This document shows, one piece after another, positions 1 to 64,000 of a stretch of 64,000 nucleotides of DNA. The notes beneath the pieces are model-generated. The model saw nothing but the letters and a program-made list of their open reading frames with translations, had not been told where the DNA came from and did not search any database. The stretch covers positions 177,659 to 241,658 of the forward strand of contig JAZKDI010000003.1 in assembly GCA_040387655.1 (NCBI GenBank). Direction: 5' to 3'. How positions within the stretch are numbered: position 1 is the stretch's first letter; each line of letters opens with the position of its first letter. This DNA comes from Bacteroidota bacterium (GTDB lineage: Bacteria; Bacteroidota; Bacteroidia; Flavobacteriales; Flavobacteriaceae). Both the position numbers and the translations under genes were made by a program.

Positions 1-1718
1 CACCAACGTAAAACATCTCCCCAAGCTTCATACTTTGGTAAAGCAACTTTTGGAATTTGAGAATGTGATAAACTTTCGGTATGGGTGGCAATTTTTATTT
101 CCTTATCCCTTACTTTAAAGGTATAAACTGGATTTTTATATTTATTTACTTTTTCATCCCAAGTTAAAATGATTTCCCAGTTGTAAGCATCTAAATCCAT
201 TTTTACTTTATCAAACTGACTTAGTAAAAGGTTGATAAATACTTTATTTTCAGCATCAGCGGTAACTGAATTTTCATCAATTCCAGTTTTCTTAATTACC
301 GGTACTTTACCCGAAACACTTTCTAATGTTTTGAAGATTCCAAATAATTTTTGTGCTACTTTTTGTTGGCTTAAAGCCGTAGCATCATATTTACGATTGT
401 TTTCTGCAATTTCTGATAAATATCGGGTTCTGTGTGGTGGAATTACAAAAATTTTCTCGCTCATTTCACGAGTGATTTTGAAAGTGGATTTCAAATCGCT
501 TTCCGTTTTTTCAACGATCTTATCCATAATCGCTTTGTAAAGCGTGTTCATTCCCGGATCGTTGAACTGAGAAGCAATCGTCCCAAAAACTGGCATTTGA
601 TCCGGATTCACATCCCAAAGATTATGATTGCGTTGGTATTGTTTTTTTACATCACGAATGGCATCCAATGCTCCTCTTTTATCAAATTTATTCAAAGCCA
701 CTAAATCGGCAAAGTCCAACATATCGATTTTTTCCAATTGGGTTGCAGCTCCAAATTCAGGTGTCATTACATATAAAGAAACATCGGAATGGTCCATAAT
801 TTCTGTATCTGATTGACCAATTCCCGAAGTTTCAAGGATAATCAAATCATAATTTGCTGCTTTGATAACCTGAATAGCATCAGCAACATATTTTGACAAA
901 GCTAAATTTGACTGACGCGTTGCCAATGAGCGCATATACACTCTTGGATTATTTATAGCATTCATACGGATTCTATCTCCAAGAAGCGCTCCCCCAGTTT
1001 TACGTTTCGATGGATCCACAGAAATTAATCCGATAGTTTTTTCAGGAAAATCAATTAAAAAACGGCGAACCAATTCATCTACTAAAGATGATTTTCCAGA
1101 CCCACCCGTTCCAGTAATTCCCAAAACCGGGATTTTGGAGGTTTCATTTTTTTTACGAATTTCTGTAAAAGCAGTTTTTGCCGTTTCAGGGAAATTTTCT
1201 GCTGCCGAGATCAAACGAGCAATAGCAGTAGGGTTTTTTTCGTCTAAATGATTGATTTCACCATTCAGTTTATCTCCAACAGGAAAATCCGAACGTTGAA
1301 CCAAATCATTAATCATCCCTTGTAAACCCATGGCGCGACCATCATCTGGAGCATAAATCCTTGTGATTCCGTAATCCTGTAGTTCGGCAATTTCCGAAGG
1401 TAAAATCACACCTCCGCCTCCACCAAAAATCTTGATATGACCTGCTCCTTTTTCTTTGAGCAAATCATACATATATTTAAAATACTCATTATGTCCACCT
1501 TGATAAGATGTCATTGCAATTGCATTAGCATCTTCTTGAATAGCAGTATTTACAACCTCTTCCACACTTCTGTCATGTCCCAAATGAATCACCTCAACTC
1601 CTGTTGACTGGATGATCCTCCGCATAATATTAATTGCCGCATCATGCCCATCAAAAAGTGATGCTGCAGTTACAATTCTTACTTTATTTACAGGAATATA
1701 AGGGATTTGCGCTTCCAT
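1..1718 (-). CDS. icmF: Fused B12-binding domain / MeaB-type GTPase / acyl-CoA mutase (IcmF-like methylmalonyl-CoA mutase family), 5' part only
   Basis: Absent from the ORF track because it runs off the left edge. Manual translation from the ATG at 1718 gives [36 protein letters not shown] (DxHxxG-type B12 motif) followed by a P-loop [12 protein letters not shown] and a DRIRMN MeaB motif. Confidence 0.85.
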
Positions 1719-1873
1719 AGTTTAATATGATATTAATTTTAGGGACGCAATTTACGAAATTCCTAAAAATTAGAGGTTTTAAAATTTTATTTTTATAAAA
1801 AAATAGCTTTTTAGAGATAGTTAATGATTTATATTTATTGTTTTAAGGGTTTTTTTAATGGTATGCTATTTGT

Positions 1874-1881
1874 TATCTTTG
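1874..1881 (+). promoter_or_regulatory. Bacteroidota -7 promoter box TATCTTTG
   Basis: Matches TAnnTTTG 15 nt before the ATG at 1897, which favours 1897 over 1858 as the start. Confidence 0.6.
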
Positions 1882-1896
1882 AGAAAAATAAATTTT

Positions 1897-2619
1897 ATGA
1901 AAAAGATACTCTTCCTATTATTACTAGTTCCTATGATTAGTAATGCTCAATTAAAAGGTTTAATAAAAAAAGCAGGGGACAAAGCGGCAGCATTAGCAAC
2001 CCCAAATTCGGGTTTGGATATTGGTGCTGGTTTAAAAGAAGCGTTAAACAAAGGTGTTACTGAGCAAGTTTCGAAATTAACTGCAGAAGATGGTTTTTAT
2101 AAAAATGAAACTGTAAAAATCCTAATGCCGGATGAATTGCAAAAAGTTGATAAGGCATTACGCAAAGCTGGAATGGCAAATCTTGCCGATGACGGAATTA
2201 AAGCTCTTAACCGCGCTGCGGAAGATGCAGTTAAAGAAGCTACTCCAATTTTTGTTTCAGCTATAAAAAACATGAGTATAACCGATGCAAAAAGCATTTT
2301 AATGGGTAATGAAAATGCAGCTACAGTTTATTTACAATCTGAAACCACTACTCCTCTTTACGCAAAATTCAATCCTATAGTTAAACAATCCATAGGAAAA
2401 GTAGGAGCTGATGTAATTTGGGCATCAATTATTAAAAAATACAACAGTATCCCATTAGTATCAAAAATAAATCCTGACATTACTGATTATGTTACCAATA
2501 AAGCACTGGAAGGTGTTTTTAAAATGATTACCGTTGAAGAAAAAAATATCAGAACCAATATTAATTCAAGAACATCGGATGTTTTGAGAAAAATATTTGC
2601 GATGCAGGATAAGAAGTAG
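1897..2619 (+). CDS. DUF4197 family secreted protein (copy 1, SPI signal)
   Basis: Signal peptide MKKILFLLLLVPMISNA; GLKEAL, NRAAEDA and EEKNIRTN motifs; clear paralog of the next gene. Confidence 0.8.
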   Translation: MKKILFLLLLVPMISNAQLKGLIKKAGDKAAALATPNSGLDIGAGLKEALNKGVTEQVSKLTAEDGFYKNETVKILMPDELQKVDKALRKAGMANLADDGIKALNRAAEDAVKEATPIFVSAIKNMSITDAKSILMGNENAATVYLQSETTTPLYAKFNPIVKQSIGKVGADVIWASIIKKYNSIPLVSKINPDITDYVTNKALEGVFKMITVEEKNIRTNINSRTSDVLRKIFAMQDKK

Positions 2620-2623
2620 TTAG

Positions 2624-2651
2624 CAGTAATTAGTTTTCAGTATTCAGTCTT
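2624..2651 (+). repeat. Degenerate 7-bp tandem array after stop codon
   Basis: CAGTAAT TAGTTTT CAGTATT CAGTCTT. Confidence 0.6.
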
Positions 2652-2664
2652 AAATTAAATACCT

Positions 2665-3372
2665 ATGAAAAAAATAGTAGCATTATCATCATTATTCCTG
2701 CTTTTTGGCTGTGCCGAATTACAGCAAATTGCCAGTCAATATCCAGAACTTGGCGCATTGGGTAACCAAGATATCGCCATGGGTCTTAAAGAAGCCCTTA
2801 ACAACGGAATATCTAAACAGGTAACAAAATTAACCGCCACCGATGGTTTCTATAAAAACCAATTGGTAAAAATTTTGCTTCCGCCAGAATTACAAAAAGT
2901 AGATAAAACTTTAAGGGATATTGGTTTGAGCAGTCTTGCCGATGAAGGACTAAAAGTACTTAACCGTGCAGCGGAAGATGGAGTAAAAGAAGCTACTCCA
3001 ATATTTGTCGATGCGGTAAGAAACATGACTTTTAATGATGCCCGAACTATTTTAATGGGCAGTGAGGATTCGGCTACGAGTTATTTGCAGAATTCAACCT
3101 CAACAGCTTTATACAGTAAATTTAGTCCCGTTGTTCAAAATTCTTTAGGAAAAGTAGGCGCTGACAAAGTCTGGGCAAATATTATAACCAAATACAATTC
3201 GATTCCGCTTGTAAAAAAAGTAAACCCTGATTTAAAGGATTATGTTACTCAAGAAGCAATGAAAGGTGTTTTTAAAATGGTTGCTATTGAAGAAAAAAAC
3301 ATTAGAACTAATTTGAACTCAAGAACATCGGATTTATTAAAGAGAGTTTTTGCTATGCAGGACAAGAAGTAG
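2665..3372 (+). CDS. DUF4197 family lipoprotein (copy 2)
   Basis: Lipobox LLFGC; same motifs as copy 1 and identical C-terminus FAMQDKK. Confidence 0.8.
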   Translation: MKKIVALSSLFLLFGCAELQQIASQYPELGALGNQDIAMGLKEALNNGISKQVTKLTATDGFYKNQLVKILLPPELQKVDKTLRDIGLSSLADEGLKVLNRAAEDGVKEATPIFVDAVRNMTFNDARTILMGSEDSATSYLQNSTSTALYSKFSPVVQNSLGKVGADKVWANIITKYNSIPLVKKVNPDLKDYVTQEAMKGVFKMVAIEEKNIRTNLNSRTSDLLKRVFAMQDKK

Positions 3373-3510
3373 TGTTTAGTTGAGTGCATTTAAATAATAG
3401 CAATTCAATAACATTCATATAATATAGAATTTACAAGAATTTCGATGTTTAACCAGATATTTGCCTTATAATAAATTAGAGGTTTTCGTTGGGTTAGTTA
3501 GTTAAGAAAG

Positions 3511-3541
3511 ACCAGTGTTTTAGGATGCTGGTTTTTTTTTA
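3511..3541 (+). terminator. Intrinsic terminator
   Basis: Stem ACCAGTGTT/GATGCTGGT followed by a T run; the G-U pairs work only on the + strand. Confidence 0.65.
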
Positions 3542-3548
3542 TTTAAAT

Positions 3549-4946
3549 TTAAAGTGAATTGATAAAATCCAATAATTCATTTCTCTTATCGGTTGCCAAT
3601 TGCTTGAATTTAACTTTAGCATTTTCTGCTTCCCCGCCATGCCATAAAATAGCTTCGGTAACATTCTTTGCCCTACCATCGTGTAATAAATTAGTGTGGT
3701 TGTTGACCGTCTGAATCAATCCAATTCCCCACAAAGGCGGTGTTCTCCATTCGTTACCAGTCGCTAAATAATCCGGTGCATTATCGGCTAAATTTATCCC
3801 CATATCGTGGAGCAATAAATCGGTGTAAGGTCTAATTGTTTGGTTTCTTAAAGCCGTAATTGAGTGTGTGTTTCCTGTTTGTATTTTTGGGATATGACAA
3901 GCGGTACATCCTATGATTTCAAAAGTTTTTTTCCCTTTCAAAACATTTTGTTTGTTATAATTTCTTCGTGCCGGAACTGATAAAGTACTGGAATACAAGA
4001 CTACTTTATTCAAATTTGAATCGGATATTTCTGGTGAACCCCCATTTGAAATCAAATTACAATCTACACCTGGTGGACAATTTTCATTAGGAAACAAACT
4101 AGTGGTAATTCCCATATCGCCTAAAAAAGCTCCTGCAACCTGTTGCTTGATATTGGGTTGATTTGCTTTCCATCCAAAACGACCTAGTTTTTGAGTATTG
4201 GAAACAACATCATAAACATAATTTGGTTTACCCGAAATACCGTCCCCATTTGCATCATTTACATCGGCGAATGCCAGAATAATATCTTCGGAAATGGCTT
4301 CCAATAATCCAAGTCCAATCATTTGATTTGCAACTCGAGGAGAAACCTGTAAATTGGCTGCCATAGCGCCATAACCTAAAGTATTGAATTGGTAAATTGG
4401 TTTTTTTAATAGTACTTCCGTTCCATCTGCTAAAGTTTCTGTCATGGATTCAAAAGTAATGTTGAATTTTCCTTTTATGGTTTGGCCTAAAATAGCATTG
4501 TCCTGCAATTGACCTCCATAACTTGGATCTGCAAAAGAACTTCCATTAGAATTAGTTCCCGGAATGCTTAATCTTAAAAGCAATCCATGAGCCGTTTCTC
4601 CATCAAATAAAGGAGTCCTTCCACGGCCATCCTTAAAGTGACAACTGGAACAGGAATTGGCATTAAAAAAAGGACCTAAACCATCCCTTGCTGTGGTTGA
4701 TGCGGGAGCAGTAACCCAACTTTGCCTAAAAAAAGAATTTCCTATTCCGAAATCAGATTTTTCATCTGAAGTTAGATTGTGTGAAAAAAAACCAAAAGCC
4801 TCTTCAGTTTCATTAAACACGGTTGCATCGCCTCCCGAATATTGTTCACCCTCTTCGGCAGTCAATAAAACATATTCATCATCATTCCCACAACTAAAAA
4901 ATTGTGTGACAATCAATAAAATAAATACTAAATGAGTTCTTCTCAT
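3549..4946 (-). CDS. Di-heme oxidoreductase family lipoprotein (DUF1111 / thiol oxidoreductase-like)
   Basis: Two CxxCH motifs (CSSCH, CTACH), YTDLLLHDMG, WRTPPLWGIG and LLHDGRA motifs, lipobox FFSC. ATG at 4946 preferred over TTG at 4955. Confidence 0.85.
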   Translation of the reverse strand: MRRTHLVFILLIVTQFFSCGNDDEYVLLTAEEGEQYSGGDATVFNETEEAFGFFSHNLTSDEKSDFGIGNSFFRQSWVTAPASTTARDGLGPFFNANSCSSCHFKDGRGRTPLFDGETAHGLLLRLSIPGTNSNGSSFADPSYGGQLQDNAILGQTIKGKFNITFESMTETLADGTEVLLKKPIYQFNTLGYGAMAANLQVSPRVANQMIGLGLLEAISEDIILAFADVNDANGDGISGKPNYVYDVVSNTQKLGRFGWKANQPNIKQQVAGAFLGDMGITTSLFPNENCPPGVDCNLISNGGSPEISDSNLNKVVLYSSTLSVPARRNYNKQNVLKGKKTFEIIGCTACHIPKIQTGNTHSITALRNQTIRPYTDLLLHDMGINLADNAPDYLATGNEWRTPPLWGIGLIQTVNNHTNLLHDGRAKNVTEAILWHGGEAENAKVKFKQLATDKRNELLDFINSL

Positions 4947-4952
4947 ACTTTG

Positions 4953-4960
4953 CAAAAATA
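4953..4960 (-). promoter_or_regulatory. -7 box TATTTTTG for the di-heme gene
   Basis: CAAAAATA on +, ending 6 nt before the ATG. Confidence 0.5.
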
Positions 4961-4961
4961 G

Positions 4962-4993
4962 AAAAAGTGTCCATTAAAAATGAACACTTTTTT
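4962..4993 (-). terminator. Intrinsic terminator after imelysin 1
   Basis: AAAAAGTGTTCATT-TTT-AATGGACACTTTTT on the minus strand; the one G-U pair is valid only on minus. Confidence 0.7.
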
Positions 4994-5010
4994 AAATAAA
5001 AATATTCTTA

Positions 5011-6171
5011 TTATCCGTTAACCGTAATTCCGATTTTTGAAGCACCTGCTAATAAATTAGCACCAAAATCCTGTAATTGCAAAACTGCCGCTTTTACTTT
5101 TGCTCCTTCAGTTGAACTTGCCCCTCCTGAAATAGCCAAATCAAATGGAATCAAAATCGCAGCCACTTTAGCTAAAGAAGCGTTTAGGGAAACATCGGTA
5201 GAATCATACGCTTCTTCATTAGCTTGTTTTACTAAATCTTCTAATGATGCACCATCAATTGAACCATATTTTCCTTGATATACGTTAATAACCCCTTGTA
5301 GGTTTAAGGCAATATCTCGGTGTGTATTATCGCTAAAACAAGAATGTTCATCTTCCTGATCTGCATTACCCAATGCTACATCCATACGTTCAATAGGCAA
5401 TTCTGCAGATACCAAAGTAGTAATTCCCAAATAAATATTCTTAATCGCTACATTTGAAGCTAAACCTAGAAATGTAGTTCTATAAGCTCCACCCACTTTC
5501 CATTGGTTCACCATATAATCTAAATTATCTGTCAACAAATCGGCACAAGCTTTTAAATAGTCTTTTCTTCTTGTTTGATTTGAGGCAGTTCCTCCAGTCA
5601 CATAATCAGTATATGGTCTTAAACCAGATTGATTTGCAGATGGCGCTGTTAAATCCTGACCCCAAAGTAAAAATTCTATGGCGTGATAACCAACGCTGAT
5701 GTTTTTTTCCCCTCCCGATTCATTCAATCCTTCTAAAATTGATTTATTGATTACTGGAAACAATCCTACATTATTTATTATCCCTGCCGTTGTGTTTCCC
5801 TGTACATAATCTACATAATTTTCATCTAAAGGCCAAGCATTCATCAATCCTTCAGGGCCATTTTCATCGTCTATAGGTCCATTCGCAAAACGAAAAGCTT
5901 CAGTTGTACCATAACTTTCCCTGGACTGTTTCCATTTGGCTTTAGCAGTATCAAAATTAGCTTGTGTAGGCGTTGTTGTAAAAGTAGTTATTGCAGTTTC
6001 CAATTCGACTGCATCATCATAAGCTTGCTTGTAATTGGCGTAAGCAATAGCTGCATAGTTTTCTATTACTTGCCTTTTCGTTACATCATTATTGGATTCC
6101 TCTTTATTGCAGGACACAATAAAAAAAGTCAAACCAAAAATAATTATTGACCCAAGAAATATTTTTTTCAT
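5011..6171 (-). CDS. Imelysin family lipoprotein (IrpA/IcmP-like)
   Basis: Lipobox IVSC, NAWPLDE, GYHAIEFLLWG (GxHxxE), DEHSCFSDNT. Confidence 0.85.
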   Translation of the reverse strand: MKKIFLGSIIIFGLTFFIVSCNKEESNNDVTKRQVIENYAAIAYANYKQAYDDAVELETAITTFTTTPTQANFDTAKAKWKQSRESYGTTEAFRFANGPIDDENGPEGLMNAWPLDENYVDYVQGNTTAGIINNVGLFPVINKSILEGLNESGGEKNISVGYHAIEFLLWGQDLTAPSANQSGLRPYTDYVTGGTASNQTRRKDYLKACADLLTDNLDYMVNQWKVGGAYRTTFLGLASNVAIKNIYLGITTLVSAELPIERMDVALGNADQEDEHSCFSDNTHRDIALNLQGVINVYQGKYGSIDGASLEDLVKQANEEAYDSTDVSLNASLAKVAAILIPFDLAISGGASSTEGAKVKAAVLQLQDFGANLLAGASKIGITVNG

Positions 6172-6204
6172 AATTCCCTATTATTAAAACAGTTATTTTT
6201 TTGG

Positions 6205-6212
6205 CAAAAATA
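6205..6212 (-). promoter_or_regulatory. -7 box TATTTTTG, leftward promoter
   Basis: CAAAAATA on +; a TTG lies 18 nt upstream (6231-6233). Confidence 0.6.
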
Positions 6213-6236
6213 CATACTTTTTAAAATAATCAATCC

Positions 6237-6259
6237 TTATTTAGAATAATTTAAAATAA
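6237..6259. promoter_or_regulatory. Fur-box-like imperfect palindrome 1
   Basis: TTATTTAGAATAATTTAAAATAA, a variant of TTATTTAGAATnATTCTAAATAA. Confidence 0.65.
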
Positions 6260-6283
6260 ATTTTTTTATTCCAAAATTGATTT

Positions 6284-6291
6284 TATATTTG
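6284..6291 (+). promoter_or_regulatory. -7 box TATATTTG, rightward promoter
   Basis: Exact TAnnTTTG 38 nt before the ATG at 6330. Confidence 0.65.
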
Positions 6292-6299
6292 CACCATAA

Positions 6300-6322
6300 T
6301 TATTCTTAATCATTCTAAATAA
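6300..6322. promoter_or_regulatory. Fur-box-like imperfect palindrome 2
   Basis: TTATTCTTAATCATTCTAAATAA (reverse complement TTATTTAGAATGATTAAGAATAA), lying between the -7 box and the ATG. Confidence 0.65.
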
Positions 6323-6329
6323 ACACAAA

Positions 6330-7556
6330 ATGAAATTTAAAAATTTATTACTTGCCGCATTACCAATTATAGCAATAACATTCACATCTTGTTCAGATGA
6401 TGATGCTTCGCCAGAAGTTTTTGACTACACAACGCCTGATACTTACAGTTTTGAAAGAGAAACAACTTCTACTGTAGATTTTTCTGCATCTACATCACGT
6501 TTATTGATGTTAGATCAAATGGGGAAATACATTTCTACCCAAGCAACTGCTTCTGCAATTGTAGATGACAATCGTTTATCTGCAATGTTCTCAAATACAG
6601 GTGCTGAAACATTTTTTACTGGAGCGGCTTTAGCGACTGGAATTCAATTGAAAGACAAAACAGCAGGATCAAAAGATTACTTCGTTACTTATTTAGGTGG
6701 AGGAACTTTAGCAGAACAAACTGCAGTTAGAGCTCTATTTGAAACTCAATTCGACAATGCAAAACTAGCAAGTTTAGGAACTGTTGCTGCTCCTGGAGTA
6801 GCTGGTAAATACAGTACAAACAGATTGTTTGCCGCGAATGGATTAGAGCCAGGACAAGTATTGGCAAAAGGAATGATGGGAGCTTGTTTGATGGATCAAA
6901 TCGTAAACAATTATTTAAGCAAAAGTATATTGGACCAAGGGTCAAACAAAGCAGACAATACTAATGGCGTTTTGGTTTCTGGAAAATCATATACTGCTAT
7001 GGAACATGCTTGGGATGAAGCGTATGGTTTAATCTATGGAGCTGATGTTGCCGCTACAGGAAGTACAGCTGCATCTTATAAATTCTGGAGTTCTTATATC
7101 AACCAAGTAAATGCTGATGTTGATTTTAATACTTTAAGAGCAGATATTGATTTGGCTTTCCGTACCGGTAGAGCAGCAATCGTTGCGCATGATTATGCTG
7201 AGCGTGATAATCAAGCTAAAATCATTAAAGAAAAATTAGCAATTGTTCCTGCTGTAAGAGCTGTATTTTACATGAATGAAGGTAAATCTAAATTAACTAC
7301 AGATGGTGGAGCTGCTGCTTTTCACGGATTTTCAGAAGGATACGGTTTCATTATGTCATTACGTTACACTAACAAACCTGGAACTAACACCCCATACTTT
7401 ACAAAAGCAGAGGTTGATGCCATGTTAGCATCACTAATAAGTGGTCCAAATGGTTTATGGGATATTGACCATGTAGGGGCGAAATCTGATGCTATTGCTT
7501 TACAAATAGCTACAAGATTTGGCTTCACAGTTGAACAAGCTATCCTTGTTAACTAA
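6330..7556 (+). CDS. DUF4856-like lipoprotein
   Basis: Lipobox FTSC; MEHAWDEAYG and FHGFSEGYGF motifs; context of the imelysin/HTTM/TBDR cluster. Confidence 0.7.
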   Translation: MKFKNLLLAALPIIAITFTSCSDDDASPEVFDYTTPDTYSFERETTSTVDFSASTSRLLMLDQMGKYISTQATASAIVDDNRLSAMFSNTGAETFFTGAALATGIQLKDKTAGSKDYFVTYLGGGTLAEQTAVRALFETQFDNAKLASLGTVAAPGVAGKYSTNRLFAANGLEPGQVLAKGMMGACLMDQIVNNYLSKSILDQGSNKADNTNGVLVSGKSYTAMEHAWDEAYGLIYGADVAATGSTAASYKFWSSYINQVNADVDFNTLRADIDLAFRTGRAAIVAHDYAERDNQAKIIKEKLAIVPAVRAVFYMNEGKSKLTTDGGAAAFHGFSEGYGFIMSLRYTNKPGTNTPYFTKAEVDAMLASLISGPNGLWDIDHVGAKSDAIALQIATRFGFTVEQAILVN

Positions 7557-7608
7557 AAACAACATAAAATAAAAAGAAAGCAAGGGAAATATCTTCTCTT
7601 CCTTTTTG

Positions 7609-7616
7609 TACTTTTG
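7609..7616 (+). promoter_or_regulatory. Internal -7 box TACTTTTG
   Basis: 17 nt before the ATG at 7634. Confidence 0.5.
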
Positions 7617-7633
7617 CAAAAATTTTTAAGACA

Positions 7634-8746
7634 ATGAAAAAGATAATCTTATTAGGTTTGTTAGTTATTATTTCAGCTTGTTCTTCAAGCGGAAGCGGTT
7701 CTGAAGACAATGGCGATAATTATGACAGAACTGTTCTCTTAACCAATTGGGCTGATAATATTATCGTTCCTAGCTATGAAAATTATCAAACAAAAATAGA
7801 TTTATTGATAGCTAGTACCAGCACCTTTACAACTGCACCAACCGCTATTAATCTTCAAACATTAAGGGCTTCGTGGTTAGATGCATACAAAGCATTTCAA
7901 TATACAACAATGTATAATTTCGGAAAAGCAGAAGAAGTTTATTATAATGAAACTTCCAATACTTACCCAACAAATACAACAGGAATTGAAACCAATATCA
8001 GTTCTGGAACTTACAACCTTACTTTGATATCCCAATTTGACAAGCAAGGTTTCCCAGCTTTGGATTATCTTATAAACGGACTTGGAACAACAGATTCTGC
8101 TATAGTTAGTTTTTACACAACTAATCCCAATGCCTTGAAATACAAAGATTATTTAACCGCTGTTACAACAAGATTGAAATCGACTATTGATTTGGTTGTA
8201 ACCGATTGGAACACTAGTTTTAGGGATACTTACATTGCTAATAACGGAAATACCGTTAGCAGTTCAGTAAACAAGACAACCAATAATTTTGTAAAGAACC
8301 TTGAAAAAACGGTACGTACAGGAAAAATAGGAATCCCTGCTGGAGTGTTTTCTGCAGGAACAAAATATCCAGAAAAAGTAGAAGCTTTTTATAAAAACGA
8401 TGCTTCAAAAATATTACTCGACGAATCAATAAGAGCTGTTCAGGATTTTTTTAACGGAAAGCATTTTGGAACTTCAACAACAGGAGCAAGCTTAAAAGGA
8501 TATTTGGATTTTTTAAATACCGTTAGGGATGGTGAAAAATTAAGTGACATTATCAATACGCAATTCAATACTATTTACATCACAAATAATGTATTGTCAA
8601 CTAGTTTTTCACAACAGATAAACACTGATAATACCAAGATGATTAATTCATACGATGCTTTACAGCAAAATGTAATCTATACTAAACTTGACATGATGCA
8701 GGCTTTAAACATAACAATAGATTATGTTGATGGCGATGGCGATTAA
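7634..8746 (+). CDS. Imelysin family lipoprotein 2 (lacks HxxE)
   Basis: Lipobox ISAC, NTYPTN, GFPALDYL, acidic C-terminus DYVDGDGD. Confidence 0.8.
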   Translation: MKKIILLGLLVIISACSSSGSGSEDNGDNYDRTVLLTNWADNIIVPSYENYQTKIDLLIASTSTFTTAPTAINLQTLRASWLDAYKAFQYTTMYNFGKAEEVYYNETSNTYPTNTTGIETNISSGTYNLTLISQFDKQGFPALDYLINGLGTTDSAIVSFYTTNPNALKYKDYLTAVTTRLKSTIDLVVTDWNTSFRDTYIANNGNTVSSSVNKTTNNFVKNLEKTVRTGKIGIPAGVFSAGTKYPEKVEAFYKNDASKILLDESIRAVQDFFNGKHFGTSTTGASLKGYLDFLNTVRDGEKLSDIINTQFNTIYITNNVLSTSFSQQINTDNTKMINSYDALQQNVIYTKLDMMQALNITIDYVDGDGD

Positions 8747-8748
8747 TT

Positions 8749-10116
8749 ATGAACAGCATCAATAAATACCTGAATACGTATTCACAGTCTACAACGCTAG
8801 CTTTTTTTAGGCTAGCGTTTGGTTTTATGATGCTTTTAAGTTTGATTCGGTTTGCTGCCTACGGTTGGATTGAAAAGTTTTATATAAAACCTCAATTTCA
8901 CTTTACCTATTATGGATTTGAATGGGTAAAACCTATTGGAAATTACACATATGCCCTATTTATAATTTGTGGAGTTGCGGCTTTTTTTGTGGCTATTGGA
9001 TATAAATATAAATTAGCGATTGTTACTTTCTTTTTGAGTTTCACTTATATCGAATTAATGGACAAAACCACCTATTTGAACCATTATTACTTTATTACCG
9101 TAATTAGTTTTGTACTGATTTTTTTGCCAGCAAATTGTAATTTTTCAGTCGATGCCAATAGAGATTCAAAACTGGCTTTTGAAAAAATTCCACGTTGGAA
9201 CACCGACATATTAAAATTGTTGTTGGCTGTAGTATATATTTATGCAGGTATAGCAAAGATTAATTCCGATTGGTTATTGGAAGCAATGCCTTTAAAAATA
9301 TGGTTACCGGGAAATACGGAGTTGCCCATTATTGGAACCCTTTTAAATAAAAACTGGATCCATTATGCTTTCAGTTGGACTGGAATGTTTTATGACCTTA
9401 CAATCGTTTTTTTATTGTTGTATAAACGAACGCGTGTTTTTGGTTTTATGTTAGTTGTGGTATTTCACATTTTAACACGGATATTATTTCCTATTGGAAT
9501 TTTTCCGTATGTGATGATTATAAGTTCATTATTGTTTTTTGAAGCCGGTTTTCATAGAAAATGCTTAGTTTATTTTTCAAAAATCACGAAATACAGGCTG
9601 GCACTTTCTGAAAATGGAAAAGAAAAGAAATCGAATTCAGATAGCTTGTCTCACAAGATTCAAATAGGGATTTTGTCTAGTTTTATATTGTTTCAACTAT
9701 TGTTTCCTTTTCGCTATCTATTATATAAAGATGAATTATTCTGGACAGAAGAAGGTTATCGCTTTTCATGGCGGGTAATGCTTATGGAAAAGGCGGGTTA
9801 TACGCAGTTTGTAGTTTCTGACAAGAATACAAAACAAAATATCAGGGTGAACAACAGCCAGTTTTTAACTCCGTTTCAGGAAAAACAAATGGCCTTCCAA
9901 CCTGATTTTATATTGGAATATGCACATCATTTACACGACTATTATCAAAAAAAAGGAATGCAAAACCCAGAAGTGCGAGTCGAAAGTTATGTTGCCCTCA
10001 ACGGAAGATTAAGTAAAAAATACATTGACCCTAAAATAAATTTAGCCATAGAAAATGAATCATTCAAACACAAAACCTGGATATTGCCTTTCAATGATTC
10101 CATCCAAGGGTTTTAG
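8749..10116 (+). CDS. HTTM domain / vitamin K-dependent gamma-carboxylase-like membrane protein
   Basis: Multiple transmembrane segments; DKTTYLNHYYF, YAGIAKINSDWL, GYRFSWRVML and ALNGR..IDP motifs resemble GGCX. Confidence 0.85.
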   Translation: MNSINKYLNTYSQSTTLAFFRLAFGFMMLLSLIRFAAYGWIEKFYIKPQFHFTYYGFEWVKPIGNYTYALFIICGVAAFFVAIGYKYKLAIVTFFLSFTYIELMDKTTYLNHYYFITVISFVLIFLPANCNFSVDANRDSKLAFEKIPRWNTDILKLLLAVVYIYAGIAKINSDWLLEAMPLKIWLPGNTELPIIGTLLNKNWIHYAFSWTGMFYDLTIVFLLLYKRTRVFGFMLVVVFHILTRILFPIGIFPYVMIISSLLFFEAGFHRKCLVYFSKITKYRLALSENGKEKKSNSDSLSHKIQIGILSSFILFQLLFPFRYLLYKDELFWTEEGYRFSWRVMLMEKAGYTQFVVSDKNTKQNIRVNNSQFLTPFQEKQMAFQPDFILEYAHHLHDYYQKKGMQNPEVRVESYVALNGRLSKKYIDPKINLAIENESFKHKTWILPFNDSIQGF

Positions 10117-12532
10117 TATAATCTTGTTTTTCTTATTATCCATAACTAGCTTCTCACAAAATAAAATTTGGGGAGTGATCACCAATACTAATGGCGAAAA
10201 ATTATCCTATGTAGAAGTTTATAACAAAACTTCCGGAACAAAACAAATAACCGACTCAAAAGGGGAATTTACCATAGAAAATGACAGTCCCGGCGAATAT
10301 GAAATTGTTTTTTATAAAGACAACTATGTGATTTTAGAAAAAACACTTTCTACCTCAGCCATTAAAACAACTATTGTTTTAGATAAAGTAAATACTATTT
10401 CAGAAGTAGTCATCAATGGTCAAAAGGAAAAATTATTTGCACTAAATAAATTAAAGGACATTGAGGAAACTGCTATATATGCTGGAAAAAAAACAGAAGT
10501 AATTTCGTTGAATAAAATTACTGCTAACAAGGCTACCAACAATGCCCGACAAATTTTTGCGCAAGTTGTGGGCCTAACAATCAATGAAAGTTCAGATGGT
10601 GGATTACAGCTAAGTATTGGTGGCAGGGGATTGGATCCCAACCGAACTTCTAATTTTAATACACGTCAAAACGGCTATGATATTAGTGCCGATGTTTTGG
10701 GCTATCCAGAAAGTTATTATGCAACTCCTACCGAAGCATTGGAAGAAATTCAAGTTATCCGTGGGGCGGCTTCTTTACAGTACGGAACACAATTTGGCGG
10801 TTTGGTAAATTTCAAAACCAAGACTCCTAGTTTAAAACAAATCGAATTTACTACCAGAAATACAATCGGTTCATATAATTTATATACCAATTTCACTTCC
10901 TTGAGCGGAACAAAAGGAAAATTCAGTTACTATACTTTTTTTAATTTCAAAAAAGGGGATGGATTCAGACCGAATTCTCAATTTGACAGTAAAAATTATT
11001 TCGCCAACCTTAATTATCAGTTTACATCAAAAACTTCCGTCCATTTTGATTATACTCATTTTAATTATTTAGCCCAACAAGCGGGAGGGCTTACGGATGT
11101 TATGTTTAACGACAATTCGCAACAAAGCAATAGAACCCGGAATTGGTTTGCTATAAACTGGAACTTATTTGCCTTGAGATTAAAACATAAAATTACTCCT
11201 ACTGCAGATTTCTCCTTACAATTATTTGGTTTGGATGCCAGTCGAAAAGCTATTGGATACCGTTCCAATAGGGTTTCAAACCCTGACACTCCAGATACTG
11301 TAAGGGATTTAATTATTGGTGGTTTTGTTAATTGGGGTGCAGAAGCGCGATTTTTAAAGCGTTATAAATTTCTAGGAAACAGCAGTGCTTTTTTAATCGG
11401 AAGTAAATATTATCAATCAGAAAATACCGCAATTCAAGGTCCAGGAAGTTCTGGCACTAATGCCAATTTTAATGTGGCCGACAGCGAATTCCCATTTTAT
11501 GCCAACCAATCGAATTATACGTTTCCCAATTTAAATATTTCAGTTTTTGGGGAAAACATTTTTAAAATCACACCCAAATTTTCAGTAACCCCGGGTTTTA
11601 GATTTGAAAGGATAAAAACGCAGGCGATAGGTTCATACCGAAAAATAAATCTTGATTTGGCAGGAAATGTAATCTTGGACCAGACGATTAAAGAAAACAA
11701 CATCAAAGACCGAAATTTTGTTTTTTTAGGAATTGGGTTGAGTTACAAACCAAAAAACAGATTGGAATTTTACGGAAACGTTTCTCAAAACTACCGCTCA
11801 GTTACCTTTAACGACATCAGAACAGTTAGTCCCAGTCAAGTAATCTCTGCCGATATTACTGATGAAAGAGGCTATACATCCGATATTGGAATCAGGGGTC
11901 AATTAGGTACTAAAGTTACTTTTGACACCAGTATTTATGGGCTGTATTACAATGATAAAATCGGTGAATATGAAACCACGAACCCAAATGGTGCAGCGGC
12001 AATAGTTCGTTTTCGTGACAATATAGGAACAGCATTGACTTATGGTTTTGAAACCATGATTGACTGGAGTTTGAGTAAAACATTTTTTAGTAAAAATGAA
12101 AATTTTACATGGAACTTATTTACGAATTCAGCAATAACCAATTCTGAATATTTAAAATCCGATGCACCCAATATTGAAGGAAACAAAGTAGAATTCGTGC
12201 CGCTTTTCAATTTCAAAACGGGTACGGGAATAGGTTATAAAAATTTTATGTCGAGTATTCAGTTTACGTATGTATCATCACAGTTTACAGATGCAAACAA
12301 TAGTATGACTGACCCAAACGACAATACTTACGGTATTTTTGGACAGATTCCCGCATATTATGTAGCTGACATTTCCGCTTCCTATAAATGGAGAAGGTTT
12401 AAATTGGAAGCCGGGATTTCGAACTTTACCAACAACAACTATTTTACACGAAGAGCAACAGGTTATCCAGGTCCTGGAATTATTCCATCTGACACAAGAA
12501 CATTTTATACGACGCTGGAATTTATATTTTAA
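10094..12532 (+). CDS. TonB-dependent receptor (FecA-like) with N-terminal carboxypeptidase-regulatory-like domain
   Basis: Plug motifs GGRGLDPNR and IRGAASLQYG; barrel ending in F (TLEFIF). ATG at 10094 gives a clean signal peptide. Confidence 0.9.
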   Translation: MIPSKGFSIILFFLLSITSFSQNKIWGVITNTNGEKLSYVEVYNKTSGTKQITDSKGEFTIENDSPGEYEIVFYKDNYVILEKTLSTSAIKTTIVLDKVNTISEVVINGQKEKLFALNKLKDIEETAIYAGKKTEVISLNKITANKATNNARQIFAQVVGLTINESSDGGLQLSIGGRGLDPNRTSNFNTRQNGYDISADVLGYPESYYATPTEALEEIQVIRGAASLQYGTQFGGLVNFKTKTPSLKQIEFTTRNTIGSYNLYTNFTSLSGTKGKFSYYTFFNFKKGDGFRPNSQFDSKNYFANLNYQFTSKTSVHFDYTHFNYLAQQAGGLTDVMFNDNSQQSNRTRNWFAINWNLFALRLKHKITPTADFSLQLFGLDASRKAIGYRSNRVSNPDTPDTVRDLIIGGFVNWGAEARFLKRYKFLGNSSAFLIGSKYYQSENTAIQGPGSSGTNANFNVADSEFPFYANQSNYTFPNLNISVFGENIFKITPKFSVTPGFRFERIKTQAIGSYRKINLDLAGNVILDQTIKENNIKDRNFVFLGIGLSYKPKNRLEFYGNVSQNYRSVTFNDIRTVSPSQVISADITDERGYTSDIGIRGQLGTKVTFDTSIYGLYYNDKIGEYETTNPNGAAAIVRFRDNIGTALTYGFETMIDWSLSKTFFSKNENFTWNLFTNSAITNSEYLKSDAPNIEGNKVEFVPLFNFKTGTGIGYKNFMSSIQFTYVSSQFTDANNSMTDPNDNTYGIFGQIPAYYVADISASYKWRRFKLEAGISNFTNNNYFTRRATGYPGPGIIPSDTRTFYTTLEFIF

Positions 12533-13317
12533 ATCGTAGAATGCAGTGCCTTAAAATAATCGAAGGCTTTTAAAAGGCGGCTTCCGTACCAAGAAAACAT
12601 TTCGCCATCAACGAGAATAATTTTTGCTTTTGGGATAAATTGCTGGATATCTGCAATGTGTTTTTCTTTGAACGGATAAGGTTCTGAGGACAATAAGACC
12701 AATTCGGGATTCCCTTTTTCAGTAATTCTCTCCAGTTGAATTTCTGGATAACGTCCTTCATCATATATATTCTGAAAATGATTCAGTTTTAATAATTCAT
12801 TGATAAAATTATCACTGCCAGCTACCATATATGGCTTTGCCCAAATAAAATAAGCAGTTTTTTTGAATGGTTTTTCTTTTATAAAAATTTGGAAATCGTG
12901 ATAGGCTGCATCAATTTTATCAACCCATTTACGGGCTTCATTTTCACAGTCCAACAATTTTCCGAAATCGGAAATCATTTGTTGATTGTCTTCAACAGTA
13001 ATAATGTTAGTTACCCAAACAGGACATATTTGTGACAATTGCTCAACGATTTCTTTGGTATTTTCTTCTTTATTGGCAATAATCAAATCGGGTTGCAGTG
13101 CTTTGATTTTATCAAAATGAATGTTTTTTGTACCACCAATTATTTGTTTTGTCTTTTTAAAACCAACTGGATGCACGCAGAATTTAGTCAAACCTATTAA
13201 TTTCGATTCCTGTCCTAAATCATAAATCAATTCCGTTTGAGAAGGAACCAATGATATAATTCTTTGAGGTAAAATTTCGAATGAATGAGTAATGCCAATT
13301 TGGTCAATCAGTTTCAT
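12529..13317 (-). CDS. Helical-backbone metal receptor (BtuF/cobalamin-binding-like)
   Basis: RIISLVPSQTE, GGTKN, PDLIIANKEEN and DGEMFSWYG motifs. Confidence 0.8.
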   Translation of the reverse strand: MKLIDQIGITHSFEILPQRIISLVPSQTELIYDLGQESKLIGLTKFCVHPVGFKKTKQIIGGTKNIHFDKIKALQPDLIIANKEENTKEIVEQLSQICPVWVTNIITVEDNQQMISDFGKLLDCENEARKWVDKIDAAYHDFQIFIKEKPFKKTAYFIWAKPYMVAGSDNFINELLKLNHFQNIYDEGRYPEIQLERITEKGNPELVLLSSEPYPFKEKHIADIQQFIPKAKIILVDGEMFSWYGSRLLKAFDYFKALHSTI

Positions 13318-13342
13318 AATCTAATGGTTTAAAATTACGATG

Positions 13343-13370
13343 TAAGCTTTAAACCTGAAACTTCAAACTC
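13343..13370 (-). repeat. Degenerate 7-bp array overlapping the pyrF 3' end
   Basis: Minus strand GAGTTTG AAGTTTC AGGTTTA AAGCTTA. Confidence 0.5.
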
Positions 13371-14176
13371 ATAATCCCTTCCATTTCTTTTTGCATCTTC
13401 AATGCTTCTTCCCTAGCCTTTTCGGCAAAATCCAAACCGCTTGATGCATAAATAATTCCGCGGGAAGAATTGATTAACAACCCAACATTGGCATTCATTC
13501 CGTATTTGCAAACTTCGGATAAGCTTCCGCCTTGAGCGCCAACACCTGGAACTAATAAAAAACTGTTTGGAACTATTTTGCGGATTTCAGTAAAATATTC
13601 GGCTTTAGTAGCGCCCACAACATACATGAGGTTTTGGCTATTTTTCCAAGTTTTAGAGGTTTCCAAAACTTGTTTGTATAATTTTGTTCCGTTTACATTT
13701 AAGGTCTGAAAATCGAACGCACCTTCATTTGAAGTCAAAGCCAACATTATAGTATGCTTATTTTCAAAAGCCAAAAAAGGTTCTACAGAATCTTTTCCCA
13801 TATATGGCGCAACAGTAACCGAATCGAAGTTTAAATCTTCAAAGAAAGCCTTGGCATACATTGATGAAGTATTGCCAATATCACCACGTTTTGCATCTGC
13901 AATGGTAAAAATTTCAGGATAATTATCATTGATGTAATTAATCGTTTTTTGCAACGAAACCCAGCCTTTAATGCCATACGCTTCATAAAAAGCCGTGTTA
14001 GGCTTGTAAGAAACACACAAATCGTGAGTCGCATCTATTATGGCTTTATTGAATTCAAAAATAGGATCTTCAAACTCTAATAAATGCTGTGGAATTTTAT
14101 CTAAATCAACGTCTAAGCCAATACAGAGAAAGGATTTTTTTTGGCTTATTTGCTGGTGTAATTGTTCTGTAGTCAT
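13349..14176 (-). CDS. pyrF: Orotidine-5'-phosphate decarboxylase
   Basis: [28 protein letters not shown]. Confidence 0.95.
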
Positions 14177-14196
14177 CGTTTATTTATTGTATATTA

Positions 14197-14239
14197 AAAA
14201 AATACCATACTCAATTTAGGATTCAGTATGGTATTTTTT
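14197..14239. terminator. Strong hairpin with A/T tails between prfA and pyrF
   Basis: AAAAAATACCATACT / AGTATGGTATTTTTT, perfect 15 bp. Confidence 0.75.
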
Positions 14240-14259
14240 ATTGTCCTTATCAATTTGAA

Positions 14260-15336
14260 TTAAAAAGTTTCGCTGGCTTCTTTCAGTTTTTCCATATTGT
14301 TAACCAATTGCAATTCGTCAACAATTTTTTGGATTTTTCCGTTCATTACACCATCCATATCAAAAACGTCGATTCCAACCCTATGATCCGTTACACGACC
14401 TTGTGCATAATTATAGGTTCTAATTTTTGCAGAACGGTCACCTGAACTCACTTGAGAAGTACGTTTTACTGCATCTTCAGCTTGTTTTTTTGCCAATTCC
14501 TGTTCGTATAAACGAGAACGCAATACATCAAAAGCCTTGTCTTTATTTTTGTGTTGTGATTTTTGATCCTGGCATTGCGCTACCAATCCTGTTGGGATGT
14601 GCGTTAAACGAACTGCAGATTTAGTTGTATTTACTGATTGTCCTCCTGGTCCTGATGAACAGAAAAAATCAACACGAACATCGTTCATATCAATTTGAAC
14701 GTCAAATTCTTCGGCTTCAGGAAGTACCATAACTGTTGCTGCAGAAGTGTGTACACGTCCTTGCGTTTCCGTTTGAGGCACACGTTGCACACGGTGAACT
14801 CCAGCTTCAAATTTTAAAGTCCCATAAACATCTTCACCAGTAACTTCAAAAATCACCTCTTTAAAACCACCAGACGTACCTTCGTTCATATCTACAACGG
14901 AAGTTCTCCATCCTCGGCTTTCGCAATATTTAGTATACATCCTGAATAAATCACCTGCAAAAATACTGGCTTCGTCCCCGCCAGTTCCAGCACGGATTTC
15001 GACCATTACGTTTTTAGCATCCTCAGCGTCTTTTGGTATCAACATGAATTTGATTTCGTCTTCCAATTCTGGCAAACGCTCTTTAGCTTCGTCAAGTTGC
15101 ATTTTTGCCATCTCGACCATATCGGCATCGCTTCCATCAGCAATTATTTCATTGGCTTCATCAATATTAGCCAATAAGATAATATATTCCTCCCTTTTTT
15201 CTACTAAAGCCTTAATTCCTTTATATTCTTGATTAAGCAAAACGTAGCGCTTTTGATCGGAAATCACATCAGGCTGAATAATCAAATCCGAAATTTCGTC
15301 GAAACGTTGCTTTACATATTGAAGTTTATCTAACAT
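14260..15336 (-). CDS. prfA: Peptide chain release factor 1
   Basis: GPGGQSVN (GGQ), RVPQTE (PxT), RSAKIRTYN. Confidence 0.97.
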
Positions 15337-15361
15337 TTTTTAATTCCTTATAATTGGAGTG

Positions 15362-15369
15362 CAAAAGTA
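15362..15369 (-). promoter_or_regulatory. -7 box TACTTTTG for prfA
   Basis: CAAAAGTA on +. Confidence 0.6.
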
Positions 15370-15480
15370 CAAAATTTTGTTCCAAGTAAAAAAAGTTTAC
15401 CATTTCAACTTTTCTTAATTAAACCACAAAATTTAACAAGAAATAATTATCTTTATCGAACCATTTAAACGAAAAAATCT

Positions 15481-15993
15481 ATGATTAAAAAAACTACTCT
15501 ACTGTTGTCTCTAGCCTTGACAACCACTATAATTTGTTGCCAAAAAAAGGAATCTCCTGAAATCGTTTCAGTTGCGGAAATAAAAACATTCAAACTACTT
15601 GAAAAAGCGAATTGGCTGGTAGGTGAATGGGAAAACACGACTAAAGAAGGCATGCTTACCGAAAAGTGGACAAAGGAAAACGACTCAACCTTTACTGCCC
15701 TATCCTGTATTGTAAATGAAAATGACACCATACAATCTGAAAAAATCGTCATGAAGCAAGAAGGGAATGATTTGTATTATGTGCCTACTATCAAGGTCCA
15801 AAATGACGGGATGTCGGTTCAATTCAAAATGACTGAGGCTACTGAAAGCCAATTGGTTTTTGAAAACAAAATGCACGATTTTCCTCAAAAAATTATTTAC
15901 ATCAAAGTCAGCAACAACAATTTAATAGCTGAAATTTCAGGAATTAAAGATGGTGTAGAAACTAAGGAAAGCTATCCTATGAAAAGAAAATAA
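15481..15993 (+). CDS. Secreted hypothetical protein (DUF6265-like)
   Basis: Signal/lipoprotein N-terminus; WLVGEW, EKW and FENKMHDFPQKI motifs. Confidence 0.6.
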   Translation: MIKKTTLLLSLALTTTIICCQKKESPEIVSVAEIKTFKLLEKANWLVGEWENTTKEGMLTEKWTKENDSTFTALSCIVNENDTIQSEKIVMKQEGNDLYYVPTIKVQNDGMSVQFKMTEATESQLVFENKMHDFPQKIIYIKVSNNNLIAEISGIKDGVETKESYPMKRK

Positions 15994-16015
15994 ACTTTAA
16001 TTAGTTTTTAAACAC

Positions 16016-16062
16016 AGCCATGAATTACGCTAATTTAATTAGAATAATTCGTGGCTTTTTTT
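16016..16062 (+). terminator. Hairpin plus T run (terminator or REP-like element)
   Basis: AGCCATGAATTA / TAATTCGTGGCT then a T run. Confidence 0.6.
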
Positions 16063-16121
16063 ATTGCAAAACCCATTGTCATTAAAAAACGTATTTCTAA
16101 AGAAACAACCACAACCTTATT

Positions 16122-16952
16122 ATGCGAATCTTCACTCCACTATTGCTTTTGCTTTCTTGTTTTTCATTGATGAATTGCGCTTCAAAAAAGCATAAAAACA
16201 TAGCCTATTTAGAACCTTCAAAGCTGGAAGAAAATCAGCCAACCTTAAATATTTTTACACCCAGAAATTCTAAGAAAAACAATCCTGTACTTATTTTTGT
16301 GCATGGCGGCAATTGGAATACAGGTGACAAAAAAACCTATTGGTTTTTAGGTAGGAATTTTGCCAAAAAGGGAATCACAACCGTTGTGGTAGGTTATACC
16401 TTGAGTCCAAAAGCAAGTTATGACGACATGGCAAAGCAAGTCGCAAAAGCAGTTGAATGGACTAAAGCCAATATTCAAAACTATAAAGGTGACCCCAATG
16501 CTATTTTTTTAACCGGGCATTCGGCGGGCGGTCATTTAGTGGCTTTGGTTGCAACCAACCCAAAATACATTGAAGACAAAAGCATTGTAAAAGGTGTGAT
16601 TCTAAACGATGCAGCTGCATTGGATATGAATCATTATCTTGAAGAATTCCCTCCAACCGAAGCCGAAGACTATCTCGCCACTTGGACTGCCAATCCCGAA
16701 AACTGGAAAGACGCCTCACCTATTTTCTTTCTGAACAAAAAAACGCCACCGTTTATGGTTTACTTAGGAAGCAAAACCTATCCTTCAATAAAGGTTGCCA
16801 ATGCTAGATTCCTTGCCGAGATAAAAAAATTCCAGCCCAATCTAAAACCAATTATTTTAGACAAAAAACACGTACCGATGGTTACCCAATATATTTTCCC
16901 ATGGAGTAAAAGATTTGGGGAAATAAAAGAGTTTATGAATTTACATCAATAA
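16122..16952 (+). CDS. Alpha/beta hydrolase lipoprotein (HSL-like esterase)
   Basis: HGGNW oxyanion motif, GHSAGG nucleophile motif, lipobox LMNC. Confidence 0.88.
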   Translation: MRIFTPLLLLLSCFSLMNCASKKHKNIAYLEPSKLEENQPTLNIFTPRNSKKNNPVLIFVHGGNWNTGDKKTYWFLGRNFAKKGITTVVVGYTLSPKASYDDMAKQVAKAVEWTKANIQNYKGDPNAIFLTGHSAGGHLVALVATNPKYIEDKSIVKGVILNDAAALDMNHYLEEFPPTEAEDYLATWTANPENWKDASPIFFLNKKTPPFMVYLGSKTYPSIKVANARFLAEIKKFQPNLKPIILDKKHVPMVTQYIFPWSKRFGEIKEFMNLHQ

Positions 16953-16978
16953 TAAAAAAGGTTACTAAGAAATAAGAT

Positions 16979-19264
16979 TTATTTTTTGTGTTTAAAATAT
17001 TCAGAAAAAATTTCACAATTAGAGAGGAATTCTATATATTGATCTGGATATTTTGATTTGATATCAGAAAAGGCTTCATTATTAATTTTATCATAATCTT
17101 CTTTTTGTGTGTAATAATATTTTTTTTGCTTAAAAAGCAAGTACTCATCTTTAGCGGCTGTACATTTGGCAATCATATACATACAAACCGCTTTAAATTC
17201 TTTTGAATTTGAATTTTCTAACGCTTTTTGATAATATAATTTTGCTTTACTTGAACAATAATATTCTAATTCATCCTCATAATTTAAATCAAAACTACCA
17301 GTCCTACTAATACGTTTCATCATCCATGAGTTTCCATGATAACTCATATTATAATAGCAATTTGCTACTAAAAAATAACTTTTGTTTCTATTTTTGTTTT
17401 CAACTTTATTGGCATTTTCTATTAATTTAATCAATGAATTGACCACTTTAGCTTTAGTAAGATTATTTGATTTTTTAGAATCATCAAAATTCATATAACC
17501 TTTTATTTTATAAAAAGGATTTTCATTAAAAAGAGGATTATTTGTATAATGATTTTTATCAACCTTTAAAAAGTACTGATAAGCCATGTTGAGATTATCA
17601 GTTCTCATGTATTTCAAGGCTATTAAATCATTAATTTTATTTTTTTCCTTTTTTAATTCATTTGTTTTCCACTTTTCAAATACAGAAGGTGTTTTAGAAT
17701 CAACAGAGTTTATTAAAAGCCTCATATCATAAACTGATAGTTCTGCATCAGCATAACTATACCAATCATAATAAAAATCATCTTGTAATGTAGCCTTTCC
17801 ACTTCTTGATTTCCAAAAAACACCCATTTCTTCATCATCATAACTTTGTTTAATTTTAGAAATTAGAAAAACAGCATCGACTTTATCATTTAAAATCTCT
17901 AATTCTTTTGCAATTGCAAAAATAAAATGTTTGTTGTTTTGTTCCTTGATTATTATATTTTCTATAGATTTTGAAATTTTAGCAGTTGTTTTTTCCTGAT
18001 TAGCAGTAATTATTAATGCTTTAACCATTTCGCATTGATGCTTAATTTTTTCACTCTTAATTTGCATTTCAAATGAATTAATTGTTTTAATTGCCGTGAC
18101 ATAATTTTTGGTTAAAAATTCTAAATATGATTTTGATAACATCCAAAAATCTTTGTCGTCAACAGAATTGACATCAACAGAATTGACAAATTTCAATACT
18201 TCTAAGGCATATTTCCTATCTACTTCTACTCTATTCAGTATTCTTTGATCATTACTATTCTCCCAATAATCTTCTCTTATACTTGGCAAATACATTGTAT
18301 AAGTTGGAGTTAAAATCCAATCTTCTAATTTGTTTATTTCTCTTAAAAGCAAAAAACTTAAACCTATGTTTTTTGGATTATAATGATGTACCTTTTTTAA
18401 ATTATCAAGATTTTGATCTATTTTTCTGAATGAGTATAAAACATAAACATTAGCTATCTCTTCATTTGTTCTAGCAAACTTCAATACTTTTTCTATCGGA
18501 ATACTTCGATTAAAATACCATTTAATATCGAATTTATTATCTGTCCCTCTAGCAAAAACTTGTGTTGCCAAATAATTCATTCGAATGTCATCTTTTTCAG
18601 CAATCATTCTATAAAATAGCGCCCAATTATCTAAAAAATCTCTTGAGTTGTATTTTTTTGAATATGCTTCATAGATCTCAACTGTTTGATTTTGGTCTTT
18701 TAAAAAGGAAAGTAATTTAAATATTTGATAATAATATCTTTTTTTAAGAATTACATCTTTAACTGTTTTAATTCTTTTAAATGCTTCATCAATTTTTTCT
18801 CTACGCAATTGATTTTTCAAATCATCCTTTTTATTATTTTCCCATAAATCCTGAGCTGTTGGATTCAATTTTTCTAATTCTTTAGCAAAAAGAAGGTAAT
18901 TAATAGCTTCAAAGTCCTTTTGTTTATACAAATACTGTATAAACTTGTTTTTAGAGTCTTTAGAACATTCGTTAATGTCAATTTCAAAAATCGCTTTTTT
19001 TATCTCTTGAATAGGGATTTTTTTTTGGCTATAATTGTACCAGATCAAATCATTTTCTGTAACTGAATTCAAATCAGCTACAAAACCTTCTTTATAGAGC
19101 CAAGTAGATGTATAGTTATACATCCTAAAACCGTTATATTTGAAATTATCAGGATTAAAAATACTGAATCGTATATCTTCACCATAAGGATAAAAATAAC
19201 AAGCATTAGCTTTAAAAATAGAACTACTTACTAAAAGAAGTATAAAAATTATTAAGCGTTTCAT
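16979..19264 (-). CDS. Large secreted helical (TPR-like) hypothetical protein
   Basis: 761 aa ORF with signal peptide followed by AC; Tyr/Lys-rich helical repeats; very low GC. Confidence 0.7.
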   Translation of the reverse strand: MKRLIIFILLLVSSSIFKANACYFYPYGEDIRFSIFNPDNFKYNGFRMYNYTSTWLYKEGFVADLNSVTENDLIWYNYSQKKIPIQEIKKAIFEIDINECSKDSKNKFIQYLYKQKDFEAINYLLFAKELEKLNPTAQDLWENNKKDDLKNQLRREKIDEAFKRIKTVKDVILKKRYYYQIFKLLSFLKDQNQTVEIYEAYSKKYNSRDFLDNWALFYRMIAEKDDIRMNYLATQVFARGTDNKFDIKWYFNRSIPIEKVLKFARTNEEIANVYVLYSFRKIDQNLDNLKKVHHYNPKNIGLSFLLLREINKLEDWILTPTYTMYLPSIREDYWENSNDQRILNRVEVDRKYALEVLKFVNSVDVNSVDDKDFWMLSKSYLEFLTKNYVTAIKTINSFEMQIKSEKIKHQCEMVKALIITANQEKTTAKISKSIENIIIKEQNNKHFIFAIAKELEILNDKVDAVFLISKIKQSYDDEEMGVFWKSRSGKATLQDDFYYDWYSYADAELSVYDMRLLINSVDSKTPSVFEKWKTNELKKEKNKINDLIALKYMRTDNLNMAYQYFLKVDKNHYTNNPLFNENPFYKIKGYMNFDDSKKSNNLTKAKVVNSLIKLIENANKVENKNRNKSYFLVANCYYNMSYHGNSWMMKRISRTGSFDLNYEDELEYYCSSKAKLYYQKALENSNSKEFKAVCMYMIAKCTAAKDEYLLFKQKKYYYTQKEDYDKINNEAFSDIKSKYPDQYIEFLSNCEIFSEYFKHKK

Positions 19265-20276
19265 ATTTAATTTTTTTTGTAATTGTAGAATCTAGGTGAA
19301 AAAAAGTAACGGTAGTGTTTTTATCAAATTTACATTTCTCTTTTAAAGAATTTATAGCTTTATCAATTTTTGAAAAACTCACATCTTCATATTTGATTTT
19401 ATCACCAATTCTGTAATAAACGTCATCAAAAGTGGTATCTTTTTTTACTTCATACCAAAATTCATTTTTTTTATCACAAATTGCATTTAAAAAACTTTTA
19501 TCTAAAACAACAAACCCTTTAAATTGATCGTATTGATAATGATGACCCCAAGAAAACAAAGGCAAAGCAATATCTAAATGTAAAGGATATTTTTTATCTA
19601 CACTTAAATAAGAATCCAGTTCGTCATTATCTAAAATCGAGTTTTTATTTCTATCAGCAAACGGTTGAATCAAATTATAACACATCAAGGTGACTTTATT
19701 TACTGGAGGAACACCCATTTTAGTTCTGTACTTATATGGATATAATCTTAAAGTACAGCTTAATTCTTTCTTAGAAACTTTAGCTAATTGTTTTAAAAAA
19801 TAAAAATAATTATCTTTTGATTTTATTGTCCAATCACAATCAATTTGAATTTCATTATAGTCAAAATAATTTGAGAATTTTTCTTTATAATATTTAGAAA
19901 CTAAATGTTTTACATTACTTGCCAAAGTATCTATATCTTCTTTATTACTTTTTAAAAAAACTTCATTTTTTATAAAAACTGTAGGTATAATTTTTAAACT
20001 ATCTTTAGGTTTTTCATCATAACGCCAAAAATATTCATTCAAGTTACTTTTTGAGACTGGAATATTTCCCATAGTTTCATCGAATTTAACTTCAAAAAAC
20101 TTAACATACATTTTTTTTATTTTTAATGTATCAATAATCTTATTTTCTACTTTATTTAATTCCGATTCATTACTCTTCCAATAATAAAAAGCGCGTTCAA
20201 CATTTTGAATTTTATTCTCGTTTTTACAAGAGAAAATAAATGCCGAAATGAGTCCGAGAATAATGATATTTTTCAT
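19224..20276 (-). CDS. Hypothetical lipoprotein with GH18/TIM-barrel-like motifs
   Basis: Lipobox IFSC; FYYWK, EIQIDCDWT, TLRLYPYKY, LMCYN, DIALPLFSW; overlaps the next gene by 41 nt. Confidence 0.7.
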   Translation of the reverse strand: MKNIIILGLISAFIFSCKNENKIQNVERAFYYWKSNESELNKVENKIIDTLKIKKMYVKFFEVKFDETMGNIPVSKSNLNEYFWRYDEKPKDSLKIIPTVFIKNEVFLKSNKEDIDTLASNVKHLVSKYYKEKFSNYFDYNEIQIDCDWTIKSKDNYFYFLKQLAKVSKKELSCTLRLYPYKYRTKMGVPPVNKVTLMCYNLIQPFADRNKNSILDNDELDSYLSVDKKYPLHLDIALPLFSWGHHYQYDQFKGFVVLDKSFLNAICDKKNEFWYEVKKDTTFDDVYYRIGDKIKYEDVSFSKIDKAINSLKEKCKFDKNTTVTFFHLDSTITKKIKYETLNNFYTSFSK

Positions 20277-20342
20277 TGAAATAATGGGTTTTATAACTTA
20301 TGTATTTTCGGATAAATTTATAGTATTTCTGAATACAAAAAC

Positions 20343-20375
20343 AAAAAAACTCGCTTATTTCTAAACGAGTTTTTT
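20343..20375. terminator. Bidirectional intrinsic terminator after pepD
   Basis: AAAAAAACTCG...CGAGTTTTTT. Confidence 0.7.
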
Positions 20376-20423
20376 ATGGTAATAAACTGCACCTGAACAC
20401 TAATGAACACTGCAATCTTTAAA

Positions 20424-21887
20424 TTAATTCTTCATCGGAATATTCTCTAAAATTTCCAATACAAATTTCCAGTATTTTTGAGAGGAAGATATACTTGCTC
20501 TTTCATCTGGTGAATGTGCTCCGTGAATCGTTGGTCCAAAAGAAATCATATCCATATCAGGATAATTAGTTCCAAGAATTCCACATTCCAACCCAGCGTG
20601 GCATGCTATTACTTTTGGTTTTTCGTTATTCTGTTTTTCATAGATAGAGACTAAAACATCTAGAATTTCTGAATTTACATTTGGCGTCCAGCCAGGATAG
20701 CTTCCGCCAAAAACCACTTCGCATCCTACTAATTCAAAAGTAGAACGCAATCCGTTTGCCAAATCCATTTTTGAAGTTTCTACCGACGAACGCGTTAAAC
20801 AACCTATTGATACTTCTCCCTCTTTTACAACTACTCTTGCAATATTATTAGAAGTTTCTACTAGATTGTCCATATCTGCACTCATTCGGTAAACACCATT
20901 CTGAGCTGCATAAATCGCTCTAATAATTCCTTCCTGAACACCCAAATCCATAACTTTTGCTGGCAAATCACACTTTACGATTTCAATAGTTAAGTTTGGT
21001 TCGGTTGTTTTATATTCTGATTTGATGTCGTTGATGATTTCCTGCATATCAAAAATATAGGCTTCATCAAACATTTCGGCAATGATTACTTTTGCAACGC
21101 TTTCCCTCGGAATCGCGTTACGTAAACTTCCACCGTTGATTTCTGACACTTGTAAACCGAAATTTTCAAATCCGTCAAACAACAAACGGTTCATGATTTT
21201 GTTGGCGTTTCCTAATCCTTTATTGATATCCATCCCCGAATGTCCGCCACTCAAACCTTTCACCGTAATAATATGTCCAACAGATCCTTCTGGAACTTCT
21301 TCTTCATTGTAACTTCTGGTAGCAGTAACGTCAATTCCACCTGCACATCCAATATCGATTTCATCGTCTTCTTCAGTATCCAGATTCAAAAGTATTTCAC
21401 CTTTCAGCACTCCGCCTTTTAGGTTCAAAGCTCCCGTCATTCCGGTTTCTTCGTCAATAGTAAACAAAGCCTCAATTGCAGGATGCGGAATGTCCTTACT
21501 TTCTAAAATCGCCATAATTGTCGCAACTCCCAATCCATTGTCCGCGCCAAGAGTAGTTCCTCGAGCACGAACCCAATCTCCATCAACATACATCTCGATT
21601 CCTTGCTTGTCGAAATCAAAAACAGTATCGTTGTTTTTTTGGTGTACCATATCGAGGTGCCCCTGCAATACAATTGCTTTGCGGTTTTCCATTCCGGCAG
21701 TGGCAGGTTTACGGATAATTACATTACGGATTTCGTCTTCAAAGGTCTCCAATCCTAAATTGGTTCCGAAGTTTTTCATAAACTCAATCACACGTTCTTC
21801 TTTTTTGGATGGACGCGGAACGGCGTTCAAATCGGCAAATTTGTTCCAAAGCTGTTTTGGTTCGAGGTTTCTTATTTCCTGGCTCAT
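20424..21887 (-). CDS. pepD: Aminoacyl-histidine dipeptidase (M20C)
   Basis: LQGHLDMV, LGADNG, TIDEETG, NLDTEE, GGHSG, HAGLECG. Confidence 0.95.
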   Translation of the reverse strand: MSQEIRNLEPKQLWNKFADLNAVPRPSKKEERVIEFMKNFGTNLGLETFEDEIRNVIIRKPATAGMENRKAIVLQGHLDMVHQKNNDTVFDFDKQGIEMYVDGDWVRARGTTLGADNGLGVATIMAILESKDIPHPAIEALFTIDEETGMTGALNLKGGVLKGEILLNLDTEEDDEIDIGCAGGIDVTATRSYNEEEVPEGSVGHIITVKGLSGGHSGMDINKGLGNANKIMNRLLFDGFENFGLQVSEINGGSLRNAIPRESVAKVIIAEMFDEAYIFDMQEIINDIKSEYKTTEPNLTIEIVKCDLPAKVMDLGVQEGIIRAIYAAQNGVYRMSADMDNLVETSNNIARVVVKEGEVSIGCLTRSSVETSKMDLANGLRSTFELVGCEVVFGGSYPGWTPNVNSEILDVLVSIYEKQNNEKPKVIACHAGLECGILGTNYPDMDMISFGPTIHGAHSPDERASISSSQKYWKFVLEILENIPMKN

Positions 21888-21912
21888 TATATGGTTTTAT
21901 TATTTAAAGTTC

Positions 21913-21920
21913 CAAAGTTA
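21913..21920 (-). promoter_or_regulatory. -7 box TAACTTTG for pepD
   Basis: CAAAGTTA on +. Confidence 0.55.
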
Positions 21921-21952
21921 AATAATTATATTTACGTTTTAAATTTAATTCT

Positions 21953-23005
21953 GTGAACCGCAAATACATTCTCCCTTTTTTACTTCTTATCCAAATAATA
22001 CTACTACAAATTATTTCATATTTCCCAGAAATAATTGAGCGTTTTTATAGCAATGGATTGTACCTGTGGATTTCAAATTTCTCACGGATTTTATTTGGTT
22101 GGATTCCTTTTTCCTTGGGAGATATTTTATATACATTGCTGATAATTTGGATTATAAAATGGTTGTACCAAAACCGAAAAATGAATTGGAAGCAAAAAAC
22201 CATTGCTGCTTTAAGTTTTTTTTCTGTTTTTTATTTTAGTTTTCATTTGCTTTGGGCGTTGAATTACCATCGGGAGCCTTTGTTCGAAAAAATGAATATT
22301 GAAAAGGATTATACTGATGCCGAATTATTGGTTTTCACCAAAAAGCTTATCGCCAAAACCAATCAGCTCCAACTACAAATTACGAAAGACAAAAACCAGA
22401 AAGTGGCATTCCCTTATTCACAAGAACAGGTTTTCGAAATGAATCTGAACGGCTATCAAAATCTATCGAAGCAACATTCTTTTATCAGTTATAAAAATCC
22501 GAGTATTAAAAAATCATTATTGAGCACACCTTTAAGCTATATGGGCTTTAGCGGGTATCTGAATCCGTTTACCAATGAAGCGCAGGTAAATAATTTGGGG
22601 CCAATGTTTGGTTTTCCGATGACGACCAATCATGAAATGGCGCATCAGTTGGGATATGCTTCGGAGAGCGAAGCCAATTTCATCGGGTTTTTGGCTTCAA
22701 TAAAAAATGATGATGTATATATCCAATATTCCGGTTACAGCGCAGGATTGCGGTATTGCCTAAATAATTGGGGCATCCGAAACGAAAAAACATTTTATGA
22801 ATTACGAAAAACGATTCATCCCGGAATCCTCAAAAATTATAAGGAAAATAAGGATTTCTGGAAATCATACGAAAGTTTTATCGAAACCGGATTTCATATT
22901 TTTTATGACAATTTCTTGAAAATGAATCAGCAAAAAGATGGCTTGGAAAGCTATAGCAAGTTTGTGAATTTGATGGTGGGATATTATAAGGAAAAGGGTT
23001 TTTAG
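21953..23005 (+). CDS. DUF3810 family membrane-anchored putative Zn peptidase
   Basis: GTG start, N-terminal TMs, GYLNPFTNEA, HEMAH, ESEANF. Confidence 0.8.
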   Translation: MNRKYILPFLLLIQIILLQIISYFPEIIERFYSNGLYLWISNFSRILFGWIPFSLGDILYTLLIIWIIKWLYQNRKMNWKQKTIAALSFFSVFYFSFHLLWALNYHREPLFEKMNIEKDYTDAELLVFTKKLIAKTNQLQLQITKDKNQKVAFPYSQEQVFEMNLNGYQNLSKQHSFISYKNPSIKKSLLSTPLSYMGFSGYLNPFTNEAQVNNLGPMFGFPMTTNHEMAHQLGYASESEANFIGFLASIKNDDVYIQYSGYSAGLRYCLNNWGIRNEKTFYELRKTIHPGILKNYKENKDFWKSYESFIETGFHIFYDNFLKMNQQKDGLESYSKFVNLMVGYYKEKGF

Positions 23006-23054
23006 TGTTGGGTATTAGGTGTTGGGTGTTGGGTGTTGGGTGTTGGGTGTTGGG
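23006..23054 (+). repeat. (TGTTGGG)7 heptamer array
   Basis: Six perfect units plus one TATTAGG variant, starting at the base after the stop codon. Confidence 0.95.
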
Positions 23055-23078
23055 CAAAGAAAACAATTATAATTTTTT

Positions 23079-23492
23079 TTACAATTTATTTTTCTTTTCA
23101 AAACATAATTTCCTTGAACCTAATTCCATCGGAATAATTAATATTAATTTTTTTTCGCCTTCAAACGTGAAATTAAATTGAACATCTTTACTATTTTTTT
23201 CCCCACTAAAAATTTGATTTATTTTTATTAAATTACCTGAAATTTGATATTTTCCAGTAATTTTTTTCTCTTTTCCTTTTATAGAAACAGAATTATCAGC
23301 ATAGAAATTAATTTTTTCAATTCTTATATCTTGTTCAACAACACTATCCTTATCAGATTTAGTATATAAGAAAATCCATTCTCCAATAATTTGTTTTCTA
23401 TAATCACCAACTGTTTTTTTATCTTGTGCAATAGCTTTTAAACTTAAAAAAGCAACAAAAACTATAGTAAAAACTGAATGTTTTATTTTCAT
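23079..23492 (-). CDS. Secreted hypothetical protein, lipocalin-like
   Basis: Signal peptide, IIGEW motif, beta-rich, low GC. Confidence 0.55.
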   Translation of the reverse strand: MKIKHSVFTIVFVAFLSLKAIAQDKKTVGDYRKQIIGEWIFLYTKSDKDSVVEQDIRIEKINFYADNSVSIKGKEKKITGKYQISGNLIKINQIFSGEKNSKDVQFNFTFEGEKKLILIIPMELGSRKLCFEKKNKL

Positions 23493-23505
23493 ATTGATTT
23501 CCTTC

Positions 23506-23533
23506 TAACTCTTAACTTACAACTCTTAACTCC
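23506..23533 (-). repeat. Degenerate 7-bp array after the ndh stop
   Basis: On +: TAACTCT TAACTTA CAACTCT TAACTCC. Confidence 0.65.
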
Positions 23534-23534
23534 C

Positions 23535-24839
23535 CTAAACCTCATCACTCGTGAAAGTACTGAAACTTTTCTTTTTGTATGGACGGATTATCAATCTTCC
23601 TTCGCGGTCAAAACGGATATAGTTATACACCCAATTCAGGAAAACCACCGCTTTGTTCTTAAAGCCAATTAGCGAAAACAAATGTACGAACATCCAGACA
23701 AACCAAGCAAAAACCCCGCTGAAATGAAACTTTGGCAAATCAACGACTGCCTTATTTCTTCCTATAGTTGCCATAGAACCTTTGTCATTATATACAAAAG
23801 CTTTCATTGGTTTGTTTTTTAACATCTTCAGAATGTTTTCACCAAGAAGATTCCCTTGCTGTATAGCTGGTTGTGCAACCATAGGATGGCCTAAAGGATA
23901 TTTTTCCTCTATCATTAAAGCAACATCCCCAACAGCAAAAATATCTTCGTAACCATTAACCTGATTAAAATCATTTACTTTTATTCGTCCCGCTCTTTCT
24001 ACCAAAGCGCTAGCATCCAATCCTGAAACTACAGCTCCTTTTACACCTGCTGTCCAAATAACCGTTGCAGTATCAAATGTCAAACCCGATTGAGTAGTGA
24101 TTATTTTGCCATCATATCCTGTAACCCTAACATCTTTATGGACTTTTACGCCTAGCTTAGTTAAAAATTCTTCGGCATGCTGAGAAGATTTTTCGGTCAT
24201 TGAATCCAGAATGCGGTCGCCACCCTGAATCAGGTTGATTTCCATTTTGTTCATGTCAAGATCCGGATAATCTTTTTGGAGAATGGCATTTTTCATTTCT
24301 GCCAAAGCACCAGCTAGTTCTACTCCTGTTGGCCCTCCGCCTACTAAGCAAAAATTCATTAAACTATTGCGTTCATTCATATCATCGGTCAGTAAAGCCA
24401 ATTCGAAATTTTCAAGAATGAGGCTTCGGATATTTAAAGACTGCGGAATTGTTTTCATTGACATACTGTTGCGTTCGATTTCTTTATTTCCAAAAAAATT
24501 GGTTTTAGAACCGGTTGCAAGAACGAGATAATCATAATGCAATTCCCCAATATCGGATATGATTTTATTGTTTTTAGTGTCAATTTCGGTCACATTGCAC
24601 AATCTGAAATAAAAATCCTTGAATTCCTGAACTACTTTCCGGATAGGATAAGCTATAGAACCCGCTTCCAATCCGCCCGTGGCAACTTGATATAAAAGTG
24701 GCTGAAAAGTATGGTAATTGTGTTTGTCAAGAAGTACGACCTGAACATTTTTGTTTTTGAGTTTTTTCGCCAAGGCGATTCCAGCAAAGCCGCCGCCTAT
24801 GATTATAATTCGAGGTAGATCTGAGTTGGGGATATTCAT
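23535..24839 (-). CDS. ndh: Type II NADH dehydrogenase
   Basis: Two Rossmann motifs (IGGGFAG, VGGGPTGVELAG), WTAGV, YNDKGSMATIGR. Start placed at 24839 because the ATG at 24872 lies inside a palindrome. Confidence 0.9.
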   Translation of the reverse strand: MNIPNSDLPRIIIIGGGFAGIALAKKLKNKNVQVVLLDKHNYHTFQPLLYQVATGGLEAGSIAYPIRKVVQEFKDFYFRLCNVTEIDTKNNKIISDIGELHYDYLVLATGSKTNFFGNKEIERNSMSMKTIPQSLNIRSLILENFELALLTDDMNERNSLMNFCLVGGGPTGVELAGALAEMKNAILQKDYPDLDMNKMEINLIQGGDRILDSMTEKSSQHAEEFLTKLGVKVHKDVRVTGYDGKIITTQSGLTFDTATVIWTAGVKGAVVSGLDASALVERAGRIKVNDFNQVNGYEDIFAVGDVALMIEEKYPLGHPMVAQPAIQQGNLLGENILKMLKNKPMKAFVYNDKGSMATIGRNKAVVDLPKFHFSGVFAWFVWMFVHLFSLIGFKNKAVVFLNWVYNYIRFDREGRLIIRPYKKKSFSTFTSDEV

Positions 24840-24864
24840 AGTTTTGATTCTTATTTGGAGTTTT

Positions 24865-24935
24865 TTTGTCATTCCGACGCAGGAGGAATCTCATTGTATA
24901 TATTGATGAGATTCCTCCTGCGTCGGAATGACAAA
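24865..24935. repeat. REP-like perfect 30-bp inverted repeat (TGTC-tagged)
   Basis: TTTGTCATTCCGACGCAGGAGGAATCTCAT - 11 nt loop - exact reverse complement. Confidence 0.9.
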
Positions 24936-25019
24936 TAGTGAAAAACTAATTTACGATTAATTATTCACAACTTAATCCTATTTTTGTAACAAAATCGAAA
25001 CAAAGCACACTACTATTAC

Positions 25020-25514
25020 ATGAGCGAAGATTTAGAAAAATCGTTTGTACAGCAACTGCGGGACAACCAGAATATCATCCACAAGATTTGTAGGCTGTAT
25101 ACTTCGGGTGCGGATGCACATAAGGATTTGTTTCAAGAAATCACGATTCAGCTCTGGAAAGCCTTCCCAAGATTTCGCGGTGATTCCAAATTTTCTACTT
25201 GGGCATACCGCGTTGCATTAAATACCGCAATTACTTTATACAGAAAAAGCACAAGGGCAGTTTCTACAGTAGATTATGAAAAACAACAATTCTTTATCTC
25301 TCAGGAAGATTATAATTTTGAAGAAGAAGAACAATTAAAATTAATGTATCAGGCGGTTTACCAATTGAATGACATCGAGAAAGCTTTGATTTTTATGTAT
25401 TTGGAAGATAAGGATTATACTGAGATTTCAGAAACTTTGGGAATTACCGAAGTCAATGCACGAGTGAAAATGAATAGAATAAAAGGAAAATTAAAAAAAA
25501 TATTAAATCCTTAA
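25020..25514 (+). CDS. ECF RNA polymerase sigma factor
   Basis: DLFQEITIQLWKA, SKFSTWAYRVALNTA, region 4 EISETLGI. Confidence 0.93.
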   Translation: MSEDLEKSFVQQLRDNQNIIHKICRLYTSGADAHKDLFQEITIQLWKAFPRFRGDSKFSTWAYRVALNTAITLYRKSTRAVSTVDYEKQQFFISQEDYNFEEEEQLKLMYQAVYQLNDIEKALIFMYLEDKDYTEISETLGITEVNARVKMNRIKGKLKKILNP

Positions 25515-25519
25515 GGATT

Positions 25520-26116
25520 ATGAAGGAATTGGATTTATTGAAAAAAGATTGGAAGAAAAACTCCAATTCTTTTGAACAGATATCAGAGTCAGAAATTTAC
25601 AAAATGATTCATAAAAAATCATCATCCATTGTGATGTGGATTTTTATTATCAGCATCATAGAGTTTTTGTTCTGGACCGCAGTTTATATCTATCAGAATG
25701 ATGCCCAGCATCATAAATTTCTGCAGAAGTACGGAATTGAAGAATTGGAATTTTGGGTAAATGTGTTCAACTATGTTGTTTTAACAGTGTTTATTTATTT
25801 GTTTTATAAAAATTACAAAACCATTTCGACTACTGATACCACCCATCAATTGATGGAAAATATTCTCAAAACAAGACGCAGCGTAAAAATTTATATCTGG
25901 TATAATTATGTAATGCTTTTCATTGCTTATGCTATCAGTTTATACATTGTTATTAAATTCAGTCCGGCTGATGCCAAAACAGGACACATCACTACATTGT
26001 TTACAAAATTTGCTATGTGGTCTATTGCTTTCTGGGTTTTCTACCAAATTGTATATGGCATTCTGTTGAAGAAATTACACAAAAATCATAATGAATTGGA
26101 AAAGATAGAATTGTAG
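25520..26116 (+). CDS. Membrane protein, putative anti-sigma factor
   Basis: About 4 TM segments, directly downstream of the ECF sigma gene. Confidence 0.65.
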   Translation: MKELDLLKKDWKKNSNSFEQISESEIYKMIHKKSSSIVMWIFIISIIEFLFWTAVYIYQNDAQHHKFLQKYGIEELEFWVNVFNYVVLTVFIYLFYKNYKTISTTDTTHQLMENILKTRRSVKIYIWYNYVMLFIAYAISLYIVIKFSPADAKTGHITTLFTKFAMWSIAFWVFYQIVYGILLKKLHKNHNELEKIEL

Positions 26117-26134
26117 TTAATGTATAAAAAATGG

Positions 26135-26164
26135 AAAACCTCGTTTATTAAACGAGGTTTTTTT
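26135..26164. terminator. Intrinsic terminator
   Basis: AAAACCTCGTTT-ATT-AAACGAGGTTTT plus T run. Confidence 0.85.
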
Positions 26165-26174
26165 ATGTAATGTA

Positions 26175-26230
26175 GCTTCGACAGGCTCAGCCACGCTATA
26201 AAGTTTCTCGGTGGCTGAGCTTGTCGAAGC
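26175..26230. repeat. REP-like 20-bp inverted repeat
   Basis: GCTTCGACAGGCTCAGCCAC ... GTGGCTGAGCTTGTCGAAGC, one mismatch. Confidence 0.85.
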
Positions 26231-26243
26231 CACCATATAAATC

Positions 26244-29200
26244 CTATTTATATTCAATAATCAAGTCACCCAATTCTACTAATTTATTTTCAGTTAGAAT
26301 CATTTTACTTACTGTTCCCGCTAGATTGGACATTACTGTATTTTCCATTTTCATTGCTTCAATAGTAAATAAAGCTTGGTTTTCTTTGATTACATCGCCT
26401 TCTTTAACCCATATTTTACTTAACAAGCCTGGAAGTGGCGCACCAATTTCTTTCTCGCCAACTGCTTTACGGTTTTGGTTTTCCACCAATTTAATTGAAT
26501 TGTCCTTAATCTCAACAGTCCTGGTTTGTCCGTTCAGTTTGAAATAAACATTTCTGATTCCTTTTTCGTCAGCTTCCGATTTGTAAAGGAATTTTATAAT
26601 TATGTTTTTTCCTTTTGAAATATTAACAATAATTTCTTCATTTGGCTTCAAGCCATAGAAAAAAGCGGTAGAAGGAAGCACACTTACATTTCCCCATTCT
26701 TTATTGGCATTGAAATAATCTTCAAAAACCTTTGGGTAGAACTTATACGAAAGGAAATCAGGCAAAGTCAATTTAGATGAAAACTTGGCTTTGAAAGCTT
26801 CGAATTCACCATCAAAATCTACTGGCGAAAGATGTGCATTTGGCAAATCCGTAAATGGCTTTTCGTCTTTCAATACCATTTTTTGGAAATCTTTTGGCCA
26901 TCCACCATCAGGTTGTCCTAATTCTCCCATCAACATTCCTTTTACTGAATTAGGGAAAGACAACGTATTCCCTTTATCCAGAACGTCTTGTTTGGTCAGA
27001 TTACTGTTCACCATAAACATCGCTAAATCCCCAACTACTTTTGATGATGGTGTAACCTTTACGATATCCCCAAATAAATCATTGGCATCTTCATACGCTT
27101 GTTTAATATCTGCCATTCGCTCTTCAAGACCTAACGAATAGGCTTGTGGTTTCAGGTTAGAATATTGTCCACCCGGAATTTCGTGCTTATAAACTTCGGC
27201 TGTACTTGATTTTAAATCCGATTCAAAAGGATAGTAATATTCTCTTACATCTTCCCAGTAATTACTGTATTCGTTTAGGATGTTTACATCAAAATCAGCC
27301 TGTCTTGGTGTTCCTTTCAATGCTTCCACAAAAACATTAAAGTTCGGCTGCGACGTCAATCCAGACATTGAAGACAAGGCAACATCGATAATATCAACTC
27401 CAGCTTCAACCGCTTTTAAATAGGTTGCCGATTGGATTCCAGCCGTATCGTGAGTATGCAGGTGAATTGGAATATCAATTGATTTTTTTAATTCGGTAAT
27501 TAATTTCTCTGCAGCATACGGTTTCAATAAACCAGCCATATCCTTAATACAAAGAATATGTGCACCAGTATCTTCAATTCGTTTAGCCAAATCCAAGTAA
27601 TAATTCAGGCTGAATTTCTGACGTTCCGGATTCATAATATCACCCGAATACCCCATACAAACCTCAGCAATTGAATTTGTGTCTTTGATAACCGAATTGA
27701 TGCTTGTTCTCATATTATCGATACTGTTCAACGAATCGAAAATACGGAAAACATCAATACCTTTTTGGGCAGAAACTTCAATGAATTTCTCTACTAAATT
27801 ATCTGGATAAGCGGTATAACCAACTGCATTTGAACCTCTAATCAACATCTGAAGCAATACGTTTGGCATGGCCGTTCTGATTTGTTCCAAACGATCCCAC
27901 GGACTTTCGTTCAGGAAACGCATTGCTACATCAAAGGTAGCTCCACCCCAAACTTCCATCGAAAACATCTGAGGGAAATGCTTGGTAAACGACTGTGCAA
28001 AAGGAAGCAAATCGGCTGTTCTTGCTCTAGTTGCCAATAGTGATTGGTGCGCATCACGCATCGTACAATCGGTGAACAAAATCTGGTTTTGATTGGTAAC
28101 CCATTTCGAAAATTCCTTTGGTCCCAGTTTGTCCAACAATTGTTTTGTTCCGTCAGGATGTGCCAATATAGAAGAACTATCAGGTAATTTTGGCGTGATG
28201 AATTTTTTGTTTGGCAAAATAAACTTCACATCCGGATTTCCGTTTACGATAGTATTCGCAATATATTTAAGGTTTTTAGTACTACTGTCTTCCCATTTTT
28301 TTACCTGCATTAATGACGGATTGTCGCCAATAAAGTTTACGGTAATATTTCCGCTTTGAAAATCTGGGTGTACGATTAAGTTTTCAAGAAAAGGAATATT
28401 GGTTTTTACTCCACGGATTCTAAACTCTTTCAACGTTCTCAAAAGTCTTTCGCTCGTTCCTTTCAAAGTTCTTCCTCTAGCGGTGATTTTTACCAACATC
28501 GAGTCGAAGAAAGGCGACACTTTTACCCCAGGATACGAACTTCCTTCATCAATTCTAATTCCGTAACCACCGGCATTTCTGTAGGCGATAATAGTTCCAT
28601 AATCCGGTGTAAAGTTATTTTCAGGATCTTCAGTTGTGATTCGGCACTGAATCGCAAAACCATTGCATTTCACGCTTTCCTGACCTAAAATATAAATCCC
28701 AGGGCTTGATAATTCGTGACCGCAGGCAATCAAAATCTGGCTTCTCACGATGTCAATTCCGGTCACTTCTTCAGTCACGGTATGTTCTACCTGGATACGC
28801 GGATTCACTTCGATGAAAAAGATATTCTCTTCTTTATCAACTAAAAACTCCACTGTTCCTGCATTGTTATAGCCTACTTCATTGGCAATTGCCAAAGCAT
28901 GGGCGTATAATTTATCTTTTGTAATTTGTTTTAAATTAGGAGCAGGTGCAATTTCTACCACTTTCTGGAATCTACGTTGCACACTACAATCACGCTCAAA
29001 CAAGTGAACAATGTTTCCGTGGTTGTCACCCAAAATCTGAACTTCGATATGTTTTGGACTTTCAATGAATTTCTCGATGAACATAGTATCGTCACCAAAG
29101 GCAGTTTTTGCTTCACGTTTTGCTTCGTTGAACAATGACTCCAATAAACGCGCTTCACGAACCACACGCATTCCACGTCCACCACCACCAGCAGCAGCTT

Positions 29201-29681
29201 TGATCATCACGGGAAGTCCGATGCGATTTGCTTCTTTTTCTACCGTAGCAAAATCAATCAAATCCGCCTGACTGTCAAGAATCAAAGGCACATTGGCTTT
29301 TTCGGCAATTTTTTTGGCAGCCACTTTATCACCCAATTGTGACATTACTTTTGGGCTTGGACCCACCCAAAGAATATTGTTTTCTAAACATTTAGTCGCA
29401 AACTCCACATTTTCAGAAAGAAAACCGTAACCGGCGTGAATGGCATCTACACCTTCGCGAACGGCAACACGGATTATTTCATCAATGTCCAAATACGGTT
29501 TTAAAGGCTCCGAATCCTTACCGATTTGATAGGATTCATCCGCTTTATATCGATGAAGAGAATACCGGTCCTCGAAAGTATAAATAGCTACGGTTTTGAT
29601 TTTAAGTTCCGTGGCAGCACGGAAAATACGCAACGCTATTTCGCCTCGATTGGCAACTAACAATTTAGATATTGTCTTCAT
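26244..29681 (-). CDS. pyc: Pyruvate carboxylase
   Basis: Biotin carboxylase (ANRGEIA, ERDCSVQRR), carboxyltransferase (RDAHQSL, HTHDT) and biotin-attachment EAMKM domains. Confidence 0.97.
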   Translation of the reverse strand: MKTISKLLVANRGEIALRIFRAATELKIKTVAIYTFEDRYSLHRYKADESYQIGKDSEPLKPYLDIDEIIRVAVREGVDAIHAGYGFLSENVEFATKCLENNILWVGPSPKVMSQLGDKVAAKKIAEKANVPLILDSQADLIDFATVEKEANRIGLPVMIKAAAGGGGRGMRVVREARLLESLFNEAKREAKTAFGDDTMFIEKFIESPKHIEVQILGDNHGNIVHLFERDCSVQRRFQKVVEIAPAPNLKQITKDKLYAHALAIANEVGYNNAGTVEFLVDKEENIFFIEVNPRIQVEHTVTEEVTGIDIVRSQILIACGHELSSPGIYILGQESVKCNGFAIQCRITTEDPENNFTPDYGTIIAYRNAGGYGIRIDEGSSYPGVKVSPFFDSMLVKITARGRTLKGTSERLLRTLKEFRIRGVKTNIPFLENLIVHPDFQSGNITVNFIGDNPSLMQVKKWEDSSTKNLKYIANTIVNGNPDVKFILPNKKFITPKLPDSSSILAHPDGTKQLLDKLGPKEFSKWVTNQNQILFTDCTMRDAHQSLLATRARTADLLPFAQSFTKHFPQMFSMEVWGGATFDVAMRFLNESPWDRLEQIRTAMPNVLLQMLIRGSNAVGYTAYPDNLVEKFIEVSAQKGIDVFRIFDSLNSIDNMRTSINSVIKDTNSIAEVCMGYSGDIMNPERQKFSLNYYLDLAKRIEDTGAHILCIKDMAGLLKPYAAEKLITELKKSIDIPIHLHTHDTAGIQSATYLKAVEAGVDIIDVALSSMSGLTSQPNFNVFVEALKGTPRQADFDVNILNEYSNYWEDVREYYYPFESDLKSSTAEVYKHEIPGGQYSNLKPQAYSLGLEERMADIKQAYEDANDLFGDIVKVTPSSKVVGDLAMFMVNSNLTKQDVLDKGNTLSFPNSVKGMLMGELGQPDGGWPKDFQKMVLKDEKPFTDLPNAHLSPVDFDGEFEAFKAKFSSKLTLPDFLSYKFYPKVFEDYFNANKEWGNVSVLPSTAFFYGLKPNEEIIVNISKGKNIIIKFLYKSEADEKGIRNVYFKLNGQTRTVEIKDNSIKLVENQNRKAVGEKEIGAPLPGLLSKIWVKEGDVIKENQALFTIEAMKMENTVMSNLAGTVSKMILTENKLVELGDLIIEYK

Positions 29682-30026
29682 AATTTTTAAAAAAATGTTA
29701 TTGGTTAAACCCTTGTTTCGGTGCGCTAAATTATATCTTTAAATTACGAAAAAAAAGATTATTTTGTTATATACTGAACTTTTATTTAGTTAATTGTTAA
29801 TTTATGAGTTATAAATCAACTAACATTTGTTATTTTGTTAAAAAAATAAACTTTCCTAAATAAATTATGGGTAACAGAAAAAACGATTCTTCAAATCAAA
29901 AGTATTTTTAAGTCAAAACAGCACTAAAAAACAATGACTTAGGTTTAAAATATTCTTGAATGGCTTATTTTAACAGATGGAAAAAATGGTTTTTGGTTTT
30001 TTAATTTTTTTTTTGGATTAAAATCT

Positions 30027-30034
30027 TATATTTG
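30027..30034 (+). promoter_or_regulatory. -7 box TATATTTG
   Basis: Exact match about 130 nt before the next ORF. Confidence 0.4.
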
Positions 30035-30165
30035 AAAATATACAGTGATTTATAAATTGGATTTATTATACTACTCTACTTTAAATCTGGTTGCTTTGTA
30101 TGATTGTTATACATATAAACAAGTTATGTGTGATTTTACAACAACGAACACGTATTCAAAACTTA

Positions 30166-31227
30166 ATGCAAAAAATGAACAATAAAATAATTTCAAAATC
30201 CGAAAGAAGTTTAACAAATACTATCATTATTCTTATTGGTATAATTTTATTTTCATTCTTCATATTTTTATTAAATAATAACTTCCAACCCAAAAATGAT
30301 TATGAAGAAAATCTTAAAATAATAGGATTTTTAGTTTTAGCATTAATCATTTTTTACTGTATATATTATTTACTTAATCAAAAAAGAATTTATGTATATG
30401 AAAACTATTTTGAAATCAAAAATTTATCACAAACAAGAAAATATCATTTTTCTGAAGTAACAACTCATTATTCAGACTATTTTGAAGGAAAATACAATTC
30501 TTGGACAGAATATTATTTGATTTTGAATTCAGGAGAGAAATTGACATTTATTGATAAAGAGTACTCGAATTTTTATGACTTCTTTTCCAAAATAAAGATT
30601 AGAGTAAAAAAGAACAAAGATTTAAACAAAAAATTATCTCAACCAAAATTCCTAAAATACTCTATAATTTGTGGGATTATTAGCTGTATAATGTTTTATT
30701 TTTCAAGTTATTTTTATGATTTTAAGACAATTAAAAATAGTGATTTTTCATATATTTCAAGTGAATTAGTAAATGACATAAACCTTATTAAAGGAAGAAA
30801 AGGAAGAAAACGGTTTGAATTTGAATTAACAAATTACCCAAATTTTGTATTTATCATTTCTGGTGCAAATTATACAGGTATATTAGATGATGATATATTT
30901 CTAAAAACATTTAGAAGGGGTGCTTTAGTAAAGATTGGAATACAAAAAGATGAATTCGAAAAAAAAATATCTAAAACAAAAGAATTAAATTTTATTGATA
31001 AGTATTTAAGATTCTCTAAAATCCAAGTTTACCAAATTATTGACAATAAAAATATACTTCAAATAGATATTAGAAAAGTTAATAGTTGGCATGCTGAAAA
31101 CAATTATTGGGGCATTGGAGTTTTCTCATTTATAGGATTATTGTTTTTATATCTAACTATTGGAAATTATAAAGCTTATATCAAATCTGACAGCTCGGAT
31201 TTGCAATCCCTGCACACAAAAATTTAA
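30166..31227 (+). CDS. AT-rich orphan membrane protein
   Basis: About 4-5 TM segments with soluble loops; start uncertain (TTG 30091, ATG 30166 or ATG 30175). Confidence 0.65.
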   Translation: MQKMNNKIISKSERSLTNTIIILIGIILFSFFIFLLNNNFQPKNDYEENLKIIGFLVLALIIFYCIYYLLNQKRIYVYENYFEIKNLSQTRKYHFSEVTTHYSDYFEGKYNSWTEYYLILNSGEKLTFIDKEYSNFYDFFSKIKIRVKKNKDLNKKLSQPKFLKYSIICGIISCIMFYFSSYFYDFKTIKNSDFSYISSELVNDINLIKGRKGRKRFEFELTNYPNFVFIISGANYTGILDDDIFLKTFRRGALVKIGIQKDEFEKKISKTKELNFIDKYLRFSKIQVYQIIDNKNILQIDIRKVNSWHAENNYWGIGVFSFIGLLFLYLTIGNYKAYIKSDSSDLQSLHTKI

Positions 31228-31300
31228 TATATCTAATAAAACAAAATCTATATCTCCCGCTGGCGCAAGTGCATAATAAACAAGATCTAGAATTGAATCA

Positions 31301-31531
31301 CTTGTATAATTACCTCCTCCATTTGTATAATTACCTCCTCCATTTATAAATATGTCTCCTCCACTTATAAATATGCCTCCACCACTTGTAAACATGCCTC
31401 CTCCATTTATAAATATGCCTCCTCCACTTATAAATATGTCTCCTCCATTTATAAATATACCTCCTCCACTTATAAATATGTCTCCTCCATTTACAAATAT
31501 GCCTCCCCCATTTACATATATGTCTCCACTA
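31301..31531. repeat. Minisatellite, 11 x 21 bp
   Basis: Consensus YTTATAAATATGYCTCCTCCA, no spacers, units counted by hand. Confidence 0.95.
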
Positions 31532-31587
31532 CTTATCTTTTTTAAAAAACCTTAACCCAAATTTATTATATTTATATAAAAAACAAA

Positions 31588-32235
31588 ATGGCAAAAATGA
31601 GCGGAGCATATCAAGATGTATATATTAAAAGGGACGGTCAGTTGATTAGCCTGAAAAATGATGTAAAGGATTTTTGTGAAAAATACATAAAACCAATACA
31701 TCCTAAAAACTGGGATTGGTCTGAAAGGGATTTTGAAGACCCAAAAAACGACCCAACTATTGAAGAAGCACGGGCAATTAGAAATGTCATCTATAAAGAT
31801 TTGAGTGCTACTGAAAATACAGCAGTTGATCTCTCTACAATGAATAATGTTGAGGCCATCAAAGCCTATTTGAATCCGAAAAGCAAGCATGAAGAATTCA
31901 ATATGGATGAGTTTGCTTTTGCGCTGAAAGTAGAATTGGAACACGGAAAATTGAAAGAAGTGAATGTCACTAACAACCATCCTTTCTTAACGGCAATGAT
32001 TGCGCTGGCACACATGACCGAAAGCCTTACCTACTATAAACGACTGCAAGTAATGGAAGCTGAAGGGGAAATTTATGAAATCCTGCGTAAACTTGAAAAA
32101 TCCAGTAAGGACAATGAAAAATTACACTTGGAATTAATTAAGGCAGAAACCGAACTCAATGATTTTAAGAAACAACTTTCGGAGCGTTTAGACAAAATGG
32201 ATGATATACCTGCTTTAGAAAAAATTGGTGACTAA
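31588..32235 (+). CDS. DUF5661-like protein with N-terminal extension
   Basis: KVELEHG..VNVTNNHP..TAMIALAHMTE..YYKRL..ME motif; coiled-coil C-terminus. Confidence 0.7.
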   Translation: MAKMSGAYQDVYIKRDGQLISLKNDVKDFCEKYIKPIHPKNWDWSERDFEDPKNDPTIEEARAIRNVIYKDLSATENTAVDLSTMNNVEAIKAYLNPKSKHEEFNMDEFAFALKVELEHGKLKEVNVTNNHPFLTAMIALAHMTESLTYYKRLQVMEAEGEIYEILRKLEKSSKDNEKLHLELIKAETELNDFKKQLSERLDKMDDIPALEKIGD

Positions 32236-32307
32236 TTACGTTCTATTCCAATGCCTGTTTTCTTTTCAAAAAAAGCCAGTCAAGTTTACATCACTTTTTT
32301 AAGATAG

Positions 32308-32315
32308 TAATTTTG
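32308..32315 (+). promoter_or_regulatory. -7 box TAATTTTG inside a GATAGT-N10-ACTATC palindrome
   Basis: Seen directly at 32303-32324. Confidence 0.45.
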
Positions 32316-32363
32316 ACAACTATCGATTCTTATTTCAAATAGCTTACCTTCACAAAAAAAACA

Positions 32364-32789
32364 ATGAATAAAGGCGGCCCAATTATAATTATAGAAGACG
32401 ACATCGATGATCAGGAAATCTTAACCGAAGTTTTCAATGAACTTGAATGCAAAAATCAAATCATCTTTTTTCCTGATGGAGAACAAGCTTTAGAATACCT
32501 AACTTCTACTGATGTCGAGCCATTTATAATTTTTTCTGATATAAATATGCCCAAGTTAGGTGGCATGGAATTAAGGGCGAAAATTCATGAAAACGAGGAT
32601 TTAAGATTAAAATCAATCCCTTATCTATTCTTTTCTACCAGTGCCGAACAGAAAAATGTTGTTGATGCGTATTCAAAATCCATTCAGGGATTTTTTGTTA
32701 AGCCAACAAGCTACAAAGAGATTAAAGAAGTGATAGGCACAATTGTAAGTTATTGGGAAACTTGCGTTTCTCCAAACTATGTAAAATAA
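32364..32789 (+). CDS. Single-domain response regulator (CheY/Rcp1-like)
   Basis: IEDD, SDINMP, STS and VKP receiver motifs; no output domain. Confidence 0.92.
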   Translation: MNKGGPIIIIEDDIDDQEILTEVFNELECKNQIIFFPDGEQALEYLTSTDVEPFIIFSDINMPKLGGMELRAKIHENEDLRLKSIPYLFFSTSAEQKNVVDAYSKSIQGFFVKPTSYKEIKEVIGTIVSYWETCVSPNYVK

Positions 32790-32805
32790 GCCAAAAGTGT
32801 AATTA

Positions 32806-34368
32806 TCATTTCAATAAGCTCTGCCCTATTTTCAACGCACATTTCTCTCCATCAATAGCCGCAGAAATAATTCCGCCTGCATAACCTGCGCCTTCGCCAC
32901 AAGGATACAATCCTTTTATTTGTAGATGTTCTAATGTTTCTGCATCCCTCGGAATACGAACTGGGGATGAAGTCCTTGATTCGGGTGCGTGCAATATTGC
33001 CTCATTGGTTAGATAGCCTTTCATTGATTTCCCGAACTCGGTAAAACCTTCCCGCAATATCTGGGTTAAAAATCCTGGAAAAACCTGCCCCATTTCGACT
33101 GAAGTCGTTCCTGGAACGTAGGAAGTTTTAGGAATTTCGGAAGATACTTTACTTTTTGTAAAATCTATCATTCGCTGTGCTGGGACTTTTTGGGTTTGTC
33201 CTGCTAAATGCCATGCTTTCTGCTCGATGCTTTTTTGGAATTCCATTCCTGCCAAAGCACCAAACTTCTCGTAGGGTTTGAAATCTTCGAGTTTCAGTTC
33301 GATTACAATTCCGGAATTGGCGGTTGCCTGATCCCTTTTTGAAGGTGACCATCCGTTGGTAACTACTTCGCCGGGACTCGTTGCACAAGGCGCAATCACC
33401 CCTCCGGGACACATACAGAAAGAATACATTCCGCGACCGTTAACCTGCTTCACAATAGAATATGGTGCTGGAGGCAAATGTTCTCCACGGTAATCACAAC
33501 TGTATTGAATTTGGTCAATTAAAGATTGCGGATGTTCCGCTCTTACGCCTAAAGCAAAAGGTTTGGCTTCAATAAATATTTTTTTTCTGTCCAGTAATTC
33601 AAAAATATCACGGGCTGAATGTCCTGTGGCTATTATTATTTTATTGGCGGAAATTGTATCGCCATTTTGAGTAACAATTCCTTGTACTTCATTGTTTTTT
33701 ATAAGAATATCGGTCAGTCGGGTTTCAAAAAGCACTTTCCCTCCCATTTCGATGATTTTCTCACGGATATCCTGGATAATCTGTGGCAGTTTATTGGTTC
33801 CAATGTGCGGATGCGCTTCTACCAAAATATCAGGAGTAGCACCAAAAGCAACTAATAATTTAAGAATTCTATCGATATCGCCACGTTTTTTGGAACGGGT
33901 GTATAATTTTCCGTCTGAATACGTTCCTGCTCCGCCTTCGCCAAAACAATAATTCGAATCTTCATCCACAATATGATCGACATTGATGGCTTTTAAATCC
34001 CTTCTTCTACCGCGAACGTCTTTTCCGCGCTCGATAACTATTGGCTTTAAGCCGAGTTCGATTAATTGCAAAGCTGCAAAAAGTCCGGCTGGTCCGGCAC
34101 CAACAACGATTACTTCCTGGGCATTTTCAACGTTATTATAATTGGGCAATTGGATTTCTTCTTCTATAAAAGTATCGCCTTGAAGGAATATATTGACTTT
34201 CAGGTTTATTTTAATAGCTTTCTGACGGGCGTCAACAGAGCGTTTCAAAATAGTGATATGTTGGATATCTTTTGAGGAAACCTTGATTTGTTTCGCTAGA
34301 TAGTCTTTCAACATATTTTCGTTGAATGCAATTTCGGGTGGAACTTGAAGGAGTAATTCTTTTGGCAT
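32806..34368 (-). CDS. FAD-dependent dehydrogenase (COG2509-like)
   Basis: VGAGPAG, FGEGGAGTYSDGKL, GEGAGYAGGI; start at MPKEL (34368). Confidence 0.88.
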   Translation of the reverse strand: MPKELLLQVPPEIAFNENMLKDYLAKQIKVSSKDIQHITILKRSVDARQKAIKINLKVNIFLQGDTFIEEEIQLPNYNNVENAQEVIVVGAGPAGLFAALQLIELGLKPIVIERGKDVRGRRRDLKAINVDHIVDEDSNYCFGEGGAGTYSDGKLYTRSKKRGDIDRILKLLVAFGATPDILVEAHPHIGTNKLPQIIQDIREKIIEMGGKVLFETRLTDILIKNNEVQGIVTQNGDTISANKIIIATGHSARDIFELLDRKKIFIEAKPFALGVRAEHPQSLIDQIQYSCDYRGEHLPPAPYSIVKQVNGRGMYSFCMCPGGVIAPCATSPGEVVTNGWSPSKRDQATANSGIVIELKLEDFKPYEKFGALAGMEFQKSIEQKAWHLAGQTQKVPAQRMIDFTKSKVSSEIPKTSYVPGTTSVEMGQVFPGFLTQILREGFTEFGKSMKGYLTNEAILHAPESRTSSPVRIPRDAETLEHLQIKGLYPCGEGAGYAGGIISAAIDGEKCALKIGQSLLK

Positions 34369-34432
34369 TTTTGATTGGATAGTTCGATTTTTGGATAGTT
34401 TGATTTTTAAAAACCTTACCAAAACATCAATG

Positions 34433-34493
34433 CAAAAATACTAATTTGAAATTAACTTATTATTCATTTCTGCAAACAAACTTTGTACCTTTG
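34433..34493. promoter_or_regulatory. Divergent -7 boxes (TATTTTTG minus at 34433-34440; TACCTTTG plus at 34486-34493)
   Basis: Exact TAnnTTTG matches facing each flanking gene. Confidence 0.6.
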
Positions 34494-34518
34494 ACCATTA
34501 ACTTTTGTACTTAAAAAA

Positions 34519-34755
34519 ATGTCCAGAAAAATAAAATTAATATGGGATTTTCGTGGCTCTGTTGCTGCAAAAACTGCCGAACACCACGAAGTTCATTTGA
34601 AAGAATTTATTCAAAGAAAAAAACTGGAATTGAACATCACAGGTTTCAAAGTCATTGATGATATGTATGCCTTGGCATTTATGGTAGTTGATGAAAAGGA
34701 TATGATTGCGGTACGGGATTCATTAAAACCGCATCGTGGAGAAGTCTTTGAGTAA
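34519..34755 (+). CDS. Small hypothetical protein
   Basis: 78 aa ORF with its own -7 box and an A-rich initiation region. Confidence 0.7.
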   Translation: MSRKIKLIWDFRGSVAAKTAEHHEVHLKEFIQRKKLELNITGFKVIDDMYALAFMVVDEKDMIAVRDSLKPHRGEVFE

Positions 34756-34756
34756 G

Positions 34757-34832
34757 CAGTGATCAGCGGCCAGTTACAGGATCAGTGTTTGTAATCTAGA
34801 TTACTGCAAACTGCGACTGCAAACTGAACACT
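34757..34832. repeat. Two facing CAGT heptamer arrays around a 14-bp palindrome
   Basis: CAGT units on + (34757-34789), GTAATCTAGATTAC (34791-34804), CAGT units on minus (34803-34832). Confidence 0.7.
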
Positions 34833-37028
34833 TTAATTCGCTACTTCGCTAATAAACTTTATCCGCATTAAACGAAGTTCATCGATATCATATTCCCCTT
34901 CAAACTCTTTTAACGCATCTTCGATTTTATCGGAATGGGAGTCCATGAAGTAATCATGAATCTCTTCTTGTTGCTCTTCATCAAGCAATTCATCTATCCA
35001 ATATTTAATGTTTAGTTTGGTTCCCGAATAAACAATTTGTTCCATCTCCTTTATCAGCGTGTCCATCGTGAGGCCTTTTGCCCTAGAAATATCATCAAGT
35101 GATAATTTTCGGTCGATATTTTGGATAATGTATAATTTATTAACAGAATTTGCCCCTGTAGATTTTACCACCAAATCATCGGGACGAATAATATCGTTAT
35201 CTTCAACATAGCGGTTGATTAAATCAACGAAATCTTTTCCGTATTTTTTGGCTTTGCCTTCACCTACTCCGTGAATATTACCCATTTCCTCGAGGGTAAT
35301 TGGATACTTTAGCGCCATATCTTCCAATGATGGATCCTGAAAAACCACAAATGGAGGAACTCCAAGTTGCTTTGCCACTTTTTTACGCAAATCTCGTAAC
35401 ATTGCCATTAAAGCTTCATCAGCAGTTCCTGAGGATTTTGCTGCTGTGACAATTGCTTCGTCTTCCGTTTCATTGTATTCATGGTCTTCAGACATCATAA
35501 ATGAAGTTGGATTCTTAATGAAATCCAATCCTTTATCGGTAATTTTTACAATACCATAGGTCTCAATGTCTTTGGTTAATAAACCATCAACTAACACCTG
35601 ACGGATTAATGCCATCCAATATTTTTCTTCAAAATCAGATCCGGATCCAAAAAAACTTTGCGTATCAGTTCTATGTGCTTTTATCATTGCATTTACTTTC
35701 CCAATAAGTGTGTAAACCACTTCTTTTGATTTGTATAAATGCTTGGTATCGCGAACAACTTCAAGTAATTTCACTACTTGTTTCATTGCTTCGACTTTGG
35801 TTTTTGGATTACGGACATTGTCGTCCATATCGGCACCTTCACCGTTTTCGCTATCGAACTCCTCACCAAAATAATGCAATAGGAATTTTCTTCTGGACAT
35901 AGAAGTTTCGGCATAAGCCACCACTTCCTGTAAAAGTGCAAAACCTATTTCCTGTTCGGCAACCGGTTTACCCGACATGAATTTTTCTAGTTTTTCAACA
36001 TCTTTATAAGAATAGTAAGCAAGGCAATGACCTTCGCCTCCGTCACGGCCTCCTCGACCCGTTTCTTGGTAATAGCTTTCAAGTGATTTTGGAATATCAT
36101 GGTGAATCACAAAACGGACATCTGGTTTATCGATTCCCATCCCAAAAGCAATGGTAGCTACCACAACATCAACATCTTCCATAAGGAACATATCTTGGTG
36201 TTTGGCACGGGTTTTAGCATCCAATCCTGCGTGATAAGGAACTGCACTAATACCATTTACTTGTAAAACCTGAGCTATTGCTTCCACTTTTTTACGGCTC
36301 AGACAATAAATGATTCCCGATTTTCCTTTATGCTGTTTGATAAAACGAATAATATCCGCTTCTATGTTTTTAGTTTTTGTACGTACTTCGTAGTATAAAT
36401 TAGGTCTGTTAAAAGACGCCTTAAACGTATTGGCATTCGCCATATCCAAATTTTTCAGGATATCTTCCTGCACTTTTGGCGTAGCCGTAGCGGTTAAACC
36501 TATAACAGGCACATCTCCTAACTGTTTAATGATATGACGTAAATTACGGTATTCAGGTCTAAAATCATGCCCCCATTCTGAAATACAGTGTGCTTCATCA
36601 ATGGCAACAAATGAAATTTTAACGGTTTTTAAAAAATTGATGTACTCTTCTTTTGTTAACGATTCTGGCGCAACATATAAAAGTTTGGTGAGTCCGGAAG
36701 TAATGTCTTTTTTAACTTGTGCAATTTCGGTTTTAGTGAGCGATGAATTCAACACATGTGCAATTCCGTTTTCAGAAGACAAACTCCTAATGGCATCAAC
36801 TTGGTTTTTCATTAAGGCTATTAATGGGGAAACTACAATTGCAGTCCCTTCATGAATCAAAGCAGGCAATTGGTAACAAAGTGATTTTCCTCCACCAGTA
36901 GGCATAATTACGAAAGAGTTGTGTCCCGTAATTATACTTTTTATGACCTGTTCTTGCAGTCCTTTAAATTGGTTGAAACCAAAATATTTTTTTAATTCTT
37001 TATGGATGTCAATTTCGGCTGAATTCAT
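34833..37028 (-). CDS. recQ: DNA helicase RecQ
   Basis: MPTGGGKSLCYQ, DEAHC, HDFRP, QETGRGGRDG, RQC and HRDC domains. Confidence 0.97.
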   Translation of the reverse strand: MNSAEIDIHKELKKYFGFNQFKGLQEQVIKSIITGHNSFVIMPTGGGKSLCYQLPALIHEGTAIVVSPLIALMKNQVDAIRSLSSENGIAHVLNSSLTKTEIAQVKKDITSGLTKLLYVAPESLTKEEYINFLKTVKISFVAIDEAHCISEWGHDFRPEYRNLRHIIKQLGDVPVIGLTATATPKVQEDILKNLDMANANTFKASFNRPNLYYEVRTKTKNIEADIIRFIKQHKGKSGIIYCLSRKKVEAIAQVLQVNGISAVPYHAGLDAKTRAKHQDMFLMEDVDVVVATIAFGMGIDKPDVRFVIHHDIPKSLESYYQETGRGGRDGGEGHCLAYYSYKDVEKLEKFMSGKPVAEQEIGFALLQEVVAYAETSMSRRKFLLHYFGEEFDSENGEGADMDDNVRNPKTKVEAMKQVVKLLEVVRDTKHLYKSKEVVYTLIGKVNAMIKAHRTDTQSFFGSGSDFEEKYWMALIRQVLVDGLLTKDIETYGIVKITDKGLDFIKNPTSFMMSEDHEYNETEDEAIVTAAKSSGTADEALMAMLRDLRKKVAKQLGVPPFVVFQDPSLEDMALKYPITLEEMGNIHGVGEGKAKKYGKDFVDLINRYVEDNDIIRPDDLVVKSTGANSVNKLYIIQNIDRKLSLDDISRAKGLTMDTLIKEMEQIVYSGTKLNIKYWIDELLDEEQQEEIHDYFMDSHSDKIEDALKEFEGEYDIDELRLMRIKFISEVAN

Positions 37029-37050
37029 TCTTTGTTAATGGTATTTTACA

Positions 37051-37058
37051 TAAATTTG
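37051..37058 (+). promoter_or_regulatory. -7 box TAAATTTG
   Basis: Upstream of the kpsF-tatC operon. Confidence 0.55.
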
Positions 37059-37113
37059 CAGAACTAAAGATACAAATTTCTTTAATATATACAAATTTTA
37101 TATAATTTCTGTT

Positions 37114-38079
37114 TTGATAACACCCGATACTATTTTGGCTACAGCCAAAAAAACCATTCTCTCTGAAAGTCAATCCATTGCAAGATTGACTGATTTACTG
37201 ACAGACGATTTCGTAAAGGCAATTGAAATTATTTTCAATACCAAAGGCAGGCTTATTGTAACCGGAATAGGAAAGAGCGCAATTATTGCCCAAAAAATAG
37301 TAGCATCGATGAATTCTACTGGAACGCCATCCATGTTTCTTCATGCATCGGAAGCGATTCATGGTGATTTAGGAATGGTGCAGCCAGAAGATGTTGTAAT
37401 CTGTATTTCTAAAAGCGGAAACAGTCCCGAAATCAAGGTTTTGGTTCCTATTTTAAAGCGTTTTGGAAATACCTTAATTGCGATTACCGGAAACACAACT
37501 TCATTTTTGGCAAAAGGCTCGGATTATGTTTTAGACACTACTATTGACTCTGAATCCTGTCCTAATAATTTGGCTCCCACAAACAGCACTACAGCACAAT
37601 TAGTTATGGGTGATGCCCTAACCATTTGTTTGATGGAAATGCGAAACTTTAAAAGTGAGGATTTTGCAAAATACCATCCTGGAGGGGCTTTAGGTAAAAA
37701 ATTATTACTTCGTGTTGGCGACATGCTTGATCAGACACATAAACCAACAGTTGCTCCGGATTCGACAATTAAAAAAGTGATTTTTGAGATTTCGGAAAAA
37801 CGTCTAGGCGTAACAGCTGTAGTGGAAGAAAATAAAGTAATCGGGATTATCACTGATGGAGACATCAGGCGAATGTTAAACAAGAGGGATACGTTTACTG
37901 ATTTGACTGCAAAGGATATTATGACCAAAAACCCTAAAATGATCCAGCTTACTGACATGGTTGTTGACGCGTTGAATATTCTTGAAGATTTTTCTATAAC
38001 TCAATTAGTTGTAGTTGAGAACAATGAATACAAAGGAGTGTTGCATTTGCATGATATTTTAAAAGAAGGAATTGTATAA
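37114..38079 (+). CDS. kdsD: KpsF/GutQ arabinose-5-phosphate isomerase
   Basis: TGIGKS, EAIHGDLG, PTNSTT, HPGGALG, two CBS domains; TTG start. Confidence 0.92.
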   Translation: MITPDTILATAKKTILSESQSIARLTDLLTDDFVKAIEIIFNTKGRLIVTGIGKSAIIAQKIVASMNSTGTPSMFLHASEAIHGDLGMVQPEDVVICISKSGNSPEIKVLVPILKRFGNTLIAITGNTTSFLAKGSDYVLDTTIDSESCPNNLAPTNSTTAQLVMGDALTICLMEMRNFKSEDFAKYHPGGALGKKLLLRVGDMLDQTHKPTVAPDSTIKKVIFEISEKRLGVTAVVEENKVIGIITDGDIRRMLNKRDTFTDLTAKDIMTKNPKMIQLTDMVVDALNILEDFSITQLVVVENNEYKGVLHLHDILKEGIV

Positions 38080-38900
38080 TGGCTAAGAAAAACTTAAATG
38101 AGATGTCTTTTTTAGACCATCTTGAAGAATTAAGATGGTTGCTGGTACGAAGTGCCGCAGCAGTTTTGATTATGGCTTTTGCCTCTTATTTTGTATGTGA
38201 TTTTTTGTTTGATACGGTTATTTTCGGTCCAACCCGGCCTTCGTTTATTACCTATACTTTTTTTTGTGATTTATCACATCAATTGGGTTTTGCCGAAAGT
38301 ATTTGTATTACTGAAATGCCTTTTATCATTCAGAACACGGAAATGGAAGGCCAAGTAAACATCTTTATTTGGATGTGTATTTTAGCTGGATTTATTCTCG
38401 CTTTTCCTTATATTTTATGGGAATTATGGAAATTTATCAGTCCGGCACTTTATGAAAAGGAACGGAAAAATGCCAAATTATTTATCTTTGTATCTTCTTT
38501 GCTTTTCTTTTTAGGGGTTCTTTTTGGTTATTTTATAGTACTCCCAATGTCGGTTAATTTTGTTGCTACTTTTACCATTAGTGACATCATTAAAAACCAA
38601 TTCACACTGGATTCCTATATTGGAATGGTTAAAACATCGGTGATAGCAAGTGGATTGTTCTTTGAAATGCCTATCATAATTTATTTCTTGACCAAATTAG
38701 GTTTGGTTACCCCAGAATTTTTGCGAAAATATAGAAAATACGCAATCGTAATTGTATTGATTGTTGCTGCTATTGTCACTCCTCCAGATGTTGTGAGTCA
38801 GATAATCGTTGCTGTTCCAATGTTACTATTATTTGAATTGAGTGTTATAATTTCAGCTATTGTATATAAACGAAAAATAAAAAATGAGCAATCTAATTAA
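38079..38900 (+). CDS. tatC: Twin-arginine translocase subunit TatC
   Basis: MSFLDHLEELR, FISPALY, FEMP, TPPDVVSQ. Confidence 0.96.
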   Translation: MAKKNLNEMSFLDHLEELRWLLVRSAAAVLIMAFASYFVCDFLFDTVIFGPTRPSFITYTFFCDLSHQLGFAESICITEMPFIIQNTEMEGQVNIFIWMCILAGFILAFPYILWELWKFISPALYEKERKNAKLFIFVSSLLFFLGVLFGYFIVLPMSVNFVATFTISDIIKNQFTLDSYIGMVKTSVIASGLFFEMPIIIYFLTKLGLVTPEFLRKYRKYAIVIVLIVAAIVTPPDVVSQIIVAVPMLLLFELSVIISAIVYKRKIKNEQSN

Positions 38901-39234
38901 CGAATTCAACGACTACCGTTCAAAAATGAACGAAAAATTATTGGCAGATAACAATAAAATCGTAAAACGCATCTTCAATTTAGACACCAATGCCTATGCA
39001 GAAGGCGCTTTGGACGTAAAAACCAAAGAACTTTTAGGATTAGTTGCTTCGGCAGTTCTAAGATGTGACGACTGTGTAAAATACCATTTGGAGACAAGCT
39101 ATAAAGAAGGCGTTACGAAAGAAGAAATGATGGAAGCAATGGGAATTGCTACATTAGTTGGAGGGACAATTGTAGTTCCTCATTTACGTAGAGCGTATGA
39201 ATTTTGGGAAGCTTTAGAAGAAAGTGGTCAGTAA
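38884..39234 (+). CDS. Carboxymuconolactone decarboxylase / AhpD-like protein
   Basis: KTKELLGL, RCDDCVKYH. Confidence 0.85.
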   Translation: MSNLINEFNDYRSKMNEKLLADNNKIVKRIFNLDTNAYAEGALDVKTKELLGLVASAVLRCDDCVKYHLETSYKEGVTKEEMMEAMGIATLVGGTIVVPHLRRAYEFWEALEESGQ

Positions 39235-39249
39235 ATAGTGTTCAGTAAT
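39222..39249 (+). repeat. Degenerate 7-bp array spanning the stop codon
   Basis: AAGTGGT CAGTAAA TAGTGTT CAGTAAT. Confidence 0.6.
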
Positions 39250-39268
39250 TACAATTTAAATTAGACTT

Positions 39269-40009
39269 ATGATATTAAGAGCAGAAAATTTAATCAAGAC
39301 CTATAAAGGACGAAGTGTCGTAAAAGGCATTTCGGTAGAAGTGAACCAAGGCGAAATCGTGGGGCTTTTAGGTCCAAATGGTGCTGGAAAAACGACTTCT
39401 TTTTATATGATTGTAGGATTGGTAAAACCAAATTCGGGAAATATTTATCTTGATGACTTGAATATTACTGACTATCCAATGTACAAAAGAGCCCAACAAG
39501 GTATTGGATATTTGGCACAAGAAGCTTCTGTTTTTAGAAAATTAAGTATTGAAGATAATATTTTAAGCGTGCTTCAGTTGACTAAATTATCCAAAGCTGA
39601 ACAAATTGCAAAAATGGAAAGCTTGATTGATGAATTCAGTCTTCAGCATATTCGTACCAATCGCGGGGATTTACTTTCCGGAGGGGAAAGACGACGTACA
39701 GAAATAGCCCGTTGTTTAGCCACTGACCCCAAATTCATTTTATTAGACGAGCCTTTTGCAGGGGTTGATCCCGTTGCAGTGGAAGACATCCAAAGAATCG
39801 TTGCCCAATTAAAAAACAAAAACATCGGAATCCTTATTACTGACCACAACGTTCAGGAAACATTGGCAATTACAGATAAAACTTATTTAATGTTTGAAGG
39901 TGGAATCCTAAAAGCAGGAGTGCCAGAAGATTTAGTGGAGGATGAAATGGTGCGTCGGGTTTATTTAGGCCAGAACTTTGAATTGAGGAAGAAAAAGATT
40001 GAGTTTTAA
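39269..40009 (+). CDS. lptB: LPS export ABC transporter ATPase
   Basis: GPNGAGKT, YLAQEASVFR, LSGGERRR, ITDHNV. Confidence 0.96.
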   Translation: MILRAENLIKTYKGRSVVKGISVEVNQGEIVGLLGPNGAGKTTSFYMIVGLVKPNSGNIYLDDLNITDYPMYKRAQQGIGYLAQEASVFRKLSIEDNILSVLQLTKLSKAEQIAKMESLIDEFSLQHIRTNRGDLLSGGERRRTEIARCLATDPKFILLDEPFAGVDPVAVEDIQRIVAQLKNKNIGILITDHNVQETLAITDKTYLMFEGGILKAGVPEDLVEDEMVRRVYLGQNFELRKKKIEF

Positions 40010-40082
40010 GTAAAATCCTTGCAGTGAAGGTTGCAGCATTTAACATCTGAGCCTATCCTAACCACAACGCTAATTCACAAAA

Positions 40083-40316
40083 ATGAAACAAGAAGAACCA
40101 TCTAAAGAAACTTTACAAAATTGGAGTAAAGACCCAAACAATTGGAAATGGGGAATGTTTTATTACAACAAAGAAGATAAAAGGATTTTGCCTCCAAAAA
40201 GAATTCCATGGATGGGATGGACTGTAAATTTTGCAAATAGAAACTCCCTTTTATTATTTTTGGCTATCTTAATTATTGCTCTTATTCCACTACTTTTTTT
40301 CCAAAAGCATTCCTAA
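40083..40316 (+). CDS. Small membrane protein (DUF5808-like)
   Basis: WKWGMFYYNKED..PKR...GWTVNFA plus a C-terminal TM. Confidence 0.7.
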   Translation: MKQEEPSKETLQNWSKDPNNWKWGMFYYNKEDKRILPPKRIPWMGWTVNFANRNSLLLFLAILIIALIPLLFFQKHS

Positions 40317-41016
40317 CTACCGACAACAATACATAAAATAGGATTACCAAAGCGACTCCTAAAAATTGAAATACTCCCAATAGTATAATTGAAATCAGTA
40401 AAAATAAGATTTGCAACGCATTGTCCTTTAAATTAAACTTTTTTATTTTTAAAGAAAATAATGGAATTTCTGCATTCATAACATAAGCACTCAATAAAGT
40501 GATTCCTATAAGAACCCATTCGTTTTTAAGCATATCCGCAATAAAACCATCTTCAGAATAATTTAAAATTAAAGGCAAACTCAAAACAAACAAGGCATTA
40601 GCCGGAGTAGGCAATCCTATAAAAGAGTCTGTTTGTCTTGTATCAATATTGAAATTCGCCAGTCTGTAACAAGCTCCAAGAGTAATTATAAAACCCAGTA
40701 AAGAAAAGCAAATACTAAAACTAAATTCATTCAACGATCCAGTTTTTAATGAATTTGCCAACATAAAAAACATTACTGTACCAGGAACTACTCCACTTGT
40801 CACCATATCTGCAAGAGAATCCAATTGCAATCCCAGCGGACTTGAAACCTTAAATAATCTTGCAAAAAATCCATCAAAAAAATCAAAAAAGATACCTAGA
40901 CAAACAAAATAAAATGCCATATCAAATTGTTCATTAAACACAAAAACCAAAGCAATACAACCACAAAAAAGGTTCAGAAGTGTTATAATATTTGGAATGT
41001 GCTTTTTGATGTTCAT
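40282..41016 (-). CDS. pssA: CDP-alcohol phosphatidyltransferase (phosphatidylserine synthase)
   Basis: DFFDGFFAR...G..LDSLAD, RLANFN, FIGLPTPA; start at MNIKK (41016). Confidence 0.88.
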   Translation of the reverse strand: MNIKKHIPNIITLLNLFCGCIALVFVFNEQFDMAFYFVCLGIFFDFFDGFFARLFKVSSPLGLQLDSLADMVTSGVVPGTVMFFMLANSLKTGSLNEFSFSICFSLLGFIITLGACYRLANFNIDTRQTDSFIGLPTPANALFVLSLPLILNYSEDGFIADMLKNEWVLIGITLLSAYVMNAEIPLFSLKIKKFNLKDNALQILFLLISIILLGVFQFLGVALVILFYVLLSVVRNAFGKKVVE

Positions 41017-41064
41017 ATTTCGAATTATTGTTTTTATGTTGAAACTATTCAATTTTTAAGTTTA

Positions 41065-41132
41065 CAAATTTAGCACAATAACTGAAAGAGAAGTACGTTT
41101 TTTTATTAGAGTTTTGCATAACTATACTTTTG
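41065..41132. promoter_or_regulatory. Divergent -7 boxes (TAAATTTG minus at 41065-41072; TACTTTTG plus at 41125-41132)
   Basis: Exact matches. Confidence 0.55.
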
Positions 41133-41223
41133 ACTACTATTTATTTAGTTAAATTGTCGGGCACCTCAACTAAAATGTATATTTTTGATAAAAATTTCCA
41201 ACTTTGATTTAAAAAAATTCGCC

Positions 41224-42291
41224 TTGAAAAAAACTTCATTAGTAATCTTACTATTCACAACCATTTTATCTTATAGTCAAGGAGTTAGAAAATACTCTAA
41301 TGAATTTATGAATATTGGTGTTGATGCCGCTGCATTGGGAATGTCAAATGCAGTTGTGGGAAGTACAAGCGATGTAAATTCAGGATATTGGAATCCTGCT
41401 GGATTATTAGGCTTAAAAGACAGACAAATAGGTTTAATGCATGCCAGCTATTTTGCAAATATTGCTCAATATGATTATGCTGGTTTTGCAATGCCTATTG
41501 ACAATAAAAGCGCTTGGGGAATTTCCCTTATCCGTTTTGGTGTTGACGATATCTTAAACACCACCCAATTAATTGATGATCAAGGAAACATAGACTACAA
41601 CCGTATTAGTTTATTCTCTACTGCTGATTATGGTGCTACTTTTTCTTATGCCAGAAAATCAAAAATAGTTGGATTGAATTATGGTGTAAATGCTAAAGTG
41701 ATTCGACGAATAATCGGAAAATTTGCCAGTTCCTGGGGATTTGGATTTGATTTAGGTTTGCAATATGAACGCAAGAATTGGAAATTTGGTTTAATGGTTC
41801 GTGACATTACCACAACTTATAATGTTTGGACAATTGATGAAGAAGAATACACAAAAGTACAGGATGCAGTTGAAGACCAGAATCAAGAATTGCCAGAAAC
41901 CACTGAAATTACTTTTCCGAAAGTGCAATTAGGAGTATCTAAAAAATTCTTGTTTAAAAACCAAACCAGTTTATTGGCGGCGACTAATTTAAATACTCGC
42001 TTTGAAAGAACGAACGATATTATTTCCAGCGAAAAATTAAGTGTTGATCCTGCTTTGGGATTTGAATTTGGTTATACCGAATTGGTTTTTTTACGCGCAG
42101 GTTTTGGAAATTTTCAAAATATAGAACAAATAGACGGTAGCAAAAAAGTAGGGTTTCAACCCAATATTGGTTTGGGATTCAAATACAAAGGAGTACAAAT
42201 TGATTATGCTTTAACCGATTTAGGGAATCAAAGTGCTGCATTATACTCTAATGTCTTTTCACTGAAAATTGATTTAAGTATTTTTAAATAA
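41224..42291 (+). CDS. PorV/PorQ-like outer-membrane beta-barrel protein
   Basis: FMNIGVDAAALGM, YWNPAGL, beta-strand pattern; probable TTG start at 41224. Confidence 0.75.
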   Translation: MKKTSLVILLFTTILSYSQGVRKYSNEFMNIGVDAAALGMSNAVVGSTSDVNSGYWNPAGLLGLKDRQIGLMHASYFANIAQYDYAGFAMPIDNKSAWGISLIRFGVDDILNTTQLIDDQGNIDYNRISLFSTADYGATFSYARKSKIVGLNYGVNAKVIRRIIGKFASSWGFGFDLGLQYERKNWKFGLMVRDITTTYNVWTIDEEEYTKVQDAVEDQNQELPETTEITFPKVQLGVSKKFLFKNQTSLLAATNLNTRFERTNDIISSEKLSVDPALGFEFGYTELVFLRAGFGNFQNIEQIDGSKKVGFQPNIGLGFKYKGVQIDYALTDLGNQSAALYSNVFSLKIDLSIFK

Positions 42292-42302
42292 CAACTTGGT
42301 TA

Positions 42303-43400
42303 ATGTTTAAAAAAATAGCCCTTTTACTTTTTTTTATTAATTTTTCTGGCTTTTCACAACAAGTTACAATCTCTGAACCTTTAACAATTAGCATTTTAAC
42401 TGTAGGGACAGCTGACGAATCACATTCATTATACGGACATACGGCTTTACGTATTGTTGACAATTCAAATCATACGGATTTGGTTTATAATTACGGTATG
42501 TTTGATTTTCGAACGGAAAACTTTGTTTTGAAATTCGTGAAAGGCGACTTACAATATTTTGCAGCAGCTTATCCCTACGCTGATTTTGAATATAGTTACA
42601 GGGAAGAAAACCGTTCTATTTACGAACAGGTACTAAATCTGTCTTCGGAAGAAAAACTAGCTTTACAGCTTAAATTAATCAATACTTTATATTCCAAAGA
42701 CCGTATTTATACTTATAAATTCATAGATAGAAATTGCACTACAAAAGTAGTTGACATTATAAACGATGTTTTAAAGTCCAAAGTAATTACAAAGAAAAAA
42801 TTCGATTCAAAAACCTATCGTGATGTGTTGTTTCCTTATGCAAAAAATCATTTTTTTCAAAAGTTGGGAATCAATATAATTTTTGGAACCAAAGTAGACA
42901 ACAATGCCAGTACTATTTTCCTCCCATTTGATTTAAAAGAAAATCTTGATAAAACTACTTATAAAAATAAAGCGCTGGTTCAGGAAACCAAAACTTTATT
43001 TGAAGCCAATAGAAAGCCCATAACTTCTCTTTGGGACACGATTTACATTTTAATTGGCGCTTTAGTGCTTTTGATTATAATCAACAATAAAAAACTTACT
43101 ATAGCTTATTTTATAATTTTAGGGTTTCTTGGATTATTGTTTTCAGTTATTGGATTGTATTCTTTCCACAAAGAGTTATTATGGAATTACAACGTATTGT
43201 TATTCAATCCGCTATCGTTGGTATTAGTCTTTTTTATTATAAAAAATAATATCTTGTGGATATCTCGAATTTGTAAATGGTGTTTGGCTTGTATTGGGAT
43301 TTATACCGTTTTTATGCTTAACAAAATTCATTTACTAATTGTACTTCCAATAATTGCAACTACTGCAATACAATTAATCCGATTGATAAGAAGAAAATAA
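42303..43400 (+). CDS. DUF4105 protein, Lnb-like lipoprotein N-acyltransferase candidate
   Basis: YGHTALR, YNYGMFDF, YKFIDRNCTT, C-terminal TM bundle. Confidence 0.75.
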   Translation: MFKKIALLLFFINFSGFSQQVTISEPLTISILTVGTADESHSLYGHTALRIVDNSNHTDLVYNYGMFDFRTENFVLKFVKGDLQYFAAAYPYADFEYSYREENRSIYEQVLNLSSEEKLALQLKLINTLYSKDRIYTYKFIDRNCTTKVVDIINDVLKSKVITKKKFDSKTYRDVLFPYAKNHFFQKLGINIIFGTKVDNNASTIFLPFDLKENLDKTTYKNKALVQETKTLFEANRKPITSLWDTIYILIGALVLLIIINNKKLTIAYFIILGFLGLLFSVIGLYSFHKELLWNYNVLLFNPLSLVLVFFIIKNNILWISRICKWCLACIGIYTVFMLNKIHLLIVLPIIATTAIQLIRLIRRK

Positions 43401-43402
43401 TC

Positions 43403-44797
43403 TTATTGACCCCTATAGAACAATACTGTACTTATTGTTTTAATAACGATATTGATGTCTAAAAAAATACTTCGGTGTTTAATATAATACAGGTCATATT
43501 GCAATTTTATCAAAGAGTCTTCTATACTTTCCCCATAAGAATAATTAACCTGGGCCCATCCTGTTAGTCCTGGTTTTATAATATGCCTAGTTTCATAAAA
43601 AGGCATTATTTCGGATATTTCCTTGACAAAAACTGGTCTTTCAGGCCTTGGACCTATAATACCCATTTCTCCTTTCAGAATATTAATGAACTGGGGTAAT
43701 TCATCGATTCTTGTTTTACGCAAAAACTTACCAAACGGAGTAATCCTTATATCATTTTGAACGGCGAAAACAGCTCCATGGGACTCCGCTTTCTCAATCA
43801 TCGTGCGGAATTTATGTATTTTAAATATTTCACCGTTTTTCCCGACTCTCTCCTGTATATAAAATAAAGAACCTCGGCTTTTGCCCAAAAAATTTCCAAT
43901 TAGTATAAAAGGAATCAACAATCCCGTAATCAATAACCCAACAAAAGAAATCGTATATTCTACTATTTGTATCCAAAGCAAATAAAGTGTGTTTTGATTA
44001 CTTCTGCTAAATGGAAAATAACGATAGAAGTCCCGCGCTACATATTGCACTGGGATACGTTGTGCAGTATGCTCATATACTTTTGTATATTCCCTGATTA
44101 CAAAACCATTCTCCAATAAATGGAGTAGTTTATTATATAATGAAATCGTGATTCCTTCTGTGTTTTGAGAGGCAATCACAATTTCTGAAACTGAATGCTT
44201 GCTAACAAATTTTTCTAAATGTTCAATATTTATTTTATGGATATTGTTTTTTGTCGCTATCTTATTTTCGATGTCGGAGTCGATATAACCTAATACCTTA
44301 TAATGAGGATCTGCATTTTCAAGTCCAATGATTAGCTCTTCAGCCTGATTGGAATCACAGACTAAAATTACTTTTTTCACAAACCGAAGTGAGCCAAAAA
44401 AATAAAGGTAAATCATTCTCCATAAAAATAGAGCCAGTAAAATAGAAAGAAAAAAATAGATTATTTGCAACCTATTGTTAGGTAGCATTGGAGTATAAAA
44501 AGGTGTCAATAAATAAAACAACACCGTTGTAGATGATGTTAGAAGAATACTCCTAATGACTTCGTATTGTTTATTGGCAACTTGCAGGTTGTACATTTCG
44601 AAAACAGCACCAAATAAACTAATATAAAAACCCAGTACAATTAACCAATAATAATTGTCTCTACCAATTTTAAAATAATCAAAATCAAAAACTATCCCAA
44701 CTAAGTATAACGCTAAAAATACAGATACGATATCAAAAATCCTTAAAAGAACTTTTCTTTCTGATATTTCGAAATGTATTTTTCTATGGATTAGCAT
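43403..44797 (-). CDS. Priming polyprenyl glycosylphosphotransferase (sugar transferase)
   Basis: N-terminal TMs, KFRTM, RIDELPQF, IGPRPER, KPGLTGWAQV. Confidence 0.93.
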   Translation of the reverse strand: MLIHRKIHFEISERKVLLRIFDIVSVFLALYLVGIVFDFDYFKIGRDNYYWLIVLGFYISLFGAVFEMYNLQVANKQYEVIRSILLTSSTTVLFYLLTPFYTPMLPNNRLQIIYFFLSILLALFLWRMIYLYFFGSLRFVKKVILVCDSNQAEELIIGLENADPHYKVLGYIDSDIENKIATKNNIHKINIEHLEKFVSKHSVSEIVIASQNTEGITISLYNKLLHLLENGFVIREYTKVYEHTAQRIPVQYVARDFYRYFPFSRSNQNTLYLLWIQIVEYTISFVGLLITGLLIPFILIGNFLGKSRGSLFYIQERVGKNGEIFKIHKFRTMIEKAESHGAVFAVQNDIRITPFGKFLRKTRIDELPQFINILKGEMGIIGPRPERPVFVKEISEIMPFYETRHIIKPGLTGWAQVNYSYGESIEDSLIKLQYDLYYIKHRSIFLDINIVIKTISTVLFYRGQ

Positions 44798-44820
44798 TTT
44801 TTATAAGTGTAAATGGAGTA

Positions 44821-44828
44821 CAAAGTTA
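44821..44828 (-). promoter_or_regulatory. Internal -7 box TAACTTTG for the priming transferase
   Basis: CAAAGTTA on +. Confidence 0.55.
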
Positions 44829-44848
44829 CTTAAATATAAGGTAAATAT

Positions 44849-45859
44849 TTATTTCAAAATTTCGAGCCATTCTTGCTTAATGGAGTTCCAATCAAAAGAT
44901 TCTGATTTAACCCTTGCGTTCCGCGTTATTTCTTTAAAAAAGCAAGGTTCATCTATCAATTTTTCAATTCCTTCTACCATCGCTTCAACATCATTGTCAT
45001 TTACTTTTATTGCCTCTGTATTATTTTTTAAGAGATAAGGAATTCCGCCTACATTTGTTGTTACCACTGCTAAACCCAATGCCATCGCTTCAATAACACT
45101 TACAGGTGTATTATCAAAATGAGTAGTGTTAATAAAAATGTCATATTCTTGAGATAAGGTAGTCCATTCATTTTTTGATAATTTTCCAGGAAAGTTAATT
45201 TTTAACCCTAGATTATAAGCCATTTTTTTGCATTTCACCAAACAGCCATTTTTATCTGGACCTACCATGCTAAGAGTTGCCTCAGGATATTTTTCAAGAA
45301 GTGTGGCTAATACTTTTATTGCCATTTCGGGATTATAAATGGGTGCAAAAGAACGTACCCATAAAAGTTTTGGTTCAATAACATTTCTGTCTTTAAATTT
45401 ATAGTTTTGAATTTCTATTGCATTAGGAATGTACTTTATATTAAAAAAACCGCGTTTTTGAAATGCAGTCAATAAATAATTGGAGGGTGCTATATTTATA
45501 TAAGCATTATTAAAAACCATTTTACAAAGTTTAGGATTATTATCCAATCTATTAGGTAAATTCCCTCCATGTAATTTTGGAATATATTTTAATCTAAAAA
45601 ACCGACACAATTGACTAATAATAAATGCATACCAGAAATTGGTAGTGCTATAAACGTCAATTAAAACATACTCTACTTTATTTCTTAAGCGTATAGTACT
45701 ATAAATCATGTTGAGCATCCTTAAAGATTTATTTCTATAAGAAGAAGCATAATCGACTTGAAAACCTTCAGATTCAAAAAGATTCCCCATAGTTTCTATA
45801 GAAGTGCTATTACTTCCATGTTTAGAAAGCTTATTTCCTATGTAAAGCAGGTGTTTCAT
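44849..45859 (-). CDS. Glycosyltransferase family 4
   Basis: DNTPVSVIEAMALG, TNVGGIP. Confidence 0.9.
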   Translation of the reverse strand: MKHLLYIGNKLSKHGSNSTSIETMGNLFESEGFQVDYASSYRNKSLRMLNMIYSTIRLRNKVEYVLIDVYSTTNFWYAFIISQLCRFFRLKYIPKLHGGNLPNRLDNNPKLCKMVFNNAYINIAPSNYLLTAFQKRGFFNIKYIPNAIEIQNYKFKDRNVIEPKLLWVRSFAPIYNPEMAIKVLATLLEKYPEATLSMVGPDKNGCLVKCKKMAYNLGLKINFPGKLSKNEWTTLSQEYDIFINTTHFDNTPVSVIEAMALGLAVVTTNVGGIPYLLKNNTEAIKVNDNDVEAMVEGIEKLIDEPCFFKEITRNARVKSESFDWNSIKQEWLEILK

Positions 45860-47186
45860 TAGTAGTAAGTTTTACTTTTAACAATACCAATGCATATATA
45901 AATGATGGCGCGGCAGTCCTCATACCTGCGTGATTAATAGATAAAAACCAAAAAACCAAGAATGGAAACAGATATAAATGCTGTTTGTTATTTATATACA
46001 AAATCAATGGAGTAAAAATTAAAATCATTAAACCTAAAACACCTAATGAACCGTGTTCAGCTAACATTCTGGTAATTTCATCGTGAGAAGCAAACCTACT
46101 AGTTGATTCCATTTGTTCAGATCTTATCTCTGTCCCTTTTGACACTCCAACTCCAAAAATAGGATTTTCTAAAAACATATTAAATTCGCCTTCTGCCAAA
46201 TTTGCTCTACCTGTAAATTTATCTTTCTTAATCCTACCCAAAGCATCTTTATTAGCATATCTTTTATCAATCAATCCATCTGTTTGATAAGAAGTATAAA
46301 ACCAAGTAACACTCATTACCACAAAAAGAGTAATCATTAAATAATTTAGTTTTACTTTTCCCTTATATTTTGAATGATAATAAATATATAATAGCAAAGT
46401 AATAATCATTGCAAAACCAGTCATCATTCCACCTCTTGAAAAAGTTATCATTCCTCTATAGCTAATATAACTGGCAATAAATAAATTAATGCTCAAAATA
46501 AACTTCGTTCTGGATAGTAAAATTATCCTTGAAAAAAAAATAAACATCCCTAAACCCATAACTGTAGCAACTTGATTGGGTCCAAAACCACCTGAAAACT
46601 GACCTGTTGAAGTCGTACTCGTAAGCAGCCCTTTAATACTTGGAGAATAAAATATAAGATAAACGGTACACGAAATAATGGGTAAGCCTATATTTAATAG
46701 TAAAGAATTAATTTCCCAGAGCGTTATTTTTTTGTTGTATGTATATAAAGACATTACAGCTAAACTAACTGGACCAGATATGTTAAAAGCTATCGACTTT
46801 CGAATATTAGTTTCGGTACTTAATACTTCAGTAGCAATTATTATACTTGGAATTAATAAAAATAAAAAAATCCAGTAAGGCACTGCGTTTTTAGAAAATC
46901 CAGAATAAAACATTCCTAAAAATGCAAATGTCATTATTCCATATTTTGCAAACTCATAACTTGGACTTCCTTCAGTCATCCTTAAAAAAACCTCACTCCC
47001 AACCATATAAGCTGCGGCATATAATACCTCGTTATTTTTATTCCTTTTTTTAATTACAATATAAACACCTCCTAATATTATTAAATACCCATAAATTTTA
47101 GATAAAAATGGTGCTAAATAGATTACAAAACCTATTACAACGTGAATCAAAATTAAAAAAAGATATTTTTTTTGCTTGTCTTCCAT
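45831..47186 (-). CDS. O-antigen ligase / Wzy-like polymerase
   Basis: About 12 TMs, TFSRGG, NPIFGVG, HDEITR. Confidence 0.82.
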   Translation of the reverse strand: MEDKQKKYLFLILIHVVIGFVIYLAPFLSKIYGYLIILGGVYIVIKKRNKNNEVLYAAAYMVGSEVFLRMTEGSPSYEFAKYGIMTFAFLGMFYSGFSKNAVPYWIFLFLLIPSIIIATEVLSTETNIRKSIAFNISGPVSLAVMSLYTYNKKITLWEINSLLLNIGLPIISCTVYLIFYSPSIKGLLTSTTSTGQFSGGFGPNQVATVMGLGMFIFFSRIILLSRTKFILSINLFIASYISYRGMITFSRGGMMTGFAMIITLLLYIYYHSKYKGKVKLNYLMITLFVVMSVTWFYTSYQTDGLIDKRYANKDALGRIKKDKFTGRANLAEGEFNMFLENPIFGVGVSKGTEIRSEQMESTSRFASHDEITRMLAEHGSLGVLGLMILIFTPLILYINNKQHLYLFPFLVFWFLSINHAGMRTAAPSFIYALVLLKVKLTTNETPALHRK

Positions 47187-48263
47187 TTACTGAAATTTAT
47201 TTATCCAATCCAGATATTTTTTTAAAACTATATCTTTAGAATGATTTTCAATAATAATTTTATATAGATTTTCTCCAAATTTAACTCTTAAATCCTCATT
47301 TTCAATTAATAAAATCAATGATTCGACAAACTGTTCTGTATTATTTGAGCTTACTACAAATCCATTTTCATTATTATTCAATATTAATGGAATCTCACCT
47401 ACCGCTGTAGAAACGACTGATTTTTTGAACATCCCATATTCCAATAAAGCCACAGGTAAACCTTCAAAAGAGGAAGTCAAAACACATATTGAAGATTGCT
47501 GTATAATATGCGGAATATCTTTTTTTGCCCCATAGATATAAACATTCTGAGATAAATCATTATTCTTTATTTTTTCTTTTAATTCTTTAGAGTAGAAGTC
47601 ATTTAAATCATTTCCCACTAAATGGAAACTCCAATGCGGTTTTTTTTTTTTTATTATAATAGCAATATCCAAAAGAAAATTATGATTTTTAGGATGCCTT
47701 AAATTAGCTAAACATAATATTCTTTTATCTTTCTCGCCTTTCAAAAAAGTAAGTTCTTGGTCAGAACTATCAAATAATGTGAAATTAGCTAAATATAAAT
47801 TATCTTTTCTACAGAGGTTTTTTATATGCCATTTTTCTAATGAATGATTAACAGCAATAATACCGGTAAACAAAAACGAACAAAACCATAATGGAATATT
47901 TCGACGAAGAGATTCATTGCTACGAGCTCCTTTATGATCATGCCAAATAATTTTTACTTTAAAATAAATCAATTTCAATAAAAAAGCAGTGAAAAAAGAG
48001 GTGCTATGAGCATGAACAAAATCAATCTGATTTTGTTTGCAATAATTTCGTAGTCTGAAAATTGCAGGAATATCAATTGCCCCTTTTTTATTTAAAAAAA
48101 AATAATTGACTTTATATTTCAACTGCTCTTTTAACCCACCTTCTTGACGAGTTGCTATTAATCCTGAAAATTCTATTTTTTCAGAAAGCCCATTAGCATA
48201 ATTGACAGCCATCTTTTCTGCACCACCAATGGCTAAGGAATCTATAAGTTGGAGAATTCTCAT
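47187..48263 (-). CDS. Glycosyltransferase family 4
   Basis: GGAEKM, HAHS, EGLPVALLEYG. Confidence 0.9.
   Translation of the reverse strand: MRILQLIDSLAIGGAEKMAVNYANGLSEKIEFSGLIATRQEGGLKEQLKYKVNYFFLNKKGAIDIPAIFRLRNYCKQNQIDFVHAHSTSFFTAFLLKLIYFKVKIIWHDHKGARSNESLRRNIPLWFCSFLFTGIIAVNHSLEKWHIKNLCRKDNLYLANFTLFDSSDQELTFLKGEKDKRILCLANLRHPKNHNFLLDIAIIIKKKKPHWSFHLVGNDLNDFYSKELKEKIKNNDLSQNVYIYGAKKDIPHIIQQSSICVLTSSFEGLPVALLEYGMFKKSVVSTAVGEIPLILNNNENGFVVSSNNTEQFVESLILLIENEDLRVKFGENLYKIIIENHSKDIVLKKYLDWINKFQ
47640..47652 (-). repeat. A13 homopolymer inside the GT4 CDS
   Basis: 13 T on +, currently in frame (IKKKKP). Confidence 0.9.
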
Positions 48264-49378
48264 ACTTTCAACAATAGTTTTATTTCATTTTCAAAAGTAT
48301 CAATTGTGTATTTTCGTGACCATACAACAGCGTTTTTTGTTTTAGAATCATATAACTCTTGATTTGATATTATTTCTTGAATATGTTTAAAATCATTTTC
48401 CAAAATCATTGAAAGCAACACACCCCTTCCTCCATTATCCAAGATATTTGGCACGCAAGATATAGGTGTTACAATTGGCAAACAACCCCAAAACATTGCC
48501 TCAGCAACTACTTTTGGCCAACCTTCGCTTTTTGATGGAAGAATTAAAAAATGACTCGTTTCATAAGCTTCCTGAACAATGTCTTTATGCTGATTCCCTT
48601 TAATAAAAACAAAATTCTCTAATTTATTCTCTTGAATATAACTTTCCAAAACGACTCTTTCTTTTCCTTCTCCATATAAATCTATTTGAACATTATGACC
48701 TTTTGAAGCTAATTGCTCCAACAATTGAATAGCATATAAAGGATTTTTACCCTGTGTCAGACTACCTACAAACAGAAAATTAATTTTATTATTTAAACTT
48801 TTTTTCGAAATCTCTTTTTTATCTTTTTCATAATAAGATGCTGTAAAAAATGGTTTACTATTTTTTGAGATTCCTTCCCATTCTCCATAAACTAAAACTT
48901 CAATATTTCGAGTTAGAAAAGTGTTGTTTAAAATCCATTTTTGAATTCTGTAACTCAGCGGTTGTTTTGATTTCGAATCCCAATTACCTGCATATTTGGC
49001 CGTTTTTTGTTTGGCTGGAAATAAAATCTGTATAAAACAACCTAACAAACCAATATTTCCTGGACAACGCAAATGAATGTGATCTGCATTTTTCATTGCC
49101 AAATAAATCCTCTTTAAAACAATTGGAGCACTAAATATTGAAAGAGATATATCTTTTATAGAAGTGAAATTTAAGGCGGGAATTGAACAAAATTCTAATT
49201 TTTTTTTTGAGTAAAATAAATGAATACTTTCTTTTTCAATATTTTGTAAAGGTGCTACTATTGTAACAGAATCAACATTCTTTAACCAAATATTCATCTC
49301 CTTAACATAAGGTTCATAAGCAAAAAAAGCGTTGTCTTCTCTACCGTGAATTACGTGGGTGATGATTGCAAAATTCAT
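48260..49378 (-). CDS. Glycosyltransferase family 4
   Basis: FVGSL, SEGWPKVVAEAM; start at MNFAII (49378). Confidence 0.88.
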   Translation of the reverse strand: MNFAIITHVIHGREDNAFFAYEPYVKEMNIWLKNVDSVTIVAPLQNIEKESIHLFYSKKKLEFCSIPALNFTSIKDISLSIFSAPIVLKRIYLAMKNADHIHLRCPGNIGLLGCFIQILFPAKQKTAKYAGNWDSKSKQPLSYRIQKWILNNTFLTRNIEVLVYGEWEGISKNSKPFFTASYYEKDKKEISKKSLNNKINFLFVGSLTQGKNPLYAIQLLEQLASKGHNVQIDLYGEGKERVVLESYIQENKLENFVFIKGNQHKDIVQEAYETSHFLILPSKSEGWPKVVAEAMFWGCLPIVTPISCVPNILDNGGRGVLLSMILENDFKHIQEIISNQELYDSKTKNAVVWSRKYTIDTFENEIKLLLKV

Positions 49379-49383
49379 ATAAA

Positions 49384-50190
49384 TTATTTTTTCTGCATCA
49401 ACATTGTTAAGTGCATACAACTAAACAAATGACCATCTGATGTAGCAGATAAATCCCAATCTTTTTTATGCCATTTTACGCCAATTGCCTGTTTTTTTTC
49501 TGGCGACATTGGCAACAAATTAATTAAAAAATACCATTTTGAAAGTCCTAAAATTCCGTGTCTTTCTTTTATTGAAAAAGCATTCTGAAATTTATAAAAC
49601 GTTTTTTTTGTAAACGGCCATTCCCAATCCTTATCCGATTGAAATGGACGATATAAAACCCTGATTATTTTTAGAGGCAAACTAGTTTCCAGTGGATCGT
49701 AGCTTATTACAGTTCCGTTTGGAGCTAATTTTTCATTTAATTTTGTAATCAATACATCCGGGTTTTGGAAATGATGCAATACACCATACGCATAAATAAT
49801 ATCGAAATCTTTATCCGGAAAATCTGCCGATAAAAAATCGGCAGCAACGGCTTTAGCAGTTGGAATATGTTTTAGTCGCTCATTTAAATTGGCTATTGCT
49901 ATATCGCTTAAATCCAAACCAATATATTCTTTGCTATTTTCTGCTAAATATAAACTCAAATTATTTCCTGCAAAACAGCCTAAATCCAACACTTTTTTGT
50001 TTGACAACTCCCCAAACCATACTTTATGCAAATCATAAGACTGATTCAGAACACCAATATCCCGACGAATTTGTTTCAATGTTTTCTCTCTCAAATACGA
50101 CCAAATTCTGGTAGGTAAATTTTTCTTTTTATGATTATAAAATTCCTTTTGCTTTTTATTAGTTTCTATAATTTCTTCCTGGGTTTTCAT
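49384..50190 (-). CDS. Class I SAM-dependent methyltransferase
   Basis: VLDLGCFAG, GLDLS, FDIIYAYGVLHHF. Confidence 0.88.
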   Translation of the reverse strand: MKTQEEIIETNKKQKEFYNHKKKNLPTRIWSYLREKTLKQIRRDIGVLNQSYDLHKVWFGELSNKKVLDLGCFAGNNLSLYLAENSKEYIGLDLSDIAIANLNERLKHIPTAKAVAADFLSADFPDKDFDIIYAYGVLHHFQNPDVLITKLNEKLAPNGTVISYDPLETSLPLKIIRVLYRPFQSDKDWEWPFTKKTFYKFQNAFSIKERHGILGLSKWYFLINLLPMSPEKKQAIGVKWHKKDWDLSATSDGHLFSCMHLTMLMQKK

Positions 50191-50193
50191 ATT

Positions 50194-51150
50194 TTATTCT
50201 ACAATTTTATCAATTATATATCTTGGTCGTTTTTTTACTTCCGAATATATTTTCCCTATGTACTCTCCAATAATTCCAAAACAGAACAATTGAATTCCTC
50301 CTAAAAAATACATTGGCAAAACCGTAGAAAGCCATCCTGGAACTACATTTCCTGAATATAAAGAAACGAAAGCATAGCCGCTCATTATCAAACATACAAA
50401 AAATATAATAAATCCGAGTGCTGTAACTAGTTTTAACGGAAATGTACTGAAAGAAGTTATTCCGTTCCAAGCAAAAGAAATCATTTTGCCTAATGGATAT
50501 TTGGATTCTCCTGCAAAACGTTCTAATCTGTCATAATAAACAATATCACTACTAAAACCAATTGATGGGATAATTCCTCTCAAAAATAAATTTACCTCAT
50601 CAAATTCACTTAAAGCAGTAATTACCGTATTGCTACATAATCTATAATCTGCATGATTATGCACAATATTGACTTTCATTTTTCTTAATAAATAATAGAA
50701 AAACAAAGCAGTATTTCGTTTAAAAAAAGAATCTTTTTCTCTTTTACTGCGAACTCCATATATAATATTCGTTCCTGATTTGAATTTTAAAATCATTTCT
50801 TCAATCACATTCACATCATCCTGTAAATCACAATCTATAGAAATTAAAGCATCCGCTTGGTCATTGAACGTAAGTAAACCGGCCAATAATGCTTTTTGAT
50901 GACCTACATTTCCAGCTAACTTCAAGCCTTTTATGTATTTATCCGATACTGATAATTCTTCTATAATTCCCCAAGTAGTATCATTACTTCCATCATCAAT
51001 AAAGGAAATAAAGCTATTTTCGGAAATAACATTTCTTTTAATTAAATCAGAAAATACGGCACTAAGCTGTACCGAAGTTTCTTTCAAAACCTGTTCTTCG
51101 TTATAACAAGGGGATACGATTCCAATTATTGGTTTAAAATTTTCTGCCAT
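50194..51150 (-). CDS. GT2 polyprenol-phosphate glycosyltransferase (GtrB-like)
   Basis: PCYNEE, DDGS, DCDLQDD, DYRL, AGESKY, two C-terminal TMs; start MAENF (51150). Confidence 0.88.
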   Translation of the reverse strand: MAENFKPIIGIVSPCYNEEQVLKETSVQLSAVFSDLIKRNVISENSFISFIDDGSNDTTWGIIEELSVSDKYIKGLKLAGNVGHQKALLAGLLTFNDQADALISIDCDLQDDVNVIEEMILKFKSGTNIIYGVRSKREKDSFFKRNTALFFYYLLRKMKVNIVHNHADYRLCSNTVITALSEFDEVNLFLRGIIPSIGFSSDIVYYDRLERFAGESKYPLGKMISFAWNGITSFSTFPLKLVTALGFIIFFVCLIMSGYAFVSLYSGNVVPGWLSTVLPMYFLGGIQLFCFGIIGEYIGKIYSEVKKRPRYIIDKIVE

Positions 51151-51151
51151 T

Positions 51152-52510
51152 TTAAGCTGATTTAACTTTTGGAAATACGAAAATAGAAATCCAATTAATA
51201 CTTTTTTCAATCCAGGAAATACGGTACAATCCCGCAGCACTCATAATATACAACGCTACTTTTGAAGGAAAAACATATCGGGGTTCCATATAAGTCAAAC
51301 CGTGAAAAACAAGTAATGCAACAATTACCGACCAAAAAAACCAATAATGAAGTAAGTTTTTTCCTTTGTATAAAAACAGGAAGACTCCCGCTATTATCAT
51401 AAGGTTCACAATATTAATAATTACCATAAAAATCCAATAACCAAAAACTCCATTAAATGGTCCCAAATGAAAATTTTTAGGCTGAACACTATTTATAAAA
51501 TAAATATGTCCATAAAAACATTTGACAAAAAACTGTCTAGTAAATAAAAATGGATGTTCTAAAGCATCATTGATTAAAAACTCTTTATAAACCTGAGCAT
51601 ACGATTGATGGGTTTTGTCCATAACTAATGAAAGCTCATTTCCGCTTTTATGCCAGTTTTGATAATCTTTACTGTCTGGCCGAATATCACTTTCCCAATA
51701 CCTAAGATCTGTAGGTTCTTCTCTGAATTGAAAGCGTCCTTGATGGGCAACATAATAAAATAAATCTTCTTGATTCCCACCAGATTTAGTTCCTGTAATT
51801 GCTTTAGCTAATTGTAACGAGCCAAAACTGAATAAACCGACAGTTAAAAAAGTCATCATCATTTTCTTTCCATAGCTTAAAAAAAAAGATTTGTCTTTGA
51901 AAAAAGAATATAAAACAACTAATGTTCCAATTCCTAAAAGCAACAATGTATTAGGTCTATTGAGAATTAAAAACCAAAGCCCAAAAATTAAAAGAACCCA
52001 ACCTCTTTTTTTCTGAGGTGCTGCAAACGCTATAGACCATCCATAAATAGCTAAGGTTAATGAGAAAAAGGCAGGAGCTTCTGCCATTATTCCTAAAGAA
52101 TAATAACAGTGAATTGGAAATATAAAAAACAACAATACACTTAAAATACCTATTTCCTTTGAAAAAAAAGAAGTTGCTATTCTAAAAATAAGTAATAAAC
52201 TTATTGTGACAATTATAGATGTAAATACTATTCCATAAACCCAAAGTTGATCATCGATAGCATTTGAAGGTGCTAGCAGATAAACTGGCGAATAAAATAA
52301 AACTGGTCCAGGTGCTTTTGTAATAACTACTTTATCATAACCAATATTTCCTTTTATAAATAAAGCCAAATTTTTTGCTTCTTCATGAAAAGTAATATCA
52401 CCAAAAGGTTTTACTTTAAATGGTAGATTCAAAACTACAAGCATCATTAAAAATGACACCAATATTATTATTAAATATATACGTTTAATAGAAAAAATAT
52501 TTTTGTTCAT
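51152..52510 (-). CDS. Polytopic membrane protein, GT-C-like glycosyltransferase candidate
   Basis: GD..FHEEA first loop, PGP, AEAP, RPN and EPRY motifs, about 11 TMs; directly upstream of the GtrB-like gene. Confidence 0.6.
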   Translation of the reverse strand: MNKNIFSIKRIYLIIILVSFLMMLVVLNLPFKVKPFGDITFHEEAKNLALFIKGNIGYDKVVITKAPGPVLFYSPVYLLAPSNAIDDQLWVYGIVFTSIIVTISLLLIFRIATSFFSKEIGILSVLLFFIFPIHCYYSLGIMAEAPAFFSLTLAIYGWSIAFAAPQKKRGWVLLIFGLWFLILNRPNTLLLLGIGTLVVLYSFFKDKSFFLSYGKKMMMTFLTVGLFSFGSLQLAKAITGTKSGGNQEDLFYYVAHQGRFQFREEPTDLRYWESDIRPDSKDYQNWHKSGNELSLVMDKTHQSYAQVYKEFLINDALEHPFLFTRQFFVKCFYGHIYFINSVQPKNFHLGPFNGVFGYWIFMVIINIVNLMIIAGVFLFLYKGKNLLHYWFFWSVIVALLVFHGLTYMEPRYVFPSKVALYIMSAAGLYRISWIEKSINWISIFVFPKVKSA

Positions 52511-52519
52511 ATTTTTTAT

Positions 52520-53518
52520 TTATTCTGATTTAGGCTTATCAATCAGTAAACTCCACCAACCTATTGTCCTACCTAAACTTTCAGTGAATGCTTCCTTTTT
52601 TTTATTGCTTGTAAATATATTACTAAATCGAATGATTGTCAAAAGTATTGTTATCAAATGCCATTTCACTTTTGCTTTTATTGATGGATTTGGTGTTTTT
52701 ACATGCCATACATACCAGCCGTTTCTTACCACCATTTTACCATATTGATATTGATTTGGTCGTCCGGAAGGGTCATGATAATGTGCTAATTGAGCAGCTG
52801 CATTGATATACAATTTACCTGTTTTTGACAAACGCAAAGTAAAATCCGCATCTTCATACAATCCATAACCTTCAAAATAGGTCGAAAACTGAAAATTATC
52901 AAATACTTTTTTTCTGAAAGAAGAAACTCCACCCATTAATTGTTCTACTTGATATATTTTACCGCTTGGCGGTAAAAAACCAATGCTTCTTCCGTGAGAA
53001 AAATCAGGTGCAAAGCCAGGCGAAACATCAGAATCCAATCCTAATCTTTTTCTCCAAACAAAACGGCTTCCGTCTTTACGTTTCCATCCATCATAATAAA
53101 ATTCATTTATTTTGGGAATTTCATTTTCAGTGACCTTTATCCAAACCACTTCATTATTGATATAACCACCAACTCCTAATGCTTCTGGGTGAATAATGTA
53201 TGTTTTTAGAATTTCTTCAAAATAATTGGATTCCAAAACCGTATCGTCATCAAGAAAGCAAACAATTTCTGATTCAAGATTAACTTTTTTGATTCCAAAA
53301 TTACGCTGCTTTGTTAAACCACGATTTTTTGAATCAACAAAGTAATATTTTAGATTTTTAAAATGATTTTCTTTTAAAACTACTTCTGTTTCCGAATTTA
53401 TAGAACCATCAATAATTACAATTTCGTTAGGATAAACAGTTTGTTCCGTGACCGATTGCAATAATTTCAGCAATGGCTGTGGACGCATATAAGTACAAAT
53501 GATTAAAGAAAAATTCAT
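52520..53518 (-). CDS. Glycosyltransferase family 2
   Basis: IICTYMR, IDGS, FLDDD, YEDAD. Confidence 0.9.
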   Translation of the reverse strand: MNFSLIICTYMRPQPLLKLLQSVTEQTVYPNEIVIIDGSINSETEVVLKENHFKNLKYYFVDSKNRGLTKQRNFGIKKVNLESEIVCFLDDDTVLESNYFEEILKTYIIHPEALGVGGYINNEVVWIKVTENEIPKINEFYYDGWKRKDGSRFVWRKRLGLDSDVSPGFAPDFSHGRSIGFLPPSGKIYQVEQLMGGVSSFRKKVFDNFQFSTYFEGYGLYEDADFTLRLSKTGKLYINAAAQLAHYHDPSGRPNQYQYGKMVVRNGWYVWHVKTPNPSIKAKVKWHLITILLTIIRFSNIFTSNKKKEAFTESLGRTIGWWSLLIDKPKSE

Positions 53519-53523
53519 TGCTT

Positions 53524-55062
53524 TTATTTTGTTCGTTTTCCCAATGCGATTAATTTTTTAGCATAAAAAACCGATTCCTTAAATTGTAAAAGCCGTAAAG
53601 GCATTTTTAAAATTTTCAATGGAAATTCCCATTTATTCCCTTTAAACAAATACATCGAAAAATATTTGTGTTTGTATTCTATAAGTTGTTGTGGCGTAAA
53701 TTGTTTGTGAATCTGATACATAATTGTTGGGCTTGGAACTGGACGGATATGTTTAACTGGATTATCTAATTCCCAAGGTTGTGTTTTTCGTTTTTTTCCT
53801 AAAACTTTCGCCTGATTTCCCCAAAAACGGTAACCACCAACTGGAGGTTTTAAATGCAAATTGGCAGAAAATGGGTTATGCAAAACTGTAACTCCAATTT
53901 TTGACAATGAAATTCCGAAATCACTGTCTTCTCCATAACCGCCATCATAATTGATATCATTACCGATTAATTGATTTACAAATTCTCTTTTTACACAGGA
54001 ATTGGCATTACTGAAGCTTGTAGCAGCACCAACTTTCCACCTTGTATCACCTAATTTTTCTAATTTATTTTTTAAAACATCTAAATTTTGACTCTGGTTA
54101 TCCGCCCGAATATCCAATCCGTTACAAGCTCCAACATTATAAGTCTGTAAAATGCGAATGTGATTTGCTATGAAATCAGCTGGAATCCGAATATCATCAT
54201 CGCCAAAAATAACATAATCGCCAGTGCATAAATCTATAGCTTCGTTTCTCGCACGACAACTCCCTTTAGTGGTTTGCCACTTAAACTGAACTTCAAAAGG
54301 GTAATTTTTAGGATTGTATAAAGATTGGTCACGGCTATTTTCTGGAGTGGCATCAACTACTATAACCTGTGTAGGAAGATAGCTTTGATTTTTTAAATCA
54401 TTTAATAAATTCAAAGTAAAATCCTGGCGCATCATTGTGGGAATAATGTAACTTACTGTAGGCTTTCCCTGAATTTCATTGAGTATTCTTACAGGGACAA
54501 TCGCTGGATATTTTCTTTGTTTGAAATTATTTTTGGCATAAAAAAAAGCATTCCATTCAGATAATTTCGAAAATCCTTTTCGATACAGCATAAAAACTGA
54601 ATGGTCAATTTTGAAATTTTTTCTAAAAAAAACATAACGATCTCTTGTACTTATCTGGATGTTTTCGACTTCTTTCGAAGAAAATAGATTTTTCACATAC
54701 AAAGTAATTCCACCAGATTTGGCCAAACAGTTGTACCCAAAATCCAATGCTTGCATCTGAACATTTTCAAAATCTGAATTAAATCCATTCAACAATTCCC
54801 AAACTGATTTCCGAACGGCAAACTGATTTGGATTTATTCTCCAGCTCACACATTCGTCCAAATTATCAAAATCATTGATGTACCAAAAAAATACAAATGC
54901 AAAATAGACCAAATCCGGAAAAGCATTTTTATAACCCTGTTCAAATGAACTGTGCCAAATATCACCAGCACCATTAGACAAATCCTCTAATTTTTTTAAA
55001 TCAGGATTGCCATTATAGAGAATTATCTCTCCTTTGCTGGTTATATATTCTTTTAATTCCAT
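53524..55062 (-). CDS. Glycosyltransferase family 2 with extra N-terminal domain
   Basis: IIPTMMR, VVDA, FGDDD and GEDSD in the C-terminal half. Confidence 0.85.
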   Translation of the reverse strand: MELKEYITSKGEIILYNGNPDLKKLEDLSNGAGDIWHSSFEQGYKNAFPDLVYFAFVFFWYINDFDNLDECVSWRINPNQFAVRKSVWELLNGFNSDFENVQMQALDFGYNCLAKSGGITLYVKNLFSSKEVENIQISTRDRYVFFRKNFKIDHSVFMLYRKGFSKLSEWNAFFYAKNNFKQRKYPAIVPVRILNEIQGKPTVSYIIPTMMRQDFTLNLLNDLKNQSYLPTQVIVVDATPENSRDQSLYNPKNYPFEVQFKWQTTKGSCRARNEAIDLCTGDYVIFGDDDIRIPADFIANHIRILQTYNVGACNGLDIRADNQSQNLDVLKNKLEKLGDTRWKVGAATSFSNANSCVKREFVNQLIGNDINYDGGYGEDSDFGISLSKIGVTVLHNPFSANLHLKPPVGGYRFWGNQAKVLGKKRKTQPWELDNPVKHIRPVPSPTIMYQIHKQFTPQQLIEYKHKYFSMYLFKGNKWEFPLKILKMPLRLLQFKESVFYAKKLIALGKRTK

Positions 55063-55063
55063 T

Positions 55064-56212
55064 TTATTTGACCTCTACTAACTTTTTATAAAAAGCCGCA
55101 CTTTGTTGAGCGACAATTTTAATGCTGAATTTCTCTTCTATTTTTTTTCTTGCACTTCCACCTATTTGAATTCTTAACTGTTCATCATTCAAAAGTTTCA
55201 AAACCTTAGTTGCAAATTCAAGATGTTTTTTTGGATTCACTAAAAAACCGTCTTTTCCATTTTCAATAATTTCATTTGCCCAACCAATATCAGATGCGAC
55301 AATCGCTTTTTGCATTGCCATTGCTTCAATCCAAGAAACGGGTAATGCCTCGGCAAAGGTAGGAAAAACACAAACAGTAGCTTGATTTATCAATTGTTTG
55401 ATATCGGAATAAGGCACACTTCCTAAATAATTTACATTCTGTAAAGCTTCAGTTGTAAACAAAACTTGCATCATTTGCCAAGTGGATTTATTTCCGGAAA
55501 CAATATCCGAAGCATCTTTTCCGACTAAAATAAGCTTTACATTTTTGTTTTGACTGAAAACTTCATTAAATATAAAGGGCAATTCCAGCAATCCTTTCTT
55601 TCGGATTAAAGTTCCGAAATATAATATAGTTTGAGAATCCTGTTCCATTTCAGAAGAATTAAAATTGGTCAGGTCAACTCCATTTGGAACAACTGTAAAA
55701 TCTTTATTTAATTCAAATAATTTATTGGTCAATTGACCTGTAAACTGACTGACTGATAAAATTCCGTCTGCCTGTTGCAAAGCTTTTTTTTCGTGAAAAT
55801 GATTACTCCATTTTACAGGACGATTATCCAAGTGGCAGAAATAGGTATCTGAACCGTGTAATCTAATTATTAATGGGCATTTTGGTTTGATAAACGAAGT
55901 AAAACCTATCCAGTCAGGAGCTTCAACAATATCGATTTCATTATTTGAAACCAATTCATTAATTAGTTTTTCTACTTTTTTTTGGGATAAATAACGCGAC
56001 AGGCCTTTAAGTTTTATATTTTTAATTTTATAAAAAATAATTCCGTTTTCAATAAATACTTCATCAGAATTCTGTCCATAAACCAAAACCAGAATCTGAT
56101 GTCCCTGCTGTATTAATCCTTCTGCCAAATTCATAATACTTGTACCAATTCCACCTGACGCAGTGATTTTTGGATTCGGGTATTCGGATGTGAGAAAGGC
56201 GATTTTTATCAT
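55064..56212 (-). CDS. Glycosyltransferase family 4
   Basis: GGIGT, PNGVD, EALPVSWIEAMA. Confidence 0.9.
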   Translation of the reverse strand: MIKIAFLTSEYPNPKITASGGIGTSIMNLAEGLIQQGHQILVLVYGQNSDEVFIENGIIFYKIKNIKLKGLSRYLSQKKVEKLINELVSNNEIDIVEAPDWIGFTSFIKPKCPLIIRLHGSDTYFCHLDNRPVKWSNHFHEKKALQQADGILSVSQFTGQLTNKLFELNKDFTVVPNGVDLTNFNSSEMEQDSQTILYFGTLIRKKGLLELPFIFNEVFSQNKNVKLILVGKDASDIVSGNKSTWQMMQVLFTTEALQNVNYLGSVPYSDIKQLINQATVCVFPTFAEALPVSWIEAMAMQKAIVASDIGWANEIIENGKDGFLVNPKKHLEFATKVLKLLNDEQLRIQIGGSARKKIEEKFSIKIVAQQSAAFYKKLVEVK

Positions 56213-57276
56213 ATTAACATTATATAATTTTCAACCATTTTCTCCAAAGAAAAGGATTCTTCAATTAACAGTCTTGTATTTAATATGATTTTTTGATTTC
56301 CTAAATATAAATTTTCAAGAAGCGTTTTTAATTCATTTTTATTTTTTGCTTCAAAAATATATCCGTTTTTATTATTGGTAATCGCTTCTTCATTCCCACC
56401 CACATTGGTAGTTACAACTGGTACATTTGCCGCTAAACTTTCCAAAATTGACAAACTGAAACATTCCATATGTGTAGGTTGCAACATATAATCATATAGA
56501 CAGAAAATCTCCTTCAGATTGGGTTTGCTTCCCATAAAATTAAAAACAGAATCCAACTGATACTGCTCTACTTTAGTCTTTAAAAAATTTTCATATAAAC
56601 CTTCACCATAAATATCAATTTTGATTTCATTTTTAATTTCATTTAGTAATAAATTTACTGCTTCAATTAAATCCTGAATTCCTTTTGATTCCCTTAAATG
56701 TGAAGCAACTAAAAAACTTGGTTTTTTATCATTTCTATAATTTCGGACTAAAATATCTTTTGTAACCACTCCATTATATATTGTGATGGTTTTGTTTTTC
56801 AAATGGCTTCCAAAATCAGCTAGAATTTCATTGACAGTATAATGAGAAACCCCTATAAATAAATCTATATGTTTAGAATACAGAATTCCTTTAATCCGCT
56901 TTGTAATTTTCTTTTTTAGCGGATATCCACTTAATGGTCTGGGATTGTGGTCAACGGCAATAATTTTTGGGTTATTTATTTTTTTTATTTTCAAAAAAAA
57001 AGAAGTGCATAATTCTACAAAATGAGTAAAGACTATGGTGAAACCTGGATTATTTTCTTTGCAGTAATTGAGAAAAACTCCAGTTAACAAACCTTCATTG
57101 TCCGAAACAATATTTAAATTCTGGTATCCTGAAAAATCTGCGTCATTAGGAAAAAACCAAATTACTTCATTCCCTTTTTTCTTACACTCTAAATCAAAAA
57201 GCCAAAAGAAATGGTCCATTCCGCCAATACGTTCAGGAAAAAGTTTATAATCACAAATTACTGCTATTTTTTTCAT
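56209..57276 (-). CDS. Glycosyltransferase family 4
   Basis: IYNGV, ECFSLSILESLA, TNVGG. Confidence 0.9.
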   Translation of the reverse strand: MKKIAVICDYKLFPERIGGMDHFFWLFDLECKKKGNEVIWFFPNDADFSGYQNLNIVSDNEGLLTGVFLNYCKENNPGFTIVFTHFVELCTSFFLKIKKINNPKIIAVDHNPRPLSGYPLKKKITKRIKGILYSKHIDLFIGVSHYTVNEILADFGSHLKNKTITIYNGVVTKDILVRNYRNDKKPSFLVASHLRESKGIQDLIEAVNLLLNEIKNEIKIDIYGEGLYENFLKTKVEQYQLDSVFNFMGSKPNLKEIFCLYDYMLQPTHMECFSLSILESLAANVPVVTTNVGGNEEAITNNKNGYIFEAKNKNELKTLLENLYLGNQKIILNTRLLIEESFSLEKMVENYIMLI

Positions 57277-58331
57277 CTTTTATTCTTAAATAAATAGTTA
57301 GTGAGCTGTTTCATCACTTTTGATTCTATTTTCCTTGTATAATAAATACTGAAAAGAATCATAAATATAGCAATTAATAGAGGTGTAATAAAACTATATT
57401 GAGTAAAAAAACCAACACTGTTTTTTATGAAAACAACGCCTACATATTCGTGAATTAAATATAAAAAATACGATGCTCCACCAATATTTATTAAGATTTT
57501 ATTTTCCAGAAATTTTAATAATTGTGGACGATAAATAAAACAAAAAAACAAGGAATACATTATTGAGATTGATATTAAATTAACTTTATCCAAAGTATAA
57601 TTTTGTAAAATAAAAACAATCCCTAAAATGATAAGATATCTTTTTGAGTCATTACTGTCCTTATAAATTAAATAAAACAATGAACCCGCCAAGAAGAAAG
57701 ATATATGCTCACATAGATTAAATAAATGGATAATTTTTTGGATTATCAAAACCTGATTTACATTAAAATGCAGAAGGGTTAAATATAAAAATATAACATT
57801 AAAAGAAGCTATGATAAAGTTTCTAATAAATTTTGTTCTATCAAAAAAATAAATAGAACTGGACAAAACATAAAACTGAATCTCAGGCCACAAACTCCAA
57901 TAAGAAAAATTTAAATAGGTATAATGACTTTTAGTTCCCATAATCCAATCGAATAAATTGGGTGGCAAAAACGTCAGGCTAACAATTAAATTCCTAATAT
58001 GATTACTGTCTTCAAACGTATTTCTAAAATCAAACAGATGTAAAAGCACAAACGTCAAAACTGAAGCAATTAACATTGAGGGAAACAGTCTTATAAATCT
58101 TTTTTTCCAGAAAGAAGTAAAATTTGGAGTTTTCTCTAAAGTATAACAAATCACAAAACCAGATATTATGAAGAAAAACGAAACCCCTTTAAAACCATAT
58201 TTAAAAAAATCGGCTCCATAAAACGGGTAATCCTCATTATTCCATCTATAAAAATAATGATATAAGAGCACGGCTATAATTGCGATTGCCCGAAAACTAT
58301 CAAGAACACCTATTCTATTGTTTTTTTGCAT
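57273..58331 (-). CDS. Acyltransferase family 3 (OafA-like)
   Basis: LDSFRAIA, VSFFFIISGF, KRFIRLFP, YWSLWPEIQFY, SYFLYLIH. Confidence 0.9.
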   Translation of the reverse strand: MQKNNRIGVLDSFRAIAIIAVLLYHYFYRWNNEDYPFYGADFFKYGFKGVSFFFIISGFVICYTLEKTPNFTSFWKKRFIRLFPSMLIASVLTFVLLHLFDFRNTFEDSNHIRNLIVSLTFLPPNLFDWIMGTKSHYTYLNFSYWSLWPEIQFYVLSSSIYFFDRTKFIRNFIIASFNVIFLYLTLLHFNVNQVLIIQKIIHLFNLCEHISFFLAGSLFYLIYKDSNDSKRYLIILGIVFILQNYTLDKVNLISISIMYSLFFCFIYRPQLLKFLENKILINIGGASYFLYLIHEYVGVVFIKNSVGFFTQYSFITPLLIAIFMILFSIYYTRKIESKVMKQLTNYLFKNKR

Positions 58332-59727
58332 TCTCCATAAAATTTAGCAATGCTTCTGTAATTCTTTTTCCCGTTCCCACAATTGGTTTGCTTATCTGAA
58401 TTTTCACCAATACTTCTTGCTGTACCAATTTGTCTTCTGGAAATTCGAGAGCAAAATTAATTTTATCAATCAAATCATTTTCTTCTTTGGCAATTACCAC
58501 TGCTCCACTATCAATAACTTTTTTATAGTGAGTGTAATTCAGGAATCGCTGATCATTGTACAAGCCATTACTTTCATTACCAAAAACGGTGTTTATGATA
58601 GGCTTCCCAAAAATCATAAAATCCAAACTCATAGTAGAACACATATTGACGTTTAAGTCCACATACTTTAAAATGGCCTTCAAATCGGTAAAATCTTCTG
58701 TTGTGGGTATGCGTTGTGACCAATTTTCTGAATGGTTTTCCCTAGTTAATTGCCATTTTGGTATGTTCCAAACAATTTCTGGAAATTCTGTTCTTACCGC
58801 TTCAAATCTTTTTCCATCTTCTGCTGGAGAAGTTCTAACCAATAATTGTGACGGGAAATTTATTCGGTTATCCCGAATGGCGTTGGCAATTGCCTTAATA
58901 ACAATGGCGTCATTTTGACCAATGGAACTATCGGCACAGCTAAAACAAATTATTTTTTTTAATGGGTCTAATTTAAATTTTTCTATAAATTTTATTTTAT
59001 CTGTAGAATATGCATCCATTGAATACGGTTCAAATTGCGGTGTACCCACTACTGCTATATTTTCGGATTTTGTAGAAGGATAAAAATGGAGCAGCTCTTT
59101 TTTCATCAGTTCACTCCATACTAAAAAATATTCAAATGTTCCCAGCATCCTTCCTTTTGAAGACAGATTATCCCAGCTGAAAATAAAACTGCTCACAGGG
59201 ATTTTGAGTTTTAAGACACTGTACAGGAATGGGGTTAAATATGCTGGTCGCTGATGGGTAAAAAAAATAAAATCGGGGTTGTCTTCATGAAGTAATTTTA
59301 TATAAGACTGAGTGGTTTTATGATTTGCAATAGTCCAAAATTGCATTTTTTCAATAAAAATAATAAATTGATGGGAATTAAAAAAACGGGTAATTAAATA
59401 AATAATTTTTGCGAGTATTGCTTTTGGTTTATTATTTTTTGGGTAACCCGATTTCAATAAATCCTTCATTCCAAAAAAAGACTTATACTGCTGAAGATGT
59501 GCAATTTCTTTGCTTTTTCTAAAAAACCACGTTTTATTATTTTCAGCAAAAACCGCTAACTCTTTTATTTCAATATTATCTTTATGCAACTCGTAAATTT
59601 CTTTTGGCAACCCGGAATAGATTATTATTTTCTGGAATTTTAGACTCGCCTCTTCCATAAAATTACTCATCACGTAATTTCTGTAACCTACTCCATCGGT
59701 AATTACTATCCCAAGTATTTTATGCAT
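58315..59727 (-). CDS. GT-B fold transferase (CDP-glycerol glycerophosphotransferase-like / unclassified glycosyltransferase)
   Basis: IFSWDNLSSKG, VGTPQF, RTSP, STMSLD..IFGKP. Confidence 0.6.
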   Translation of the reverse strand: MHKILGIVITDGVGYRNYVMSNFMEEASLKFQKIIIYSGLPKEIYELHKDNIEIKELAVFAENNKTWFFRKSKEIAHLQQYKSFFGMKDLLKSGYPKNNKPKAILAKIIYLITRFFNSHQFIIFIEKMQFWTIANHKTTQSYIKLLHEDNPDFIFFTHQRPAYLTPFLYSVLKLKIPVSSFIFSWDNLSSKGRMLGTFEYFLVWSELMKKELLHFYPSTKSENIAVVGTPQFEPYSMDAYSTDKIKFIEKFKLDPLKKIICFSCADSSIGQNDAIVIKAIANAIRDNRINFPSQLLVRTSPAEDGKRFEAVRTEFPEIVWNIPKWQLTRENHSENWSQRIPTTEDFTDLKAILKYVDLNVNMCSTMSLDFMIFGKPIINTVFGNESNGLYNDQRFLNYTHYKKVIDSGAVVIAKEENDLIDKINFALEFPEDKLVQQEVLVKIQISKPIVGTGKRITEALLNFMENAKKQ

Positions 59728-59739
59728 TTTACTATTTTC

Positions 59740-60552
59740 TTATTTTGGTTTGACAAGCAGCTGAATTTTCATTTTTATTCTTTTCTTTAGTTTCTTGAAT
59801 TTACTCTTAATTAGAAATGTTTTATCTTTGAAAATTATTGGTTTTACAATTATTTTATTTTCAAAATGCAATAAATCGAAAACTCTGTTTATTCTATTGG
59901 TATGCATTTCATTATTTCCATAACTTCTGGCATACCAAGTATGATAAAGTAGTTTATTATCTTCTGAATCAAATACTAATGTGGTTTTATTATCATCTGA
60001 AAATGGCATTTCTGCGACTAAAAACAAAATTTTTTTTCCTTTTCTTCTCAACCAGAAATAAAAACAGTAATAAGGCTCATAAACGCTTTTTACATCAAAA
60101 ATTTCTTTTAGTCCTGATAAGTTTTCCTCAAACTCCCCTTCATTTATATATTGATTTTTCCTAACTTCCCTTTCATTCCAAATAACTTCCAGTTCTTTAA
60201 AATTAATTATTGAGAAAAAAGTATTTATTAGATATGGGCTATAGGTTCGATTCGAAATAACTCCTCCATCCCTAACTCCAGAAACAAAATAATTTTCTTT
60301 TCTCATCTTATCAATAATGGAATAGATCCCATTAGGCTCAATAAACAAAACGTCTTCATCTGCCATTATAAGCCATTCTATTCCTTTCCCTTTTAACTTT
60401 TTCATCATATAGGAAATACTCTCAATTCCAAACATCCCATTTGTGCCATCGATCACATATATATCAATATCTAAAGGAAATAATTGAGAACTTTTACTAT
60501 AAAGTTCTTTATTTATTACCGTACTGATTAAGGCTATTTTAGATTTGTCCAT
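59740..60552 (-). CDS. Hypothetical protein with DxD-like motif
   Basis: WLIMADEDVLF; located inside the polysaccharide operon. Confidence 0.6.
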   Translation of the reverse strand: MDKSKIALISTVINKELYSKSSQLFPLDIDIYVIDGTNGMFGIESISYMMKKLKGKGIEWLIMADEDVLFIEPNGIYSIIDKMRKENYFVSGVRDGGVISNRTYSPYLINTFFSIINFKELEVIWNEREVRKNQYINEGEFEENLSGLKEIFDVKSVYEPYYCFYFWLRRKGKKILFLVAEMPFSDDNKTTLVFDSEDNKLLYHTWYARSYGNNEMHTNRINRVFDLLHFENKIIVKPIIFKDKTFLIKSKFKKLKKRIKMKIQLLVKPK

Positions 60553-60570
60553 TTATTTTATACGAATAGT

Positions 60571-61407
60571 TTAATGGGTGTTTGAACTGTACCAGTTTTT
60601 AGGCAAAACTATATGTTCTTTAGGTGTATTGTCAAAATCCAGTGAATGAGGGAACTTTGCCTCAGGTTTTTTTGTATTAATTCTATCGTTTCTAATAAAA
60701 GTAAATTCAGCCAATCTTGGTATTTCTATACCGTTCTGTATATCAATCCCACTGCAATTATTAGGGTGTATATGAATACATGTATGTGTCTGCAGTATTT
60801 TTTCGAAAACAGTTGATATTAATTTATAAAATTCATTGTTCCAAATTTTATGCAAACTATGAAATTCTATTACCACAACCCTGAATCGACTTAATAATTC
60901 ATTAGACATATTTAGCAGGACAAAATATTCATACCCTTCAATATCCATTTGCAGCAACAAATCAGAATTTTTATCTAAATTACTGTCATTTACCCATTTT
61001 TCCATTGTGATATAATCATCATTTATGGAACAGCCTATGTATTTTTTTATAAAATTAAATTCATTAATACCTAAACTCAAATTTGGTTCATCCACTGATT
61101 TATCTGCAAGGAAAAGTTTCATTCCCAGTCTGGAACAATCTTCTTCAAAACCGCTTATTTGGTCAACACCAGGCGAAAAACAAGCTGCTATATCTACTAA
61201 ATCATCAGGGACAAGATAGCCTCCATCACTATTTGGCCCTAATCGAATTAATTCTTTGTCTATTTTATAAGGATATAGTTTTTTTATAAAAGATTCAACC
61301 TCTTCTTTTGTTGTTTTATTTTCAACAACAAAGCCTTCTGAATTGGCTATAATATAACCTCTTTTAAGTATGTGTTTTTTTAAGAAATCTGAAACTATTT
61401 TTCGCAT
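60571..61407 (-). CDS. FkbM-like methyltransferase
   Basis: DGGY, FSPGV, LLLQMDIEGYE, VIEFH. Confidence 0.8.
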   Translation of the reverse strand: MRKIVSDFLKKHILKRGYIIANSEGFVVENKTTKEEVESFIKKLYPYKIDKELIRLGPNSDGGYLVPDDLVDIAACFSPGVDQISGFEEDCSRLGMKLFLADKSVDEPNLSLGINEFNFIKKYIGCSINDDYITMEKWVNDSNLDKNSDLLLQMDIEGYEYFVLLNMSNELLSRFRVVVIEFHSLHKIWNNEFYKLISTVFEKILQTHTCIHIHPNNCSGIDIQNGIEIPRLAEFTFIRNDRINTKKPEAKFPHSLDFDNTPKEHIVLPKNWYSSNTH

Positions 61408-61463
61408 TTGTACAAATTAGGTAAATTAATAAATACCTGATAATTTTCTGGTGTTCGATAAAG

Positions 61464-62258
61464 TTACTGGTCATTATTATCCAATTCCTTTTCGATTTTA
61501 TTGTTGACAAGGTAGTTTGATTTCTCATTATTTTCCCCCTTATAAATGAAAATTATATTATGGTAAAAGTGCATCGAAATTATATTTTTATCATAATATG
61601 TTTTTTCATAATTATCAATCATAAATTCCTCATTGTTTAAACAATCTATAAGTGATTTAAAATAATTATAAATTGTTCCTTTTAAATTCAGATTATTTGA
61701 ATCACCTCCGTATGATTTCCAATAAGAGGTTTGAGTATCTTCGATTACATAAATACCGTCTTTTTTGAGTTTTGGAAAAAGAATTTCGAATGTTTTAATG
61801 ACGTGTTCGTTTATATGACTTCCATCATCTATTATTAAATCAAATTCTCCTGCCTCATTACATATAGTTTCTAATAAACTTTTATCGACCTGACTTCCTT
61901 TAAATATCTTTATTCTATTTTCCTGTAAAAAAGATTTGTCATAAATATCCAGTGAAAATATTTTTGCAAATGGAAAATAACTTTTCCACATCCTTAAAGA
62001 ATTTCCTCCTGTATATGGGCAGTCATATCCGCCTACCCCAATTTCTAATAATTTGATTTTTTTTAATTTATAAGGACGAAAATTTTTTTGGTAATGTGGT
62101 GTATAAAAATGTTGTCCAAACTTATCAGTTCTGTGAATTAAAGCAAGTTTAGACAAATTAAAATGGAAGAATAGTGATTTCAAACTTCTAATTTTATAAA
62201 GAAATTTTAGCTTTTTTTCTTCTGATAAATTTCTTTTTATTTTTTCAATAAATCTCAT
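61464..62258 (-). CDS. Sugar O-methyltransferase-like protein (MycE/TylE type)
   Basis: LLEIGVGGY, SLRMWK, GSQVD, IIDDGSH, YVIEDTQTSYW. Confidence 0.8.
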   Translation of the reverse strand: MRFIEKIKRNLSEEKKLKFLYKIRSLKSLFFHFNLSKLALIHRTDKFGQHFYTPHYQKNFRPYKLKKIKLLEIGVGGYDCPYTGGNSLRMWKSYFPFAKIFSLDIYDKSFLQENRIKIFKGSQVDKSLLETICNEAGEFDLIIDDGSHINEHVIKTFEILFPKLKKDGIYVIEDTQTSYWKSYGGDSNNLNLKGTIYNYFKSLIDCLNNEEFMIDNYEKTYYDKNIISMHFYHNIIFIYKGENNEKSNYLVNNKIEKELDNNDQ

Positions 62259-62301
62259 TCTGACTTTTTATTTATGCTTAAATTCAAATATCTTAACAGA
62301 A

Positions 62302-63426
62302 TTACTTTATATCTCGAAATTGTTTCTGTCGGTTCAATTCCCAAATATCGTTTTTTTCTAAAGATTTTAAAAATAACTCAGCACTTTTTCCAGTTCCATA
62401 ATCTGACTGAATAGCTTTTGCGTTAGAGAATCTGATGCTTTTCAGAATAGTCATAATATTTTTTTTATCATAATCAACATTTATAATATCCATTTGTAGA
62501 CTTCTATTTTGTTGTCGGGTTCCAATATTAATAGTTGGAATTCCATAATAAGGTGCTTCACGAATTCCTGCACTACTATTACCTATAATAAATTCAGCGT
62601 TTTTCAGCAATGTCAGAAAATATTCAAACCGTAATGATGGAATAACCCGGAAACGGCTATTATTCCTTAATCCTTCATAAGCTGTTAAAATAGCTTCACT
62701 CCCTAAATCATTATTTGGATAAATTACAATGAAATTACTGGTGTCTTCCAATAAAGCAGAAACAAAGTCATTAGCATATTTTCGAATGTTTCCAATTTCT
62801 GTCGTTACAGGATGAAACATTACGACCGCATAGTTTTCAAAACCAATTTTATAATATTCTTTTACCGTGTTCAAATCTGGCAAATTATTGGAAAACATAA
62901 TATCTACATCTGGAGACCCTATTGTAAATATGGATTCTTCCAATTCTCCCATTTGCTGTAATCTTTTTGCTGCATTATAATTTGACACAAAATGGATATG
63001 GCTCATTTTGCTAGTAGCATGCCGAATTAATTCGTCGATAGTTCCAGACAGCTCTCCTCCTTCTATATGCGAAACCAGAATATTATTCAATGATCCAACA
63101 ATAGCTCCAGCAAGTGCCTCTACCCTGTCACCGTGTATGACTATCATATCCGGTTGGCATTCCTTAACATAAGCCGATAATCCTTCGATGGTTTTTGCCA
63201 ACGTCAAATCCATTGTGGTTTCGTGTGTATGGTTTTCAAACTTATGGATATTTGAAAAACCACATCTTTCGATTTCTAATACTGTGTAACCATATAACTC
63301 CTCTAGATGCATACCCGTTACAAAAACAAAAATTTCAAAATCCTGCCGGTCTTCCAGAATCGCAATCAATGACTTTATTTTACCAAAATCGGCACGCGTA
63401 CCGGTAAGGAATAGGATTTTTCTCAT
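62302..63426 (-). CDS. neuC: UDP-GlcNAc 2-epimerase (hydrolysing)
   Basis: TGTRADFGKIKSL, TGMHL, HGDRVE, HIEGGE, GNSSAGIREAP. Confidence 0.92.
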   Translation of the reverse strand: MRKILFLTGTRADFGKIKSLIAILEDRQDFEIFVFVTGMHLEELYGYTVLEIERCGFSNIHKFENHTHETTMDLTLAKTIEGLSAYVKECQPDMIVIHGDRVEALAGAIVGSLNNILVSHIEGGELSGTIDELIRHATSKMSHIHFVSNYNAAKRLQQMGELEESIFTIGSPDVDIMFSNNLPDLNTVKEYYKIGFENYAVVMFHPVTTEIGNIRKYANDFVSALLEDTSNFIVIYPNNDLGSEAILTAYEGLRNNSRFRVIPSLRFEYFLTLLKNAEFIIGNSSAGIREAPYYGIPTINIGTRQQNRSLQMDIINVDYDKKNIMTILKSIRFSNAKAIQSDYGTGKSAELFLKSLEKNDIWELNRQKQFRDIK

Positions 63427-64000
63427 TATGGTCTTTGTTGGTTCTTAATATAATTCTTAATTGCACTGACTCCTAAAATAACCAAAAAGAACTTAACAAA
63501 AATCTTTGGTGGCATTTTATTTTTAAGTGTTTTCCAATCACAATATTGAAACATCCTCCAAACTTTTAAATGTATTAAAAGTTTTATTGCTTTGTAGTAA
63601 TTGCTCTGCTCATAGCTACGATTTATTAGAGACTTATTATAATTACAAATGGAATATTTAAGTAATTTAGGATCTAGATTATGTCTTTCAACAAAAATTT
63701 TTCTACAATAAAAAGGCTCTTGTATAGCTCTTAAATACTTATCATATGTTTTAGGCCTACTGATACTTCCTTGACTAATTCTATATACTGTAGTCTCTTC
63801 AGGCATATAACCTATTCTTCCCCACTTTGCGGATTCAAGTACTAATGGAGTGTCGGTCAAGATCGTGTCTTTCGAAAATTGAGGAGCTAATATAGTCCAA
63901 ATATCTTTTAGCATTATAGTCCTAAATACTGTAGTAGCAAATTCAACAAAATTCGATTTTAATAGTTCTGGAATGACCTCTTTTTGAGCTGGAAAATTAC
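63426..64000 (-). CDS. Glycosyltransferase family 2, 3' part (5' end outside the window)
   Basis: The frame stays open to the edge (...NFVEFATTVFRTIM...); D-x-x-L-x-L and TVYRI motifs typical of GT2 C-halves; stop overlaps the neuC start (TAATG). Confidence 0.7.
   Translation of the reverse strand, partial: NFPAQKEVIPELLKSNFVEFATTVFRTIMLKDIWTILAPQFSKDTILTDTPLVLESAKWGRIGYMPEETTVYRISQGSISRPKTYDKYLRAIQEPFYCRKIFVERHNLDPKLLKYSICNYNKSLINRSYEQSNYYKAIKLLIHLKVWRMFQYCDWKTLKNKMPPKIFVKFFLVILGVSAIKNYIKNQQRP

What the first reader, a model, noticed from the sequence alone, without database searches (positions are those of the whole stretch)
3549..12532. Divergent six-gene iron-uptake-like system joining an imelysin/di-heme module to a DUF4856/imelysin/vitamin K carboxylase homolog/TonB receptor module
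Seen in sequence: two arms share one 158-bp promoter region with paired palindromes. They encode four lipoproteins, an inner-membrane HTTM protein and a TBDR; imelysin 2, HTTM and TBDR are coupled (2-nt gap, 23-nt overlap). Established: imelysin plus di-heme DUF1111 pairs (IrpA/IcmP-type) are iron-regulated in cyanobacteria and Proteobacteria. Inference: this is a siderophore-independent iron or metal capture machine in which a menaquinone-using membrane enzyme works with surface lipoproteins and a receptor. I know of no mechanistic description of the HTTM arm. This is the best candidate for an undescribed system in the window.
Basis: partly seen in the sequence, partly recalled or inferred. 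Interest (0 to 1): 0.8.

Follow-up and report, generated by a model that had tools for sequence, protein, structure and literature searches.

The report
Iron-starvation locus with vitamin-K-carboxylase-like enzyme
A Flavobacterium gene cluster that looks switched on by iron shortage joins outer-membrane iron-capture proteins to a bacterial relative of the human vitamin-K-dependent (blood-clotting) carboxylase with its active site intact; what that enzyme does there has never been studied, and this locus makes it testable.

Summary
The six genes, the 158-bp divergent control region, the 2-nt gap and the 23-nt overlap are all as described. The rightward operon DUF4856–imelysin-2–HTTM–TonB receptor is conserved gene for gene across Bacteroidota: in an even sample of 401 genomes, 71 of 75 orthologous HTTM genes follow an imelysin-2 gene. 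Its upstream region carries a Fur-box-like palindrome in 63 of 71 loci. The homologous Riemerella cluster is published as induced by iron restriction, but no mechanism is described.

The HTTM protein keeps the catalytic Lys, the His and the whole naphthoquinone pocket of human GGCX in 79 of 79 orthologs.

New here:
- The two arms are fused into one operon (imelysin–di-haem–imelysin–HTTM) in Myxococcota, Chloroflexota, Acidobacteriota and other Bacteroidota. They therefore do belong together, although only a minority of Flavobacterium loci place them side by side.
- The invariant acidic C-terminal tail of imelysin-2 also occurs in Proteobacteria that have no HTTM at all. There DUF1513 takes the fourth position, so the tail is not an HTTM-specific mark.
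- HTTM presence shows no link to VKOR.
- One Flavobacterium has cleanly lost HTTM.
- DUF4856 is a distant relative of FEA1 and has no solved fold relative.

Function remains inferred.

The parts
3504..3539 (.). Hairpin with flanking A/T runs just past the DHOR stop; likely terminator of the leftward arm
   Evidence: 16-pair stem followed by a T run
3549..4955 (-). Di-haem DHOR/DUF1111 lipoprotein (likely start ATG at 4946); haem motifs CSSCH at 4638-4652 and CTACH at 3894-3908
   Evidence: Pfam PF06537 E 9e-103; motifs; lipobox Cys in 14 of 14 orthologs, acidic LES-like N-terminus in 12 of 14
5011..6171 (-). Imelysin-1, ICMP/IrpA type with GxHxxE (GYHAIE, 5674-5691); lipoprotein with C-N-K-E-E, which matches the published surface-export signal C-X-K-(D/E)2
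   Evidence: PF09375 E 8e-65; motif; LES consensus from PMC5080379; 15 of 15 orthologs are LES-like
6172..6329 (.). 158-bp divergent control region
6205..6212 (-). Bacteroidota-type -7 box (TAnnTTTG read on the minus strand) for the leftward arm
   Evidence: sequence; the consensus is recalled from the literature and was not tested here
6239..6257 (.). Fur-box-like palindrome 1 (ATTTAGAATAATTTAAAAT), lying between the two promoters
   Evidence: 2 mismatches to the R. anatipestifer Fur box; one of 6 such sites in the genome
6284..6291 (+). Bacteroidota-type -7 box TATATTTG for the rightward operon
   Evidence: sequence
6302..6320 (.). Fur-box-like site 2 (ATTCTTAATCATTCTAAAT), just downstream of the rightward -7 box
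   Evidence: 3 mismatches
6330..7556 (+). DUF4856 lipoprotein (C-S-D-D-D surface-export-like signal); conserved motifs EHxWDEAYG (7002-7028) and FHxxSEGYGF (7320-7349); distant FEA1-related
   Evidence: PF16148 E 6e-122; invariant columns; 34 of 52 members hit NCBIfam NF038033, best E 2.6e-9; AF2 pLDDT 90 with no PDB fold match
7634..8746 (+). Imelysin-2, IPPA type (GxxxxD in place of GxHxxE), lipoprotein; invariant C-terminal tail D-Y-V-D-G-D-G-D at 8720-8743
8749..10116 (+). HTTM + VKGC-lumenal-domain membrane enzyme; H112 (9082-9084) = human H160, K170 (9256-9258) = human K218
10094..12532 (+). TonB-dependent receptor with N-terminal CarboxypepD_reg-like domain, plug and barrel; start overlaps the HTTM stop by 23 nt

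Best explanation
This is a Fur-repressed, iron-starvation-induced envelope iron-acquisition locus of a Flavobacterium, made of two modules that work together. Module 1 (leftward) is an ICMP-type imelysin plus a di-haem DHOR, the widespread imelysin/peroxidase pair. Module 2 (rightward) has four genes. The first is an FEA1-related DUF4856 lipoprotein, which probably captures iron at the surface. The second is an IPPA-type imelysin with a flexible acidic C-terminal tail. The third is an inner-membrane enzyme homologous to the vitamin-K-dependent carboxylase. The fourth is a TonB-dependent receptor that brings the captured metal across the outer membrane. The fixed evolutionary core is the imelysin-2/HTTM pair. 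HTTM is most likely a catalytically active enzyme that uses menaquinol, faces the periplasm and acts on or with imelysin-2. My preferred chemistry, at about 30-35%, is the only one demonstrated for this enzyme family: quinol oxygenation drives proton abstraction and carboxylation of a carboxylate-bearing residue, here an Asp or Glu of the partner imelysin, to make or tune a metal-binding site. Shown: gene content, the conserved operon, a conserved Fur-box-like site, an intact catalytic and quinone site, and linkage of the two modules in other phyla. Taken from a paper: iron and Fur induction of the same-order cluster in Riemerella. Inferred: iron as the substrate, the localisation of each protein, and every chemical step of HTTM.
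For: Operon conservation: DUF4856-imelysin-2-HTTM-TBDR is in nearly all of the 80 best loci. In 401 evenly sampled Bacteroidota genomes, 71 of 75 ortholog-type HTTM genes have imelysin-2 directly upstream, against 0 of 22 paralog-type HTTM genes.

Translational coupling is conserved.

Iron control: a Fur box with 3 or fewer mismatches is found in 63 of 71 upstream regions, against 0.2% of shuffles. The genome encodes Fur. The R. anatipestifer genes RAYM_09779-09794 (TBDR, 'vitamin K-dependent gamma-carboxylase', imelysin lipoprotein, hypothetical) are induced by iron restriction and in the fur mutant (PMC5609570).

Enzyme: the match to human GGCX residues 55-505 has E 2e-42. K218, H160, N159, F286, F294, F299, V210, W223, A214 and G259 are invariant in 79 orthologs; their roles are taken from PMC12589487.

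The two arms belong together: imelysin-DHOR-imelysin-HTTM is a single co-directional operon in Acidobacteriota (L115), Myxococcota, Chloroflexota, Gemmatimonadota and other Bacteroidota.

HTTM-bearing operons are found in phyla that use menaquinone, while ubiquinone-using Gamma- and Betaproteobacteria carry DUF1513 at that position. The quinone types are chemotaxonomy recalled from memory.

DUF4856 relates to the FEA1-related lipoprotein family.

Imelysin-like lipoproteins and a FecA-like receptor are abundant in outer-membrane vesicles of Tenacibaculum (PMC10288586).
Against:
- Orthology to the Riemerella genes rests on annotation and gene order, not on a sequence comparison made here.
- The protein stops at the equivalent of human residue ~505, so it has no counterpart of the C-terminal ~250 residues of the 758-residue human GGCX. 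From memory, not checked here, that missing part includes some of the propeptide-binding region. Two residues that hold the substrate backbone are changed: N158 to L and R436 to Q. Y395 is Y or F.
- The genome has no VKOR. Across 401 genomes VKOR is unrelated to HTTM: 11 of 73 against 64 of 328, p = 0.5. A vitamin-K epoxide cycle is therefore not evident.
- The acidic tail also occurs in Proteobacteria with no VKGC-type protein anywhere in the genome. It does not need HTTM.
- One Flavobacterium keeps DUF4856-imelysin-2(tail)-TBDR with HTTM cleanly absent and no HTTM elsewhere in the genome.
- From memory, the Leptospira homologue showed epoxidase but no carboxylase activity.
Confidence: 0.6

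Rival explanations
1. HTTM is a quinol-oxidising redox module, not a carboxylase. Periplasmic imelysin-2 takes Fe3+ from the receptor and docks on HTTM by its acidic tail. Bound menaquinol then reduces the iron to Fe2+, which enters through FeoB. No epoxide is made.
For: The operon encodes no inner-membrane transporter. The genome has FeoB but no FTR1/EfeU. There is no VKOR and no VKOR association, which fits chemistry that regenerates the quinone. The imelysin-HTTM pair exists without a TBDR in Chloroflexota (L127), so the role lies at the cytoplasmic membrane. A Lys base and a quinone pocket are needed for any quinol oxidation. In one proteobacterial operon, DUF1513 at the HTTM position is followed by a multicopper oxidase, which gives a redox theme.
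Against: No member of the VKGC/HTTM family is known to transfer electrons to a metal. The family has no metal or haem cofactor. The residues that hold a substrate carboxylate next to the quinone (N159, H160) are invariant, which fits proton abstraction equally well.
Confidence: 0.25
2. The two arms are independent neighbours. The imelysin-1/DHOR pair and the DUF4856-imelysin-2-HTTM-TBDR operon are separate iron-regulated systems that merely share a Fur-controlled intergenic region in this lineage.
For: Only 14 of 80 related loci have DHOR/imelysin-1 within the fetched flanks. Its position varies: divergent, downstream (L017, L067) or convergent (L173). The four-gene operon is complete without it in most Bacteroidota.
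Against: In at least four other phyla and in other Bacteroidota, imelysin-1, DHOR, imelysin-2 and HTTM form one co-directional, overlapping operon. In several Flavobacterium loci the pair stands exactly where DUF4856 normally is (L011, L018, L020, L022-L025).
Confidence: 0.25
3. HTTM is a non-catalytic inner-membrane scaffold or permease that takes the place of EfeU in an EfeUOB-like system.
For: It is the only polytopic inner-membrane protein of the system. The imelysin fold is that of EfeO/EfeM. No FTR1 is present in the genome.
Against: The catalytic Lys/His and the entire quinone pocket are invariant over 79 orthologs, and also in paralogs, which is not expected of a mere scaffold. In Proteobacteria the equivalent position is held by a soluble Tat-exported propeller, not a permease.
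Confidence: 0.07
4. The system handles something other than iron: another metal such as Cu or Mn, or a glycan, as proposed for some imelysin-like proteins.
For: Algp7, an EfeO-like protein, binds alginate (PDB 3AT7 title). An imelysin-like protein of Gramella forsetii and its neighbour rose on laminarin (PMC4069401). The receptor is far below every NCBIfam cut-off, so its ligand is unknown.
Against: A Fur-box-like site is conserved across the phylum. The Riemerella cluster is induced by iron restriction. DUF4856 relates to FEA1-related lipoproteins. Neighbouring genes in other loci include an iron-type solute-binding protein and a multicopper oxidase.
Confidence: 0.1

Closest known systems
Riemerella anatipestifer RAYM_09779-RAYM_09794 (Guo et al. 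2017, PMC5609570)
   Same: Four consecutive genes annotated TonB-dependent receptor, vitamin K-dependent gamma-carboxylase, imelysin lipoprotein and hypothetical protein. They are induced by iron restriction and listed among Fur-regulated genes. The Fur-box consensus from that paper matches the window's control region.
   Different: It is only a row set in an RNA-seq table, with no functional or mechanistic work. No divergent imelysin-1/DHOR arm is reported. Orthology was not checked by sequence here.
[quoted passage not shown] 2011 (PMC3143127)
   Same: ICMP-type imelysin (GxHxxE), di-haem DUF1111/DHOR and an IPPA-type imelysin lacking the His. Proteobacterial operons of this type found here carry the same acidic C-terminal tail on the second imelysin.
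   Different: The fourth component in the proteobacterial operons examined here is DUF1513, a Tat-exported propeller. In the window it is the HTTM enzyme. In the window the unit is split into two divergent arms and extended by DUF4856 and a TonB receptor.
[quoted passage not shown]
   Same: HTTM membrane domain plus the first lumenal domain, E 2e-42. The catalytic K218, H160, N159 and the naphthoquinone pocket are conserved.
   Different: The protein has 455 residues against 758. It lacks the C-terminal part of the human enzyme. K217, N158, R436, M401 and N290 are replaced. There is no VKOR partner in the genome. The substrate is unknown.
EfeUOB ferrous-iron uptake system
   Same: An imelysin/M75-fold metal-binding protein works with a haem peroxidase. 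The imelysin-2 model matches EfeO and EfeM structures at TM about 0.4-0.66.
   Different: There is no EfeU/FTR1 permease anywhere in the genome. The peroxidase is di-haem DHOR, not DyP. An outer-membrane receptor and the HTTM enzyme are added.
[quoted passage not shown]
   Same: A bacterial HTTM-family enzyme with proven carboxylase chemistry on an aspartyl residue.
   Different: It acts on a polyketide-peptide intermediate in a biosynthetic cluster. It has no link to imelysin, a TonB receptor or iron. It was not compared by sequence here.

Membership tests
Vitamin-K-dependent carboxylase (VKGC/GGCX) family | HTTM membrane domain followed by the VKGC lumenal domain | tested here: met
   PF05090 E 3e-78 and PF22777 E 2.5e-59; phmmer to human GGCX residues 55-505, E 2e-42
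Vitamin-K-dependent carboxylase (VKGC/GGCX) family | Catalytic base Lys218 and His160 | tested here: met
   K170 and H112; invariant in 79 of 79 orthologs
Vitamin-K-dependent carboxylase (VKGC/GGCX) family | Naphthoquinone head pocket (F286, F294, F299, V210, W223, M401) and tail tunnel (A214, G259) | tested here: met
   All invariant except M401 to V, which is itself invariant as V; residue roles from PMC12589487
Vitamin-K-dependent carboxylase (VKGC/GGCX) family | Glu-substrate pocket (N159, H160 and Y395 hold the side chain; N158 and R436 hold the backbone) | tested here: inconclusive
   N159 and H160 are kept, Y395 is Y or F, N158 is L and R436 is Q
Vitamin-K-dependent carboxylase (VKGC/GGCX) family | C-terminal part of the lumenal domain (human residues beyond ~505), which from memory includes part of the propeptide-binding region | tested here: not met
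   The protein ends at the equivalent of human residue ~505
Vitamin-K-dependent carboxylase (VKGC/GGCX) family | Partner VKOR that recycles the quinone epoxide | tested here: not met
   No PF07884 in the own genome; no association across 401 genomes
Vitamin-K-dependent carboxylase (VKGC/GGCX) family | Carboxylase or epoxidase activity | not testable with these tools
   Needs biochemistry
Imelysin (Peptidase_M75), ICMP/IrpA type (imelysin-1) | M75 domain with the GxHxxE motif | tested here: met
   PF09375 E 8e-65; GYHAIE at residues 161-166
Imelysin-like, IPPA type (imelysin-2) | Imelysin fold with the motif lacking the His (GxxxxE) | tested here: met
   AF2 model pLDDT 92; Foldseek match to 3PF0 with TM 0.71/0.82; GFPALD with G139 invariant and D144 nearly invariant, so Asp stands in place of Glu
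PA4370-PA4373-type imelysin operon | Imelysin, DHOR and a second imelysin in one Fur-regulated unit | tested here: met
   All three are present around one Fur-box region, although split into divergent arms
PA4370-PA4373-type imelysin operon | DUF1513 as the fourth gene | tested here: not met
   HTTM is in that position; DUF1513 was found only in the proteobacterial loci L171, L210 and L238
EfeUOB | EfeU/FTR1 permease | tested here: not met
   No PF03239 in the genome
TonB-dependent receptor | Plug domain plus 22-strand barrel domain | tested here: met
   PF07715 and PF00593; far below every NCBIfam substrate-specific cut-off
DUF4856 / FEA1-related lipoproteins | Match to PF16148; relation to NF038033 | tested here: met
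   PF16148 E 6e-122. NF038033 is matched by 34 of 52 members, but all fall far below its cut-off, so this is a distant relative and not a member
Fur regulon | Fur box in the promoter and Fur-dependent expression | tested here: inconclusive
   The motif is present and conserved.

The most novel reading that the evidence does not exclude
A bacterial vitamin-K-dependent carboxylase homologue has a protein substrate. In iron-starved bacteria that use menaquinone (Bacteroidota, Myxococcota, Chloroflexota, Acidobacteriota), it would use menaquinol and O2 to carboxylate an Asp or Glu of its dedicated imelysin partner. That would create a malonate-type (Gla-like) iron-chelating group. Gla-type metal-binding chemistry, so far a matter of animal clotting and bone proteins, would then be an ancient bacterial device for iron capture.
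Probability: 0.25. Interest if true: 0.9.

Novelty: new variant of a known kind. Interest (0 to 1): 0.72.

Why it matters
No physiological role is known to me for most bacterial relatives of the vitamin-K-dependent carboxylase; the one proven case I found cited is an antibiotic pathway. Here such an enzyme, with its active site intact, is a fixed part of an iron-starvation operon in roughly a fifth of sampled Bacteroidota genomes, including fish and bird pathogens. It is also part of a related four-gene operon in several other phyla. That gives a defined partner protein, a defined inducing condition and simple mutants with which to test its chemistry. It would also fill a gap in how aerobic Bacteroidota, which are major marine and freshwater degraders, obtain iron. 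Finally, it gives a first functional handle on DUF4856, DUF1111/DHOR and, by positional equivalence, DUF1513.

Tried and rejected
- **DUF4856 as a diverged imelysin: not supported.** Its pLDDT-90 model finds no PDB relative (best Foldseek E 0.2, TM below 0.2). The imelysin-2 model finds imelysins easily. hhalign gives only a 51-column local match at 83% probability. PDB sequence and profile searches are empty.
- **The acidic tail as an HTTM-specific signature or substrate mark: rejected as a general rule.** The tail is present in Thiothrix, Alteromonadales, Parazoarcus and Pseudomaricurvus operons whose genomes have no VKGC-type protein.
- **A coupled vitamin-K cycle: rejected.** VKOR is absent here and unassociated with HTTM.
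- **All Bacteroidota HTTM proteins as iron-linked: rejected.** A 26-37%-identical paralog clade sits after ribF or in other contexts with no imelysin. A few orphan orthologs lie beside housekeeping genes.
- **The sigma-70 promoter and terminator scan was uninformative.** Counts equalled the shuffles, and Bacteroidota promoters differ from that consensus.
- **PDB sequence searches with DHOR and with the receptor found nothing**.
- **Literature searches found no paper.** The terms were 'DUF4856' and 'HTTM' with 'imelysin'.

Full report
**1. Observation**

The window has about 34% G+C, and its closest relatives are Flavobacterium species.
- DHOR/DUF1111, 3549-4955(-), with two CxxCH motifs.
- Imelysin-1, 5011-6171(-), with GYHAIE = GxHxxE.
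- DUF4856, 6330-7556(+).
- Imelysin-2, 7634-8746(+).
- HTTM + VKGC lumenal domain, 8749-10116(+).
- A TonB-dependent receptor with a CarboxypepD_reg-like domain, plug and barrel, starting at 10094.

The intergenic region is 158 bp, the imelysin-2/HTTM gap is 2 nt, and the HTTM/receptor overlap is 23 nt. The four soluble proteins have lipoprotein-type signal peptides whose Cys is conserved in orthologs. The cluster is single-copy in a 3.1-Mb genome.

**2. Is the association real?**

I fetched the 80 best HTTM loci from one-genome-per-species contigs. They cover Flavobacteriia, Cytophagia, Saprospiraceae, Chitinophagales and Balneolales. The order DUF4856-imelysin-2-HTTM-receptor recurs almost without exception.

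HTTM and the receptor overlap in 68 of 74 loci, by 20-23 nt in 61 of them. The median imelysin-2 to HTTM gap is 5 nt.

In an even sample of 401 Bacteroidota genomes:
- 73 genomes (about 18%) carry an ortholog-type HTTM, defined as at least 40% identity.
- 71 of the 75 such genes have an imelysin-2 gene immediately upstream on the same strand.
- None of the 22 paralog-type HTTM genes (26-37% identity) has one. Several of those paralogs follow ribF.

The leftward imelysin-1/DHOR arm is different. It lies within the fetched flanks in only 14 of the 80 loci. In L011, L018, L020 and L022-L025 it stands where DUF4856 normally is.

**3. Iron control**

Guo et al. 2017 (PMC5609570) list four consecutive Riemerella anatipestifer genes among those induced by iron restriction and in a fur mutant. 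The genes are annotated TonB-dependent receptor, vitamin K-dependent gamma-carboxylase, imelysin lipoprotein and hypothetical protein. The paper derives the Fur box ATTTAGAATTATTCTAAAT and supports it by EMSA on other promoters.

The window's control region holds ATTTAGAATAATTTAAAAT at 6239-6257 and ATTCTTAATCATTCTAAAT at 6302-6320.
- The first site lies between two Bacteroidota-type -7 boxes: CAAAAATA read on the minus strand at 6205-6212, and TATATTTG at 6284-6291.
- The second site lies just downstream of the rightward -7 box.
- These are positions where a bound repressor would block both arms. This reading is sequence-based, and the promoter consensus is recalled, not tested.

Genome-wide there are only six sites with 2 or fewer mismatches, against none for the reversed control pattern, and a Fur gene is present. 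Three of the other sites sit before hemA, an alternative-complex-III cytochrome gene and a gene I take to encode a DUF4198-like protein; these three identifications are from reading the sequences, not from a family scan.

Across relatives, 63 of 71 operon upstream regions carry a site with 3 or fewer mismatches, usually 90-100 nt before the start codon. Only 0.2% of dinucleotide shuffles do so.

**4. The HTTM enzyme**

It aligns to human GGCX residues 55-505 with E 2e-42. I used the residue roles given in a 2025 cryo-EM paper (PMC12589487).

Invariant in all 79 orthologs:
- the catalytic base K218 (K170 here);
- H160 (H112) and N159;
- the naphthoquinone pocket F286, F294, F299, V210 and W223;
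- the tunnel residues A214 and G259.

M401 is uniformly Val. Changed residues are K217 to A, N158 to L, R436 to Q and N290 to T, and Y395 is Y or F. The protein stops at the equivalent of human residue ~505, so it has no counterpart of the C-terminal ~250 residues of the 758-residue human enzyme. From memory, not checked here, that missing part includes some of the propeptide-binding region.

This is the profile of an active quinol-using enzyme with a retained carboxylate pocket but a different way of recognising its substrate. By homology its active site faces the periplasm.

**5. A vitamin-K cycle?**

The genome has no VKOR. In the 401-genome sample VKOR occurs in 11 of 73 HTTM genomes and 64 of 328 others (odds ratio 0.73, p = 0.5).

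High-flux epoxidation with recycling is therefore unlikely. Either turnover is low, as for a stoichiometric protein modification, or no epoxide is formed.

**6. The lipoproteins**

*Imelysin-2.* The AF2 model has pLDDT 92. It matches IPPA (3PF0, TM 0.71/0.82), ICMP (7XRX) and an IrpA-like protein (4ECG), then EfeO, EfeM and Algp7. Its last ten residues are coil with pLDDT 71, so the tail is exposed. All 73 orthologs end in D-(Y/F)-V-D-x-D-G-D.

*DUF4856.* The model has pLDDT 90 but finds no PDB fold relative. Its invariant EHxWDEAYG and FHxxSEGYGF motifs look like a metal site. 34 of 52 members hit NCBIfam 'FEA1-related lipoprotein', with best E 2.6e-9. FEA1 is an algal iron-assimilation protein; this is recalled knowledge.

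*Surface export.* Acidic residues after the lipid-anchored Cys match the published surface-export signal (PMC5080379):

| Protein | Orthologs with an LES-like N-terminus |
|---|---|
| DUF4856 | 53 of 61 |
| Imelysin-1 | 15 of 15 |
| DHOR | 12 of 14 |
| Imelysin-2 | 38 of 68 |

In the window, imelysin-2 (C-S-S-S-G-S) lacks the signal and may face the periplasm. All localisation here is inference.

**7. Beyond the phylum**

A codon-biased DNA pattern for the WTEEG(Y/F/H)R(F/L)SWR motif, and a second pattern for a tail F-(N/S)-D-N-D-G-D-stop, retrieved loci from many phyla.

In Thermoanaerobaculia (L115) the genes imelysin, DHOR, imelysin (tail NDNDGD) and HTTM overlap in one operon, confirmed by Pfam. 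An Anaerolineae locus (L127) has imelysin (tail ESDVD) overlapping HTTM by 11 nt, with no receptor.

Fifty imelysin genes end in the searched tail and have enough downstream DNA. HTTM follows directly in 36 of them:

| Group | HTTM directly downstream |
|---|---|
| Myxococcota | 14 of 15 |
| Chloroflexota | 3 of 3 |
| Bacteroidota | 14 of 23 |
| Gamma- and Betaproteobacteria | 0 of 4 |

The usual operon is imelysin-1, DHOR, imelysin-2, HTTM.

In the proteobacterial operons examined (Thiothrix, Parazoarcus, Pseudomaricurvus) the gene after the tailed imelysin is DUF1513, a Tat-exported propeller. In one case a multicopper oxidase follows it. This is the classical PA4370-PA4373 layout (PMC3143127). 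None of the nine proteobacterial genomes examined has any VKGC-lumenal-domain protein. Six of the seven Bacteroidota genomes whose tailed imelysin lacks an adjacent HTTM have one elsewhere.

Two conclusions follow:
- The acidic tail is a trait of IPPA-type imelysins in general. It works without HTTM, so by itself it is not evidence for being the enzyme's substrate. This tempers the 'tail carboxylation' idea recorded in earlier notes of this scan.
- HTTM and DUF1513 are alternative fourth components. HTTM is found in phyla that respire with menaquinone, and DUF1513 in ubiquinone users. The quinone types are chemotaxonomy from memory. The pattern fits a naphthoquinone-dependent enzyme.

**8. Natural loss**

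One species of the same genus (L160) has DUF4856, imelysin-2 (tail DYVDSDGD) and the receptor intact, with 175 bp where HTTM should be and no HTTM elsewhere in its genome. Its nearest HTTM-bearing relatives are 81-85% identical in the flanking genes.

HTTM is thus not indispensable for keeping the rest of the operon.

**9. Route across the inner membrane**

The operon encodes no transporter. The genome has FeoB but no FTR1. This keeps open the rival that HTTM uses menaquinol to reduce imelysin-bound Fe3+ for FeoB.

**10. Verdict**

Two corrections apply. The conserved unit is the four-gene operon, and deeper still the imelysin-2/HTTM pair. The imelysin-1/DHOR arm is an ancestral partner that is only sometimes adjacent.

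My confidence, by level:
- Fur-controlled iron acquisition: about 0.8-0.85.
- HTTM being an active menaquinol-dependent enzyme that works with imelysin-2: about 0.6-0.7.
- Its chemistry is unresolved. Carboxylation of an acidic residue is about 0.3, quinol-driven iron reduction about 0.25, and a scaffold or permease role under 0.1.

The cluster is known in the literature only as rows in one transcriptome table, so I rate it a new variant of a known kind of system, of high interest.

Noticed in passing
window 12529-13317 (-): A Peripla_BP_2 protein of 262 aa with no evident signal peptide. It is convergent with the receptor gene and shares 4 nt with its end. The same neighbour is present in 5 related Flavobacterium loci (L005-L007, L009, L021).
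   Followed up: partly
window 1858-3372 (+): Two tandem DUF4197 paralogs, 60% identical, lie just upstream of the DHOR gene. A DUF4197 gene sits in the same place in L005 and L006.
   Followed up: no
window 4962-4992: A 14-pair hairpin lies in the 55-nt spacer between imelysin-1 and DHOR. It may be an attenuator or an RNA-stability element within the leftward arm.
   Followed up: no
window 61655-61673, 46367-46385, 47234-47252: Three further Fur-box-like sites are in the window. The first has 2 mismatches and lies about 250 bp upstream of a 278-aa gene of unknown function.
   Followed up: partly
own genome G000:C7:67000-76100: A second DHOR-like lipoprotein (36% identical) is followed by a small gene whose N-terminus looks like a Tat signal. 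It lies divergent from what appear, from their N-terminal sequences only, to be an NRAMP-type transporter, a DtxR/MntR-like regulator and FeoB. This would be a second metal-homeostasis neighbourhood. No Fur-box-like site was found there.
   Followed up: partly
L082-L087 (e.g. L082:9397-10710): A distinct HTTM + lumenal-domain paralog clade in Flavobacteriaceae (33-36% identical) is translationally coupled to ribF (FAD synthetase) and, in L082, followed by serS. Its catalytic residues are kept, Y395 is His, and it has no iron context.
   Followed up: partly
L160:8438-8613: A Flavobacterium species has HTTM precisely missing between imelysin-2 and the receptor. The receptor there has a different N-terminus of its own.
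   Followed up: yes
L238:1740-4294: In Pseudomaricurvus the imelysin-DHOR-imelysin operon continues with DUF1513 and then a Tat-exported multicopper oxidase, which may be a ferroxidase.
   Followed up: partly
L164, L165, L166: Orphan ortholog-type HTTM genes (46-57% identical) lie beside pckA, guaB or B12-binding genes. In one of these genomes the tailed imelysin sits in a separate imelysin-DHOR-imelysin operon.
   Followed up: partly
L205 and L214: Contigs labelled Comamonadaceae and Alphaproteobacteria carry operons typical of Bacteroidota and Myxococcota. They are likely mis-binned MAG contigs.
   Followed up: no
window 3-1718 (-): A fused B12-binding domain + MeaB GTPase protein runs off the window start.
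   Followed up: no

What the first reader, a model, noticed from the sequence alone, without database searches (positions are those of the whole stretch)
8749..10116. Bacterial GGCX homolog keeps a His/Lys pair with the catalytic spacing
Seen: H112 in DKTTYLNHYY (codon 9082) and K170 in YAGIAKINSDW (codon 9256) are 58 residues apart. Recalled from memory, not checked here: human gamma-glutamyl carboxylase uses H160 (DKTSWNNHSY) and K218 (AGVKKLDADW), also 58 apart, and flavobacteria respire with menaquinone (vitamin K2). Inference: the enzyme may activate menaquinol/O2 to carboxylate Glu residues on co-encoded exported proteins, creating Gla metal-binding sites. Alternatively it may act only as an epoxidase or redox enzyme, as reported for the Leptospira ortholog.
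Basis: partly seen in the sequence, partly recalled or inferred. Interest (0 to 1): 0.75.

Follow-up and report, generated by a model that had tools for sequence, protein, structure and literature searches.

The report
Vitamin-K-carboxylase homolog in iron operon
A Flavobacterium gene encodes a cut-down relative of the human clotting enzyme gamma-glutamyl carboxylase with its catalytic residues intact, set in an iron-starvation uptake operon beside an imelysin-like lipoprotein, which gives a testable partner for a bacterial enzyme family of unknown function.

Summary
ORF 8749-10116 (455 aa) has the Pfam domains HTTM and VKGC_lumenal_dom. It aligns to human GGCX residues 55-505 (E=2e-42), and its AlphaFold model matches only GGCX structures in the PDB (TM 0.84). 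H112 aligns with H160 and K170 with K218. The equal 58-residue spacing simply follows from an ungapped homologous alignment.

The rest of the catalytic core is also kept: N159, D263, W223, F286, H287, F294 and F299. It is nearly invariant in 116 diverse homologs. That bacterial orthologues conserve these residues is already published.

Missing or changed are the Glu-interaction loop (4 of 12 identical), K217, N158, R436, H404, the whole clamp B/C-terminal propeptide site, any Gla-type substrate, and VKOR.

The gene belongs to a conserved operon: DUF4856, imelysin, VKGC homolog, TonB receptor. A Fur-box-like site lies upstream. The Riemerella orthologs are induced by iron limitation and listed as Fur-regulated.

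In 301 Bacteroidota genomes, 54 of 75 such genes lie within 2.5 kb of an imelysin gene. The partner imelysin carries an invariant, probably flexible C-terminal D-x-D-G-D tail.

My best reading is a menaquinol/O2-driven enzyme that modifies its imelysin partner. Epoxidase-only action remains a strong rival. Activity is untested.

The parts
8749..10116 (+). VKGC/GGCX homolog, 455 aa ('type A', imelysin-coupled): HTTM membrane domain (residues 13-266) plus a clamp-A-like lumenal/periplasmic domain (302-450). No clamp B and no C-terminal domain.
   Evidence: Pfam HTTM 3e-78 and VKGC_lumenal_dom 2.5e-59; phmmer against PDB GGCX E=2e-42; AF2 pLDDT 89.5; Foldseek matches GGCX only, TM 0.84; the only HTTM gene in the genome.
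9079..9084 (+). Codons N111-H112, equivalent to human N159-H160 (hold the substrate carboxylate; H160 couples epoxidation to carbanion formation).
   Evidence: each kept in 115 of 116 diverse homologs; 87 of 87 type A sequences.
9256..9258 (+). Codon K170, equivalent to human K218 (the base that deprotonates the quinol). The preceding A169 replaces human K217.
   Evidence: K in 113 of 116.
9394..9396 (+). Codon D216, equivalent to human D263 (assists K218).
   Evidence: D in 110 of 116.
9502..9504 (+). Codon F252, equivalent to human F299 (stacks on CO2 and forms the quinone pocket).
   Evidence: F in 116 of 116.
9751..9786 (+). Loop E335-M346 (EGYRFSWRVMLM), equivalent to human 393-404 (GLYGYSWDMMVH). 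It is diverged and carries a bacterial signature with conserved R338 and R342.
   Evidence: 4 of 12 identical; R338 in 100 of 116, R342 as R or K in 84 of 116, and the Y395 equivalent variable; in type A the Y395 position is Y in 56 and F in 30.
7634..8746 (+). IPPA-type imelysin-like lipoprotein (IMEL2), the conserved partner. Its stop codon is 2 nt before the VKGC start. It lacks the His of GxHxxE (G139-F-P-A-L-D144).
   Evidence: Pfam Peptidase_M75 4.6e-21; directly upstream of the VKGC gene in the great majority of 80 related loci; AF2 pLDDT 92.1.
8720..8743 (+). Extreme C-terminal tail of IMEL2, D363-Y-V-D-G-D-G-D370. Consensus D-[YF]-x-D-x-D-G-D at the free C-terminus.
   Evidence: All full-length IMEL2 copies listed end in DGD. 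Also seen in divergent copies. Predicted as coil, with mean pLDDT 61 for the last 10 residues. It is the only ORF in the genome with this ending.
6330..7556 (+). DUF4856 lipoprotein, first gene of the operon. Weak similarity to FEA1-related lipoproteins. An acidic stretch (CSDDD) follows the lipobox Cys.
   Evidence: Pfam DUF4856 6e-122; NF038033 at 4.6e-5, below its cut-off; present in most related loci.
10094..12532 (+). TonB-dependent receptor. The likely start, ATG 10094, overlaps the VKGC stop by 23 nt.
   Evidence: Pfam Plug, TonB_dep_Rec_b-barrel and CarboxypepD_reg; sequence; directly downstream in nearly all related loci.
6172..6329 (.). Divergent promoter region. A Fur-box-like palindrome lies at 6239-6257, and a weaker second copy near 6302-6320 was read by eye.
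   Evidence: 2 mismatches to the Riemerella Fur consensus ATTTAGAATTATTCTAAAT. The window holds 4 strand matches at two palindromic sites, against 0.46 expected; sequence.
5011..6171 (-). Canonical imelysin (IMEL1, with the GYHAIE motif) on the divergent arm.
   Evidence: Pfam Peptidase_M75 8e-65; NCBIfam LruB-type hit below cut-off. This arm is present in only some Flavobacterium loci.
3549..4955 (-). Di-haem oxidoreductase (DHOR/DUF1111) lipoprotein on the divergent arm.
   Evidence: Pfam DHOR 9e-103.

Best explanation
[quoted passage not shown] It has the membrane (HTTM) catalytic domain and the first lumenal 'clamp A' domain, but lacks the metazoan propeptide-binding clamp B and C-terminal domain. 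It is the inner-membrane member of a conserved operon (DUF4856 lipoprotein, IPPA-type imelysin, VKGC homolog, TonB-dependent receptor) that is probably switched on by iron starvation. Inferred mechanism: with its active site on the periplasmic face, K170 (helped by D216) deprotonates menaquinol. Oxygenation of the quinolate then gives a strong base. That base removes a proton next to a carboxylate held by N111/H112 and the aromatic residue 337. CO2 held against F252 is added to the carbanion. The most likely substrate is an acidic residue of its dedicated partner, the imelysin-like lipoprotein encoded 2 nt upstream. The prime candidate site is the invariant, flexible C-terminal D-x-D-G-D tail. 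The product would be a malonate-type (Gla-like or carboxy-Asp) metal ligand serving iron capture or hand-over in the periplasm. Homology, the intact catalytic core and the operon link are shown. Iron regulation is shown only for the Riemerella ortholog. The chemistry and the substrate are inferred.
For: Homology and fold. Catalytic core kept in the window protein and nearly invariant in 116 diverse homologs: N159, H160, K218, D263, W223, F286, H287, F294, F299. H160 and F299 matter specifically for carboxylation: H160 is needed for carbanion formation and coupling, and F299/H160 for CO2 trapping (PMC12647623; PMC13187478). Their invariance therefore argues for more than plain quinol oxidation. 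Unlike the truncated giant-virus 'epoxidases', this protein keeps the segment equivalent to human 374-418 (PMC13486548). A bacterial VKGC relative, MloH, does carboxylate an Asp residue (PMC12647623; PMC12186529). Partner: the imelysin gene lies directly upstream in the great majority of 80 related loci. It is also adjacent in two of four ~34%-identical homologs from other lineages. In 301 sampled Bacteroidota genomes, 54 of 75 VKGC-type genes lie within 2.5 kb of an imelysin gene. The tail ending in DGD is invariant and predicted flexible. Conserved basic residues R338, R342 and K348 sit in the loop that lines the substrate pocket in GGCX. Iron link: Fur-box-like site. The Riemerella cluster of TBDR, 'vitamin K-dependent gamma-carboxylase', imelysin and a hypothetical protein is induced 2.1-3.1-fold by iron restriction and listed among putative Fur-regulated genes (PMC5609570). 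MenA is present. No VKOR is present, which suits a low-turnover modification better than a high-flux redox cycle.
Against: No activity data exist for this family. The Glu-interaction loop is diverged (4 of 12 identical). From my own knowledge, not checked here, this is the feature Rishavy et al. 2005 linked to the Leptospira ortholog's lack of carboxylase activity. The Y395 equivalent alternates between Y and F, so its hydroxyl is not required. N158, K217, R436, H404, E82 and M401 are replaced. The acidic tail is not strictly tied to an adjacent VKGC gene. One genome keeps DUF4856-imelysin(tail)-TBDR with the VKGC gene absent (L107). In another, a tail-bearing imelysin sits in an imelysin-DHOR-imelysin operon about 1.75 Mb from the type A VKGC gene (L108, L121). 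The tail could equally be a metal-binding or docking motif. No complex could be modelled with these tools.
Confidence: 0.4

Rival explanations
1. Epoxidase or oxygenase only. The enzyme oxidises menaquinol with O2, as reported for the Leptospira ortholog, and carboxylates nothing. The strong base or the oxygen consumption would serve another step of the imelysin/di-haem iron pathway, for example a deprotonation or local redox control near iron.
For: K170, D216 and the quinone pocket are intact. The Glu-interaction loop and several substrate-contact residues are diverged. No Gla-type substrates were found. Giant-virus relatives are interpreted as epoxidases (PMC13486548). The Leptospira result is from my own knowledge; the paper was not retrievable.
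Against: Residues needed for carboxylation and not for epoxidation (H160, F299, N159) are almost invariant. Without VKOR, every turnover would destroy a menaquinone, which is a poor design for a flux-bearing redox role. The Leptospira enzyme was, as I recall, assayed only with non-native substrates.
Confidence: 0.3
2. Menaquinol:ferric reductase. The quinolate formed by K170 passes electrons to Fe(III) that the imelysin's acidic tail carries into the pocket, where the N111/H112 carboxylate site would sit next to the metal. Fe(II) is then released for uptake. No O2, CO2 or epoxide is involved.
For: The operon encodes no other inner-membrane component. The system is iron-related. Absence of VKOR is no problem if no epoxide forms. 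The acidic tail resembles a metal carrier. This is inference only.
Against: No precedent exists in the family. It does not explain the invariance of the CO2-stacking F252 and the whole GGCX-like pocket. Some relatives add a separate iron permease (an unchecked earlier scan note), which does not speak for or against this rival.
Confidence: 0.1
3. Literal first-reader model. A propeptide-guided, processive Glu-to-Gla carboxylase acts on several co-encoded exported proteins: both imelysins, DUF4856 and the TonB receptor.
For: The catalytic core is conserved and the active site should face the periplasm.
Against: Clamp B and the C-terminal domain are absent, and the propeptide contact residues are not conserved. 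The Gla pattern gives 0 hits in the genome. The divergent imelysin/DHOR arm is absent from most loci, so it cannot be an obligate substrate.
Confidence: 0.05
4. Non-catalytic role. The protein acts as a membrane anchor, scaffold or conduit that receives iron or the imelysin at the inner membrane.
For: It is the only inner-membrane protein of the operon. One genome has lost it yet keeps the other three genes (L107), so it may be accessory.
Against: The catalytic residues are almost invariant across at least 116 clusters at 50% identity or less. That degree of conservation is not expected for a scaffold.
Confidence: 0.05

Closest known systems
[quoted passage not shown]
   Same: Same fold over the whole bacterial protein (TM 0.84). 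26% identity over 432 aligned residues. Shared residues: K218, D263, N159, H160, W223, F286, H287, F294, F299, S398, W399, M402, R476 and W501.
   Different: 455 aa against 758 aa: no clamp B jelly-roll and no C-terminal domain, so no two-part propeptide cleft. K217, N158, R436, H404, E82 and the C99-C450 disulfide are replaced. Loop 393-404 is 4 of 12 identical. No Gla-domain substrates and no VKOR in the genome. It sits in an iron-uptake operon.
Leptospira VKD carboxylase ortholog (Rishavy et al., J Biol Chem 2005; from my own knowledge, paper not retrievable)
   Same: A bacterial GGCX homolog with a conserved catalytic Lys and a diverged Glu-interaction region. Leptospira also has an iron- and peroxide-induced imelysin (LruB) / cytochrome-c-domain peroxidase / imelysin operon (PMC7567364).
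   Different: It was reported as an epoxidase with no detectable carboxylase activity on standard substrates. Whether it is adjacent to, or works with, the Leptospira imelysins was not tested here.
MloH, VKDC-like carboxylase of malonomycin biosynthesis (Streptomyces; Law et al. 2018, as cited in PMC12647623 and PMC12186529)
   Same: A bacterial member of the family reported to carboxylate, and it acts on an Asp residue, not a Glu.
   Different: Its substrate is a PKS/NRPS-bound small-molecule intermediate, not a lipoprotein. It lies in a secondary-metabolite cluster and carries a fused extra domain.
Riemerella anatipestifer cluster RAYM_09779-09794 (PMC5609570)
   Same: Same gene set: TonB receptor, 'vitamin K-dependent gamma-carboxylase', imelysin lipoprotein and a hypothetical protein. 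Induced 2.1-3.1-fold by iron restriction and listed among putative Fur-regulated genes. Its Fur box matches the site at 6239-6257 with 2 mismatches.
   Different: It appears only as transcriptome table entries. No function was assigned or discussed.
Fur-regulated imelysin / di-haem (DUF1111) / IPPA-type imelysin operons (P. aeruginosa PA4370-4372, V. cholerae VC1264-1266; PMC3143127) and EfeUOB
   Same: A canonical GxHxxE imelysin, a di-haem oxidoreductase and a His-less IPPA-type imelysin are all present in the window. The role is iron uptake.
   Different: Those descriptions include no VKGC homolog. Here the IPPA-type imelysin is instead coupled to the VKGC homolog, DUF4856 and a TonB receptor.

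Membership tests
Vitamin K-dependent carboxylase family (Pfam HTTM PF05090 + VKGC_lumenal_dom PF22777) | Both Pfam domains score above their curated cut-offs | tested here: met
   HTTM 263 bits (cut-off 27.7) and VKGC_lumenal_dom 200 bits (cut-off 27.7).
Vitamin K-dependent carboxylase family | GGCX fold | tested here: met
   AF2 model pLDDT 89.5. Foldseek against the PDB returns only GGCX chains at E<=0.001, with TM 0.80-0.84 normalised to the query for most of them.
Vitamin K-dependent carboxylase family | Quinol-deprotonating base K218 with D263 | tested here: met
   K170 and D216, kept in 113 and 110 of 116 homologs.
Vitamin K-dependent carboxylase family | Carboxylate and carbanion residues N159 and H160 | tested here: met
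   N111 and H112, each kept in 115 of 116 homologs.
Vitamin K-dependent carboxylase family | Y395 (hydrogen bond to the Glu carboxyl and stacking on the upstream residue) | tested here: inconclusive
   The window protein has Y337. In the imelysin-coupled subfamily this position is Y in 56, F in 30 and M in 1. Family-wide it is F, Y, H or M.
Vitamin K-dependent carboxylase family | Naphthoquinone/CO2 pocket: W223, F286, H287, F294, F299 | tested here: met
   W175, F239, H240, F247 and F252. F239 and F252 are kept in 116 of 116.
Metazoan-type protein Glu carboxylase (GGCX in the strict sense) | Conserved Glu-interaction loop 393-404 (GLYGYSWDMMVH) | tested here: not met
   EGYRFSWRVMLM, 4 of 12 identical. 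A distinct bacterial signature is present.
Metazoan-type protein Glu carboxylase (GGCX in the strict sense) | Two-part propeptide exosite: clamp A plus clamp B, C-terminal domain, and contacts Y415, Y425, L426, V430, F431 | tested here: not met
   The alignment ends at human residue 505 and the protein at residue 455, so there is no clamp B or C-terminal domain. The contact positions are V356, R366, V367, Q371 and F372, and they vary across the family.
Metazoan-type protein Glu carboxylase (GGCX in the strict sense) | K217, N158, R436, H404 and E82 (substrate and cap coupling residues) | tested here: not met
   A169, L110, Q380, M346 and F35.
Metazoan-type protein Glu carboxylase (GGCX in the strict sense) | Substrates with a propeptide plus a Gla domain encoded in the genome | tested here: not met
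Vitamin K cycle | VKOR present to recycle the quinone epoxide | tested here: not met
   PF07884 gives no match in the 100%-complete genome.
Vitamin K cycle | Naphthoquinone cofactor made by the cell | tested here: met
   MenA (TIGR00751) scores 252.6 bits, above its cut-off.
Vitamin K-dependent carboxylase family | Measured epoxidase and/or carboxylase activity | not testable with these tools
   Needs biochemistry.
Fur-regulated imelysin-type iron-uptake systems | Imelysin-like protein(s), a di-haem oxidoreductase and an outer-membrane receptor in one locus | tested here: met
   Peptidase_M75 twice, DHOR and a TonB-dependent receptor. The four-gene core is conserved in about 80 loci.
Fur-regulated imelysin-type iron-uptake systems | Regulation by iron and Fur | tested here: inconclusive
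   One Fur-box-like palindrome in the shared promoter, with 2 mismatches to the Riemerella consensus. The orthologous Riemerella genes are iron-induced.

The most novel reading that the evidence does not exclude
Bacterial VKGC homologs would have a physiological protein substrate. In iron-starved aerobic Bacteroidota, and in the other lineages that carry the gene pair, the enzyme would use menaquinol, O2 and CO2 to carboxylate Asp residues of the invariant C-terminal D-x-D-G-D tail of its dedicated IPPA-type imelysin. The product would be a carboxy-Asp (malonate-type) metal-binding arm used in iron uptake. This would be the first vitamin K-dependent protein carboxylation described outside animals, and it would act on Asp where the animal enzyme acts on Glu.
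Probability: 0.2. Interest if true: 0.85.

Novelty: new variant of a known kind. Interest (0 to 1): 0.55.

Why it matters
[quoted passage not shown] The only protein-level biochemistry I know of is the Leptospira enzyme, which showed epoxidase activity with no known substrate.

This operon offers three things. It names a specific, conserved candidate partner, one imelysin-like lipoprotein with an invariant acidic tail. It gives a physiological condition, iron starvation. It also gives clear genetic and mass-spectrometric tests.

If the enzyme carboxylates its partner, Gla-type metal-binding chemistry would extend to bacterial iron acquisition. It would also assign a biochemical role to imelysin-like proteins, whose function is likewise unknown.

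If the enzyme is only an epoxidase, the result would still define a new use of menaquinol and O2 chemistry in the periplasm.

The His/Lys observation itself is ordinary. It follows from homology, and conservation of these residues in bacterial orthologues has already been published (PMC12647623).

Tried and rejected
1. I treated the 58-residue spacing as possible independent evidence and rejected that. The alignment between the two residues has no gaps, so equal spacing follows from homology.

2. I tested whether the acidic tail is exclusive to imelysins adjacent to a VKGC gene. It is not strictly so. L107 has the operon without the VKGC gene, and L108 has a tail-bearing imelysin in an imelysin-DHOR-imelysin operon. 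At genome level the association still holds. In the fetched loci the tail-less imelysins are canonical or PIBO-like types paired with DHOR, in VKGC-less and VKGC-bearing genomes alike. G171 keeps an unlinked type A enzyme.

3. I looked for the tail in the solved IPPA structure 3pf0 by phmmer with the whole protein and with its C-terminal half. The C-terminus was not aligned. The imelysin structure paper says only that the last six IPPA residues are disordered.

4. A search for a Gla-domain pattern in the genome gave none.

5. Literature searches for 'HTTM' with 'imelysin' and for 'DUF4856' found no papers.

6. I tried to retrieve Rishavy et al. 2005 and Rishavy & Berkner 2008. Neither is held.

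8. Residue-level structural superposition was not possible because the tools return no model coordinates.

9. I considered that the enzyme is the system's iron permease. I rated this low because the catalytic residues are invariant.
Full report
**Observation**

ORF 8749-10116 on the + strand is open for 455 codons. DKTTYLNHYY begins at residue 105, which puts His at 112 (codon 9082). YAGIAKINSDW begins at residue 165, which puts Lys at 170 (codon 9256). The two are 58 residues apart.

Pfam finds HTTM (3e-78, residues 13-266) and VKGC_lumenal_dom (2.5e-59, residues 302-450). phmmer against all PDB chains finds only human GGCX (E=2.2e-42), aligning query 8-448 to human 55-505. I parsed that alignment. 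H112 pairs with H160 and K170 pairs with K218, with no gap between them.

The equal spacing is a consequence of homology, not an extra coincidence.

An AlphaFold2 model built on 29 sequences is confident (pLDDT 89.5, pTM 0.90). In a Foldseek search of the PDB its only significant matches are 16 GGCX entries. The best has E=8e-24 and TM 0.84 normalised to the query over 461 columns. The next hit has E=0.05. Coordinates are not returned, so residue-level superposition was not measured.

**How much of the GGCX machinery is there**

I took residue roles from the 2025-26 cryo-EM papers (PMC12589487; PMC12647623; PMC13187478) and mapped them.

Kept:
- K218→K170 and D263→D216 (quinol deprotonation).
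- N159→N111 and H160→H112 (hold the substrate carboxylate; H160 couples epoxidation to carbanion formation).
- Y395→Y337.
- W223→W175, F286→F239, H287→H240, F294→F247 and F299→F252 (quinone and CO2 pocket).
- S398, W399, M402, R476 and W501.
- R406→K348.

Replaced:
- K217→A169, N158→L110, R436→Q380, H404→M346, E82→F35, S300→P253, N290→T243, M401→V343 and H440→Q384.
- The C99-C450 disulfide.

The loop equivalent to human 393-404 reads EGYRFSWRVMLM against GLYGYSWDMMVH, 4 of 12 identical. The protein stops at the equivalent of human residue ~505. It therefore has a clamp-A-like domain but no clamp B jelly-roll and no C-terminal domain. In GGCX these form the other half of the propeptide cleft. 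The clamp A propeptide contacts (Y415, Y425, L426, V430, F431) are not conserved.

**Family-wide conservation**

An exhaustive phmmer search of 1.84 billion cluster representatives finds 1,655 clusters at E<=1e-30. In 116 full-length representatives (33-63% identical to the query) the counts out of 116 are:
- N111: 115
- H112: 115
- K170: 113
- D216: 110
- W175: 115
- F239: 116
- F252: 116
- H240: 112

The Y395 equivalent is not conserved (F 40, Y 34, H 21, M 11). The loop has its own signature, E/Q-G-x-R-F-S-W-R-V-M-L, with R338 in 100 and R342 as R or K in 84.

That bacterial orthologues conserve the KH2-deprotonation and CO2-stabilising residues has already been published (PMC12647623, discussion and Fig. 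6b).

**Context**

The gene is the third of four tightly packed genes:
- DUF4856 lipoprotein (6330-7556).
- Imelysin-like lipoprotein (7634-8746), whose stop is 2 nt before the VKGC start.
- The VKGC homolog.
- A TonB-dependent receptor whose likely ATG at 10094 overlaps the VKGC stop by 23 nt.

A canonical imelysin (5011-6171) and a di-haem oxidoreductase (3549-4955) are transcribed divergently from the same 158-bp region.

Of 80 related loci from GTDB species genomes (Flavobacteriales, Cytophagales, Chitinophagales/Saprospiraceae and Balneolales), nearly all have DUF4856, imelysin, VKGC and TBDR in this order. The divergent arm occurs in only a dozen Flavobacterium loci.

Four distant homologs (~34% identity) were looked up in unnamed metagenome contigs:
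- One sits in imelysin-DHOR-imelysin-VKGC.
- One sits in DUF4856-imelysin-VKGC.
- One has no imelysin.
- One lies on a contig too short to tell.

An even sample of 301 Bacteroidota genomes gave these counts:
- 63 genomes carry 75 VKGC_lumenal genes.
- 54 of those genes lie within 2.5 kb of an imelysin gene.
- 57 of 74 imelysin genes lie next to a VKGC gene.

The family is patchy: only 3 of 12 sampled genomes of the same genus have it. The own genome has a single HTTM gene.

**Two paralog classes**

The VKGC-type genes that do not sit beside an imelysin form a second class, which I call type B. Their neighbours are housekeeping genes such as ribF and serS.

Type B is closer to human GGCX at several pocket positions (N158, N290, M401). 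The imelysin-coupled type A has L110, T243 and V343, plus invariant R34, E102, E347 and K348, and Q384 at 99%. The window protein is type A.

**Iron link**

The shared promoter contains a palindrome at 6239-6257 with 2 mismatches to the Riemerella anatipestifer Fur consensus. The window holds 4 strand matches at two palindromic sites, against 0.46 expected from shuffles. A second copy near 6302-6320, read by eye, has 4 mismatches.

In Riemerella, four consecutive genes are induced 2.1-3.1-fold by iron restriction and are listed among putative Fur-regulated genes (PMC5609570):
- RAYM_09779 (TonB-dependent receptor)
- RAYM_09789 (imelysin)
- RAYM_09794 (hypothetical protein)

Imelysin/DUF1111 operons are known Fur-regulated iron systems (PMC3143127). 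No paper in the library mentions HTTM together with imelysin, or DUF4856 at all.

**The partner and its tail**

The imelysin at 7634-8746 lacks the His of the GxHxxE motif (it reads GFPALD), as in the IPPA family described in PMC3143127.

All full-length operon copies end exactly at ...D-[YF]-x-D-x-D-G-D. Divergent copies end NFADNDGD, TYASNDGD, TYQDNDGD and TYSSGDGD. The two distant ones end SDADGDSSL and AEGDND. Canonical imelysins end differently, for example GITVNG.

The AF2 model of this imelysin is confident (pLDDT 92.1). After the last helix (325-357) the chain is coil, with mean pLDDT 61 for the last ten residues. It is the only ORF of at least 100 residues in the genome with such an ending.

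I noticed this tail before consulting earlier scan notes. Several of those notes describe the same tail in other genomes. They are not independent evidence.

Two observations qualify the 'always paired' idea:
- Genome G238 keeps DUF4856-imelysin(tail)-TBDR with the VKGC gene cleanly absent (L107).
- Genome G171 has a tail-bearing imelysin in an imelysin-DHOR-imelysin operon (L108), while its type A VKGC gene stands alone about 1.75 Mb away (L121).

In the fetched loci, tail-bearing imelysins occur almost only in genomes with a type A enzyme. The tail is not strictly dependent on an adjacent VKGC gene.

**Other requirements**

MenA is present, so menaquinone should be made. No VKOR is present in a genome rated 100% complete, so a quinone epoxide could not be recycled the animal way. 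The basic-rich short loops (KRTR at 226-229; eight K/R in 264-299) fit the cytoplasmic side. This agrees with the GGCX topology and places the active site and lumenal domain in the periplasm.

**Interpretation**

Homology, an intact catalytic core and a dedicated genomic partnership with an imelysin-like lipoprotein in an iron-starvation operon are well supported. What the enzyme does is inference.

I favour carboxylation, or a closely related base-driven modification, of an acidic residue on the partner imelysin (confidence 0.4). The reasons are:
- The residues that matter for carboxylation and not for epoxidation (H160, N159, F299) are essentially invariant.
- The segment missing from viral 'epoxidases' is present.
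- A bacterial relative, MloH, carboxylates an Asp residue.
- Conserved basic residues line the loop that forms the substrate pocket.
- Lack of VKOR suits a low-turnover modification.

The tail is the best candidate site, but it is only a candidate (0.2).

The main rival is epoxidase-only action, as I recall was reported for Leptospira (0.3). The diverged Glu loop, the Y/F alternation at the Y395 position and the absence of any Gla-type substrate support that rival. A quinol:Fe(III) reductase, a literal propeptide-guided Gla system and a non-catalytic role are less likely.

**Novelty and score**

The His/Lys observation is correct but ordinary, and in general terms already published. The protein is a distinct, truncated variant of a known enzyme family in a conserved context that has not been studied. 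It makes the old question 'what do bacterial VKGC homologs do?' directly testable. Interest is 0.55.

Noticed in passing
L088-L095, L097-L103, L122-L125 (other Bacteroidota genomes): A second paralog class of HTTM + VKGC_lumenal proteins ('type B', motifs LMQKSSYNNHYYLL and GHRLSWRMM) is not next to any imelysin. It sits by housekeeping genes (ribF, serS) and sometimes a large secreted metalloprotease-like gene. It is closer to human GGCX at pocket positions N158, N290 and M401 than the imelysin-coupled class is.
   Followed up: partly
L107 (G238:C16:52000-66000): A genome of the same genus has the operon DUF4856-imelysin-TBDR with the VKGC gene cleanly missing, about 100 bp between imelysin and receptor. 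The imelysin still ends IDYVDSDGD. No VKGC_lumenal domain was found anywhere in that genome.
   Followed up: partly
L108 and L121 (G171, contig C2): A tail-bearing IPPA-type imelysin sits in an imelysin-DHOR-imelysin operon, while a type A VKGC homolog stands alone about 1.75 Mb away. The pair can be unlinked within one genome.
   Followed up: partly
window 61655-61673: A second palindrome in the window matches the Riemerella Fur-box consensus with 2 mismatches (ATTTATAATTATTTTAAAT on the - strand). Its neighbouring genes were not examined.
   Followed up: no
window 6330-7556: The DUF4856 lipoprotein has a weak, sub-threshold match to NCBIfam 'FEA1-related lipoprotein' (E=4.6e-5). An acidic CSDDD stretch follows the lipobox Cys, which resembles the Bacteroidota surface-export signal as I recall it. 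It may be the surface iron-binding partner of the receptor.
   Followed up: no
window 12529-13317 (-): A Peripla_BP_2 periplasmic binding protein gene converges on the end of the TonB receptor gene. A homolog lies in the same place in L005 and L007, so it may be a loosely associated part of the uptake system in Flavobacterium.
   Followed up: no
L014:5557-6891: One metagenome-assembled Bacteroidota locus has a second HTTM-family gene directly after the TonB receptor, giving two copies in one cluster.
   Followed up: no
L085:9408-9848: A distant VKGC homolog (34% identity) with no imelysin nearby is followed by a 146-aa ORF with no Pfam hit on record. This may be a different partner in that lineage.
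   Followed up: no
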